Shown: positions 1 through 64,000 of the stretch, one piece after another
Layout of the letters: each line of letters begins with the position of its first letter
Numbering within the stretch: position 1 is the stretch's first letter
NCBI GenBank assembly: GCA_950097015.1
Contig: CATNEN010000001.1
Location: forward strand, 9,176,001 to 9,240,000
Direction of reading: 5' to 3'
DNA from: Macrostomum hystrix
Taxonomy: Eukaryota; Animalia; Platyhelminthes
DNA: 64,000 nucleotides
Made by a program: the position numbers and the translations under genes
Notes under the pieces: model-generated
What the model saw: the letters and a program-made list of their open reading frames with translations, nothing else
Told to the model about the DNA's origin: nothing
The model's database searches: none

Positions 1-2645
1 GCACCAGGCTCCAGACTGGGCCAGGCCACTGAAGAAGCGGCCCATCATTTTGTAGTCCAGACCGTCGGAGCAGTTGAACACAACGCACTGCTTGGCCAGA
101 GACTTGGCCAGGTCTTTGGTAGTTTCGGTCTTTCCAGTACCAGCTGGACCGGCGGGGGCGCCGCCCAGGTCGAGCTGCAAAGCTCCCATGAGGCACAGGT
201 AGCACCGATCAGTCAGAGGTGTGATTACCAGACGGGGCGAGGCACCGAGGTACTCATAGCCGTAGTAATAGCGGCTGTTTGACATCTTCACAATGCAATT
301 GTCCTCGTCCTTATCCCAGTAGTATCGTAGCTGCTTCTGCCAGTCGAACGACCCGACATCGTCAATCTCATTTTCCACCATCTCGGTCACCATGTCGCGG
401 GCATGGACATCGATGGTGATGAGCGCGCAGAGCAGAGCCCGGAGCAGCTTTGGCAGCTCGCCGCGCACAACTGCCGCGAGCTTGTTGAGGTCCTGGAAGC
501 ATTTCTGCTCGAACTTCTTCATTCCTTCGAGCCGCGCGTCCGGCTCGCCGCTCAGGATTTCTTCGATCTCGTCACACCACATGGCCTGGCTGACCGTAAG
601 CACCACCTGCGAGCAGTGCCGCGTCAGCCACTCCTCGCGCTTCGAGTCCGTGTAGTCGAGCAGCGACGCCTTGGTCAACTTGCGCAGGTTGCTAAACATG
701 GCCTCTTCAACTTTTCCAAGCCAGTCTTCCACATTGCCGCGGGCCTTCAGTCCCTTGCCGAGGGACACCTTCTCACCCTCAGGCGACAGCATGGCGTGGA
801 TGTCGTTGCTGTAGGTCACCTCGTTGGGGTCGGCAGCAGGTTCGCCATCCTGTGGAGTCTTCGGTGCCAGAATGCCGAACTCCAGCTTGGAGATGGCGTC
901 GAAGCACTTGCGAAGGTGCGGCTGCACAGCTTGCGGATTGCGCGTCTGGGCCAGAATCTCCAGCAGCTCATCGTTCGACAGGAAGTAGAAACGTGGAAAG
1001 ACGACGCGCTTCGATTCCAGGTAGTCCTCCAAGCACTTCTGAATCTCGTCAAGCAGCAGGTTATTGTTCTTGAAGGTCTCCAGCAGGCCGGCTTGTGTGG
1101 CGTAGCGCATCGCCATGGGAGCCTTTTGGGCTTTGCGCATGACCTCCTTGTACGACTTATCAACCGACATGAAAGACTTCGATTCAGACGGTAGCTGCTT
1201 CTGAATGTCTGGGGCGCTGAACACAGACTCCAGGTACATCCAATTACGCTGGCATGTGATCCATTCTTCGAGAGTTTTGCCGAACAGTTCCAGGTTTGCC
1301 TGCCAATCGTCAACGCGGTGCTTGATTGGACCAACGTGACGCGAAGAAGCGATTGTGGCAATGTTGATGTTCGAGTCGTCCCACAACTGCTGGATGTCGT
1401 CTGTTCCGCCAAGCATGTATACGTCTTTGTAAATATGCTCTTTGTACGGCAAGATGATAAACTCTTGCGTCTTCCAAGCCTCCTCAACTCGGAGTAGGAT
1501 CTGCTCCAAACTAGCCTCCGAGCTAGCTTGGCCTGAGACTTCCTGCAGCGCCTCCGAGTGCTCGAATGCTTTGATCTGGATCAGTGTTCCCAGGGTGAAT
1601 GGTTCTGGCTGGTCTCGTAGAGCCAGTGAAACAATCTCCTCGATCTTGTTCCAGTGCCGATCCTTCAGGTTGACATTTCGCAGGTCGGTCACAACTGGCA
1701 GCTTGACGCGCATGTCGTCGACCTTCTCTTTGAGTCGGGGCACTACTGGATTTGGCGGCAGACCCTTCTCTAGCTGCTGCACAGCCTTCATGTACTTCAT
1801 TGTAATGTTGCTCAGGTCCTCAACGTCGAGCTCCATGAAGGGTGCCGCCTTCCACTGATCCAGGTACTTGTCCCACTCGTCAATTGAGTTCCAGAGCATC
1901 TCCTTCAGTCTGAGCTCGGCCAAAACCTCTTCTAGCTCGTCGAACTTGGTCTGTTCGACTTTGAAGTTCTTCTGATAGGACTTGTATTGGTAAGCCCTCC
2001 TTCGCAGCTCTTCCATCCGAGCGAGCAGTTTGGCCACCTCCTTCATGACCTTGTCCTTCTCGCTGTTCACGTCCAGAATCATGGGATTCTGAGCCTCCTG
2101 CTTCACTTCGCGAACTTCCTTGTTGATCTCGGCAATGTCTCGCTCCATGCAGGATACGAACTTGTCCAGGTTGGCCTCACGCTCAGCCAGAGCCTTGTCA
2201 ATGGCGTTCTTGGCTTTGTCGATGGAGGGGAACAGTGTCTGGAAGACTGCCTGGTCTTCAGGCGGCACTGGCACTTTGAAGTGATCGACCAGTTCGTACA
2301 TCTCCTTGACAACCTCGGCCTCGTTCTCAAGTGGTTCAATTCGCTGCTGAATCTCGTCCAGGAAGGTCAGCAGATCAACATAGTCGGTCGTGTCCTTGGG
2401 CTCCTGGAGCAGCTTATACTCAGCGTCCTGGCTTTCCTTCACCAGCCGGTCGACTTCGCCGCGCGCCAGCCTGGGCAGCAGGTCGTGAATGGCCTCCAGG
2501 CAGCGCTGAGGCGAAGGAATAAGCAGCGACTTCATGGTGGCTCCGTTGACCAGCAGCATGCCTATCGGGCGCTCTTCCACAATGCCTGTCGCCATGCGCT
2601 CCTGACGGTTGTAGCGCTTCAGAGCTTCGCGGAAGAACTCAACGT
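1..2645 (-). CDS. DNAH6: DNAH6-like large exon (linker/AAA1), absent from the ORF track because it runs off the window
   Basis: Acceptor AG at 2647-2646. The frame reads (D)VEFFREALKRYNRQ...YGYEYLGASPRLVITPLTDRCYLCLMGAL...GPAGTGKT. Confidence 0.95.
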
Positions 2646-5600
2646 CTGCAAGGAATGATGAAGCATAAATAGTAAAAATGCTGGCTTAATAAAAGCAAAA
2701 CTATTGGCTATAGCTTGTACTATAGCACTAATATAGGGATAGAGTTGAGTGCGAAATAGAACTGAGGAAAAAGCATGCCTTCAAGAATAAAAGTACTTTG
2801 CTAACGTCTTTTTACGTGCTAGGCTGTGAATCGTATTAGAAGTAGACTTACCAAAAATACATAAGATTAAAATTACTACAAGCTGCTAGTTTTCTAGCAA
2901 CTCTCAGCTCTGTAGCTCGAAAGTGCAGGAAAAAAACAATTCAGAAAAAATCTAGCAAAGGAAATATTTCATAAGTCGAACTATTTTAAGAAAGGAGACT
3001 CGAAAACAACTCAATGTCAACTTATGTCACCTTTTCGCATCTTTTGCGGCCCGAAAAATCCTTCGTTAAAAGCTGTTCGGAGAAGCGAAAACGTTAGCAT
3101 TAGCAGTCTACGGGTTTGTAACGCACCACTCGGCAATAACTCAACAACAAAGGTTAGAAATTGGTTTCTCAAAAACTATTTCGACTGGGTAATTTTAAGC
3201 GCTGTTAGAAGGAGCACGCAGAGAATAAGGTTCTTGAACTTTTATTTTAATTAGTTCGTTGTCTGATGAAATCATCTTAATTTCGTTTAGGAGAAGCCAC
3301 TCACCAATGCGGGCCTGCTTGAAGGAGTCCAAGTCGGTGGCCTCATTCTCCTGGTAGAACTTTCTAAATGGCTCGAACGTGTTCGAGTACTGGTTGGCAG
3401 CGTTGAAGGCGGCATCTAGGCTGTCCCGGATGTGCTGTGTGATGGCGGCCATGTGTCTGTCATCTTCGAACATCGCCTGCAGTGATAAGATTTCAAATCT
3501 GTGTGCAGTCACTGACCTTTCAATTGATGAACAGTTTATAATGTTAAAAAAATGATGTTTCTTACCAACAAGCTCGGTCCATCCCCGCAAGTCTTCTCCT
3601 CGAACTTGTTGTTGATGATTGGCCGTGTGAACGCGTCGAAGTAAGCATCCGGCACAAGATTCTGAACATTGAGAACAACATCCTTGAAAGCCTCCACAAT
3701 GACACTGATCTCGTCGACAAAGTCTTTGTTGGAGGGTGAGAAGTCGATCTGCATTAGGTCGAGCACGAATTCGGTAATGAATAGAGGCGGAACCTTGACC
3801 ACCGGCTCCTCGGCAGGGGCTGCGGTGCCCGACTTTGGCCTGTCCTCCGGTGGTCCCACGCGCGGAACTGCCGGCGCTGCAGCTGGAGCAGCAGGTACCG
3901 GCTTCTCGTCTTCGTCGTCATCATCGTCATCCTGACGGTTGTAGGATTGAATTTCTTCCAGCGATGGTGTGTTAGCCAGCTGCTCCTGCAGGTAGTTCAA
4001 CATGGTTGTCACGGAGTTGACCGCCAGAACATGCATGGTGTTCACTATGAGGTAGTCGGCCAGGCGGATGAAGCAGGTGAGGCGCTGGCAGTGATTTCGC
4101 TTGTTTGCCTGCTCAGTGTAGGTCATCTTGTCAGGGCTCTCCTCGGCGTAGATGTCCATGTCGTAGCTCTGCATCATGTAGCTGCTTGCTGTGCCTGGCG
4201 GCTCCATCAGGGCTTCATCAACGAAGTAATCGTCGGGCGTGAAGCCGGCCTCCAGGAGGGCAGTGCGACAGGCGGTTCGCACCACCTCTTTGACAAGGTC
4301 GCGGAACTCCTTCAGACGCTTAGAGACTTCGTCCAGCTGCTCCTGCTGAGCGGTCTTGAAGTCCGGCAGTCGGTAGGTGCGGCCCTTGTCAATCTTGCAC
4401 AGGCCCATGTCGCTGATACGGTAGCACATTTCACGCACGTTGAGAATAGCCGGTCGCAATGACCGATTGATGATGAACAGGTTCTCGTCTAGGGCTTTCT
4501 TCGCCCGATCGATCTTGATCCAGTTCACAGTCTTCTTCCAGGTCATGAAGGCCTTCCACTTCTTGAAGTCGAAGAAAGTTCTACGCTTCACAATGTCAGC
4601 TACTATGCTGTACTCGTAGATGAAGCGCTCCAACGGCAGGTACTCGATGTCGGTGTCACCCACTCGCATCCGGACGAAGCCGCCTTCGATACTGAGCGTT
4701 GCATAGTCGCTCTGATCCATCTTGTTGTAGTCAACCACTCTGTGGATATTTTAGGTATTATTGTGAAGTTCATGTGAATTTTTTAGGGTTTTTATATGAT
4801 GGACAAGCAGTTTATGATAAAACTCACTTCAACTTGTAAGAGTTAAATCCGACGTTGGTGATCGGTACGGCAGGATTGAGGTAGAAGAACTTGATCTTCG
4901 GGTTCGTCCTGAGGACGCCAATCACCTTCATGATGTCCGTCTCACCGTAGAATTGCGAGGCGTCTAAATTTATTTTTAGAAATTCAAGCTTGATAATAAT
5001 GATTGCAATAGTTTGTAGCTGCATCAAGTACAACATTTAGTAATAAATGTGACGCTCAACAATTTGTAACATTCGACAGCCAATGCAAAAAAAACATCGT
5101 GAGTTCGATTTTTCCTTGGATTAAGTTTCAAACTGAAATTTGACTCTTTGTGCCCCTAAAAACGCATAGGTGATAATGAAATTCAACATTTTTGTTTGGT
5201 CTTGCTCCCTGAAGTTACCTCTTTCGGTTTGGTGTTAGAGTTTGTAATCTCAAGGCTGAAATTTGTCGCAGGTTAGTAAAATGTTTGCTTAAAAGCATGT
5301 AAGAGCATCTTGCTGTCAAAGAAAGCAATAGACAAGCTCTGAGAGTGTTCCGCTGCTCACCAACTTCCACTTTGGTCCGACTGACGCTCGCGGAGGCGGC
5401 GTGCACTCGGCCCTGAGCTGAAGGCTTCCGCGGCTCCTCCGCTAGGGCCTGCTGCTCAAGCGACAGAAGGCCGTTTGCTTCAGCTGCGGCTGCAGCAGCT
5501 GCCGCACTCTGCGGCCGGCTCATCGTCTCCTGGCGCTCCTTGAGCGGCTCCGGCAGCTCTGGAAGGCCGGCTCGAGTGTCGTCCGTCAGCGGCTCCAGGA

Positions 5601-6026
5601 CGCCGGAGCGGCGCAACTTCTTCGGATCGGGTCCGTCGCGCCATTTGCCCTCCTCCTGCAGCTTCTCTTTGGCCTTCTGGCGGATGTAATCCGGGTGGCT
5701 GATGTGCTGACGTTGCTTCAGCGTCGCCTGAAATTTTCGAATCGTTTTTTAGACTCTCCATTGATGCAATAACCCATTGAAAATTGACTGGGCATTCACA
5801 AAAAAAATTGTAATCTCACCAAAGGCTCCAAGTAGTTGCTCGACGGGGTCGCCAATGTGCGCTGCTGTGCTTTAGTCGGCTTCATCATGCGCAGCTGACT
5901 CTTGGCGCCCGGAAAGCTGGCCTTGCCAGCGTCCAGCATGGTGCGTGTGGCCAGCAGGTCGCCGCCACTGCCCGAGTTGTTGGCGTTACCGCCTGTGTCT
6001 GGTTGAAGCTCATTGGTCACTGACAT
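1..6026 (-). CDS. DNAH6: Axonemal dynein heavy chain, DNAH6-like, 5' part (tail, linker, start of AAA1), continuing beyond the left edge. Coding exons: 6026-5820, 5727-5361, 4963-4828, 4739-3566, 3476-3305, 2645-<1
   Basis: All five introns are GT-AG with matching phases. The last exon encodes the AAA1 P-loop LGGAPAGPAGTGKTETTKDL (~110-170), then CVVFNCSDGLDYKMMGRFFSGLAQSGAWC. Tail segments (IPSPQRCLEAIHDLLPRL; NDIHAMLSPEGEKV) resemble DNAH6 by recall. The subfamily call is less certain than the dynein call. Confidence 0.92.
3566..4739 (-). CDS. DNAH6: DNAH6-like N-terminal tail exon
   Basis: ORF 3536-4738, bounded by acceptor 4741-4740 and donor GTAAG at 3565; phase-compatible with neighbouring exons. 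Confidence 0.9.
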
Positions 6027-7116
6027 GGCAGTGACTGAAATAGAAAAATTTTGTAACATTGAGTTAAAAGGCTAATTAAATTTAGCCTTAACGTTTTTTA
6101 ATATGAAACTCGATGAATATACAAAAAGTATAGAAATAAGGCGACTAAAAGATTATGTTTGATTAATCTATTGGTTTTAATCCTTAGTTCTGCAAGCATA
6201 CATATGGAATATAATTCTATTTTAGCAGGTTGATTAAGCTAATTTTAAGCAAAACCATAAAAAACTAAAGAACTATATTTACAGTATATTGTTCGACTTT
6301 GATATTTGATACTTTAAAAGTATACCGCACGCCCCAGGTTTCAGAGACAAATTTTTACTTTGTTAAAGGACCATAGTAGAATACCAAAAGGCATTCATAA
6401 ATTTTTGGTAAAATGCATTTGAAATATACAAACTAAGTCGTATTTTCGATGTTTGTCTGATAGGAAATATATAATGGTAGAAAAATTCATGGGCAATATA
6501 GAAAATAACAAAAAGAAATAAACTGCAATAAACTGACTAGAAAGTTCGAATAGTTGGATCATTCGAATAGTCGACAAATTAGATCAAGAAGTTAGATTTT
6601 TTTGCTAGTAGATTCTTTAATTCCTAAGAATGCAAAAAATAAGTTTAAGGTAAGCTTTAAACTGTTCTCAAAATAAAGAACTCCTATTTTATTTCAAGAT
6701 AATTCTTTGACGAAATAATATGCCTAGCGACCCGAACGTAAACTTTGCTAGCTATCTGTAAATGATAAAGCGTTTCGAAATCAAATTTAATTTCTTTAAC
6801 ACAGCAACGCCATCGCAACAATACTTATAACAAATTTGACGACTGCTTTTAAAGGATATAAATAAACAAATCATTCATTAAGTACTAAAGTAGCATAGCA
6901 TACTTAATTGTATCCTTATTATTTTTATCTTTAGCTTTCTATTTTGAATACGTTGTTTATTTTGAACTTTTCAATTTCCTAGAACTACAACTGCAGCAAA
7001 AAAACTACTAATAAGTCATAGTAAATACTATTGAAATCAGAAGTTACTACGTACATATTTATCTCGTTTTTTGTAATCAAGAGTGCTTTCTATTCTAGTT
7101 TTTTCTCTCACTTGCT

Positions 7117-9631
7117 ATGTCTTCGAAAATTGCGGAGGCTGAGCAACATATCAAGGCTGCTGAAGAGAGGTGAGAACAGAAATTTCACTGGGTCTTAATA
7201 TGTGACATTTATCAATATTAATTTATCAAATATTGCAATTTTTCGTTGTAAAAATTTCACACCACTGTATTTTGAATAATTTAAAGTGTTATGTCAGATT
7301 GTCATATGTATATTCGTTTTAATGATAATATATTATAAGTCTAGTTCAGTTAGTTATCTTGCTTCTTTGAGTCTCTCAACTTTTTGATGTGTGTAATCTT
7401 TTTAAGAGTAGAAGTATACTCGGATAAAAAATAGCTTTAATGTGCAACTTACTAACTATAACATGAACTTAAAAATTATCAAATTGCTTAAACTGTCATT
7501 GTAACTAGTTTGAAAAAAACACTCATTAATATGTGTTATATCTTGAACCATATCTTGAATTCCACATATAAATAAAGTCATATTTTTGCACTCGCTTTGC
7601 TATTGAAGCTTTAGTTATATAAAATATAATATGTGATTTATGCTATTTTTTCTTACAATGTTTAGCATGCTTAAATAAGTTAAGATTTACATTGGAATGA
7701 ATGCTACATAAAGTTGAGCTGAATCCAGAGACAAAAAAGTCCCGGGGGTTATTTTGTATTATGAATATTTCAGTAACCATATTTTAAATATCATTTAATC
7801 ATTTCGCAGCCTGAAGACAGGCCTACTAAAGATGCGTCGCACTCCTGACTATGACACTGCCGCCGATGAGTACGCTAAAGCTGCTGCCTCATTTCGCGCT
7901 GCCAGAGAATTTCAACGCTCCCAGCAGATGCTGGTTAAAACCGCCGACATCACCGCTAATCAGTTGAAGAATCTATTTCACGCCGCTAAGCATTTGGAAA
8001 CTGCAGCCCTGCTGTCCAAGGAGGTGAAGAACTATGGCGAGGCAGCTGACTGGCTGGCTAGAGCTGGCCGAATGATGCGAGAGAATGGCAACCCTGACAG
8101 TGCCTCGCTCATGCTGGAGAAGGGAGCCAAGTGAGACTGGATTGCGAACTATTGTGAACTGGGAACCAAATTACCTCAGTTTATTATTCCACTGATAAGG
8201 ATCGAATGGATTAGCTGAAGATTCCACTGATAAGGATCGAATGGATTTGCTGAAGATTCTACTGATAAGGATCGAATGGATTAGCTGAAGATTCCTCTGA
8301 TAAGGATTGAATGGATTAGCTGAAGATTCCTCTGATAAGGATCGAATGGATTAGCTGAAGATTCCTCTGATAAGGATTGAATGGATTAGCTGAAGATTCC
8401 ACTGATAAGGATCGAATGGATTAGCTGAAGATTCCACTGATAAGGATCGAATGGATTAGCTGAAGATTCCTCTGATAAGGATCGAATGGATTAGCTGAAG
8501 ATTCCTCTGATAAGGATTGAGTGGATTAGCTGAAGATTCCTCTGATAAGGATCGAATGGATTAGCTGAAGATTCCTCTGATAAGGATTGAATGGATTAGC
8601 TGAATATTCTACTGATAAGGATCGAATGGATTAGCTGAAGATTCCTCTGATAAGGATCGAATGGATTAGCTGAAGATTCCTCTGATAAGGATCGAATGGA
8701 TTAGCTGAAGATTCCTCTGATAAGGATTGAATGGATTAGCTGAATATTCTACTGATAAGGATCGAATGGATTAGCTGAAGATTCCACTGATAAGGATTGA
8801 ATGGATAAGCTGAAGATTCCATTGATAAGGATCGAATGGATTAGCTGAAGATTCCTCTGATAAGGATTGAATGGATTAGCTGAAGATTCCTCTGATAAGG
8901 ATTGAATGGATTAGCTGAAGATTCCTCTGATAAGGATTGAATGGATTAGCTGAAGATTCCTCTGATAAGGATCGACGAAGATCCGGTAAAGATTACACTG
9001 ATTAATTTGAAAAGTGGCTCAAGGTTCCAGAATTTATCTCTTTGGTTACTGAATCCGAGTTTGGAAAATCGTCCTTCCTCTCAGAATGCTGGAAGAGCCA
9101 CTTCCTGAAGCATCCGCTCGACTGTACAGCGACTCCGCTGACGCGGCAGATGTTGAAGACAAGATGGGCCAAGCCGCCCAGTGCCTCAGTCACGCCTGTC
9201 GCATGCTCATTCGAGCTGGAAAAATGGACGCCGCGGCGGACATCGCGAAACGTCGCGTGGAATTCGCAGGTCGGGATTCCAACCCGGACACTCTGTCCAA
9301 GGCTGTGCTAGCTCTTGTAGTTGTTGAACTCGGTCGCGGCGATCTTGTCGCGGCCAGAAAAGCGTTCAACGAATTCGTCTGCGTCAGCGCCTTTCAAGCT
9401 GGCGACGACTGCGGCCCGCTGCAGACTCTGCTGGAGGCCTGCGAACAGATGGACGGCGACCGCGGTCGGCAGGCTCTGCAGCATCCGGTGTTTCGCTATA
9501 TGGACAACGAATTCGCCAAGCTGGCTAAATCCATTCGCCTGCCCGAGGCTCGTCAGAAACCGACGTCGACTGACGCTGCCGGCGGCGGCGCAGTCGACGA
9601 AGCCGAAGACTTCGACGGTGGATTGTGTTGA
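7117..9631 (+). CDS. NAPG: Gamma-soluble NSF attachment protein (gamma-SNAP). Exons 7117-7169, 7810-8130, 9085-9631
   Basis: Spliced product MSSKIAEAEQHIKAAEESLKTGLLKMRRTPDYDTAADEYAKAA...LFHAAK...FRYMDNEFAKL...EDFDGGLC matches gamma-SNAP motifs, including the C-terminal GGLC. Introns are GT-AG and phase-consistent. Confidence 0.95.
8186..8975. repeat. 35-bp minisatellite (attccactgataaggatcgaatggattagctgaag), ~22 copies, in NAPG intron 2
   Basis: Direct tandem periodicity. Confidence 0.95.
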
Positions 9632-10407
9632 AGGGTTCAAATAATTTTTTCTTGTCAAATCCTAATATTTCTACTGACTAGTGACTCGATGAGTAGTGTA
9701 GAAAGGATGCGACACAAATCTTTTTCTATTTTTGTTTCGCTTTTCTGCGTGTTGCATTCGTGTTAAATAATTAAGTGTCTACTAAAAAATTAACTTACCT
9801 CAAAAATATTTTAGTCTCTAGGCAATGTTTCTATATGCGCATTCGGACATTTTAAATCTCGGCTGTTTTAGACACTTGGTAGATAGGTCGTTATCAGCAC
9901 TAAAAATCGCATGTACCTACTCATGTTTCATTTTATCAGTAGTAATAGTTACCATCGATAAGTTATATAAATCAGTAGTTAAATGAAACAGAAGCATAAT
10001 ATATGAACTAGTACAACCGCATCTTATGCTTTATCTGTCAAAATATGAACTTTTATCCTGCACTGTAAAAACTATGTAGCCCTTATCTGTCTGTGTTGTG
10101 TCAACTTAGAAATGCTGCTTAATTATTTATATTTAATTCATTCTAATAGCATACTACTCTAATAAACAATAATGGTAGGACACTTGTGATAAAGCTTAGT
10201 CTAATATGACTCTCCTAAGTTCTTGGTGTAGTCTACTGTTATGCAATGTGCACCATTTAGCAAAGCGTTAGCATAAAACTGTCAAATTAACGTTTCTTCG
10301 GTCTTCACGTTCTTTCCACACTTCACTGATCTTGAAATCAAGTGACTAATCAGATACGCTTGAAAAACAATTCTTGTGATTTCAATTCAATGACTGAGCT
10401 CAATAAA

Positions 10408-11220
10408 AAATCCCCTCCCGATCCCTACCGAAATCCCCTCCGAATCCCTACCGAAATCCCCTCCCAATCCCTACCGAAATCCTATCCGAATCCCTACCGA
10501 AATCCCCTCCCAATCCCTACCGAAATCCTATCCGAATCCCTACCGAAATCCCCTCCCAATCCCTACCGAAATCCCCTCCGAATCCCTACCGAAATCCCCT
10601 CCCAATCCCTACCGAAATCCTATCCGAATCCCTACCGAAATCCCCTCCCAATCGCTACCGAAATCCCATCCGAATCCCTACCAAAATCCCCTCCCAATCC
10701 CTACCGAAATCCTATCCGAATCCCTACCAAAATCCCAACTGAAATCTCCTCTGAATCCCAACTGAAATCCCCTCCGAATCCCTACTGAAATCTCCACTGA
10801 ATCCCTACTGAAATCCCCTCCGAATCCCTACCAAAATCCCCTCCCAATCCCTACCGAGATCCTATCCGAATCCCTACCAAAATCCCCTCCCAATCCCTAC
10901 CGAAATCCTATCCGAATCCCTACCAAAATCCCCTCCGAATCCCGACCGAAATCTCCTCCCAATCCCTACCGAAACCCCTCCGAATCTTCACTGAAATCAC
11001 CTCTGAATCCCTACTGAAATCCCCTCCGAATCCTCACTGAAATCCCCTCTGAATCCCTACTGAAATCCCTCTGAATCCCTACTGAAGTCCCCTCTTAATC
11101 CCTATTGAAATCCCCTTCGAATCCCGACCGAAATCTCCCAATCCATACCAAAATTGCCTCCTAATCCCTACCGAAAACACTTCCCAATCTATTCTGAAAT
11201 CTTCTTCGAATCCTTCCGAA
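10408..11220. repeat. ~23-bp C-rich minisatellite (ccgaaatcccctccgaatcccta)
   Basis: Tandem repeat made of two related aatccc half-units, degenerate at the right edge. Confidence 0.9.
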
Positions 11221-11619
11221 ATCAACCACCCAAAAAAGTTAAGTAGTCCGCTCCCTTAAAGTACTTTTAACACGCTTGCTTCTAAGGCGTCTTTACTATT
11301 CTCTAGTAGCTGTACTCTACAATAAAATTGCCTATCGTGACGTTTTTATTTAGTTTTTTTTTCGTTGTAGCCATGCATGCAGGTATTTAAACATTTCTGA
11401 CAATCCAAACTATGGTTGGCTTCTAAATCAGCCGCGTTACTTTCCTACTGTATTTACATGTATAGCTTGCATAGCAACTGAAGATAAGAAGATAAGCAAA
11501 CATTTGTAAAAGTGCAGCACGATAAGATAATAAGTGGTCTCAGAGTTCCTTTATAAATTCCTCGATATACTTAATCAGCAATGAAGTGAGGTTAGAGGGA
11601 TGGTGGGTACATAAGAACG

Positions 11620-13420
11620 TGAGGGTCAGGGTGAGGTATAGGTGGGAGGTAGGGTGAGGGAGGTAGGTGAGAGGTAGGGTAAGATAGATAGGTGAGAGGT
11701 AGGGTAAGGTAGATAGGTGAGAGGTAGGGTAAGGTAGATAGGTGAGAGGTAGGGTAAGGTAGATAGGTGAGAGGTAGGGTAAGGTAGATAGGTGAGAGGT
11801 AGGGTAAGGTAGATAAGTGAGAGGTAGTTTGAGGTAGAGAGTGAGAGGTAGTGTAAGGTAGATAGGTGAGAGGTAGTGTAAGGTAGATAGGTGAGAGGTA
11901 GGGTAAGGTAGATAAGTGAGAGGTAGTTTGAGGTAGATAGGTGAGAGGTAGGGTAAGGTAGATAGTGAGAGGTAGTGTAAGGTAGATAGGTGAGAGGTAG
12001 TGTAAGGTAGATAGGTGAGAGGTAGGGTAAGGTAGATAGGTGAGAGGTAGTGTAAGGTAGATAGGTGAGAGGTAGGGTAAGGTAGATAAGTGAGAGGTAG
12101 GGTAAGGTAGATAAGTGAGAGGTAGTTTGAGGTAGATAGGTGAGAGGTAGGGTAAGGTAGATAGGTGAGAGGTAGGGTAAGGTAGATAAGTGAGAGGTAG
12201 GGTAAGGTAGATAGGTGAGAGGTAGGGTAAGGTAGATAAGTGAGAGGTAGGGTAAGGTAGATAGTTGAGAGGTAGTGTAAGGTAGATAGGTGAGAGGTAG
12301 TGTAAGGTAGATAGGTGAGAGGTAGGGTAAGGTAGATAAGTGAGAGGTAGTTTGAGGTAGATAGGTGAGAGGTAGGGTAAGGTAGATAGGTGAGAGGTAG
12401 GGTAAGGTAGATAGGTGAGAGGTAGGGTAAGGTAGAGAGTGAGAGGTAGTGTAAGGTAGATAGTGAGAGGTAGTGTAAGGTAGATAGGTGAGAGGTAGGG
12501 TAAGGTAGATAGGTGAGAGGTAGTGTAAGGTAGATAGGTGAGAGGTAGTGTAAGGTAGATAGATGAGAGGTAGGGTAAGGTAGATAGGTGAGAGGTAGTG
12601 TAAGGTAGATAGATGAGAGGTAGGGTAAGGTAGATAGGTGAGAGGTAGTTTGAGGTAGAGAGTGAGAGGTAGTGTAAGGTAGATAGTGAGAGGTAGTGTA
12701 AGGTAGATAGGTGAGAGGTAGGGTAAGGTAGATAGGTGAGAGGTAGTGTAAGGTAGATAGGTGAGAGGTAGTGTAAGGTAGATAGATGAGAGGTAGGGTA
12801 AGGTAGATAGGTGAGAGGTAGTGTAAGGTAGATAGATGAGAGGTAGGGTAAGGTAGATAGGTGAGAGGTAGTTTGAGGTAGATAGGTGAGAGGTAGGGTA
12901 AGGTAGATAGGTGAGAGGTAGTGTAAGGTAGATAGGTGAGAGGTAGTGTAAGGTAGATAGATGAGAGGTAGGGTAAGGTAGATAGGTGAGAGGTAGTGTA
13001 AGGTAGATAGATGAGAGGTAGGGTAAGGTAGATAGGTGAGAGGTAGTTTGAGGTAGAGAGTGAGAGGTAGTGTAAGGTAGATAGTGAGAGGTAGTGTAAG
13101 GTAGATAGGTGAGAGGTAGGGTAAGGTAGATAGGTGAGAGGTAGTGTAAGGTAGATAGTGAGAGGTAGTGTAAGGTAGATAGGTGAGAGGTAGGGTAAGG
13201 TAGATAGGTGAGAGGTAGTGTAAGGTAGATAGGTGAGAGGTAGTGTAAGGTAGATAGATGAGAGGTAGGGTAAGGTAGATAGGTGAGAGGTAGTGTAAGG
13301 TAGATAGATGAGAGGTAGGGTAAGGTAGATAGGTGAGAGGTAGTTTGAGGTAGAGAGGTGAGAGGTAGGGTAAGGTAGATAGGTGAGAGGTAGTTTGAGG
13401 TAGAGAGGTGAGAGATAGGG
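11620..13420. repeat. 25-bp purine-rich minisatellite (ggtagataggtgagaggtagggtaa), ~70 copies
   Basis: Direct periodicity; the spurious ORF has a 25-aa period. Confidence 0.95.
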
Positions 13421-13869
13421 TGAAACTTGAAAATAAATATTTTTATTATAACAAAATACTATACACAATCATTTTGTCGAAAAATAAATAAATGCCCATA
13501 AAAAGTATCCTTATCATGTGCTCAGCGGGCTCACTTAGTTCCATCAATATCAATCATTATCTAGGACAAATCTATTATTATCAGCCCAATCATGCACTTT
13601 GAGTTCTGAGTTAGTGCTACTCATCTGCATAAGGAATGCTACATTGAGCAGCATGAGTCGATACGTAAATAACAGGCAAGCACGTATTCATGAGTATGCC
13701 CAGTACGATATTCGAGCGTAGTATTCGGCATCGGCGATTAGACATATCAAACTAAGCCCTGCCCGTACAACAACTCGTGCACTTTCTGATCGACAAGGAT
13801 TCAAAAAATTGTACGAGCTATTTTGACAACTGACTGATTTTCTAGCTAACCATGCGTTAAATTTGAACT

Positions 13870-16800
13870 AATTTAATGATTGCTGCGTAGGTGAGGTCAA
13901 TTGACCCCATTTCAGATCCCAAACTAATGATTGTTGCGTAGGTGAGGTCAATTGACCCCATTTCAGATCCCAAACTAATGATTGCTGCGTAGGTGAGGTC
14001 AATTGACCCCATTTCAGATCCCAAACTAATGATTGTTGCGTATGTGAGGTCAATTGACCCCATTTCAGATCCCGAACTAATGATTGTCACGTATGTGAGG
14101 TCAACTGACCCCATTTCAGATCCCAAACTAATGATTGTCACGTATGTGAGGTCAACTAATCCCATTTCAGATCCCATACTAATGATTGCTGCGTTGGTGA
14201 GGTCAACTGACCCCATTTCAGATCCCAAACTAATGATTGTCACGTATGTGAGGTCAACTGACCCCATTTCAGATCCCAAACTAATGATTGTCACGTATGT
14301 GAGGTAAACTGATCCCATTTCAGATCCCAAACTAATGATTGCTGCGTAGGTGAGGTCAACTGATCCCATTTCAGATCCCAAACTAATGATTGTCACGTAT
14401 GTGAGGTCAATTAATCCCATTTCAGATCCCATACTAATGATAGCTGCGTTGGTGAGGTCAATTGACCCCATTTCAGATCCAAACTAATGATTGTCACGTA
14501 TGTGAGGTCAACTGATCCCATTTCAGATCCCAAACTAATGATTGTCACGTACGAGCTATGTGAGGTCAACTGACCCCATTTCAGATCCCAAACTAATGAT
14601 TGCTGCGTAGGTGAGGTCAATTTATCCCCATTTCAGATCCCAAACTAATGATTGTCACGTACGAGCTATGTCAGGTCAACTGACCCCATTTCAGATCCCA
14701 AACTAATGATTGCTCCGTAGGTGAGGTCAATTTATCCCCATTTCAGATCCCAAACTAATGATTGTCACGTATGTGAGGTCAACTGACCCCATTTCAGATC
14801 CCAAACTAATGATTGTCACGTATGTGAGGTCAACTGACCCCATTTCAGATTCCAAACTAATGATTGTTGCGTAGGTGAGGTCAATTGACCCCATTTCAGA
14901 TTCCAAACTAATGATTGTTGCGTAGGTGAGGTCAATTGACCCCATATCAGATCCCAAACTAATTATTGCTGCGTAGGTGAGGTCAACTGACCCCATTTCA
15001 GATCCCAAACTAAGGATTTTTTCACGTATGTGAGGTCAACTGACCCCATTTCAGATCCCAAACTAATGATTGTCACGTATGTGAGGTCAACTGACCCCAT
15101 TTCAGATCCAAAACTAATGATTGTCACGTATGTGAGGTCAACTGACCCCATTTCAGATCCCAAACTAATGATTGTCACGTATGTGAGGTAAACTGATCCC
15201 ATTTCAGATCCCAAACTAATGATTGCTGCGTAGGTGAGGTCAACTGATCCCATTTCAGATCCCAAACTAATGATTGTCACGTATGTGAGGTCAACTAATC
15301 CCATTTCAGATCCCAAACTAATGATAGCTGCGTTGGTGAGGTCAATTGACCCCATTTCAGATCCAAACTAATGATTGTCACGTATGTGAGGTCAACTGAT
15401 CCCATTTCAGATCCCAAACGAATGATAGCTGCGTTGGTGAGGTCAATTGACCCCATTTCAGATCCAAACTAATGATTGTCACGTATGTGAGGTCAACTGA
15501 CCCCATTTCAGATCCCAAACTAATGATTGTTGCGTAGGTGAGGTCAATTGACCCCATTTCAGATTCCAAACTAATGATTGTTGCGTAGGTGAGGTCAATT
15601 GACCCCATTTCAGATCCCAAACTAATTATTGCTGCGTAGGTGAGGTCAACTGACCCCATTTCAGATCCCAAACTAATTATTGCTGCGTAGGTGAGGTCAA
15701 CTGACCCCATTTCAGATCCCAAACTAATTATTGCTGCGTAGGTGAGGTCAACTGACCCCATTTCAGATCCCAAACTAATGATTGCTGCGTAGGTGAGGTC
15801 AACTGACCCCATTTCAGATCCCAAACTAATGATTGCTGCGTAGGTGAGGTCAACTGACCCCATTTCAGATCCCAAACTAATGATTGTCACGTATGTGAGG
15901 TCAACTGATCCCATTTCAGATCCCAAACTAATGATTGCTGCGTAGGTGAGGTCAACTGACCCCATTTCAGATCCCAAACTAATGATTGCTGCGTAGGTGA
16001 GGTCAACTGACCCCATTTCAGATCCCAAACTAATTATTGCTGCGTAGGTGAGGTCAACTGACGCCATTTCAGATCCCAAACTAATTATTGCTGCGTAGGT
16101 GAGGTCAACTGACCCCATTTCAGATCCCAAACTAATTATTGCTGCGTAGGTGAGGTCAACTGACCCCATTTCAGATCCCAAACTAATTATTGCTGCGTAG
16201 GTGAGGTCAACTGACCCCATTTCAGATCCCAAACTAATTATTGCTGCGTAGGTGAGGTCAACTGACCCCATTTCAGATCCCAAACTAATGATTGCTGCGT
16301 AGGTGAGGTCAACTGACCCCATTTCAGATCCCAAACTAATGATTGCTGCGTAGGTGAGGTCAACTGACCCCATTTCAGATCCCAAACTAATGATTGCTGC
16401 GTAGGTGAGGTCAACTGACCCCATTTCAGATCCCAAACTAATGATTGTCACGTATGTGAGGTCAACTGACCCCATTTCAGATCCCAAACTAATGATTGCT
16501 GCGTAGGTGAGGTCAACTGACCCCATTTCAGATCCCAAACTAATTATTGCTGCGTAGGTGAGGTCAACTGACCCCATTTCAGATCCCAAACTAATGATTG
16601 CTGCGTAGGTGAGGTCAATTGACCCCATTTCAGATCCCAAACAAATGATTGTCATGTATGTGAGGTCAACTGACCCCATTTCAGATCCCAAACTAATGAT
16701 TGTTGCGTAGGTGAGGTCAATTGACCCCATTTCAGATCCCAAACTAATTATTGCTGCGTAGGTGAGGTCAACTGACGCCATTTCAGATCCCAAACTAATG

Positions 16801-17592
16801 ATTGCTGCGTAGGTGAGGTCAACTGACCCCATTTCAGATCCCAAACTAATTATTGCTGCGTAGGTGAGGTCAACTGACGCCATTTCAGATCCCAAACTAA
16901 TTATTGCTGCGTAGGTGAGGTCAACTGACGCCATTTCAGATCCCAAACTAATTATTGCTGCGTAGGTGAGGTCAACCGGCCCCATTTCAGATCCCAAACT
17001 AATGATTGCTGCGTAGGTGAGGTCAATTGACCCCATTTCAGATCCCAAACTAATGATTGCTGCGTAGGTGAGGTCAATTGACCCCATTTCAGATCCCAAA
17101 CTAATGATTGTCACGTATGTGAGGTCAACTGACCCCATTTCAGATCCCAAACTAATGATTGTCACGTATGTGAGGTCAACTGATCCCATTTCAGATCCCA
17201 AACTAATGATTGTCACGTATGTGAGGTCAACTGACCCCATTTCAGATCCCAAACTAATGATTGCTGCGTAGGTGAGGTCAACTGATCCCATTTCAGATCC
17301 CAAACTAATGATTGTCACGTATGTGAGGTCAACTGACCCCATTTCAGATCCCAAACTAATGATTGTCACGTATGTGAGGTCAACTGACCCCATTTCAGAT
17401 CCCAAACTAATGATTGTTGCGTAGGTGAGGTCAATTGACCCCATTTCAGATCCCAAACTAATGATTGCTGCGTAGGTGAGGTCAACTGACCCCATTTCAG
17501 ATCCCAAACTAATGATTGCTGCGTAGGTGAGGTCAACCGGCCCCATTTCAGATCCCAAACTAATTATTGCTGCGTAGGTAGGTGAGGTCAAC
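13870..17592. repeat. 51-bp tandem repeat (tcaactgaccccatttcagatcccaaactaatgattgctgcgtaggtgagg), ~70 copies
   Basis: Direct periodicity; 17-aa period in the spurious ORFs. Confidence 0.96.
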
Positions 17593-18324
17593 TGGCTTTC
17601 GAATTGTCGGACACTTGGCCAAATTGAAATGCCATGCATATTTGAGCATATTAAAGCATTTTTATAAGCATTGCTCAAACGAAAACTGTGAAAAGCACAG
17701 TAGATTCTCGCACCCTTATTCGCTTAGCTAATTAAGCCCCCACTTTGCCCCAAATGGAATGTTATAACAACTCTGCATTAAATTGACATGATTTATGACT
17801 GCATTTGTGAGTGAATGCTCATTGTGACAGCATGTGTGTGTGACTCATCCGGTAGAAACCACCGGCTGTTAATTATTGGGGGGGTAGATTATAATGCTAA
17901 ATCTATTTACAATTCCCATAGTTGCTCTTCTTCTTTATCTAGCTAGAGGACGTGAACTATATTATCCTCTCTCTCTGTCTCTCCCTCTCTTCCACTAACT
18001 CTAATTCACAAAAGGGAAATCGACTTAAAAAAGGATTGGAGTTACAGGGGATTACATGTGCTCGCGAGATGTGCTGCACAATAAGCTTGTTAAGGGCCTT
18101 TTATTGCAAGCAGTTACGGCCTAAATAATGAATAATGCTTAGCTAAAGGTGTTTCAAACCCAGTGTGACATATTGAGATTGAGAGTAAAATAGATAAATG
18201 TAGGTAGATGATCAAGGAGCTAATACAGGAAGCTAAGTATCTATACATAGTCGGACTTGTAGGGGGTAGATAGAGAGTGACAGGTAGATAGAGATTAGAG
18301 GTAGATAAAAGACTGAGAGGAAGA

Positions 18325-19295
18325 TAAGACTGAGAGGTAGATAGAGACTGGTAGGGAGATAGAGACTGGTAGGGAGATAGAGACTGGTAGGGAGATAGAG
18401 ACTGGTAGGGAGATAGAGACTGGTAGGGAGATAGAGACTGGTAGGGAGATAGAGACTGGTAGGTACATAGAGACTGGTAGGGAGATAGAGACTGGTAGGT
18501 ATATAGACTGGTAGGGAGATAGAGACTGGTAGGTATATAGAGACTGGTAGGGAGATAAGAGTCTGAGAGGTAGATAGAGACTGGTAGATAGAGACTGGTA
18601 GGTATATAGAGACTGGTAGGGAGATAAGAGTCTGAGAGGTAGATAGAGACTGGTAGATAGAGACTGGTAGGTATATAGAGACTGGTAGGGAGATAGAGAC
18701 TGGTAGGTATATAGAGACTGGTAGGGAGATAGAGACTGGTAGGTATATAGAGACTGGTAGGGAGATAAGAGTCTGAGAGGTAGATAGAGACTGGTAGGTA
18801 TATAGAGACTGGTAGGGAGATAGAGACTGGTAGGTATATAGAGACTGGTAGGGAGATAGAGACTGGTAGGTATATAGAGACTGGTAGGGAGATAAGAGTC
18901 TGAGAGGTAGAGACTGGTAGGTATATAGAGACTGGTAGGGAGATAGAGACTGGTAGGTATATAGAGACTGGTAGGGAGATAGAGACTGGTAGGTATATAG
19001 AGACTGGTAGGGAGATAAGAGTCTGAGAGGTAGAGACTGGTAGGTATATAGAGACTGGTAGGGAGATAGAGACTGGTAGGTATATAGAGACTGGTAGGGA
19101 GATAGAGACTGGTAGGTATATAGAGACTGGTAGGGAGATAAGAGTCTGAGAGGTAGAGACTGGTAGGTATATAGAGACTGGTAGGGAGATAGAGACTGGT
19201 AGGTATATAGAGACTGGTAGGGAGATAGAGACTGGTAGGTATATAGAGACTGGTAGGGAGATAAGAGTCTGAGAGGTAGATAGAGACTGGTGGGT
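18325..19295. repeat. 18-bp minisatellite (gagactggtagggagata / gagactggtaggtatata) with local higher-order units
   Basis: Direct periodicity; the variant block gagataagagtctgagaggta recurs. Confidence 0.93.
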
Positions 19296-21769
19296 ATAGA
19301 GAGGCAAGTATAAAGGGAGGCATTTAGTAAAATATGGGATTGATTTAGTTCGAAAGATAAAATTCCAACACGTAATCCTTGCATAGTTAAAGCTGCATAA
19401 AATACCCTGAATACCTTTAAATCCCTATTTTCCTTTATCCATGTACAGGTAAACTACAGAATCCTTAAAAATCTCGCTTCGACAAGCACCTAAATGAAGT
19501 TGTTAATTATTTCGTGTTGCGTGATCAATCCTTTCCAATCCTTTCTCATCCTCTATACCTTCTTTATTCTTATGTGCCTTTACCTGAATGCTAGTCTCTA
19601 GCCTTGATGGCCGCACGCACATGCAGTTATCCCATGTTAATTTATTGTAGTATAAACCGCCCCATGGCTTATGGGGTATTTCTAAAAGCAGAATCCATTT
19701 TATAAATTGACTCATGCGGCAGTTCTCGTCCTCCACCATATCCCTCACCCCAAAACACACTCAAAGCAGGGTCTGCAGTTGCTGGACCAGTTCCCACTCT
19801 ATACTCACTGCGTGCAACGTTCTAGACCTGTCAAAAATGGTTGCCAAGGCTTGTTTGATTTAATATTCATCAACTCATATGAGTTGGTAAGTCAATTTTT
19901 CATTTCCATCACTCGGAGTACAAGTTCAAGGTATGAAATATTACAGCATACAGCTTCGCACTTCACTCCGCAGTTTATTTTATATTACAGCGTCTACAGA
20001 TTCAGTTGAGACTACAAAAACTGTTCAATCTGGGGTCGAGTTGGAATTAAAGGGCAATAGTAGACTTTTAAAATCCTTCCTGACCTTACAAAAATAGCAG
20101 TGTTATCCTCTGGACTGGTCTGGTCTGATTCATTTTATCAATCGAGTAAGATCTCTCTTACTCTGCCTTTCTTTTTTATATTTTGCCGCCCTCTGATTGG
20201 TCAGCTTCTCTTACCCTCAAGGCCGAATTCTCTCACCCACTGCTGTACATTCCACTTCACTCCGCTGTCATCTTATCGTATCACACCTTCGATTATTCAA
20301 AGGGTTTTCTATTTAAAAGAATAAAAGTGCCTAACAAAAATAACTCGTCTTGTGTACATCTGCCTGATGTTCAAGTGAGTGACAAAAACAAAAACAAAAA
20401 CAACTTGTGCACGATTTTAAACCGTTTAATTTCACAAGGAAAACCGCAGCTAAAAAACTGCAGCGTGAAATATGAGTTCTTACAATTTGTTTTTTGCAAT
20501 GGCTTCAATTTCTCATTAATCATCATTTTCCGGATTGCAGATCAGGAAGCCACAGACACCAATTAAATAGTAAAAAGACAAAGTCCCTCTTTTCCCCAAT
20601 TCCCAATGGATGAGAATCGAAGAGTGGGCAACAGAGTGGAGGAGGAGGGCCGCTTTTTTTACTCAGCTTTTAATTTTCCGATCAGTTTTCTGCGTGGGAG
20701 ATGGGGAAAATCATACACAAAGACGCGAGTGGAGAGGGGTGGTGGTTAACATTAGCTATGGGAATTTAGGGAACCCCTGAATTTCAAAAATTATGCCGCT
20801 ATGGGTTAAAGGAGTGCAAGGGAGTTTTTTCGTTTGGGGCCTCAACAGTCGATCAGTGAGTGAAGGGTGTGGAATGACTCATACCCCAAATAGCCTTCCT
20901 CATTCATTCCCCGACTATAAGCGCCTTCCTCCTATTTCAACTCCCCCCCCCCAATATTTTCTTATCATTCTCTGCCCCACCCGTTCAGACTTCAGACAGT
21001 AATTCCAATAGGCCCGGGCCATCCAATCCAGTCAGACCGTTTCACGCCCAGCGTACATCGATAATGTACGTTCCACACACGCATGCCCCCACCCCTTTCA
21101 ATTTTTCACTTTGACTGTCCTTGACACACACACACAAACCAAGCGAATCCATTAAAGTAAAGGACTGGATTGCAGAGCAGAAGGAAGTTGTCTATCTGCT
21201 CCTATATGACTATAAAAGGATAAGTAGGAAGCAGATTGCTTAACGTTATATTATTATAACTCAGCCTTAATCTCGCACACAAAGCTTTACTGTTCTAGTA
21301 GGGCCTAAAGCCATTTTTAGTTTTCGCTCAGACTTCCGTTCTTTGTTCCGACTTCTGATCTGTTCTTTAATAACCAGTAAAATAGATATTACTGGTTATC
21401 TATCTATATGAATATCTATATGAAATAGATAGATATTTCATTTCCATTGGCCAAAATCGACATTAGCGATAATAGACGGACGAGCTCGACGATAATTTCA
21501 GCAGCAATATTCATCGTCACCATTAATACGTACTGACAGAGCTGCATAAAACATCGAGTAAGTTGTCTTGAAAATAAATATATTACGTATACAGTGTGAG
21601 GCTTCCTGATTAGGGCCTACCTAGCGCCTAGGCCCTTGCGGGAAAAGTTGAGGCTATAGAGTATTGAGCAGGTTAAAGGTAAGATTATCTCATAAAGGAA
21701 GTCTTCCAGACAGGAAATAAGTCAGACTCAGGACACAAAAGTTGAAAAAATGTGAGATTATACAAGCCA

Positions 21770-23880
21770 GATAGGGAAATGGTGAGATTATAGAGGCAAA
21801 AGGTGAGATTCTAGGGACGGAAACTGTGAGATTCTATTCCTAAAGTCTAGAGACAAAAGGGTGAGATTCAAGTCCAACAGAAAAAAAGGGATGAGATTCT
21901 AGTCCTAAAGATTGAAAGGGTGAGATTCTAGTCATAGAGATAGAAAGGGTGAGATTCTAGTCCTAGAGATAGAAAGGGTGAGATTCTAGTCCTAGAGATA
22001 GAAAGGGTGAGATTCTAGTCCTAAAGATTGAAAGGGTGAGATTCTAGTCCTAGAGATAGAAAGGGTGAGATTCTAGTCCTAGAGATAGAAAGGGTGAGAT
22101 TCTAGTCCTAGAGATAAAAAGGGTGAGATTCTAGTCCTAGAGATAGAAAGGGTGAGATTCTAGTCACTAGAGATAGAAAGGGTGATATTCTAGTCCTCGA
22201 GATGGAAAGGGTGAGATTCTAGCTAAGGAAAGGGTGAGATACTAGCTAAGGAAAGGGTGAGAGTCTAGATAGGGAAATGGTGAGATTCTAGCTAAGGAAA
22301 GGGTGAGAGTCTAGATAGGGAAAGGGTGAGATTCTAGCTAAGGAAAGGGGGAGATTCTAGCTAAGGAAAGGGTGAGAGTCTAGATAGGGAAAGGGTGAGA
22401 TTCTAGCTAAGGAAAGGGTGAGATTCTAGCTAAGGAAAGGGTGAGATTATAGATTGGGAAAGGGTGAGATTCTAGCTAGGGAAAGGGTGAGATTCTAGAT
22501 AGGGAAAGGGTGAGAGTCTAGATAGGGAAATGGTGAGATTCTAGCTAAGGAAAGGGTGAGAGTCTAGATAGGGAAAGGGTGAGATTCTAGATAGGGAAAG
22601 GATGAGATTCTAGCTAAGGAAAGGGTGAGAGTCTAGATAGGGAAAGGATGAGATTCTAGATAGGGAAAGGATGAGATTCTAGCTAAGGAAAGGGTGAGAG
22701 TCTAGATAGGGAAAGGGTGAGATTCTAGCTAGGGAAAGGGTGAGATTCTAGATAGGGAAAGGGTGAGAGTCTAGATAGGGAAATGGTGAGATTCTAGCTA
22801 AGGAAAGGGTGAGAGTCTAGATAGGGAAAGGGTGAGATTCTAGATAGGGAAAGGATGAGATTCTAGCTAAGGAAAGGGTGAGAGTCTAGATAGGGAAAGG
22901 ATGAGATTCTGGCTAGGGAAAGGATGAGATTCTAGCTAGGGAAAGGGTGAGATTCTAGATAGGGAAAGGATGAGATTCTAGCTAGGGAAAGGGTGAGATT
23001 CTAGATAGGGAAAGGATGAGATTCTAGATAGGGAAAGGATGAGATTCTAGCTAAGGAAAGGGTGAGAGTCTAGATAGGGAAAGGGTGAGATTCTAGATAG
23101 GGAAAGGATGAGATTCTAGCTAAGGAAAGGGTGAGAGTCTAGATAGGGAAAGGATGAGAGTCTAGATAGGGAAAGGGTGAGATTCTAGCTAAGGAAAGGG
23201 TGAGATTCTAGCTAAGGAAAGGGTGAGAGTCTAGATAGGGAAAGGGTGAGAGTCTAGATAGCGAAATGGTGAGATTCTAGCTAAGGAAAGGGTGAGAGTC
23301 TAGATAGGGAAATGGTGAGATTCTAGATAGGGAAAGGATGAGATTCTAGCTAAGGAAAGGGTGAGAGTCTAGATAGGGAAAGGATGAGATTCTGGCTAGG
23401 GAAAGGATGAGATTCTAGCTAGGGAAAGGGTGAGATTCTAGATAGGGAAAGGATGAGATTCTAGCTAGGGAAAGGGTGAGATTCTAGATAGGGAAAGGAT
23501 GAGATTCTAGATAGGGAAAGGATGAGATTCTAGCTAAGGAAAGGGTGAGATTCTAGCTAAGGAAAGGGTGAGAGTCTAGATAGGGAAAGGGTGAGAGTCT
23601 AGATAGCGAAATGGTGAGATTCTAGCTAAGGAAAGGGTGAGAGTCTAGATAGGGAAATGGTGAGATTCTAGATTGGGAAAGGGTGAGATTCTAGCTAAGG
23701 AAAGGGTGAGAGTCTAGATAGGGAAATGGTGAGATTCTAGATTGGGAAAGGGTGAAATTCTAGCTAGGGAAAGGGTGAGATTTTAGATAGGGAAAGGGTG
23801 AGAGTCTAGATAGGGAAATGGTGAGATTCTAGCTAAGGAAAGGGTGAGAGTCTAGATAGGGAAAGGGTGAGATTCTAGAG
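21770..23880. repeat. Compound minisatellite: 29-bp unit (gaaagggtgagattctagtcctagagata) switching at ~22200 to a 23-bp unit (gaaagggtgagattctagctaag)
   Basis: Direct periodicity with the shared core gaaagggtgagattctag. Confidence 0.93.
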
Positions 23881-24559
23881 GGAAACGGTAAGATCATTGT
23901 GCACGGTACACATGCATGTAGCGATGAAGAAGTGATTTGCATGATTCCATCAGTCATGAAAAACATGCACAACTCATTAATCCTTCAATTCCGTCCATGT
24001 GGCTCATTAGTGATCAAAAGTCGCATACAAAGCCCAATAAGCTAATCCAATGTAATTCAGGTAATTTAGTTTTCATCGACCGTTGCCCCTGTTCCGTGTA
24101 CTCAGCTCACATACTGTCAAGCATTTTTCCGCACACAAGAAACTGAGTTTTGCTTCTAGCTGTTAGCTGTATAACCTTCAGTTCCTACACTTCCATGAAA
24201 ATACCAGTGCGAATTTGTATAGACCTACATGCATATAATCCAGATTGCAAACAAGGCATAGCTAGACTATATGCTTCCTAGGTAACTAAATTGTGTTCAT
24301 CCTAATTGGCTCTTCCCCGACTCCATTTACTACTAGAACCTAGAATGAATTCCGTCCCAAGGGGTTACTGAAAAAACCCTCTGAAACAAAATTCCCCTTG
24401 GATTTGGGATTTTTTCAATCTGACTGCAAAGTTTAGAGTTTGTTTTTTTCGCGCGAAATTTCCTTTTGGTGCACAACGCCTTTCAATGTAACACAGAGCT
24501 CTCCACTTCCCTAAATTTCCATAAGGTTCCCTAAACTTCACATACCCTACTCTACGCCT

Positions 24560-25720
24560 TCCCTTCCCATAGCTTTCTCCCCTCCCCTTCCCCAGTTCCC
24601 ATAGCTTTCTCCTCTCCCTTCCCCAGTTCCCATAGCTTTCTCCTCTCCCCTTCCCAAGTTCCCATAGCTTTCTCCCCTCCCCTTCCCCAGTTCCCATAGC
24701 TTTCTCCCCTCCCTTCCCAAGTTCCCATAGCTTTCTCCCCTCCCTTCCTAAGTTCCCATAGCTTTCTCCCTCCCCTTCCGAAGTTCCCATAGCTTTCTCC
24801 CCTCCCTTCCCAAGTTCCCATAGCTTTCTCCCCTCCCTTCCCAAGTTCCCATAGCTTTCTCCCCTCCCTTCCCAAGTTCCCATAGCTTTCTCCCCTCCGT
24901 TCCCAAGTTCCCATAGCTTTCTCCCCTCCCTTCCTAAGTTCACATAGCTTTCTCCCTCCCCTTCCGAAGTTCCCATAGCTTTCTCCCCTCCCCTTCCCAA
25001 GTTCCATAGCTTTCTCCCCTCCCCTCCCCAGTTCCCATAGCTTTCTCCCCTCCATTCCCAAGTTCCCATAGCTTTCTCCCCTCCCCTTCCCATCCCAACT
25101 TCCCATAGCTTTCTCCCCTCCCCTTCCCCAGTTCCCATAGCTTTCTCCCCTCCCCTCCCCAGTTCCCATAGCTTTCTCCCCTCCATTCCCAAGTTCCCAT
25201 AGCTTTCTCCCCTCCCCTTCCCATCCCAACTTCCCATAGCTTTCTCCCCTCCCTTCCCAACTTCCCATAGCTTTCTCCCCTCCCCTTCCCCAGTTCCCAT
25301 AGCTTTCTCCCCTCCCCTCCCAAGTTCCCATAGCTTTCTCCCCTCCCCTTCCTATAGCTTTCTCCCCTCCCCTCCCAAGTTCCCATAGCTTTCTCCCCTC
25401 CCCTTCCTATAGCTTTCTCCCCTCCCCTCCCAAGTTCCCATAGCTTTCTCCCCTCCCCTTCCTATAGCTTTCTCCCCTCCGCTTCCCAAGTTCCCATAGC
25501 TTTCTCCCATCCCCTCCACAGTTCCCATAGCTTTCTCCCCTCCATTCCCAAGTTCCCATAGCTTTCTCCCCTCCCCTTCCCAAGTTCCCATGGCTTTCTC
25601 CCATCCCTCTTCCCATAGCTTTCTCCTATCCCCTTCCTATAGCTTCACCCATTTCCTTCCCATGGCCTTCTCCCATCCCCTTCCCATAGCTTTCTCCCAC
25701 CCAGCTTCCCATATTTTCCC
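24560..25720. repeat. ~31-bp polypyrimidine/polypurine minisatellite (cccatagctttctcccctcccttcccaagtt)
   Basis: Direct periodicity with length variants. Confidence 0.92.
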
Positions 25721-26987
25721 ATTCTCGTCTTATACGTTTCTTCTCGTATAGGCTCTATATGTGGCACGAACCAAACAGAAATGTATGACCCTAACTATAC
25801 ATGCGACTGCATTACGAATGTATTCGTAAAAAAGAAGAAATAGTACAAAGTACAGCCTTCTTCTTGTTGTTATTCTTTATGCTAGTAAGTTCATAGAGTC
25901 CCAGTTGGAAGACACCTGTGCTGTAGTAATTTAAGGTAAAAATTGTCCAGGTTATCTAAGTTCACTTAACTCATTGCCCTCTCGTGGGTCCCTCGCTTCG
26001 CCCCTGACTAGTTCCCAGACACTTGGCTGCTAATTTCAAGAAAAAAGTCTAGATTAGTTTGAGTATTTAGGAAGCAAGAAATGCACGGTATATACAGTTT
26101 ATCTTGTACAAATTTAGTCTTCAGTGTGTGGTTGGCAATTTGGGTATATACCACTTCTCTACCTTCTAGAGTCTCTCCTTTTCATAGTCTGCAGTCTCCA
26201 TCTATAGAGGAAGCCCTGCCAGACAATTATGGCTAGATACGAATTACTGAGAAGAGTTAAGAGTTGAGACCGTTCAACAATTTTGCCTTTCTCTCACTGC
26301 AGTGCACAGCAATGCACCCATTTTTTCCAAGCCTAATATTTGGTATATACTCTGCTTTGGCATTGCTATAAGTGTTGAAGACGAACTATTGTTATTAATA
26401 GTTGGCATGGTTTTATATAGTCAACTTTTAGATATATAGCTTTAGCTAAATAGTAGACTCCATGCAACTGCTGGGGTGGATGAAGCTTCATTTTTCCTTC
26501 TCCTGCAGTCTCTCTCTCTCTCTCATTCTCTTTCATTTTCTTCTCATTTTGCTCTCGTCAGCTAATACTGTTATTGCTGTGAGGTTTGCTAAGATTTTAG
26601 TGGTTCGAGACCGCGACGAAAAAAGCTGTCCAACCCAATTGGGTTGAAGTGACGTGGGTGGGTGTGTGTGTGAGCGAAGGGCAGGGAGAGAAGATGTAGC
26701 ACTTTATTAACAGCAAACTCCACATATTTAGTTTAGCTAGCTCGACAGAAGCAAGAGTTTAAGAAGAAAACTAACTGATCCAGAAGACAGCTAAGAATAA
26801 AATCTCAGGATTTGGCCTCTCTAACTCTTGATCTTGGTTCGTTTGATTTTAGATCGCGCAGGGGCTTCTTGTTGACTTCTAGATCTACTCGATGCCAGTT
26901 GCAGTTGCCCTGGTTACCACACAGCCTTTTCGCTGCGTCAAACAATTTTTTTGTTTTCTTGCTTAACTGCCTGTGAAGACTATCGCT

Positions 26988-28522
26988 ATGTCGGAGCTGA
27001 ATCTGTTCTCACTTCTTTGGCGCCGAGATACTCAAAGTCTGCAGGAATTGTTGGACTGCTATGAATTAACCGATTCAGATCGTAGCATTCTAATCAGCAT
27101 CCGGTGTCTTCGCGAGCAGTGCACCTGCGCCTTGAACAATCAGGAGGTGCTCATGCTGAAAGCGTTTCGCGACACCAAACTAGTAGCTGGCAGCTGGAGC
27201 AAGGCCAAGGCTAGTAGTGCTTCGTCCAATTTAGTTGCTAAGCAGAACGCTTCCCCAGGCGCCAATGGCACCGAGAAGAGTATCAAAGTGATCTTGACCG
27301 ATTATTCATCTGGTTGGTTTGAAGTGCTGAACGAGAGTGGCGCCTCCATTCCCTACTGGACTAGCGTGAAAGATGTGGCCAGAAACAAGCCACAGTCAAT
27401 CTTTCTGCGCAAAGATCAGAAATGCCTGTTCGCCAAGAACAAAGCCGGCAATGGAAATTTCGATTTGAGCGCCGAGAGCACCGGCCTGCTCAAAGCCGGC
27501 ACCGTGCTCAATTATGTTGAGAGTGGCAAATTTCGCGTGCAGAAGCATCGCAAAGTCAAAGAGTTGCCGCTAGTAAAGTGCTCCGATGCCAATGGCCACC
27601 TGGTGTTCCTCAACTTGGAGGACAAGTGCGCCGTTAGTCCGGTGGCCGGAGCTGAGAACATCTCAGGAGTCCACACTCTGCAGTCATTGTTAAGCAAATT
27701 CCAGTTCCCGCTGAGTGTTCGCCCAGTGTTTGGGCCTCCGCTGCCCTGGCTGTCCTACTCCGATAGGCACAGCCTGCGCCTGACCTCCTGTCACCGCGGC
27801 GACCTACTGTTCCTGGCCTCGCTATCAAATCCGGAGAGATTCTTTGTTGTAACACCCGAGATGCTGAGTGAGCACGCATTTCGCGTTGGTGAATCGGAGC
27901 TCGGCCATCATGTTCAACTGTTAGAGCGGCATTCTACCCGCGTGACCCAGTTCCTGCAGTCCTATCATCCGTTTGAGGCTCTGCGCTACCTGATCAGACA
28001 CCTTGACGATGCCACTAATCAATTGGCGCCACAGGAGCGATGCTACCTTCAGATTGGGGATCAGCAGCCTGTTCTGATGCAGCAGCAACTGCCACCGCAG
28101 CAGCAGCAGCAGCAGCAGCAACTGCAGCAACAACAGCCATTGGAAGTGGACGATCTGCTTGATGAAGTTGAAGACATTTATTTTTACGTCAGGACTGGAA
28201 GAATGCCCACTCATTCGCAACACTACCAGCAGCAGCAGAAACTTCAAAAGCAGCAGCAGCAGCAGCAGCAGTTGCAGCAGCACAGCAAGTCGAATTCGTC
28301 CAATGACAGTGGCCTGGTGCTAGTTAATCCGCCTCGTCTGCGCCAAGCCGAGTGCATGGGAGTGCCAGCCGCGCCGCGACCCTTTCGAGCCACCAGCTGC
28401 GACGATCTGCTAGAGGCTGGCAGAGAGAAACGGCGACAGCAGCAGGCTCCGGCACCTCAGACACAGCCTCAGCAGCAGCAGCAACAACTATATCAGCAGC
28501 CTCATCCACAGGCCCAACCGCA

Positions 28523-28574
<52 letters not shown>

Positions 28575-28889
28575 TATCGACCACGTCAAGGTCCGCCACC
28601 GCCGCTGCCGCCTAGAAAGTACTTAAGTAATACCGGCTCACCCGCTTCGCAAACACGACATCATCAAGATTTGCAGCAACAGCAGCAGCTGATGCCGCTG
28701 CAGAACGGTGGAGTTGGAGCTGCGCGTCACATCGCCATGGCAACCGCGACCGGCGTCGCTGGAAACCAGTTCGGCAGTCGCAGTTCGGTGCACGCCATGC
28801 AGTTCTATCAGCATTCGGCTAGCGGAATGGGCGCAGCCGCGGCTTTGGTTGCCCCGGGTGGCTCAAACTTAAGCGGCGATTTTCTTTAA
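26988..28889 (+). CDS. CABIT-domain protein (THEMIS/GAREM/Serrano-like), 633 aa, with polyQ and Pro-rich C-terminal tail
   Basis: Long non-repetitive ORF from ATG 26988. CABIT-like segments: DYSSGWFEVLNESG..YWTSVKDVARNKP and KCSDANGHLVFLNLEDKCAVSPVAGAENISGVHTLQSLLSKFQFPLSVRPVFG. Contains PPPPLPPRK, an SH3-ligand motif typical of THEMIS/GAREM. Confidence 0.8.
28520..28573 (+). repeat. Coding (CAG)n microsatellite encoding polyQ
   Basis: Run of CAG triplets in frame; further CAG runs at ~28080-28135, 28230-28280 and 28470-28500. Confidence 0.9.
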
Positions 28890-29009
28890 CGTGGTTTGTA
28901 TTCAATAGTTTGCCTTTTTCTCTAAGGCTTAGATATGTAATGACTCCACAATAAGCTCAGATAAGCTTAAAATGCACCGAATATAAGTTTTCTACGAGTT
29001 CTTATTTTT

Positions 29010-31583
29010 ATAATGAGAAATCGTTGATTATCATGAGAAATCGTTGATCATCATGAGAAATCGTTGATTATCATGAGAAATCGTTGATTATCATGAGAAA
29101 TCGTTGATCATCATGAGAAATCGTTGATTATCATGAGAAATCGTTGATTATCATGAGAAATCGTTGATTATCATGAGAAATCGTTGATTATCATGAGAAA
29201 TCGTTGATTATCATGAGAAATCGTTGATTATCATGAGAAATCGTTGATTATCATGAGAAATCGTTGATTGTCATGAGAAATCGTTGTTTATCATGAGAAA
29301 TCGTTGATTATCATGAGAAATCGTTGATTATCATGAGAAATCGTTGATTATCATGAGAAATCGTTGATTATCATGAGAAATCGTTGATTATCATGAGAAA
29401 TCGTTGATTATCATGAGAAATCGTTGATTATCATGAGAAATCGTTGATTATCATGAGAAATCGTTGATTATCATGAGAAATCGTTGATTATCATGAGAAA
29501 TCGTTGTTTATCATGAGAAATCGTTGATTATCATGAGAAATCGTTGATTATCATGAGAAATCGTTGATTATCATGAGAAATCGTTGATTATCATGAGAAA
29601 TCGTTGATTATCATGAGAAATCGTTGATTATCATAAGAAATCGTTGGTTATCATGAGAAATCGTTGATTATCATGAGAAATCGTTGATTATCATGAGAAA
29701 TCGTTGATTATCATGAGAAATCGTTGATTATCATGAGAAATCGTTGGTTATCATGAGAAATCGTTGGTTATCATGAGAAATCGATGGTTATCATGAGAAA
29801 TCGTTGATTATCATGAGAAATCGTGGTTTATCATGAGAAATCGTTGTTTATCACGATAAATCGTTGATTATCATGAGAAATCGTTGTTTATCATGAGAAA
29901 TCGTTGATTATCATGAGAAATCGTTGATCATCATGAGAAATCGTTGTTTATCATGAGAAATCGTTGATTATCATGAGAAATCGATGATTATCATGAGAAA
30001 TCGTTGTTTATCATGAGAAATCGTTGATTGTCATGAGAAATCGTTGTTTATCATGAGAAATCGTTGATTATCTTGAGAAATCGTTGATTATCATGAGAAA
30101 TCGTTGATTATCATGAGAAATCGTTGATCATCATGAGAAATCGTTGTTTATCATGAGAAATCGTTGATTATCATGAGAAATCGTTGATTATCATGAGAAA
30201 TCGTTGATTATCATGAGAAATCGTTGATTGTCATGAGAAATCGTTGTTTATCACGATAAATCGTTGATTATCATGAGAAATCGTTGATTATCATGAGAAA
30301 TCGTTGATTATCATGAGAAATCGATGATTATCATGAGAAATCGATGATTATCATGAGAAATCGTTGACTATCATGAGAAATCGATGATTATCATGAGAAA
30401 TCGATGATTATCATGAGAAATCGATGATTATCATGAGAAATCGTTGATTATCATGAGAAATCGATGATTATCATGAGAAATCGATGATTATCATGAGAAA
30501 TCGTTGACTATCATGAGAAATCGATGATTATCATGAGAAATCGATGATTATCATGAGAAATCGATGATTATCATGAGAAATCGATGATTATCATGAGAAA
30601 TCGTTGTTTATCATGAGAAATCGTTGACTATCATGAGAAATCGTTGGTTATCATGAGAAATCGTTGGTTATCATGAGAAATCGTTGATTATCATGAGAAA
30701 TCGTTGATTATCATGAGAAATCGTTGATTATCACGAGAAATCGTTGATTTTCATGAGAAATCGTTGGTTATCATGAGAAATCGTTGGTTATCATGAGAAA
30801 TCGTTGATTATCATGAGAAATCGTTGGTTATCATGAGAAATCGTTGTTTATCATGAGAAATCGTTGATTATCATGAGAAATCGTTGATTGTCATGAGAAA
30901 TCGTTGATTATCATGAGAAATCGTTGATTATCATGAGAAATCGTTGATTATCATGAGAAATCGTTGATTATCATGAGAAATCGTTGATTATCATGAGAAA
31001 TCGTTGATTATCATGAGAAATCGTTGGTTATCATGAGAAATCGTTGATTATCATGAGAAATCGTTGTTTATCATGAGAAATCGTTGATTATCATGAGAAA
31101 TCGTTGATTATCATGAGAAATCGTTGATTATCATGAGAAATCGTTGGTTATCATGAGTAATCGTTGATTATCATGAGAAATCGTTAATTTATCATGAGAA
31201 ATCGTTGATTATCATGAGTAATCGTTGGTTATCATGAGAAATCGTTGATTATCATGAGAAATCGTTGATTATCATGAGAAATCGTTGATTATCATGAGAA
31301 ATCGTTGATTATTATGAGAAATCGTTGATTATCATGAGTAATCGTTGATTATTATGAGAAATCGTTGATTATTATGAGAAATCGTTGATTATTATGAGAA
31401 ATCGTTGTTTATCATGAGAAATCGTTGATTATCATGAGAAATCGTTGATTATCATGAGAAATCGTTGATTATTATGAGAAATCGTTGATTATCATGAGTA
31501 ATCGTTGTTTATCATGAGAAATCGTTGATTATCATGAGAAATCGTTGATTATCATGAGAAATCGTTGATTATTATGAGAAATA
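29010..31583. repeat. 20-bp minisatellite (tcatgagaaatcgttgatta), ~128 copies
   Basis: Near-perfect 20-bp periodicity. Confidence 0.97.
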
Positions 31584-32074
31584 TTTCACACTTTATATTT
31601 CGGTGATTTCCTTTATTTTTGAGTTGCGGGGTAGCTTATAGACGTTAAACTACTCATAGTAAATAAAAAAAAACCTGACTTTTTTTATAAATGTCATTCG
31701 CTCAAAAGAATTCTATTGAACACTTAAAACGTTCTGCAATTTTCCACAACATTATTGACAATTCTCAAAGAAAAATTTCTTGAAAAATGTCGAGTTACTT
31801 CCTGTTGATGTAGCTGTTTTTGCCAACGAAAAACTTGCGTCGTTTCAACCACATGCGCAAAAATATGTCTATAATGTGAAATCTATTTGAACATATTTTA
31901 TTACTGATTAAAATTCATTGCATTCGAAGTTACCACACTTACGAGTACTTCAACCTACTGTACACAGGTTAATAGACTGTCGCTTCTGTATTTAACATTT
32001 TCGGTGAATTGAAAAACTGATAATGTACCGCAACTTCGCTGAGTTAATTTCAGCTCCCAATCTAAAATTCCTGG

Positions 32075-32690
32075 ATTTCCTGCGTGAATTTCCAGGATTC
32101 CCCTGCTTGAAATCCAAGGATTTTCGTGGGAAATCCCAGGATTCCCCTGTTTGAAATCCAAGGATTCTCGTGGGAAATCCCAGGATTCCCCTTTTTGAAA
32201 TCCAAGGATTCTCGTGGGAAATCCCAGGATTCCCCTGTTTGAAATCCCAGGATTCCCCTTTTTGAAATCCAAGGATTTTCGTGGGAAATCCCAGGATTCC
32301 CCTGCTTGAAATCCAAGGATTTTCGTGGGAAATCCCAGGATTCCCCTGATTAAAATCCAAGGATTTTCGTTTCCCCTGTATGAAATCCAAGGATTCCCCT
32401 GTTTGAAATCCAAGGATTCTCGTGGGAAATCCCAGGATTCCCCTGTATGAAATCCAAGGATTCCCCTGTATGAAATCCAAGGATTCCCCTGTTTGAAATC
32501 CAAGGATTCTCGTGGGAAATCCCAGGATTCCCCTGTATGAAATCCAAGGATTCACGTGGTAAATCATTATCCTGTTTGAGATCCTAGGATTACTCTGTGG
32601 GAAATCCCACCATTCCCTGCTAGAAATCCCAGGATTCCCCTGTGGGAAATCTAATATACCCATGTATTAAAATCCCAGGATTCCCCTATC
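32075..32690. repeat. Mosaic ~21-23-bp minisatellite (gaaatccaaggattctcgtgg / gaaatcccaggattcccctgttt)
   Basis: Two alternating related units. Confidence 0.88.
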
Positions 32691-33749
32691 TTAAGTCATG
32701 TTTAAAAATAAGATTTTCTTTCAGGTGTGGTTTTTTAATCCACACAATCGCATGCTATTTGCTTCCATTCGATAAATTGAAAAAATGTACACTAAATTTT
32801 TTATGTAACTCGAAAAATAGTTCATTCAGAGCGTCAACTTTTGTTGTAAAATGTTTCTTTGTATTTCAAACTATTTTTTCGACTTGGAAAAGTGTTAGAC
32901 TAATTACATGATGACACTTTTCCTTACACGTTTTAGTGGAAAACGAAAATATATATTATTCGCTGCTATAGCTCTCGTGTTTGTCATCGCCAGATTAAAT
33001 TTGTTGAATCATTTATTTTGGTCACTACTTACAGTAGAAAATGCTAGTTTTAATACAAAGAACTAAATGAAAGAGCTTGTACTCTTGGAAGGCCTGAGTA
33101 GGACTGAGTTTAGTACATGTATAAATCACACGGATGTACAGTACACGGATTATTGAGAATAAAAAACGATAAGTCACTCTAGATTAGACGAGAAAGTTGC
33201 ATACTGGTCTTATGTTGTTATGCTTTTATTTCAGTTGCTGCTATCAAGATTGTTAATAGCACTCCACGATTTTCTAATTAGTTTGATTGTTTAGACCAAT
33301 TGCATTAATCTACAGTGGGCCCTGGAAAGGTTCATGTAAACAAAATTCTTGAAACTAGCATCAGTCCACTGTACGCTAATGTTACATTTTCGATGTGCGT
33401 AACGGTTAGAGAATTTATGACGTACTGACGTAAGCAGCAAAGTACTCTTGGTCAAACGGATGCAGAAAATTTCGACAGAACAAGTTGTCAAGTTCGGAGA
33501 AAAGGATATATTAAGATGTAAATATAAGTTTGCGTTATACAGAAAAAAATTAATTGCAAAACAGCTATCCAACACTGAAGCTGCACCAAACATTAAAGTA
33601 TTCTCAGGTAAGTCAATCAGAGCCAGATACGTATGAGAGATCTCATGATTCGACGTGTAATTATCAGGCTGAGCAGGTGTTAAACTAGTCAGACAGAACA
33701 GGTGATAAACTATTATTATACAGAACAGATATTGAATATATCAGAAAGA

Positions 33750-34165
33750 TATTATCAGACAGAACAGGTGTTAAACTGCTATCAGGCAGAACAGGTGTTA
33801 AACTGTTATCTGGCAGAACAGGTGTTAAACTGTTATCAGGCAGAACAGGTGTTAAACTGTTATCTGGCAGAACAGGTGTTAAACTGTTATCAGGCAGAAC
33901 AGGTGTTAAACTGTTATCAGGCAGAACAGGTGTTAAACTGTTATCAGGCAGAACAGGTGTTAAACTGTTATCAGGCAGAACAGGTGTTAAACTGTTATCA
34001 GGCAGAACAGGTGTTAAACTGTTATCAGGCAGAACAGGTGTTAAACTGTTATCTGGCAGAACAGGTGTTAAACTGTTATCAGGCAGAACAGGTGTTAAAC
34101 TGTTATCAGGCAGAACAGGTGTTAAACTGTTATCGGGCAGAACAGGTGTTAAACTGTTATCAGGA
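33750..34165. repeat. 27-bp minisatellite (gttatcaggcagaacaggtgttaaact), ~15 copies, directly upstream of the cGLR-caspase start codon
   Basis: Direct periodicity; degenerate copies from ~33660. Confidence 0.93.
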
Positions 34166-34252
34166 ATCGCTCTATACTAAAAAAATTCCAGGCACAAACG
34201 CAGAGACAAGGCAATTCTATTGTGCACCGATATCCTCTTACCTGTAGTTGCC

Positions 34253-37200
34253 ATGGGCAATAAAATTGCCCGCGGTCATGAGGTAAGTCCCAGTGTGCGG
34301 CAGATTGGTCTTGGCGACTATTTGGACGGAGACACGCGTTCGCCAGAATCTCAGCTACTTGTAACAACAGAGAATGACGCGACTGATAACCCCGGAGAAG
34401 AGGCCCGGATTCAAAGCCGAGTTGAGGTAATGTTCAATCTGCTCAATTCGGTTGTTAAACCCAGCGAGCGGGATCTGTGGTGCACGCAAATGATTCGACA
34501 GGCGGCCTCCGAACGTCGGTGGCTAGTTGTGAAGCACATACTACAGTCGATTCCAGAGCCAACTGTACGGCAGCAATGCGCCGCGGAGGCCACGAAATGC
34601 GCAGTCACGTGGCAGGACTGGTCGGTGGCCCAAAGCCTAGTCCTTGCCGTTGTAAACTCTCGAGCTCGCCAGGCTATCTGCGCGGACGCTGTGAAATTCG
34701 CTGCTCAAGCCGGCAACCCAGAAGCCGTTGACGCCTTCGCTAGCCTAATTACAGATCAGACCGTTCTGGACGACTGCCTGAGCAAGGCGGCAGTTGCCGC
34801 TGCGGCCGTCAAAGGAGTCGACGACAATCGGGCTTCGTTGTCATTTAGGCTGACGAAAGAGATCAAGGATCCGGCCTTGAGAGATCAGTGCAGCAAAAAT
34901 GTGGCTAGCTTGTTCTCCCTGTGCGGTCGTTGGCACACAGTCGAGAACTTGGTGGAAGACATCGCTGATCAGTCACTCAAGAGCGCCTGCTACGCTGAGC
35001 TGGCTCCTCGAGCTGCGGAGTCGAATTGCTGGCAGATTGCGGCCAATCTGAGCACCAGCCCAGGTGAGCCATTAGAGAGGGAACAGGTGTGCTCAGAAGT
35101 GTTAAGCATAGCCGCCAGGAAGAATCAATTCCAAGAGCTGGCAGACGAGCTGCTCAAGACGATGTCAGATGCCGGCCGAGATAGCTGCTGCAGCGAATGC
35201 TCAACCCTGGCAGCATCCTGGGGCCACTGGGAGAGTGCGGGCGATGCTGCTCGTCGGATCTCAGACTCGCAGCTGCAGGACCACAGTCGAGTGATCGGTG
35301 CCAAGCGGGCTGCCGAGATGAAGAGCTGGCCGACAGCGTTGCAGTTTCTAAGCGGTATCGCGGACACAGACACCAGGAAAGCGTGCTTGAATGAGCTTGC
35401 TAACACTGTTGTAGAGAGCAAAGCCTATGATGTGGTGGCTCAGGTTGCTGCGCTAATTTCGAATGCTGACATCCGGTTTCAATACCTGTACAAGGCTGCG
35501 AGTCAAGGTATCGAAGATGGAAAAGTGGAAGTGGCCATTGACCTTCTGCAATTAATCGACGAACAGCAAGCTAGGGACCAGTGTTACAAGGACGCGACAC
35601 TTTTGTGCGCTTCGAGTGGCGACTGGGGACCCATTGTTCAGCTTGTCGGTCAAATTTCCCAGCAAACACTCAAAGACGAATGCTGCGCTGACTTAGTCGC
35701 ACTGGATGGCGCCCTGCAGCATCCTAATATTATTTTTCAACTGATAAATCTTGTAGACAGCGCACAAAGCAGGCATCTGTGCTGTTTGGCCTACGCCAAG
35801 GCGGCTGCCAGTAATATGGACCGCACGATGGTGTTCAGACTGAAGAGTTTGGTGACGGATTCGGCTGCGTTGGACAGGTGCTGGCAAGAAGCGGTCGCAC
35901 GCACTGCAACGCTCGGCTACTGGTCTGAAATTCCTCAATTTGTTGATCAAATCGGCAACGCGAAGATTCGAGACAACAGCCTGCGTTTTGCAGCGAAACT
36001 GGCATCGACCAGGCGAGACTACAAACTAGCAGAAGATTTCATAATAAAGATTTCGGACTCTGCAACAAAGGACGAATCTTATCTGCTGGCTGCGACCTCC
36101 GCTGCGACCTGGAGCGATTGGGATGAAGTTCATGGGCTGACTCTCTTCATAGACGATGAGAAATTGAAGGACCAGTGCTATGCCGAGTCCGCATTGGCAG
36201 CCTATAACAAAGGCAAATGGGACATTGCAGATCGCTTCGTGCAGCACATTCGCGACAGCGACACCAGAGATCAGTGCCTTATTCAATCCGCAAGATGTGC
36301 ATCAACGAAGCGTGAATGGCTAGAAGTGAAGCGGCTAACTAACAAATTTGAGAGCGTGAAAGTCAGGCAAGCTTGCATCTGTGACATTGTCAAGGCTGCC
36401 GCGGCACACCTTGTGCAAGACTGGGTAGAAGCCAAACAGTTTCTCAAATTTATTGTCGATTCGAAGATCCGGGATGAATGCTTGTTCGAAATAGCCGCCT
36501 ATGCGACTAGAAAAAACAACATAGATACCGCCAAACAAATTCTTGTTCAAATCCTTGATGTCGGATTTCTCGATAGCTGCTGCTTGGAGCTAGTTAAACT
36601 AGCGGCAGTCAGTGGACTGACCAACCTTTCTGAAATCATAAAGCTGGCCTCCTGTGAGAGTGCGGCTAATCTGTGCTCAGCCGAAGCTGTGAAGGCCGCA
36701 GCCCTGAGCGGTAGCTGGAATTTGGCGAAGCTGCAACTGCCGCTAGGGACAGATGTGCCAGGCATTTTCGCAGCCGGTTTCAAGACTGACCAGCTTGGCT
36801 TGGCTGAATGGCAGTTACGCAGTCTGTCCAACTGCGCCATCGCTGCAGAATGTGAGCAGTTGGTCACTGCCATTGTACAGGATATGAGGCACCTGCAGGT
36901 GGTACAGCTGCTTGACGAGTGCATCGCAGCTGGCCTATCAGCACTGGCCATTAAGTTAATCAAGTTGCGCTTCGAGCAGCCGGACCAACGCAACGAGTCT
37001 GGCAGCACTATTCTCATGCTGGCTGCTGACAGGAGCCGCGATGAGATCGTCAAGTTTTTGCTCGACTTCGGAGCTTCAGTTAGCGCAACGGACCCGCAGG
37101 GTCGGACCGCTCTGTCTCGAGCTTGTCTAGCCGGTCGAGCCAGAACGGTTAAGATTTTGATCGACGCAGGCTCAGATGTGAGACACTGCGATGCTGACGG

Positions 37201-37287
37201 CCTTTCTTGTGCTCAGCTAGCAAAGAGGGCTGGTCGGAGTGAGGTTCTGCGCTTGCTAGAACCGTCTGCTCCTGATCCCATGTCACG
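34253..37287 (+). CDS. Exon 1: ~23 x 33-aa TPR-like alpha-helical repeats followed by ~3 ankyrin repeats
   Basis: Repeat consensus I.D...RD.C....A..AA..g.W..a..l. Ankyrin motifs NESGSTILMLAA, DPQGRTALSRACLAG and DADGLSCAQLA. Donor GTATGT at 37288. Confidence 0.9.
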
Positions 37288-40200
37288 GTATGTGTGTACA
37301 TTCAACCTCCGAAATAGATACGCTCAGCATAACATTCAATTCGTCAATATGCACTGCTTGTAAATTTTAGTTTGCCAGAAAAAACCACGGAAATTTGTCG
37401 ACTTCCTTGCGAGTAAGAAATTTTGTTGTTGTAAAATTTGTCTTTCTCTAGTTGAATAATTCAAGCTTTCGAGTCATTTAAATAAGTGTCAGACTTAGGA
37501 CTGGGAGGTTGCGACTTTAATTACTAGTAGTGTGCTTATAATAATTGCAGGAGGGCTGTGGACATTAATGCATCACTTGGTGGCAGTAGAACCGCAGCCA
37601 GCGAGGAGGCAATTCTGCTCATTTCGCTGACTCCTGAGCACACAGGCATTCAGATACTCTTTCATCGTCAGGCAGTGAACACTCTCACTGTGTTCTTTAA
37701 GGAGGTTGGCCTTCAAGGGCATAAATTGCACGACAAGCCCCAAAGCCTTCTCTCCGCGGCAGCGCCCCCAAATGAATGTGGCCTTGCCGCAGAATCGAGC
37801 TCAGGAACCTCAGGTGCGAGAGGCAATGGTATTAGACCGTTCTGCCACTCATCGGCTTAGAAGCGCTGCGTAAAAGCTCTATTTGAGCCACTGAAATCTG
37901 GTCCAACTAGGCTTTAGGTTTTATTTCTTCTGAAAGCAGTCTTAACATCGGCAGAGTCGTTCAAAAATCGTTAAACAATTTTGTTTCAACTTTGTTAATC
38001 TTATATGAAATAAGAAGCAAAAACTGTTTTTCGAACCGTTTTTTCAGTAACTTAACAATGGACGACATGAGCCTAATTGTGCACCGGTTGCTAAATGAGG
38101 CGGGAATCACCGAGACTAGTGCCCACCAACAGCAAAGTCTTGGCTTCAGTTTAGAGTCGGCGGCAAGAGCGATCACTATGGAGGACAGGCACCTCGTTGG
38201 CAGCTGCATCGAGGGCTGGGGCTTCGGCCAGCTGGCATTGAGGCTGTTCGAAGCCAGCGGAAACAAAGACAGCGGAAACAAAGACAGCGACATCAACTGG
38301 ACGGTGCTAGTTGGCTCCAGACAGGAGCGGACATTTCATCTGGCCAAAAATTGCCAGTGCCAAGCCGAAACTGACTCTGACAATGGGATATTGCCAGCTG
38401 ATGTGAGCGAAGGCTGCGTCAAGATCATGGCTTCACGAATTGGTACGTTTTGCATCTCGACTGTACGTGTGGGTTTGCTTCGTACAATGACCACGGTGGC
38501 ATTTCAAATACCCACATTTTTTCTGTATCTCCCAAAATGTTCTACCAATTGCCATGACAATCCAGAATACGGGCTACAATTTTCTGCTCTATCCTGTGAC
38601 ACAACTTCCAAAATCACAGAACATCGGCCAAGTGCAGTCGAAATAAACCAAGCTATACGGATGCCAATTCCTTTTCATCTGATAGTTAAAATATTACGTA
38701 ATAATCAGTTTTTTACGGACAAACACAAACAGAACAGCACCAAGATTTTTGGGAAAACTTCTCGAAGATGGACCTTTGTGGAATCTTCTCGAAGCTGGAA
38801 GATCTTGTGGAATCTTCTCGAAGCTGGAAGATCTTGTGGAAGCTTCTCGAAGCTGGAAGATCTTGTGGAATCTTCTCGAAGCTGGAAGATCTTGTGGAAT
38901 CTTCTCGAAGCTGGAAGATCTTGTGGAAGCTTCTCGAAGCTGGGAGATCTTGTGGAATCTTCTCGAAGCTGGAAGATCTTGTGGAATCTTCTCGAAGCTG
39001 GAAGATCTTGTGGAATCTTCTCGAAGCTGGAAGATCTTGTGGAATCTTCTCGAAGCTGGAAGATCTTGTGGAATCTTCTCGAAGCTGGAAGATCTTGTGG
39101 AATCTTCTCGAAGCTGGAAGATCTTGTGGAATCTTCTCGAAGCTGGAAGATCTTGTGGAATCTTCTCGAAGCTGGAAGATCTTGTGGAATCTTCTCGAAG
39201 CTGGAAGATCTTGTGGAATCTTCTCGAAGCTGGAAGATCTTGTGGAATCTTCTCGAAGCTGGAAGATCTTGTGGAAGCTTCTCGAAGCTGGAAGATCTTG
39301 TGGAAGCTTCTCGAAGCTGGAAGATCTTGTGGAAGCTTCTCGAAGCTGGAAGATCTTGTGGAAGCTTCTCGAAGCTGGAAGATCTTGTGGAAGCTTCTCG
39401 AAGCTGGAAGATCTTGTGGAATCTTCTCGAAGCTGGAAGATCTTGTGGAATCTTCTCGAAGCTGGAAGATCTTGTGGAATCTTCTCGAAGCTGGAAGATC
39501 TTGTGGAATCTTCTCGAAGCTGGAAGATCTTGTGGAATCTTCTCGAAGCTGGAAGATCTTGTGGAAGCTTCTCGAAGCTGGAAGATCTTGTGGAATCTTC
39601 TCGAAGCTGGAAGATCTTGTGGAAGCTTCTCGAAGCTGGAAGATCTTGTGGAAGCTTCTCGAAGCTGGAAGATCTTGTGGAATCTTCTCGAAGCTGGAAG
39701 ATCTTGTGGAATCTTCTCGAAGCTGGAAGATCTTGTGGAATCTTCTCGAAGCTGGAAGATTTTGTGGAATCTTCTCGAAGCTGGAAGATCTTGTGGAAGC
39801 TTCTCGAAGCTGGAAGATCTTGTGGAATCTTCTCGAACCTGGAAGATCTTGTGGAATCTTCTCGAAGCTGGAAGATCTTGTGGAAGCTTCTCGAAGCTGG
39901 AAGATCTTGTGGAAGCTTCTCGAAGCTGGATGATCTTGTGGAATCTTCTCGAAGCTGGAAGATCTTGTGGAAGCTTCTCGAAGCTGGAAGATCTTGTGGA
40001 AGCTTCTCGAAGCTGGAAGATCTTGTGGAATCTTCTCGAAGCTGGAAGATCTTGTGGAAGCTTCTCGAAGCTTGGAGATCTTGTGGAATCTTCTCGAAGC
40101 TGGAAGATCTTGTGGAATCTTCTCGAAGCTGGAAGATCTTGTGGAAGCTTCTCGAAGCTGGAAGATCTTGTGGAAGCTTCTCGAAGCTGGAAGATCTTGT

Positions 40201-43200
40201 GGAAGCTTCTCGAAGCTGGAAGATCTTGTGGAAGCTTCTCGAACCTGGAAGATCTTGTGGAATCTTCTCGAAGCTGGAAGATCTTGTGGAAGCTTCTCGA
40301 AGCTGGAAGATCTTGTGGAAGCTTCTCGAAGCTGGAAGATCTTGTGGAAGCTTCTCGAAGCTGGAAGATCTTGTGGAAGCTTCTCGAAGCTGGAAGATCT
40401 TGTGGAAGCTTCTCGAAGCTGGGAGATCTTGTGGAATCTTCTCGAAGCTGGAAGATCTTGTGGAAGCTTCTCGAAGCTGGAAGATCTTGTGGAAGCTTCT
40501 CGAAGCTGGAAGATCTTGTGGAATCTTCTCGAAGCTGGAAGATCTTGTGGAAGCTTCTCGAAGCTGGAAGATCTTGTGGAAGCTTCTCGAAGCTGGAAGA
40601 TCTTGTGGAAGCTTCTCGAAGCTGGAAGATTTTGTGGAAGCTTCTCGAAGCTGGAAGATCTTGTGGAATCTTCTCGAAGCTGGAAGATCTTGTGGAATCT
40701 TCTCGAAGCTGGAAGATCTTGTGGAAGCTTCTCGAAGCTGGAAGATCTTGTGGAATCTTCTCGAAGCTGGAAGATCTTGTGGAAGCTTCTCGAAGCTTGG
40801 AGATCTTGTGGAATCTTCTCGAAGCTGGAAGATCTTGTGGAATCTTCTCGAAGCTGGAAGATCTTGTGGAAGCTTCTCGAAGCTTGGAGATCTTGTGGAA
40901 TCTTCTCGAACCTGGAAGATCTTGTGGAATCTTCTCGAAGCTGGAAGATCTTGTGGAAGCTTCTCGAAGCTGGAAGATCTTGTGGAAGCTTCTCGAAGCT
41001 GGAAGATCTTGTGGAAGCTTCTCGAAGCTGGAAGATCTTGTGGAAGCTTCTCGAAGCTGGAAGATCTTGTGGAAGCTTCTCGAAGCTGGAAGATCTTGTG
41101 GAATCTTCTCGAAGCTGGAAGATCTTGTGGAAGCTTCTCGAAGCTTGGAGATCTTGTGGAATCTTCTCGAACCTGGAAGATCTTGTGGAATCTTCTCGAA
41201 GCTGGAAGATCTTGTGGAAGCTTCTCGAAGCTGGAAGATCTTGTGGAAGCTTCTCGAAGCTGGAAGATCTTGTGGAAGCTTCTCGAAGCTGGAAGATCTT
41301 GTGGAAGCTTCTCGAAGCTGGAAGATCTTGTGGAAGCTTCTCGAAGCTGGAAGATCTTGTGGAATCTTCTCGAAGCTGGAAGATCTTGTGGAAGCTTCTC
41401 GAAGCTGGAAGATCTTGTGGAAGCTTCTCGAAGCTGGAAGATCTTGTGGAATCTTCTCGAAGCTGGAAGATCTTGTGGAAGCTTCTCGAAGCTGGAAGAT
41501 CTTGTGGAAGCTTCTCGAAGCTGGAAGATCTTGTGGAAGCTTCTCGAAGCTGGAAGATTTTGTGGAAGCTTCTCGAAGCTGGAAGATCTTGTGGAATCTT
41601 CTCGAAGCTGGAAGATCTTGTGGAATCTTCTCGAAGCTGGAAGATCTTGTGGAATCTTCTCGAAGCTGGAAGATCTTGTGGAAGCTTCTCGAAGCTTGGA
41701 GATCTTGTGGAATCTTCTCGAAGCTGGAAGATCTTGTGGAAGCTTCTCGAAGCTGGAAGATCTTGTGGAATCTTCTCGAAGCTGGAAGATCTTGTGGAAG
41801 CTTCTCGAAGCTGGAAGATCTTGTGGAATCTTCTCGAAGCTGGAAGATCTTGTGGAAGCTTCTCGAAGCTGGAAGATCTTGTGGAATCTTCTCGAAGCTG
41901 GAAGATCTTGTGGAATCTTCTCGAAGCTGGAAGATCTTGTGGAATCTTCTCGAAGCTGGAAGATCTTGTGGAATCTTCTCGAAGCTGGAAGATCTTGTGG
42001 AAGCTTCTCGAAGCTGGAAGATCTTGTGGAATCTTCTCGAAGCTGGAAGATCTTGTGGAAGCTTCTCGAAGCTGGAAGATCTTGTGGAAGCTTCTCGAAG
42101 CTGGAAGATCTTGTGGAAGCTTCTCGAAGCTGGAAGATCTTGTGGAATCTTCTCGAAGCTGGAAGATCTTGTGGAATCTTCTCGAAGCTGGAAGATCTTG
42201 TGGAATCTTCTCGAAGCTGGAAGATTTTGTGGAAGCTTCTCGAAGCTGGAAGATCTTGTGGAAGCTTCTCGAAGCTGGAAGATCTTGTGGAAGCTTCTCG
42301 AAGCTGGAAGATTTTGTGGAAGCTTCTCGAAGCTGGAAGATCTTGTGGAATCTTCTCGAAGCTGGAAGATCTTGTGGAATCTTCTCGAAGCTGGAAGATC
42401 TTGTGGAATCTTCTCGAAGCTGGAAGATCTTGTGGAATCTTCTCGAAGCTGGAAGATCTTGTGGAAGCTTCTCATAGCTTGGAGATCTTGTGGAATCTTC
42501 TCGATGCTGGAAGATCTTGTGGAATCTTCTCGAAGCTGGAAGATCTTGTGGAATCTTCTCGAAGCTGGAAGATCTTGTGGAAGCTTCTCGAAGCTGGAAG
42601 ATCTTGTGGAATCTTCTCGATGCTGGAAGATCTTGTGGAATCTTCTCGAAGCTGGAAGATCTTGTGGAAGCTTCTCGAAGCTGGAAGATCTTGTGGAAGC
42701 TTCTCGAAGCTGGAAGATTTTGTGGAAGCTTCTCGAAGCTGGAAGATCTTGTGGAAGCTTCTCGAAGCTGGAAGATCTTGTGGAAGCTTCTGGAAGCTGG
42801 AAGATTTTGTTGATATTTCTTGAAGCCTCATTATCGGGACGTGATTGAGTCGTCAAAAAAATTTTTGTACAGTATCTTAGTCGTATCCAAATATAATTTC
42901 CCGATATTTTTTGGTCTTTTCTATTGACCAACAGGCCAGGCTCCATTGAGAACAAAAGCTAGCGACTCGAGACTAAGCCAGACTGTGTGTCATGCATTTC
43001 GCTGCTGCAGCGCCTACGGAGCGGATCGCGTGAGGGTTCTTCTGCCAGCAGCCAGCTCGGTGCCTGTACACCTAGTCAGGGCACCGATGCCCAGCGCCGC
43101 CAACGAGCTAATGGTGAGCTTTAGCATTCAGGAACGACAGATAATGCAATCTTTGCACGCGGTGCAAGGCCAACTCTTTGTCCTGCTTAAGTTCATCTTT

Positions 43201-46200
43201 ACCAAGCTGCTGCCACTGCGCCTATCGGCAGTCGGACTCCGCAGCTACCACGCGAAGACTCTGCTATTCTACGTGATGGAAAAGTACAAGTTCAACATTG
43301 AAATTTGGCGCCCAGTTCGTCTGCTGCAGTTGCTGCTCGAGTCACTCAGTCTGATGCTGAATTTTTTAGACTCAGATAAGTCAGCAGATGCCTGCATGCC
43401 GCACTTCTTCATGCCGGACAGGCCATTGTACTTTCGTAACGCCGGTATCGGCGGAGACTTTAAAAACACCAAAGCTAGAGTGAGAAAGCGACTGTTAAAG
43501 TTAAGCATGGATCCTGACAATCTATTCTACATTATTCAAGAGTACGTTCACAATGCTCCGTCTGGAAAGTCTAGCTTTCAACCGTACATGCAGCTGCCAT
43601 TGGTCCTTCCACCTGAAATAGTCAACGTTGCCGAATATAAGCCTGCTGATTCGGGGTGCACTTCTGCCACCTATGGGGCTGTGTTCCGATGCCTGAAAAA
43701 GCTTCAATTTACTGAAACCGCAAGCCGTGAGGACCTCCTCGCTCAGATTTCAACTCTACCGGATACTTATGTCTGCGCTTCGACGTGTCTGAACGTGATG
43801 ATCTCCCTGAAGTTTAATGACTTCAGCGAAGCTGAGAAGGCATTGATTTGCTGGACAAGATCTGTCGAGGCAGACAGCGAGCAAAATGATCAGTTCTATC
43901 GATTCTGCCTGCCGTTTGACTCTAATTCAGCAGATTACCGCTATTTGCCAAAGTTTACTCAATCACTAATCACTGTAAGGGACTCAGGCAGTTCCTCAGC
44001 CCATGTTTATCTGAACTTTCGATGCCTATGCAGGAGTCTTCAGGCTGAAATCGTTGGCAATCACAACGTCAATAGTTGGCACGACCAAATGCGAAATGGT
44101 GATGATGCAGATTTTGAGGAGCTGCTAACACTAGCCCACTACAGCAACTGCCGAGAACACACCGACTTTTGTTTGAAACGCGCCGAGCTCCAAAATCAAG
44201 CGCAACGCATTCGAGACCAGATTGAAGATCGCAGCAGATTTGAGTGAGTCTTTAAATTGTGTCTTATTGGCATTGTTTATGTAGTGAGTCACTAGTTAAT
44301 AATCACAAGTATTTAGTTCCCACTCCTTGACTAGTTAGCCATCGCCGCTGTATGGTATAGACAAGGACAACTTAAGTATATATGCTACTTATGTTATGTT
44401 TTATTACTTGTATCATGTTACTTATGCATGTTACTTGACTAGTCCTTTGGTCTAGATTAGTCTCTCTTAGTAAATTAGTTCAAGTCCTAGGGTGTCAGTA
44501 TAGGAGAACTGTGGCTGGTATTTCCACGGTTTTTCCATGGCAGTTTTGGCCCTCCCACGGCAATTCTGCCTGCTTAAATCTTTCCAGCCAATGAGAGATT
44601 GAGATTGCCAAATGGCAGAGCTGAAAGGGATCCAAAACATATTATAAATCCGAGATACCCGAGGGCCCAAAAACTCATAGCGTGCGCGCAGCCGTGTCAA
44701 CTGCAGATAAGAGACCCATTCCTGTCTTAATTAGATTACTTAGTTCAGGAAGTTAACCTTTGGATAAAGGTTAATTCCTTAAGGTTTATCAGGCAACCCT
44801 CGATTTCTCCGTTCACAGCGCTGTTTTCTGTGTGGAAATTGTCCACAGAAATTGTTTCCGAAGTCTCGACTTACCGGACAATCGAACCTTCTGACCAAGG
44901 TGGCAGCAACCCTACCGTTTATTGCAGGTGTTTAATTTTCAGAAGCTTTTCTTAAGATTGGAGAAGTCTTCCCCTCTTGAAAAAATTCGAACCTCGCACT
45001 TACCAACTTGTTTAAAAAAGTAAGGGGAGACACTTAATTTATGCATAACTTTCGACTCACCCATTGTAAATTTACAGAAATCCGCACACATGGTCGGATG
45101 AGGAGCTTCTATTGCGCTGTCAACGACTAGCTGGTCACAACGAAGGATTGGCTCATCAACGCCGATTTAAACCGTTCAACGAGACACTGCTAACTGTAGT
45201 TGTTAAGAAAAACAACTTCGAATGTCTCCGGACGCTGCTCTCGGGCCATTCCGCCTTGACTATCGTTTCCGAACAGCCAGTCGACGTGTTCGGACGGACT
45301 GCGCTTGGTTGGGCTTGCAAACAAGGCAGTTCGGATGCTGTCAAATGTCTGCTTCAAGTACTGGGGCCATCTAGTTCCCCTGTTGTCAATCTGGGCGATA
45401 ATAGCGGTCAGACACCACTGATGCTGGCTGTAATTGGCGGTCACGATTGTGTGGTACACCTACTGACTACTTGGCCAGAAACAGGACTCAATATTAACCA
45501 AAAGGTGCGCTGTCTTGCATAAAAGTCCTTGTCTAACATCAGTTTTCTGTTCTGATGTCAACTAGAAAGGATATTTTTCTTCTCTCCAGGACATGGCTAA
45601 GAACACCGCACTGGTACATGCCTGTCGATGCGGTCACGCAGGCATTGTAGATATTCTTCTTCGAGGTGGCGCCTCAGCCACATCATTGGACGGATCTGAC
45701 GAGCTCAGTCATTTGGCGACGCCGCTCATCTGGGCAGCCAGATTTGGAAGGCTGGCAGTGATTGAAAAGCTCAAACCGGCTTTGAGTCGCCAAGCAGACT
45801 GGCTGGCAGTCGATGAGTACCAACGTACAGCTCTGCAGTGGGCCCAGTCAAGAAGTCATCTGGACTGTGCAAATTTCATTGACAGATGGTAAATTTTATT
45901 ATTTTATTTTGATTAATGTTCTTTTTTTAACTATACGCTCGTATAATATACTCATAGGGAGAAAATACGAGCTAATTATTTGCTAGTACGTCACACTCAC
46001 AGCTGGTACACACTCACAGCTGGTACACACTCACAACTGCAGCTTTATACACTCACAGCTGGTACATTCCAGTGCGACCTATGCTTTAAACATCCTTCCT
46101 TTGAAGCATTCGCGAGTTGCCGATTGGAATAGAAGGCCAGCCACTACCGCAGCTTAACCTGCCGTCATCTGAAGAAGTCAGCCCTGGAGCAAACGCTGGA

Positions 46201-46980
46201 CCTCCTGGAAGTACTATAAACCCAGGTAGTGGAAGGAACAACCGCAGTTCTGGCAGACTAGACGACGACACTCAGCCGCCTGATAGTTACGAAATCGGTG
46301 TGGTCAGTAACGGCCTGGCCATAATCATTAACAATGTGCGTTTTAGTGAGAACTCGAGCAGCCATATCAGCCAAAGACACGGTGCAAATGTTGACCAAGC
46401 GGATCTCGAAGTGCTGCTTCAACGACTCGGTTTCCACAATCTTAGAACGATGATTGACGCGGATCGTGAAGACATGGAGCAGATAAGCGTCAGTGAAGAG
46501 GACCTTCGGCAATGCAGCTCATTCCTAATGTTTATCATGTCGCATGGCTATCTAGATCATGTTTTCTCGCACGATGGCTACGCGATTAATCTCGAGCAGC
46601 AAATCTTTAGCCGATTTCGCCAGCTGGTAAATCTTAATGCCAAACCGAAGCTGTTCTTTGTGCAAGCCTGTCGAGGCCTAAATATACCAGGCACAGAAAC
46701 TCACACGGATGCTAGAAATCCTAGACTGCAAATAAGCAACCCCGAGGACTGCGTTTACTTCTATAGCACAGTCGAAGGTGGTCTTTCCGAAAGACGACCT
46801 GATGTCGGCAGCGCCTTCGTTCGGTCGATAGTAGAAGTGCTACAGCCCAATCAGTTATCCAGGATTCGATTTCTGGACCTAATGACCCGAGTGACAGACA
46901 AGGTTAGACAGCTAACGGAAAACGAGCAAACGCCTTGCACGCTTTCAACTCTGACAAGGCCATTGTTTTTGCATGTTTGA
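34253..46980 (+). CDS. Predicted multidomain protein (~2126-2147 aa): 33-aa helical repeats - ankyrin - Mab-21/cGAS-like (cGLR) domain - ankyrin - caspase. Exons 34253-37287, 37371-37412, 38048-38442, 42935-44243, [44957-45019], 45078-45504, 45590-45888, 46107-46980
   Basis: Every junction is GT-AG and phase-compatible (2,2,1,2,2,0,2). The exon sum is 6444 nt = 2148 codons with the optional 63-nt exon. The ankyrin exon at 45078 has no in-frame ATG upstream of its ankyrin repeats. A poly(A) signal AATAAA lies at 46988, just after the caspase stop. Confidence 0.7.
37640..37855 (-). mobile_element. tRNA-derived SINE (family A), intronic copy
   Basis: Clearly similar to 51085-51300 (aattgcacgacaagcc..ccttctctccgc..gcgcccc..ttgccgc.gaatcga). 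Degenerate B-box GAGCTCGATTC on the - strand. Confidence 0.75.
38048..38442 (+). CDS. Exon: N-terminal half of Mab-21/cGLR nucleotidyltransferase-like domain
   Basis: LVGSCIEGWG...KDSDINWTVLV corresponds to the hGS..EG...SDID motif of Mab-21/cGLR proteins. Acceptor ttttcag at 38047, donor GTACGT at 38443. Confidence 0.82.
38755..42815. repeat. 29-bp minisatellite (gaagatcttgtggaa[t/g]cttctcgaagctg), ~140 copies, intronic
   Basis: Direct periodicity; the unit is stop-free and generates 800-1600-aa pseudo-ORFs on both strands. Confidence 0.97.
42935..44247 (+). CDS. Exon: C-terminal part of Mab-21/cGLR domain and helical extension
   Basis: HLVRA..ELMVSFSIQERQIM; LLKFIF; GLRSYHAKTLLFY; W; CMPHFFMPDRPLYF match the Mab-21 signatures (WRlSFS..E, SYHlKT, PhYFiP..Nl). 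The TGA at 44245-44247 overlaps donor GTGAGT at 44244. Confidence 0.88.
45078..45888 (+). CDS. Ankyrin-repeat exons (45078-45504, 45590-45888), ~6 repeats
   Basis: DVFGRTALGWACKQG, DNSGQTPLMLAVIGGH, INQK|DMAKNTALVHACRCGH (repeat completed across the splice), TPLIWAARFG, DEYQRTALQWA. Confidence 0.9.
46107..46980 (+). CDS. Caspase (peptidase C14A, p20+p10) terminal exon
   Basis: GLAIIINNVRF, R.GA..D, catalytic MSHG (46540-46548), KPKLFFVQACRG (QACRG 46663-46677). p10 motifs YSTVEG.LS.R...GSAF and EQTP...STLTRPLF. Confidence 0.95.
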
Positions 46981-48459
46981 CGAACCCAATAAATACGTAT
47001 TTATCTAGTTGAAAGACACTTTCAGCAATCATGAAAAGTTGGCCAACGTAAATGCCAATTCTGAAACTATGTGTCGTGCACATGCAGATAATTCAACTGA
47101 AATTTCGACTATAACTGAACTCAATATATGTAATATTGTACTAGCGTGATGACGGTATAGCAAGATCATAACATAAAAAAATACTCGTACTTTATGCTCG
47201 ATGATAAAAATTAAAACGCGTGCACCTCAATTCATTTCTTATACAGAGTTTTCCAGAAATGCAGACCTGTTATAACTATCATTTGGATTTTAAAATTAAC
47301 AAATGATCTAATTTTCGTGCATAATTTCAGTTTTAATCGAAAGTCTAAAAATCCCTTGGCACGTTTCCGGCCTAAACGACGATGAAACGAAACACAAGAA
47401 TTGAATTTGTAGCATGTTCTGGTGCATCCATTAAACTGCGATTCTTTCATTCCTATTTTATTCTTTCCTTTGTTTTTATATTTAGATAGTCTTGCTCAGT
47501 TATTGACCGTTTAAAAATAATAATGCTAAATTATATACATTTTTATGACTTGCATACGTTTTTTTGAAAATTACCATGTTGGTTTTTATATACCAATATC
47601 AATTGAAAAAATACACTTTTTATGTTTATGTTTTCAAAAATATTCTTAGAACTGTTATCTATTTTGTGGGCTAACAGGCACGCAAATAATGGGTGCTACA
47701 AAACAGATGCAGTTTAGCGCATTGGAAGTCTTTTTTGGAAAGCGATCGATCGCGGATGCAATTGGGCACCCGTGTTGAGAACATGTTCTTTTTGATTTAC
47801 AAGGCTTCGTATTGTAAAATATATATATGTAGCTACATGCTGAATGCGCCGTTGAGAGAAAACTATATTGCTGGCTAATATGTACGTTAAGTGCTGGTGA
47901 ACTAGGATATTACTAGACATAGTATGGTTTAACTCTATCTTGTTTGTTGACCTCATGCCAAGGAAGGCATAGTTTTTTCTTCATTATTTATATTTTTTAC
48001 AAAACTATTTTTAGGTGCAATTAAAATTAAATATTTATTTCTAGTCTACGATATTTTTAAATACTCACTAGACTTACGAATTAAAGTGGCAACACAACTA
48101 TCAAGTTTTGTTGTACTGAGTAAATGCGTTAATTATCAAGCCTTAAATTTTTTGAAATGTACAGCGCATCGTCACTTTAAAAGTCACCGAATAACTTATG
48201 AACCGCAGACAACAGAGACAGGAGTAGTAAATTGCACAACATTAACGCATCCAAGAGAACGAACTGACATTTATTGACAAGAGCGAAACAAATTACTCTA
48301 CTATACTATAGTAGACCTATAGCTACTTCTAATTTCAGGATTTACTGAACCGAATATTGTAGTCTTGATTGGCCATCGTAATACATTATTTATAATAACA
48401 TTAATTTTTTTTGTTTCTTAGCAATAGGCAAACAAAAAATTTATAAGGTCAACCATAAA

Positions 48460-51400
48460 ATGATTTCCAGGAAAGAATATGCTGCAAATTGGGTTCCTAA
48501 TGTATGCATAAAAATGATGATCAAGTGTGGAATGGGCTTTTTTGTTTCTTTTATTCTTCTTCTGTCTTTTGGAAGTGGAAGTCAGTGCTTAAATGTAAAA
48601 AATCCTGAAGATTGTTTTCAACTGGTAAGTTAGATTTATCATTTATGTTTTGTTTAAAATTTTGTTTCTTACATTTTTGTCAGGAGATGAGGCATATATG
48701 TTATAAAAGTCAATATAGCCATAATTTAAATATTTGCTACTAACAGCATTACCATGACTAGGTTGTCTGGAAAATGGCACAGTGTGTGTCAGAATATTTT
48801 TGGGTACATTCTCTGCTACATCCCACATATGGCCTGAGTGCTATCTGTAGGCTGTTTATATGCCCTAACCATACCATATAGGCCTAGTACATGCTGTAGC
48901 CCTAGTAATGTAGTCAAAGTTAAGGAACTTATTCAAAAACATTAATTGTGTTAGTTTTAATAAAGGAACAAATGCTTAAAATATGTAGAATTAAAAGTAA
49001 TACAATTAAATTAATTAACAAATAATATGTTCTACAATATTCATATAATTCTTGAAACTCAGGTTGAATTGATCTCTGTTCTGTGCCAGTTGCAAATTTC
49101 TATGCAAAAAAGTCTTTGTGTGCACCAAAGTTGTGTCTTAGGAACGTGTTCAAGGGACCACTGCATATGCCTTGATTGTGTGCCAAGTTTACTAGGGACC
49201 AGGTTCATGTAAATACCATAATGGACCATGATGGACTACAGTGGGAAGTTGGGAACAAAGCAGTAGATTTTTATTTCATTTTATAATGGCTTTAAAGGGC
49301 CTTGATCTCTAGTAAATATTTGGTTTTATTTAACTCAATTTAGAAAGCTTAAAGGTAAAACTAATATTTTGATGTTTTGGAAAATTCTATATTTAAGTAT
49401 GAATATCACTAATATAAATGAAATGAAAAGTGCAAAACTTTCATTAGTTACAAAATTAATGATGGTAGTTTTTTTACTTTTTTGTCCATTGTTACAGCTA
49501 TATTGAATTAAGTAAATGAAAAATATAGATTCAAATAGCAAGCTAGGTAGTTGTATGTAGTAGTAATGTATAAATTTGTAATGTAGGTTAGCTACCCCAC
49601 AATGGCTACTGATCAGTTTCTGGCTTAGTAAATGTCCCAAATACTTTTGTGTAATTTCTTTCTATTTGCATTTCAATAAAATAGTGAATAATATAGTTCA
49701 TCATTTATAATAATTATGAATAATGATAATCCTCAGCCATTTCTAGGCCAAAGAAACAAAATCAAGGGGTATTATTCTATACATCTAGTCTAGGCAACCA
49801 AATGATGTTACCCATTCTACAATGGTCTATTGAAAAGAGATTTAATAAATTTCAGTTGTGACTGTATGCCAAATTATCACCCAAACAAGATTTTAAGTGC
49901 AAACACTAGTCTAATTTTGTCAGAATCACAACTTGAAGGTCGTTGGTTCGATTCCCAACTACAATGAAACAATTTGTGTCTTTTAGCAAAATTTTTAACT
50001 CTCTATGGCTTCGATTCACCTGTTGCTAATTCGTTTTAATTATTTAATAATTGTTCACACATGGCCCACTTGGGCCCATGGAAGCACAGCCGCAACTATA
50101 GTGAAGTGTTGTATCTAAGGGCTGCATATTGCTACTCACTACTCAGTCCATGGACTGGGGATATACCACACCCAGCTTCAATTACTCCAACAGCTGGCGT
50201 GAACTGCAGCAATGCAGATATAAGTTTCTTGCTAAATGATACAAATTGTCTGGAATCGAACCCCTGACCTTTAATTCCGACGCTCTAATCTTTAGGCTAC
50301 AGCCCCACAGTTAATTAAATTACCTAGCAAAGCAGAAGACTATTTTAGCATTTAAATCGATAGCACATAATAATGTAAAATCCGCACAATATTTATTTAG
50401 CTACATGGCTCAGTGGATGACTGCTCATGCGAACTTAAGTCGGTATCAAATTTCAACAATCGCATCCTCTATCCGCGACTCCAAGCCCTATTAAAGAAGA
50501 ATTATTTTCGCTACGTTCGCGTCAATCTGAAAGCTAATTGTCCGTTCTGGGAGGCCAACTGGCTGTGCGCTATGCGTCATTGTCACGTCGACAATTGCCG
50601 CTCGGACGAGGTGCCACCCGGAATGATGAACGACGATTCTATGGCGCCGACTGACGAAGCTCCAGCTTCTTGCTCCCCTAAAATGCCTAAGAAAGGAGCT
50701 ACTACCGCTGACGGCAATCTAGATGAGCTTGACGAGACCCTGTCAGCAACTAGTCAAGCCGCCTTTGTCAAATGGAGCGATCACGACGATTCTCTGTTGC
50801 AATTCTGCGAATGGGACGACGATGTTGGCAACGCTTCGCAATATGTCGACCTGTTGCGCAATCCGGAACGGTACACCGGCTACAGGGGCGAGGCCGCTCA
50901 CAAAATCTGGCGCAGCATCTACGAGGAGAATTGTTTCAACAATCCTGTTAGCGCTATGCTGCCGGGGGGTGCCCAGATGCGCAGTGTGGGTAAGACAGAC
51001 CTCATTGTTTAATGCTTTCGAGTTTGTTTGAAGTTTTTCTTTTCTATGTTTTGATGTCGTCTTAACTTCTAGCACGTCTAGCACACATGCACACAGATAC
51101 CCTACGCAGGCATTCGCTCACGCAGGTAGTCGGGCAGTGTACACTCTCACTCTGTCGTGGCCGTTAAGGGCGTGAATTGCACGACAAGCCTCCCAAGCCT
51201 TCTCTCCGCAGCTGCGCCCCAAATTAACGTGGCTTTGCCGCTGAATCGAACTCATGGACCTTGGTGCGAGAGGCAAGCGCGCTAGACCGCTCAATCATTC
51301 ACCCCTTCAGTCCAAGGAAAGTAACTTGTGTCCTTCGGCAAGACAATTAATCCCATAGGAATTCAACTCATTTTAAGTGGGTGTGGCGTCCTCACCAGTC

Positions 51401-54400
51401 CACGGACTGAATAGCTGTACACAGCATTTGAAAGCGTCTGTGCCACTGGCTGTAATTTCTGGTTAGGTATAATTTCTAGTACATATTGATCACACTTACT
51501 AAAAGTATAATCTACAGAACTCGTAATTAGTAGGTTACTAGCTTAACAGTACGACTACCAAGCCATTTTGCCGCCCGTTTTTATACCAATTAACATAATA
51601 AATTAAATTCAGGGGGGTTTCCCCCCCCTGACATTTTTTTGGCAGCGCCCGAATGCTAACAGCGTTGGGTGGTGACTGATTGGTTGACAGACTAGGCGAT
51701 GGCTTGATCAGTGAAATTAGATAAATTCGCGTCATGGTTTCCATAGAGGCCTAGTTCCACCTGTTGTAGCCCTTGAAAGTCCAGCAGTCCGTCTAGATAA
51801 AAGTAGCTGACCACCGAAGACGGAGATGATGCAGGCACATTCGGGTGACATTCTGATAAAGTTTGAAGGCCTGGCAAGGCCGCACTGAGGCGCAGTGCAA
51901 ATTCGTGTATAGGGGTGTATGAAATACACTAGCTCTTATGGGAAAAATCGGACCTTCGGCCAGAAACATTGAATATCTCGACGGTCTGAAGAGCCTGCGA
52001 CTTGTTTATTGTTTCAGAAGATGCGCAACAAAGAGTTGGCCCGTGTTCTTGAGTTTCGTGTGCTTGCGTTGTTCCGTTCGGGTGCAGCAAAAAATTGTCA
52101 GTGGGGAATTCCGCCCCCCGGTAGTTCTACTGTTAATCAAACTCTAGGTTAATACGGAAGATAAAGTTATATATAATCTACTCTACTGTATGTAATAAAT
52201 AAATATTCTTTTGGTTTGAAAGCATTCTACTAGCAAAAAACTGTGCCTATTTGCAGGCTTTGATACAGAAAATTTGGGTAATAAATTTATTGTATAAAAT
52301 GTTTTCATTCAGTGTGTGTGTGTGTGCGTGTGTGTGTCTTGGTGTCTGGTTTCTAGTGATTGTGTGCGTGCTTCAGTGGAAATTTCACACGGATCATATA
52401 TTTCCACACAATGCCATTGACAAACCGTATTCATTTATTTACGAGATTGTGTATGATTGGAATAGAAGAAATATACCCCTCATTCTTTAAACAATCAGTC
52501 TATCTACCGATTGAAAATAAAACAAATCTATTGTCAGTTTTTTCACTTTGTCGCCAAAAACATGGTATCATGTACTTCTTATACTACTGATTTTGTAAAT
52601 ATAATCTTTCTTATTTCAGTGCTGACCAAACAGCTATTGCCATTAAAGATTATGAGTAAGAATTGCTTAATATTCTTAGCGGGTTTAAAATGTGATTTTT
52701 TTTAAGTCTTTTTTTTTAATCAAGTCTGATTATGCCGTTATGCCGTTCTTTGCGTTTAGGCCAAAGGTATTTTTTCAAAACTAGAATGACTTAATATCTA
52801 ATGATATTGTTTGGTGACTGGCTTGAATTTTGTATACTTGATGCTTAATGTAAAGAGTTAATATATTACAACATGGGTCTTATTTAAGGGGGTATTAAAA
52901 ACATTAGGGCATCAACTAATTAGCCACTAATATTTTTGTAACAGTTAACAATTGTGTTGCGCAAAATTTCAATGATAATTCTTACAAGTACATGCCGTTT
53001 TCGATTGGTTAGTTTAGATTTAGCATTCTTTTGAATCTTAGTCGCATTAGATGCTTTTAGTATTTTTTAGTTTATAATGATGAAGATTCGCGTAATTTAG
53101 CCAAATGCTGCTATTTTTCCAGGTTTTTGTCAGGCAATTCGCCAAAACATTTTAAATTGAGACTGTGAACTTTTTTAGCAGTGTAGTAGATGTAGGGTTA
53201 GACAGGTAGATGTAGGGTAGACAGGTAGATGTAGGGTAGACAGGTAGATGTAGGGTAGACAGGTAGATGTAGGGTAGACAGTGTGGTAGATGTAGGGTAG
53301 ACAGTGTGGTAGGTGTAGGGTAGACAGTGTGGTAGATGTAGGCTAGACAGTGTGGTAGGTGTAGGGTAGACAGAGTGGTAGATGTAGGGTAGACAGTGTG
53401 GTAGATGTAGGGTAGACAGTGTGGTAGATGTAGGGTAGACAGTGTGGTAGATGTAGGGTAGACAGTTTGGTAGATGTAGGGTAGACAGTTTGGTAGATGT
53501 AGGGTAGACAGTGTGGTAGGTGTAGGGTAGACAGTGTGGTAGATGTAGGGTAGACAGTGTGGTAGATGTAGGGTAGACAGTTTGGTAGATGTAGGGTAGA
53601 CAGTGTGGTAGATGTAGGGTAGACAGTGTGGTAGATGTAGGGTAGACGGTGTGGTAGATGTAGGGTAGACAGTGTGGTAGATGTAGGGTAGACAGTGTGG
53701 TAGGTGTAGGGTAGACAGTGTGGTAGATGTAGGGTAGACAGTGTGGTAGATGTAGGGTAGACAGTTTGGTAGATGTAGGGTAGACAGTGTGGTAGATGTA
53801 GGGTAGACAGTTTGGTAGATGTAGGGTAGACGGTGTGGTAGATTTAGAGTAGACAGTTTGGTAGATGTAGGGTAGACTGTGTGGTAGATGTAGGGTAGAC
53901 AGTGTGGTAGATGTAGGGTAGACAGTTTGGTAGATGTAGGGTAGACAGTGTGGTAGGTGTAGGGTAGACAGTGTGGTAAATGTAGGGTAGGTTTGAGGTA
54001 GACGTGGGTCAGATTCAAAGTAGGCATTGCGGCTAATTTCTTATATTGAAGTAGAAAAATTAGTTTGTTGACAGTGTAAGAAATGATTTCCAGTTTACTG
54101 CATATTTTTTAAGTTTGAAATTAGTTTTCAGACGAATTGTCAGCGAATAAAAGAATTGGCAGCTGTTCTACCTTGTTTGATTGTTTTAGCCCAAAGTCAG
54201 TGCCTGGAGATTCGTGTGTATCACCGCCTCATCTCGGGCCTACACACCAGCATCAACACTCACCTGTCGCACAAGTACCTACTGTTGGATCCTCAGGACC
54301 GCATGCTGGGCAGGCAGAACTGGGGCCCGAATGTCACCGAGTTTCTAGTCAGATTTCATCCGGATTTCGAGCCCCAGGGTCCTGTTAGGCTGCGAAATCT

Positions 54401-54878
54401 GCATTTCACATTCCTAGCCGAGCTGAGAGCTTTGGCCAAGGCCGCTCCGCTGCTGCGGCGGGCCAAGTATTTCACTGGTAACGACTCGGACGACTCAGAG
54501 GTGGCCCAGCTTGTGTCCGACATCCTCGACCAGGTGGAATCATTTCCTGGTCATTTCGACGAGTCGCAACTATTTCGCGACAGCGACAAAGCCAGACTGA
54601 AAGCCGAGATTAGGGAGAAGTTTTTCAACATCACCAGAATTATGGATTGCGTCGGCTGCGACAAGTGCCGGCTGTGGGGTAAAGTACAAACCGCCGGACT
54701 GGGCACAGCTCTACGGGTGCTGTTTAGTCCCAGCCTGCCGCCCTACCTTCGGAGGCACGAAATTGTCACCCTGTTCAACGCACTGGGTCGCCTATCTGAG
54801 AGTATTCAATCGCTGGAGGACTTTAAGAGGCTGATGAGAAACAATGGCGGTAGCGGCTGGAAGAGGACTGAGCTGTGA
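48460..54878 (+). CDS. ERO1: ER oxidoreductin ERO1-like, ~480 aa. Exons 48460-48624, 50401-50989, 54190-54878
   Basis: Signal-peptide-like exon 1, then CFQL|LHGSVDDCSC, NYFRYVRVNLKANCPFW, shuttle CAMRHC, YVDLLRNPERYTGY, IWRSIYEENCF, RLISGLHTSIN, IMDCVGCDKCRLWGK. Phase-consistent GT-AG introns. The start could instead be ATG 48514. Confidence 0.93.
50060..50310 (-). mobile_element. tRNA-derived SINE (family B, CORE-like body), ERO1 intron 1
   Basis: - strand reads gtggggctgtagcctaaag..(A-box-like)..ggggttcgattcc (B-box), then tgtatcatttagcaag..; shares gggtgtgg..ccagtcca.ggactga.tag with 51320-51440. A further head fragment lies at ~49930-50020 (+). Confidence 0.6.
51085..51300 (-). mobile_element. 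tRNA-derived SINE (family A), ERO1 intron 2
   Basis: - strand head gattgagcggtctagcgcgcttgcctctcgcaccaaggtccatgagttcgattc has A- and B-box-like motifs; second copy at 37640-37855; simple-repeat tail. Confidence 0.78.
51320..51445 (+). mobile_element. Headless fragment of SINE family B
   Basis: tgtgtccttcggcaagaca (CORE-like) plus the block shared with 50060-50310. Confidence 0.5.
53180..54005. repeat. 23-bp (initially 19-bp) minisatellite gtagatgtagggtagacag(tgtg), in ERO1 intron 2
   Basis: Direct periodicity. Confidence 0.93.
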
Positions 54879-55004
54879 TTTCATTGAACTACTTTATTTC
54901 AATCCTCGTTTCAAATAAGAATTCAAAATCCCTGAGCTGTCGGAAAATCTTCTAAATCTCGAAAACTGGTTTGCATGTCTGTTTTCTTATCTTAAAATTC
55001 ATTT

Positions 55005-55665
55005 CTTAAATCTTAGAATCCCGTTTCCAAATCATAGAATCCCGTTTCCAAATCTTAGAATCCCGTTTCCAAATCATAGAATCCCGTTTCCAAATCTTAT
55101 AATCCCGTTTCCAAATCGTAGAATCCCGTTTCCAAATCGTAGAATCCCATTTCCAAATCATAGAATCCCGTTTCCAAATCATAGAATCCCGTTTCCAAAT
55201 CTTATAATCCCGTTTCCAAATTTTAGAATCCCGTTTCCAAATCTTAGAATCCCGTTTCCAAATTTTAGAATCCCGTTTCCAAATCTTAGAATCCCGTTTC
55301 CAAATCTTAGAATCCCGTTTCCAAATCTTGTAATCCCGTTTCCAAACTTTAGAATCCCGTTTCCAAATCGTAGAATCCCGTTACCAAATTTCAGAATCCC
55401 CTTTCCAAATCGTATAATCCCGTTTCCAAATTTTAGAATCCCGTTTCCAAATCTTAGAATCCCGTTTCCAAATTTTAGAATCCCGTTTCCAAATCGTAGA
55501 ATCCCGTTACCAAATTTCAGAATCCCCTTTCCAAATCGTATAATCCCGTTTCCAAATCTTAGAATCCCGTTTCCAAATCGTAGAATCCCATTTCCAAATC
55601 ATAGAATCCCGTTTCCAAATCATAGAATCCCGTTTCCAAATCGCAGAATCCCGTTACCATCCCGT
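55005..55665. repeat. 21-bp minisatellite (agaatcccgtttccaaatctt), ~30 copies
   Basis: Direct periodicity. Confidence 0.93.
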
Positions 55666-56179
55666 TTCTTTGCTCATTGTCGTCATTCTTGCTGCTTCGT
55701 TTTTAAAAATTCAATTGGATTATTCTGTACAATTATTTTCGCTAGCGGCACAATCCGTTCTTTAGCAACACACTGGCTACTGTTAGTAGCGGGCTAGTAT
55801 TTTATTCTGCAAAGCCAGTCGAATTTGCAAAGCGACACAGAAAAATTAAACCAAGCTTTGTTGTTCTTTCTATGGAGCCTTTTGGTTTTTATTGTGTATC
55901 AGTTAGTTGGTTGTCATTTTTTCAAATTTCTTTTGACCCTGCTTCGTACGGTGAATATTTACACTGGAGTAGAATATTAAGATTTCTGATGCTCTGGTTT
56001 CGCGTGTTGTAATTTGCTTGCGTTTTGTTTTTCTTTTATAAATGTCTATTTTTTCCTGAATTATATTATTCTGTACACAACTAATAATTCCAAGATTTTG
56101 TTGCTAAAAATAGATTTTTTATTAAACGAAATTCGAGTTTTTGAATTTTTAGTTTCTAGATATATGGGATTAATAGGAT

Positions 56180-56830
56180 TTTAAATCTACGGTATTTGTA
56201 GGATAAAGTGTAAGGGATTTGTAGGATTCAATTTGTCGAATTAGTGGGACTAGGTATTTGGGATTAGTAGGATTAAAATATGGAGGATTTGAACGATTAA
56301 ATTTTTAGAATTAGTGTGACTAGATATTTGGGATTTGTAAAATTATATTATAAGGAATTTGTTGGATTAAATTATAGGGGATTTGTAGGATTATTTTTAG
56401 GGGATTTGTAGGATTAAATGTAGGTGATTTGTAGGATTATTTTTAGGGGATTTGTAGGATTAAATGTAGGTGATTTGTAGGATAAAATGTAGGGGATTTG
56501 TAGGATTAAATGTAGGGGATTTGTAGGATTAGTTTTAGGGGATTTGTAGGATTAGTTTTAGGGGATTTGTAGGATTAGTTTTAGGGGATTTGTAGGATTA
56601 GTTTTAGGGGATTTGTAGGATTAAATTTAGGGAATTTGAAGGGTCAAATTTAGGGGATTTGTAGGATTAATTTTTGGGATTTGTAGGATTAAATGCAGGG
56701 GATTTGTAGGATTAATTTTTTGGGATTTGTAGGATTAAATGTAGGGGATTTGTAGGATTAAATTTGCGGGATTTGTTGGATTACATGCGTAGGATTTTCA
56801 GGGCTATGTTTATGGGATTTATAGGATTCT
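56180..56830. repeat. ~23-bp degenerate minisatellite (gggatttgtaggattaaatgtag)
   Basis: Homogeneous core at 56390-56770 with decayed flanks. Confidence 0.85.
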
Positions 56831-57714
56831 ATCTATGTGAGTCCACTGCATGCTATAGTTGTTTCCAAGAAAGCGGATCAAATTAAAAGTTTATCGGATG
56901 CCTAATTTCTTTCTTTCTACCTAGCATCTAAACACATTGGTTTAAGACTCTTGTATGCCGCTGGCATCCTACTACTTATGAGTACTATTGCTTCGATGTG
57001 TTTTCTGTGTTTTATTTTGCTTTTGAACATATTTCTTGTGAAAAATAACTTTCTTATTTCGTCGTCAAGTTAGGAAACGGTTGCAGTTTATTTAATCTTA
57101 TGCATTATTGTCTGCGTCGAGTATTTTTATTTTTTACACACAATTTTTGCTTGCAAATTTACTATTTTAAGCATTATAAAAGAGATTTGTGTACAGAAAA
57201 GTCTTTGCTCTTACTTTTACGTTTCAGAAACTGTTTAAGTCTAATTCGTGTGCCAAAGTGGTGATGCTGAATTGTTGTAATAACCACTGTTTTTTTCTCC
57301 CCTCATTGACTTTTCTCGACGAGTACTCAAATTTTAAATTGCCATGCAATCCTACTACTTAAAGTAGATTATATACTCGTAGTTTGTTTTCTGTGCGCTA
57401 AAAAAGTGATAGGAATGCATCATACCTTACAGTTCATTAGAAATATTATATAAATGCATTACTATTGTGATTAGTATAACTGCCTCTGTGTACTATCGTA
57501 TAAATATAGGCTTTCTGTCTGTGGACTTGTGCAACAGTAGTATACGTTGATTTTAAGCTATAATTTAAACCGTAATTTAAACTTGTTGCTTTAATCTATT
57601 TGTAAAAGTGGGAAAAAACGGAATCAGAATCGCAGAGTGATTCAGCACCACAATGACAGCAAACACAGTTCGAAATAAAAAGCCAGAATCGTAGAAAGAA
57701 TTTCTGAAAAAAAA

Positions 57715-60700
57715 ACGGAATCAGAATCGCAGCGAGAACTGAAAGCAGAATCGCAGCAAGAACTGAAAGCAGAATCGCAGCAAGAACTGAAAGAAGAATC
57801 GCAGCAAGAACTGAAAGAAGAATCGCAGCAAGAAGGAAGAATCGCAGCGAGAACTGAAAGCAGAATCGCAGCGAGAACTGAAAGCAGAATCGCAGCAAGA
57901 ACTGAAAGCAGAATCGCAGCAAGAACTGAAAGAAGAATCGCAGCAAGAAAGAAGAATCGCAGCGAGAACTGAAAGAAGAATCGCAGCGAGAACTGAAAGC
58001 AGAATCGCAGCAAGAACTGAAAGAAGAATCGCAGCGAGAACTGAAAGAAGAATCGCAGCGAGAACTGAAAGCAGAATCGCAGCAAGAACTGAAAGCAGAA
58101 TCGCAGCAAGAACTGAAAGAAGAATCGCAGCAAGAAAGAAGAATCGCAGCGAGAACTGAAAGAAGAATCGCAGCGAGAACTGAAAGCAGAATCGCAGCAA
58201 GAACTGAAAGCAGAATCGCAGCAAGAACTGAAAGCAGAATCGCAGCGAGAACTGAAAGCAGAATCGCAGCAAGAACTGAAAGAAGAATCACAGCAAGAAA
58301 GAAGAATCGCAGCGAGAACTGAAAGAAGAATCGCAGCAAGAACTGAAAGCAGAATCGCAGCGAGAACTGAAAGCAGAATCGCAGCGAGAACTGAAAGAAG
58401 AATCGCAGCGAGAACTGAAAGCAGAATCGCAGCGAGAACTGAAAGCAGAATCGCAGCAAGAACTGAAAGCAGAATCGCAGCAAGAACTGAAAGAAGAATC
58501 GCAGCAAGAAAGAAGAATCGCAGCGAGAACTGAAAGAAGAATCGCAGCGAGAACTGAAAGCAGAATCGCAGCAAGAACTGAAAGAAGAATCGCAGCAAGA
58601 AAGAAGAATCGCAGCGAGAACTGAAAGAAGAATCGCAGCGAGAACTGAAAGCAGAATCGCAGCAAGAACTGAAAGCAGAATCGCAGCAAGAACTGAAAGA
58701 AGAATCGCAGCAAGAAAGAAGAATCGCAGCGAGAACTGAAAGAAGAATCGCAGCGAGAACTGAAAGCAGAATCGCAGCAAGAACTGAAAGCAGAATCGCA
58801 GCAAGAACTGAAAGCAGAATCGCAGCGAGAACTGAAAGCAGAATCGCAGCAAGAACTGAAAGAAGAATCGCAGCAAGAAAGAAGAATCGCAGCGAGAACT
58901 GAAAGAAGAATCGCAGCAAGAACTGAAAGCAGAATCGCAGCGAGAACTGAAAACAGAATCGCAGCGAGAACTGAAAGAAGAATCGCAGCGAGAACTGAAA
59001 GCAGAATCGCAGCAAGAACTGAAAGAAGAATCGCAGCAAGAACTGAAAGCAGAATCGCAGCGAGAACTGAAAGCAGAATCGCAGCGAGAACTGAAAGCAG
59101 AATCGCAGCAAGAACTGAAAGCAGAATCGCAGCGAGAACTGAAAGCAGAATCGCAGCGAGAACTGAAAGCAGAATCGCAGCAAGAACTGAAAGAAGAATC
59201 GCAGCGAGAACTGAAGGAAGAATCGCAGCGAGAACTGAAAGAAGAATCGCAGCAAGGAAGAATCGCAGCGAGAACTGAAAGAAGAATCGGAGCAAGAAGG
59301 AAGAATCGCAGCGAGAACTGAAAGAAGAATCGCAGCAAGAACTGAAAGCAGAATCGCAGCGAGAACTGAAAGCAGAATCGCAGCGAGAACTGAAAGCAGA
59401 ATCGCAGCGAGAACTGAAGGAAGAATCGCAGCGAGAACTGAAAGAAGAATCGCAGCAAGAAAGAAGAATCGCAGCAAGAACTGAAAGCAGAATCGCAGCG
59501 AGAACTGAAAGCAGAATCGCAGCGAGAACTGAAAGCAGAATCGCAGCGAGAACTGAAAGCAGAATCGCAGCGAGAACTGAAGGAAGAATCGCAGCGAGAA
59601 CTGAAAGAAGAATCGGAGCAAGAAGGAAGAATCGCAGCGAGAACTGAAAGAAGAATCGCAGCAAGAACTGAAAGCAGAATCGCAGCGAGAACTGAAAGCA
59701 GAATCGGAGCGAGAACTGAAAGCAGAATCGCAGCGAGAACTGAAGGAAGAATCGCAGCGAGAACTGAAAGAAGAATCGCAGCAAGAGGGAAGAATCGCAG
59801 CGAGAACTGAAAGAAGAATCGCAGCAAGAAGGAAGAATCGCAGCGAGAAGGAAGAATCGCAGCAAGAAGGAAGAATCTCAGCGCGAACTGAAAGAAGAAT
59901 CGCAGCAAGAAGGAAGAATCGCAGCGAGAACTGAAAGAAGAATCGCAGCGAGAACTGAAAGCAGAATCGCAGCAAGAACTGAAAGAAGAATCGCAGCGAG
60001 AACTGAAAGAAGAATCGCAGCGAGAACTGAAAGCAGAATCGCAGCAAGAACTGAAAGCAGAATCGCAGCAAGAACTGAAAGCAGAATCGCAGCAAGAACT
60101 GAAAGAAGAATCGCAGCAAGAACTGAAAGAAGAATCGCAGCGAGAACTGAAAGCAGAATCGCAGCAAGAACTGAAAGCAGAATCGCAGCAAGAACTGAAA
60201 GAAGAATCGCAGCAAGAAAGAAGAATCGCAGCGAGAACTGAAAGAAGAATCGCAGCGAGAACTGAAAGCAGAATCGCAGCAAGAACTGAAAGAAGAATCG
60301 CAGCGAGAACTGAAAGAAGAATCGCAGCGAGAACTGAAAGCAGAATCGCAGCAAGAACTGAAAGCAGAATCGCAGCAAGAACTGAAAGAAGAATCGCAGC
60401 AAGAAAGAAGAATCGCAGCGAGAACTGAAAGAAGAATCGCAGCGAGAACTGAAAGCAGAATCGCAGCAAGAACTGAAAGCAGAATCGCAGCAAGAACTGA
60501 AAGCAGAATCGCAGCAAGAACTGAAAGAAGAATCGCAGCAAGAAAGAAGAATCGCAGCGAGAACTGAAAGAAGAATCGCAGCGAGAACTGAAAGCAGAAT
60601 CGCAGCAAGAACTGAAAGCAGAATCGCAGCAAGAACTGAAAGAAGAATCGCAGCAAGAAAGAAGAATCGCAGCGAGAACTGAAAGAAGAATCGCAGCGAG

Positions 60701-63700
60701 AACTGAAAGCAGAATCGCAGCAAGAACTGAAAGCAGAATCGCAGCAAGAACTGAAAGCAGAATCGCAGCGAGAACTGAAAGCAGAATCGCAGCAAGAACT
60801 GAAAGAAGAATCGCAGCAAGAAAGAAGAATCGCAGCGAGAACTGAAAGAAGAATCGCAGCAAGAACTGAAAGCAGAATCGCAGCGAGAACTGAAAACAGA
60901 ATCGCAGCGAGAACTGAAAGAAGAATCGCAGCGAGAACTGAAAGCAGAATCGCAGCAAGAACTGAAAGAAGAATCGCAGCAAGAACTGAAAGCAGAATCG
61001 CAGCGAGAACTGAAAGCAGAATCGCAGCGAGAACTGAAAGCAGAATCGCAGCAAGAACTGAAAGCAGAATCGCAGCGAGAACTGAAAGCAGAATCGCAGC
61101 GAGAACTGAAAGCAGAATCGCAGCAAGAACTGAAAGAAGAATCGCAGCGAGAACTGAAGGAAGAATCGCAGCGAGAACTGAAAGAAGAATCGCAGCAAGG
61201 AAGAATCGCAGCGAGAACTGAAAGAAGAATCGGAGCAAGAAGGAAGAATCGCAGCGAGAACTGAAAGAAGAATCGCAGCAAGAACTGAAAGCAGAATCGC
61301 AGCGAGAACTGAAAGCAGAATCGCAGCGAGAACTGAAAGCAGAATCGCAGCGAGAACTGAAGGAAGAATCGCAGCGAGAACTGAAAGAAGAATCGCAGCA
61401 AGAAAGAAGAATCGCAGCAAGAACTGAAAGCAGAATCGCAGCGAGAACTGAAAGCAGAATCGCAGCGAGAACTGAAAGCAGAATCGCAGCGAGAACTGAA
61501 AGCAGAATCGCAGCGAGAACTGAAGGAAGAATCGCAGCGAGAACTGAAAGAAGAATCGGAGCAAGAAGGAAGAATCGCAGCGAGAACTGAAAGAAGAATC
61601 GCAGCAAGAACTGAAAGCAGAATCGCAGCGAGAACTGAAAGCAGAATCGGAGCGAGAACTGAAAGCAGAATCGCAGCGAGAACTGAAGGAAGAATCGCAG
61701 CGAGAACTGAAAGAAGAATCGCAGCAAGAGGGAAGAATCGCAGCGAGAACTGAAAGAAGAATCGCAGCAAGAAGGAAGAATCGCAGCGAGAAGGAAGAAT
61801 CGCAGCAAGAAGGAAGAATCTCAGCGCGAACTGAAAGAAGAATCGCAGCAAGAAGGAAGAATCGCAGCGAGAACTGAAAGAAGAATCGCAGCGAGAACTG
61901 AAAGCAGAATCGCAGCAAGAACTGAAAGAAGAATCGCAGCGAGAACTGAAAGAAGAATCGCAGCGAGAACTGAAAGCAGAATCGCAGCAAGAACTGAAAG
62001 CAGAATCGCAGCAAGAACTGAAAGCAGAATCGCAGCAAGAACTGAAAGAAGAATCGCAGCAAGAACTGAAAGAAGAATCGCAGCGAGAACTGAAAGCAGA
62101 ATCGCAGCAAGAACTGAAAGCAGAATCGCAGCAAGAACTGAAAGAAGAATCGCAGCAAGAAAGAAGAATCGCAGCGAGAACTGAAAGAAGAATCGCAGCG
62201 AGAACTGAAAGCAGAATCGCAGCAAGAACTGAAAGAAGAATCGCAGCGAGAACTGAAAGAAGAATCGCAGCGAGAACTGAAAGCAGAATCGCAGCAAGAA
62301 CTGAAAGCAGAATCGCAGCAAGAACTGAAAGAAGAATCGCAGCAAGAAAGAAGAATCGCAGCGAGAACTGAAAGAAGAATCGCAGCGAGAACTGAAAGCA
62401 GAATCGCAGCAAGAACTGAAAGCAGAATCGCAGCAAGAACTGAAAGCAGAATCGCAGCGAGAACTGAAAGCAGAATCGCAGCAAGAACTGAAAGAAGAAT
62501 CACAGCAAGAAAGAAGAATCGCAGCGAGAACTGAAAGAAGAATCGCAGCAAGAACTGAAAGCAGAATCGCAGCGAGAACTGAAAGCAGAATCGCAGCGAG
62601 AACTGAAAGAAGAATCGCAGCAAGAACTGAAAGAAGAATCGCAGCAAGAAGGAAGAATCGCAGCGAGAACTGAAAGCAGAATCGCAGCGAGAACTGAAAG
62701 CAGAATCGCAGCAAGAACTGAAAGCAGAATCGCAGCAAGAACTGAAAGAAGAATCGCAGCAAGAAAGAAGAATCGCAGCGAGAACTGAAAGAAGAATCGC
62801 AGCGAGAACTGAAAGCAGAATCGGAGCGAGAACTGAAAGCAGAATCGCAGCGAGAACTGAAGGAAGAATCGCAGCGAGAACTGAAAGAAGAATCGCAGCA
62901 AGAGGGAAGAATCGCAGCGAGAACTGAAAGAAGAATCGCAGCAAGAAGGAAGAATCGCAGCGAGAAGGAAGAATCGCAGCAAGAAGGAAGAATCTCAGCG
63001 CGAACTGAAAGAAGAATCGCAGCAAGAAGGAAGAATCGCAGCGAGAACTGAAAGAAGAATCGCAGCGAGAACTGAAAGCAGAATCGCAGCAAGAACTGAA
63101 AGAAGAATCGCAGCGAGAACTGAAAGAAGAATCGCAGCGAGAACTGAAAGCAGAATCGCAGCAAGAACTGAAAGCAGAATCGCAGCAAGAACTGAAAGCA
63201 GAATCGCAGCAAGAACTGAAAGAAGAATCGCAGCAAGAACTGAAAGAAGAATCGCAGCGAGAACTGAAAGCAGAATCGCAGCAAGAACTGAAAGCAGAAT
63301 CGCAGCAAGAACTGAAAGAAGAATCGCAGCAAGAAAGAAGAATCGCAGCGAGAACTGAAAGAAGAATCGCAGCGAGAACTGAAAGCAGAATCGCAGCAAG
63401 AACTGAAAGAAGAATCGCAGCGAGAACTGAAAGAAGAATCGCAGCGAGAACTGAAAGCAGAATCGCAGCAAGAACTGAAAGCAGAATCGCAGCAAGAACT
63501 GAAAGAAGAATCGCAGCAAGAAAGAAGAATCGCAGCGAGAACTGAAAGAAGAATCGCAGCGAGAACTGAAAGCAGAATCGCAGCAAGAACTGAAAGCAGA
63601 ATCGCAGCAAGAACTGAAAGCAGAATCGCAGCGAGAACTGAAAGCAGAATCGCAGCAAGAACTGAAAGAAGAATCACAGCAAGAAAGAAGAATCGCAGCG

Positions 63701-64000
63701 AGAACTGAAAGAAGAATCGCAGCAAGAACTGAAAGCAGAATCGCAGCGAGAACTGAAAGCAGAATCGCAGCGAGAACTGAAAGAAGAATCGCAGCAAGAA
63801 CTGAAAGAAGAATCGCAGCAAGAAGGAAGAATCGCAGCGAGAACTGAAAGCAGAATCGCAGCGAGAACTGAAAGCAGAATCGCAGCAAGAACTGAAAGCA
63901 GAATCGCAGCAAGAACTGAAAGAAGAATCGCAGCAAGAAAGAAGAATCGCAGCGAGAACTGAAAGAAGAATCGCAGCGAGAACTGAAAGCAGAATCGCAG
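57715..64000. repeat. 24-bp satellite (gaatcgcagc[g/a]agaactgaaag[c/a]a) with 19-20-bp deletion variants and kb-scale higher-order duplication; runs off the right edge
   Basis: Direct periodicity; rare variant aatctcagcgcgaactg recurs at ~59875, ~61818 and ~62992. Confidence 0.96.

What the first reader, a model, noticed from the sequence alone, without database searches (positions are those of the whole stretch)
34253..46980. Single-chain helical-repeat/ANK - cGAS-like receptor - ANK - caspase fusion: candidate self-contained immune/cell-death system
Seen: the apparent stop of the Mab-21 ORF (TTT GAG TGA, 44239-44247) overlaps a consensus donor GA|GTGAGT. That phase-2 donor joins in frame to the ankyrin exon at 45078 (tttacag|A AAT CCG), directly or via a symmetric 63-nt exon 44957-45019. 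The ankyrin exons then join in frame (TG|gtaaat...ccttcctttgaag|C ATT CGC) to a caspase with intact His/Cys dyad. Upstream, a 3-kb repeat/ANK exon links by phase-matched introns to the two Mab-21 exons. Established: cGAS/cGLR and bacterial CD-NTases are nucleic-acid/infection sensors that signal through cyclic nucleotides to separate effectors (STING; CBASS Cap effectors), and initiator caspases are normally recruited through CARD/DED domains. Inference: sensor, cGLR fold and death protease sit in one polypeptide, so ligand-driven oligomerisation could dimerise the caspase directly, bypassing STING and adaptors. I do not recall this architecture being characterised. Even if these are two genes, a cGLR directly beside an ANK-caspase would be a CBASS-like pairing in an animal.
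Basis: partly seen in the sequence, partly recalled or inferred. Interest (0 to 1): 0.93.

Follow-up and report, generated by a model that had tools for sequence, protein, structure and literature searches.

The report
Flatworm cGAS-like sensor-caspase fusion gene
A free-living flatworm gene (very probably Macrostomum hystrix) appears to encode one 2,112-residue protein joining a long helical-repeat array, a cGAS-like domain with a degenerate catalytic site, ankyrin repeats and an intact caspase; this could link sensing directly to cell death, and none of the papers I searched describes it.

Summary
Six exons on the + strand (34253-46980) all have AG/GT borders. They join in one frame of 2,112 codons with no internal stop.

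The fusion is supported indirectly:
- The Macrostomum lignano orthologue PAA93319.1 (2,111 aa) comes from an RNA-seq-based model. It reads colinearly through the same junctions.
- Three paralogous copies in this genome keep the same exon order and splice phases, with introns of only 115-130 nt.
- The ankyrin exon has no usable start codon, and the spliced-leader ATG would be out of frame.

The cGAS/Mab-21 fold is confirmed on a family member (VIA Z 20.4 to cGAS). The 'cGLR enzyme' reading is not. About 85-90% of more than 100 paralogues keep GS...DxD...D. Every caspase-bearing copy has lost two of the three acids. The window copy has D-I-N, then Thr.

The caspase keeps SHG, QACRG and the Asp-pocket arginines.

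Best reading: a pseudo-cGLR sensor scaffold that activates its own caspase by proximity. This function is inferred.

The scan had already noted the paralogous copies 6 Mb upstream on the same contig. I found no paper describing this architecture.

The parts
34253..37287 (+). Exon 1. Start ATG with MGNKIA, which fits the N-myristoylation motif M-G-x-x-x-[S/T/A]. About 24 copies of a 33-residue helical repeat follow (residues ~60-860). Ankyrin repeats occupy residues ~900-977. The donor is CG|gtatgt, phase 2.
   Evidence: ORF and sequence. The orthologue P0024 starts MGNQNS. BLOSUM autocorrelation peaks at offsets 33, 66 and 99. Pfam ANK E 1e-14. The Atlas gives only weak TPR/HEAT-like leads, below 0.9.
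38048..38442 (+). Exon 2: N-lobe of the Mab-21/cGAS-like domain. It holds the spine helix, GS at 38199-38204 and D-I-N at 38289-38297, where the family has D-I-D. A copy-specific GNKDS-GNKDS duplication lies at 38259-38288. The donor is ATT G|gtacgt, phase 1.
   Evidence: Sequence. Alignment of 30 paralogue N exons, with GS invariant and SDID at least 90% conserved. 46 of 50 distinct paralogues have DxD. Secondary structure of the P0029 model: beta1-GS-helix-beta2 starting with DID.
38758..42810 (.). 29-nt minisatellite, about 140 copies, that fills most of intron 2. It creates the long spurious ORFs on both strands.
   Evidence: TRF: period 29, 139.8 copies, 96% matches. ORF list.
42935..43458 (+). 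Exon 3, first part. It carries the strand that holds the third catalytic Asp in the family (PAxDxxxA). Here that position is Thr, at 42982-42984. The Mab-21 C-lobe follows (HLVR, SFS.QE, YHAKT motifs).
   Evidence: Alignments A1 and A4. Pfam Mab-21_C 23.5 bits. A profile of exon-3 paralogues hits only cGLR1, cGAS and MAB21L1 in PDB, apart from one non-significant row (E 0.006-0.09).
43459..44243 (+). Exon 3, second part: a family-specific, mostly helical domain of about 260 residues (WAWRFC...YVNFRC motifs). It ends at the phase-2 donor TTT GA|gtgagt. The apparent stop TGA at 44245-44247 is part of that donor.
   Evidence: AF2 model of this stretch: pLDDT 83.1. No clear solved relative: Foldseek best E 0.15; VIA best Z 7.6, generic TPR-like. 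Donor read.
45078..45504 (+). Exon 4: ankyrin repeats. It opens with N-P-H-T-W-S-D-E-E-L, a motif conserved at the start of this exon in all copies. There is no in-frame ATG before residue ~113. An in-frame TAA lies 4 codons upstream of the acceptor.
   Evidence: Pfam ANK_2 E 1e-23. Sequence. The same motif occurs in L030 (YPDQWTNEEL), L029 (FPDQWTDEEL), P0024 (YPNDWSEEYL) and P0031 (RPQDWSDEDL).
45590..45888 (+). Exon 5: ankyrin repeats. The donor is ATG|gtaaat, phase 2.
   Evidence: Pfam ANK_2 E 2e-13. The junction ...TG|gt...ag|C AT is conserved in L030 and gives C-I-R in P0024 and P0031.
46107..46980 (+). Exon 6: a low-complexity linker, then the caspase domain. His of SHG is at 46543-46545. 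Cys of QACRG is at 46669-46671. The stop TGA is at 46978-46980.
   Evidence: Peptidase_C14 E 1.4e-35. phmmer to human caspase-3, E 4e-25, covers the whole protease. R-x-G...D, SHG, QACRG and S-x-R...GS-x-F all align.
46988..46993 (+). AATAAA, 8 nt after the stop: the likely poly(A) signal of the whole gene. There is no AATAAA or ATTAAA in 44244-45077.
   Evidence: Pattern count.

Best explanation
One gene of six exons (34253-46980, + strand) most likely encodes a single 2,112-residue protein. The genome is a Macrostomum flatworm. Its size and contig number match the published M. hystrix assembly.

Domain order:
- an N-terminal myristoylation-type motif;
- about 24 helical repeats of 33 residues;
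- ankyrin repeats;
- a cGAS/Mab-21-fold domain;
- a family-specific helical domain;
- ankyrin repeats;
- a caspase.

Shown:
- the exon structure and the open frame;
- the same architecture in the M. lignano orthologue and in a second, older paralogue lineage in both species;
- the cGAS-like fold of the family;
- an intact caspase active site.

Inferred:
- The Mab-21 domain is a pseudo-enzyme. Of the GS / D-x-D / D signature it keeps GS and one Asp, with Asn and Thr replacing the other two acids.
- It therefore makes no nucleotide messenger. It serves as a ligand-binding or oligomerising scaffold.
- Binding of an unknown ligand by the repeat array and/or the Mab-21 platform brings several chains together.
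- The C-terminal caspases are then activated by induced proximity, without CARD/DED adaptors or STING.
- The likely context is innate immunity or another conflict-driven cell-death response. The gene belongs to a family of more than 100 copies that is expanded in this lineage.
For: Gene model:
- All borders are AG/GT. The frame is 2,112 codons with no stop, against 2,111 aa in the orthologue.

Orthologue:
- P0024 (M. lignano PAA93319.1) is 53% identical in exon 3. It carries ANK + Mab-21_C + ANK + Peptidase_C14.
- These BOX15 models derive from RNA-seq assemblies that were cut at observed spliced-leader and poly(A) sites (PMC5730564).

Paralogues:
- Of more than 100 Mab-21-like copies, only the window and three copies at C1:3.09-3.125 Mb are followed by ANK-ANK-caspase.
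- In L030 and L029 the Mab-21 to ANK intron is about 115-130 nt, with the same phase-2 donor and the same acceptor phase.

No independent start for the ANK-caspase part:
- The window's ANK exon has a TAA 4 codons upstream of the acceptor and no in-frame ATG for about 113 codons.
- The Macrostomum spliced leader ends in ATG (PMC8629364). Joined to 45078 it reads AAA TCC ... TGA, which is out of frame.
- A stand-alone ANK-caspase elsewhere does have its own ATG just before the same motif, MHFSPSSPEKWSDQQL.
- There is no AATAAA or ATTAAA between 44244 and 45077. There is one 8 nt after the final stop.

Fold:
- AF2 model of family member P0029: pLDDT 88.6.
- Foldseek top hits are cGAS, E 2e-7.
- VIA Z 20.4, rmsd 3.4 A, 261 residues, spanning the whole cGAS catalytic domain. 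Oyster cGLR1 scores Z 19.6.

Catalytic site:
- 46 of 50 distinct own-genome N exons have DxD.
- 77 of 91 M. lignano members have GS-D-D-D. All four caspase-bearing ones have GS-D-N-S/T.
- The window has D-I-N and Thr.
- The third Asp aligns with the DIVFAL motif of a canonical PF03281 protein.

Age of the fusion:
- Window + P0024 form one clade. L029/L030/L032 + P0031/P0174/P0294 form another (SH-aLRT 100 and 99).
- Holding all eight together gives a better likelihood, p-AU 0.74.
- The fusion therefore predates the split of the two species and is compatible with a single origin.

Caspase:
- It aligns to caspase-3 over the whole domain with all catalytic and S1 residues.
Against:
- The Mab-21 to ANK intron is 834 nt here, against about 115-130 nt in the paralogues.
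- Macrostomum has many operons with spacers of about 100 nt that are resolved by SL trans-splicing (PMC8629364). Adjacency alone would therefore be unremarkable.
- The L029 copy has an AATAAA inside the short intron.
- The window's own Mab-21 domain was not folded, because its two exons were not joined. The fold rests on a paralogue that is 43% identical.
- Pfam Mab-21_C is just under its cut-off for the window. PF03281 does not hit.
- The N-exon profile alone finds nothing in PDB.
- The third catalytic position is assigned from motif, strand order and alignment to a canonical Mab-21 protein. It is not assigned from a residue-level structural superposition.
- The link between caspase fusion and loss of the acids rests on only one or two independent evolutionary events.
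- Ligand, oligomerisation, caspase activation and an immune role are all untested.
Confidence: 0.65

Rival explanations
1. Two genes, not one. A repeat-ANK-Mab-21 gene ends at TGA 44245-44247. A separate ANK-caspase gene follows, either with its own promoter or as the downstream gene of an operon resolved by spliced-leader trans-splicing at 45078.
For: - The ORF does end at TGA.
- Macrostomum has many operons and SL trans-splicing.
- Stand-alone ANK-caspases exist in this genome and in other flatworms (PMC11463336).
- There are no reads for this locus.
Against: - The TGA is part of a consensus donor.
- The ANK exon has no in-frame ATG for about 113 codons and has an in-frame TAA just upstream.
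- The SL's ATG is out of frame.
- The coding motif xPxxW[ST]xE[ED]L starts right at the acceptor in all copies.
- Four M. lignano RNA-based models read through the junction, although that pipeline cuts at SL and poly(A) sites.
- There is no poly(A) signal in the 834-nt gap.
Confidence: 0.1
2. The protein is fused, but the Mab-21 domain is still an active cGLR. It makes a nucleotide signal with a non-canonical active site, and that signal acts on STING-like or other receptors. The caspase is a second output.
For: - GS and the first Asp are kept.
- The fold is cGAS-like.
- A STING_LBD-like ORF exists in the genome, at 26 bits, just under the cut-off.
Against: - Two of the three metal-binding acids are replaced, by Asn and Thr. 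The same kind of loss is seen in every caspase-bearing copy of both species.
- About 85-90% of the other paralogues keep all three.
- From established knowledge of cGAS and OAS, loss of these acids abolishes catalysis.
Confidence: 0.08
3. The protein is fused, but it is not a primary sensor. It is the effector arm of the large family. Its dead Mab-21 domain either binds a nucleotide made by the catalytically intact paralogues or pairs with them (cGAS-type dimers). That switches on the caspase.
For: - More than 100 paralogues have an intact GS/DxD/D signature, and only four loci carry a caspase.
- The kinase-fused member P0297 has also lost the acids. Members that carry an effector domain are thus the ones with a dead site.
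- From my own knowledge, the inactive Mab-21 relative MiD51 binds ADP.
Against: - The protein carries its own full-length repeat array, like the presumed sensors.
- No binding or pairing was tested.
- No NTase-fold receptor for cyclic nucleotides is known to me.
Confidence: 0.12
4. The fusion protein has a non-immune role, for example developmental or germline/neoblast cell death, or reproductive conflict. The expansion of the family reflects that role.
For: - MAB21L1/2 and MiD49/51 are non-immune Mab-21 proteins (PMC10732462).
- Nothing here ties the gene to infection.
Against: The family is large, clustered in tandem and fast-diverging, with variable repeat arrays and swapped effector domains: caspase, kinase, RING. 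That is the usual pattern of conflict or immune gene families. This argument is inference only.
Confidence: 0.1

Closest known systems
Animal cGAS-like receptors (cGLRs), including the minority fused to ANK, TPR or death domains (Li et al. 2023, bioRxiv 10.1101/2023.02.22.529553)
   Same: - Bilobal cGAS/Mab-21 fold (Z about 20 to cGAS and to oyster cGLR1).
- GS motif.
- N-terminal repeat modules.
- Membership of a family expanded in one lineage.
   Different: - Two of the three catalytic acids are missing, so probably no nucleotide product is made.
- A caspase sits on the same chain, instead of signalling through STING.
- That paper states that most platyhelminths have no cGLRs beyond Mab21-like proteins.
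Platyhelminth 'ANK caspases' (PMC11463336; first seen in Schistosoma)
   Same: - Ankyrin repeats lie directly N-terminal to an intact caspase domain, with no CARD or DED.
- The same ANK-ANK-caspase module also occurs alone in this genome (L073).
   Different: - Here the module is the C-terminal third of a 2,112-residue protein, behind a Mab-21 domain and a repeat array.
- The paper regards ANK caspases as specific to parasitic flatworms.
- I did not test monophyly with those published caspases.
Oyster DED-TRADD-N-Mab-21-TPR proteins (Kaur et al. 2021, PMC8195603)
   Same: A Mab-21/cGAS domain is combined with helical repeats and cell-death signalling modules in one chain, within a lineage-specific expansion.
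   Different: Those proteins carry adaptor (death-fold) domains that would recruit a caspase. Here the protease itself is fused.
Catalytically inactive Mab-21 proteins (MAB21L1, MiD49/51)
   Same: The NTase fold is kept while catalytic residues are lost, and the domain is used as a scaffold or receptor.
   Different: They belong to unrelated subfamilies, carry no caspase and no repeat array, and have developmental or mitochondrial roles.
Apoptosome and inflammasomes (Apaf-1/caspase-9, NLRC4 or NLRP1/caspase-1); bacterial CBASS
   Same: The proposed logic is the same: a ligand-driven sensor assembly activates a caspase by proximity. CBASS shares the pairing of a cGAS-type NTase with a death effector.
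   Different: - Those systems use separate polypeptides, with CARD/PYD adaptors or a diffusible nucleotide.
- Here no adaptor domain is present and the NTase looks dead.

Membership tests
cGLR / Mab-21 superfamily | Bilobal cGAS-like nucleotidyltransferase fold | tested here: met
   The AF2 model of family member P0029 has pLDDT 88.6. P0029 is 43% identical to the window's exon 3. Foldseek gives cGAS at E 2e-7. VIA gives Z 20.4, rmsd 3.4 A over 261 residues, covering mouse cGAS 149-506. The window's own two Mab-21 exons were not joined or folded.
cGLR / Mab-21 superfamily | Match to the Pfam Mab-21 models (PF03281 NTase domain, PF20266 C-terminal domain) above the curated cut-off | tested here: inconclusive
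   PF20266 scores 23.5 bits against a 24.1 cut-off in exon 3. PF03281 gives no hit at E below 0.1. Several related family members pass PF20266 (30.8, 27.2 and 32.8 bits; 28.7 bits for P0026). The exon-3 profile hits only cGLR1, cGAS and MAB21L1 in PDB, apart from one non-significant row.
cGLR (as a signalling enzyme) | Catalytic signature G[GS] ... [DE]-h-[DE] ... [DE] | tested here: not met
   GS is present. D-I-N replaces D-I-D. Thr sits at the third-acid position. 77 of 91 M. lignano members and 46 of 50 own-genome N exons keep the acids. All caspase-bearing copies lack two of them.
cGLR (as a signalling enzyme) | Ligand-dependent synthesis of a nucleotide second messenger | not testable with these tools
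   Needs biochemistry.
Caspases (peptidase C14A) | Peptidase_C14 domain above the cut-off, with the His (SHG) / Cys (QACRG) dyad | tested here: met
   PF00656 scores 123.5 bits against a 21.4 cut-off. SHG and QACRG align with caspase-3 His121 and Cys163 (residue numbers from my own knowledge).
Caspases (peptidase C14A) | Asp-specific S1 pocket (Arg in R-x-G..D, Gln of QACRG, Arg in S-x-R..GSWF) | tested here: met
   sqRhGanvD, QACRG and SeRrpdvGSaF align with the caspase-3 motifs.
Initiator caspases of the classical kind | CARD or DED prodomain | tested here: not met
   No CARD or DED hit in any exon. ANK repeats take the place of a prodomain.
Platyhelminth ANK caspases | Ankyrin repeats directly N-terminal to the caspase domain | tested here: met
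   Exons 4 and 5 are ANK and exon 6 is the caspase. I did not test whether this caspase groups with the published ANK caspases.
CBASS-like NTase + effector pair | Active CD-NTase whose nucleotide product activates the neighbouring effector | tested here: not met
   The NTase signature is degenerate (see above). The effector is on the same chain. Nucleotide dependence is not testable here.

The most novel reading that the evidence does not exclude
The caspase-bearing pseudo-cGLRs are the death-effector arm of a very large flatworm cGLR network. Their dead NTase pocket has become a receptor for a nucleotide made by the 100 or more catalytically intact paralogues, or a docking partner for those paralogues. 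That would be a route from cGLR to caspase cell death without STING, in an animal phylum thought to have lost cGLR signalling.
Probability: 0.12. Interest if true: 0.92.

Novelty: new variant of a known kind. Interest (0 to 1): 0.78.

Why it matters
If the protein works as proposed, it would be a one-chain counterpart of an inflammasome or apoptosome. A pattern-recognition-type module would be wired straight to a caspase with no adaptor and no second messenger. That would be a clear natural example of a cGAS-family domain reused as a non-enzymatic scaffold.

It also shows that Macrostomum carries more than 100 Mab-21/cGLR-like genes, most with an intact catalytic signature. That contrasts with the published view that most flatworms lack cGLRs.

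Effector-bearing members (caspase, kinase) lose the catalytic acids while the other paralogues keep them. This gives a testable evolutionary rule: enzyme or effector, not both.

M. lignano has transgenesis and RNAi, so the orthologue Mlig026614 can be tested directly.

Tried and rejected
Tools that did not run:
I could not inspect the intron positions of the M. lignano orthologue.

Searches that gave nothing useful:
- The caspase exon against the big protein database found nothing closer than 33% identity among proteins of 158-502 aa. No same-species transcript fragment turned up.
- P0024 residues 1400-2111 as query, and P0031 and alignment A3 against PDB, were swamped by ankyrin proteins and told me nothing.
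- The N-exon profile alone finds no solved relative.
- The helical domain after the Mab-21 C-lobe has no clear solved relative. I do not claim it is a new fold.
- The Atlas search of the 33-residue repeat array gave only weak TPR/HEAT-like leads.

Exon models rejected:
- The 63-nt exon 44957-45019 is in frame. Its 21 residues have no counterpart in P0024, P0031 or the paralogues, so I rejected it as a constitutive exon.
- I considered the ORF at 37558-37860 as an extra exon between exons 1 and 2 and dropped it. The direct join is in phase, and the orthologue has only about 14 more residues there.

Handling of the joined model:
- I did not search or fold the joined spliced protein.
- In scripts I concatenated the exon coordinates only to count length and in-frame stops. 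The joined sequence was not printed, saved or sent to any tool.

Full report
**What is in the sequence**

Between 34253 and 46980 the + strand carries six open stretches. Their ends are all consensus splice sites.

| Exon | Coordinates | 3' end |
|---|---|---|
| 1 | 34253-37287 | CG\|gtatgt |
| 2 | 38048-38442 | ATT G\|gtacgt |
| 3 | 42935-44243 | TTT GA\|gtgagt |
| 4 | 45078-45504 | AAG\|gtgcgc |
| 5 | 45590-45888 | ATG\|gtaaat |
| 6 | 46107-46977 | followed by TGA |

- The phases match at every junction. The frame is 6,336 nt, or 2,112 codons, without an internal stop.
- I concatenated coordinates in a script only to count length and stops. The joined protein was not kept, searched or folded. 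All searches were done exon by exon.
- Intron 2 is filled by a 29-nt minisatellite of about 140 copies (38758-42810). This explains the huge spurious ORFs on both strands.
- An AATAAA follows the final stop by 8 nt. There is no AATAAA or ATTAAA in the 834 nt between exons 3 and 4.

**Domains**

- Pfam finds ankyrin repeats at the end of exon 1 and in exons 4 and 5.
- It finds Mab-21_C in exon 3, at 23.5 bits against a cut-off of 24.1.
- It finds Peptidase_C14 in exon 6, at E 1.4e-35.
- Most of exon 1 (residues ~60-860) is an array of about 24 helical repeats of 33 residues. BLOSUM autocorrelation peaks at 33, 66 and 99. Pfam does not name this array, and the Atlas only weakly likens it to TPR/HEAT solenoids.
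- The protein starts MGNKIA, which fits the N-myristoylation motif. The orthologue starts MGNQNS. This is a sequence observation only.

**Organism and family**

- The window is contig 1, 9,176,001-9,240,000, of a 220,453,370-base assembly in 42 contigs. This matches the published Macrostomum hystrix assembly of about 220 Mb in 42 contigs (PMC10468722).
- All close database relatives are M. lignano proteins.
- Exon 3 has more than 100 paralogues in this genome, mostly on contig 1. Exon 1 and exon 2 have matching sets.
- Only four loci combine a Mab-21 exon with a downstream caspase. These are the window and three tandem copies at C1:3.09-3.125 Mb.

**Is it one gene?**

The evidence is therefore comparative.

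1. The orthologue.
   - An exhaustive HMMER search with exon 3 returns P0024 as best hit (M. lignano PAA93319.1, 2,111 aa). The match lies at residues 1149-1575, with 536 residues left over.
   - P0024 has ANK, Mab-21_C, ANK and Peptidase_C14.
   - Its sequence crosses both critical junctions just as predicted here.
   - P0031, P0174 and P0294 are further M. lignano Mab-21-ANK-caspase proteins.
   - These models come from RNA-seq-based transcripts. They were cut wherever spliced-leader or poly(A) reads were seen, and ORFs were then called on them (PMC5730564).
2. The paralogues.
   - In L030 and L029 the exon order is the same.
   - The Mab-21 exon ends at a phase-2 donor, AAA GAA AG|gtaagt or |gtaggt.
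   - The ANK exon begins after an acceptor only about 115-130 nt away, with the conserved peptide [YF]PDQWT[ND]EEL.
   - The junction from ANK to caspase, TG|gt...ag|C AT, is conserved too.
3. No independent start.
   - The window's ANK exon cannot start translation. An in-frame TAA lies four codons before the acceptor, and the first in-frame ATG is about 113 codons in.
   - The Macrostomum spliced leader ends in ATG (PMC8629364). Joined to 45078 it reads into a TGA after eight codons. The same is true for L030 and L029.
   - A stand-alone ANK-caspase on contig 38 has its own ATG eight codons before the same motif.
4. Age.
   - In a tree of exon-3 regions, the window pairs with P0024 (SH-aLRT 100). 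The 3.1-Mb copies pair with P0031/P0174/P0294 (SH-aLRT 99).
   - Each fused lineage is therefore older than the split of the two species.
   - Forcing all eight into one clade improves the likelihood, p-AU 0.74. A single ancient fusion is compatible with the data. Long branches make this uncertain.

I put the single-gene reading at about 0.85-0.9. The main rival is an operon of two genes. Operons are common in this genus, with spacers of about 100 nt.

**Is it a cGLR?**

Fold: yes.
- An AF2 model of the family member P0029 (709 aa, 78-row alignment) has pLDDT 88.6.
- Its best Foldseek hits are all cGAS, at E about 2e-7.
- VIA-align gives Z 20.4, rmsd 3.4 A over 261 residues. This covers model residues 112-421 against mouse cGAS 149-506. 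Oyster cGLR1 (8gjw) scores Z 19.6.
- A profile of exon-3 paralogues hits only cGLR1, cGAS and MAB21L1 in PDB, apart from one non-significant row.

Enzyme: probably not.
- In the model, GS (153-154) follows beta1, and D175-I-D177 opens beta2. This is the classical NTase arrangement.
- The third acid, D236, lies in a strand with the motif PAxDxxxA. That strand aligns with the DIVFAL motif of a canonical PF03281 protein.
- 46 of 50 distinct own-genome N exons have DxD.
- 77 of 91 M. lignano members have GS-D-D-D.

The caspase-bearing copies are the exceptions:

| Copy | DxD position | Third-acid position |
|---|---|---|
| Window | D-I-N | Thr |
| P0024 | D-I-N | Thr |
| L029 | D-I-N | Ser |
| L030 / L032 | N-I-D | Ser |
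| P0031 / P0174 / P0294 | D-[MI]-N | Ser |

- The kinase-fused P0297 is degenerate as well, with D-I-G and Ser.
- From established knowledge of cGAS and OAS, loss of these acids abolishes catalysis. I therefore read the domain as a conserved pseudo-enzyme.
- The statistical weight is limited, because the losses trace to one or two events.
- The third position is assigned by motif and strand order, not by superposition.

**The rest of exon 3 and the caspase**

- Residues 172-433 of exon 3 fold confidently (pLDDT 83.1) into a mostly helical domain. It has no clear solved relative: Foldseek best E 0.15, VIA best Z 7.6, generic TPR-like.
- The caspase aligns with human caspase-3 over the full protease, at E 4e-25. 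R-x-G..D, SHG, QACRG and S-x-R..GS-x-F are all in place.
- There is no CARD or DED.

**How it most likely works (inferred)**

- The repeat array, the dead cGAS-like platform or both bind an unknown ligand.
- Binding drives self-association of several chains.
- The caspase domains, held at the C-terminus behind ankyrin repeats, are activated by induced proximity. Initiator caspases are activated the same way on the apoptosome or on inflammasomes.
- The N-terminal Gly suggests membrane tethering.
- The family context argues for a role in immunity or another genetic conflict. The family is large, clustered in tandem, has variable repeat arrays and carries exchangeable effector domains: caspase, kinase, RING.

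Alternatives:
- The protein is the effector arm for the catalytically intact paralogues, through a nucleotide or through Mab-21 pairing.
- The site is still active.
- The role is not immune.

A STING_LBD-like ORF exists elsewhere in the genome, at 26 bits, just under the cut-off.

**Comparison with what is known**

- cGLRs fused to ANK, TPR or death domains are published. The same paper says that most platyhelminths have no cGLRs beyond Mab21-like proteins.
- Flatworm ANK caspases are published, but are described as specific to parasites. A kinase-prodomain caspase of M. lignano is noted in the same paper.
- Oyster proteins combine DED-TRADD-N, Mab-21 and TPR.
- None of the papers found by six searches describes a Mab-21 domain fused to a caspase.
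- The M. lignano proteins exist in databases only as 'hypothetical' or 'Caspase family p20 domain-containing'.

**Earlier notes of this scan**

- After I had reached these conclusions, a look-up showed that the scan had already examined the paralogous copies about 6 Mb upstream (s1-846601, s1-846602).
- Those notes report an expressed ANK-cGAS-like-ANK-caspase gene with a broken catalytic site.
- I checked those loci myself for junctions and catalytic residues, but not for expression.
- Two further notes list ANK-cGLR genes elsewhere in the genome.
- These are unverified notes and I do not count them as evidence.

**Verdict**

- The fusion is well supported but lacks direct RNA proof at this locus.
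- 'cGLR' holds for the fold and the family, not for the enzyme.
- The architecture is a new variant built from known immune and cell-death modules.

Noticed in passing
G000 contig 1 and others (places listed); loci L012-L022, L033-L072: The genome holds more than 100 Mab-21/cGAS-like paralogues, most preceded by the same kind of repeat/ANK exon. 46 of 50 distinct N exons keep GS...SDID. [quoted passage not shown]
   Followed up: partly
M. lignano P0297; L073:3182-6013 and 1731-2372 (-): A protein-kinase-fused member of the Mab-21 family (P0297) has also lost the catalytic acids (D-I-G, Ser). On contig 38 of this genome, kinase exons lie directly upstream of a caspase exon. A stand-alone ANK-caspase with its own ATG sits next to them.
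   Followed up: partly
G000:C2:9104529-9104996 (-), locus L075:1501-1968: An ORF matches the STING ligand-binding domain at 26.2 bits (cut-off 27, E 5.7e-6). It is a possible divergent STING in a flatworm.
   Followed up: partly
window 8186-32687, 33752-34164, 38758-42810, 53179-64000: Minisatellite arrays cover a large share of the window (32 TRF rows). Examples: a 27-nt array ending 89 nt before the start codon, the 29-nt x 140 array in intron 2, and a 24-nt x 271 array running off the window's end.
   Followed up: no
window 26973-28886 (+), 54156-54875 (+), 1987-2655 (+): Neighbouring coding stretches: a CABIT-domain ORF (E 1.3e-9), an ERO1 exon (E 4.8e-68), and a weak hit to a NACHT N-terminal helical domain (18 bits, below the cut-off).
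   Followed up: no
window 38259-38288: A tandem duplication GNKDS-GNKDS sits in the loop just before the D-I-N motif. It was not seen in any of the 29 other N exons aligned, nor in the orthologue.
   Followed up: no
L029:3450-4960 (-): This caspase-linked paralogue has an AATAAA inside its short intron between Mab-21 and ANK. Its second ANK stretch seems to run straight into the caspase exon, so its exon structure differs from the window's.
   Followed up: no
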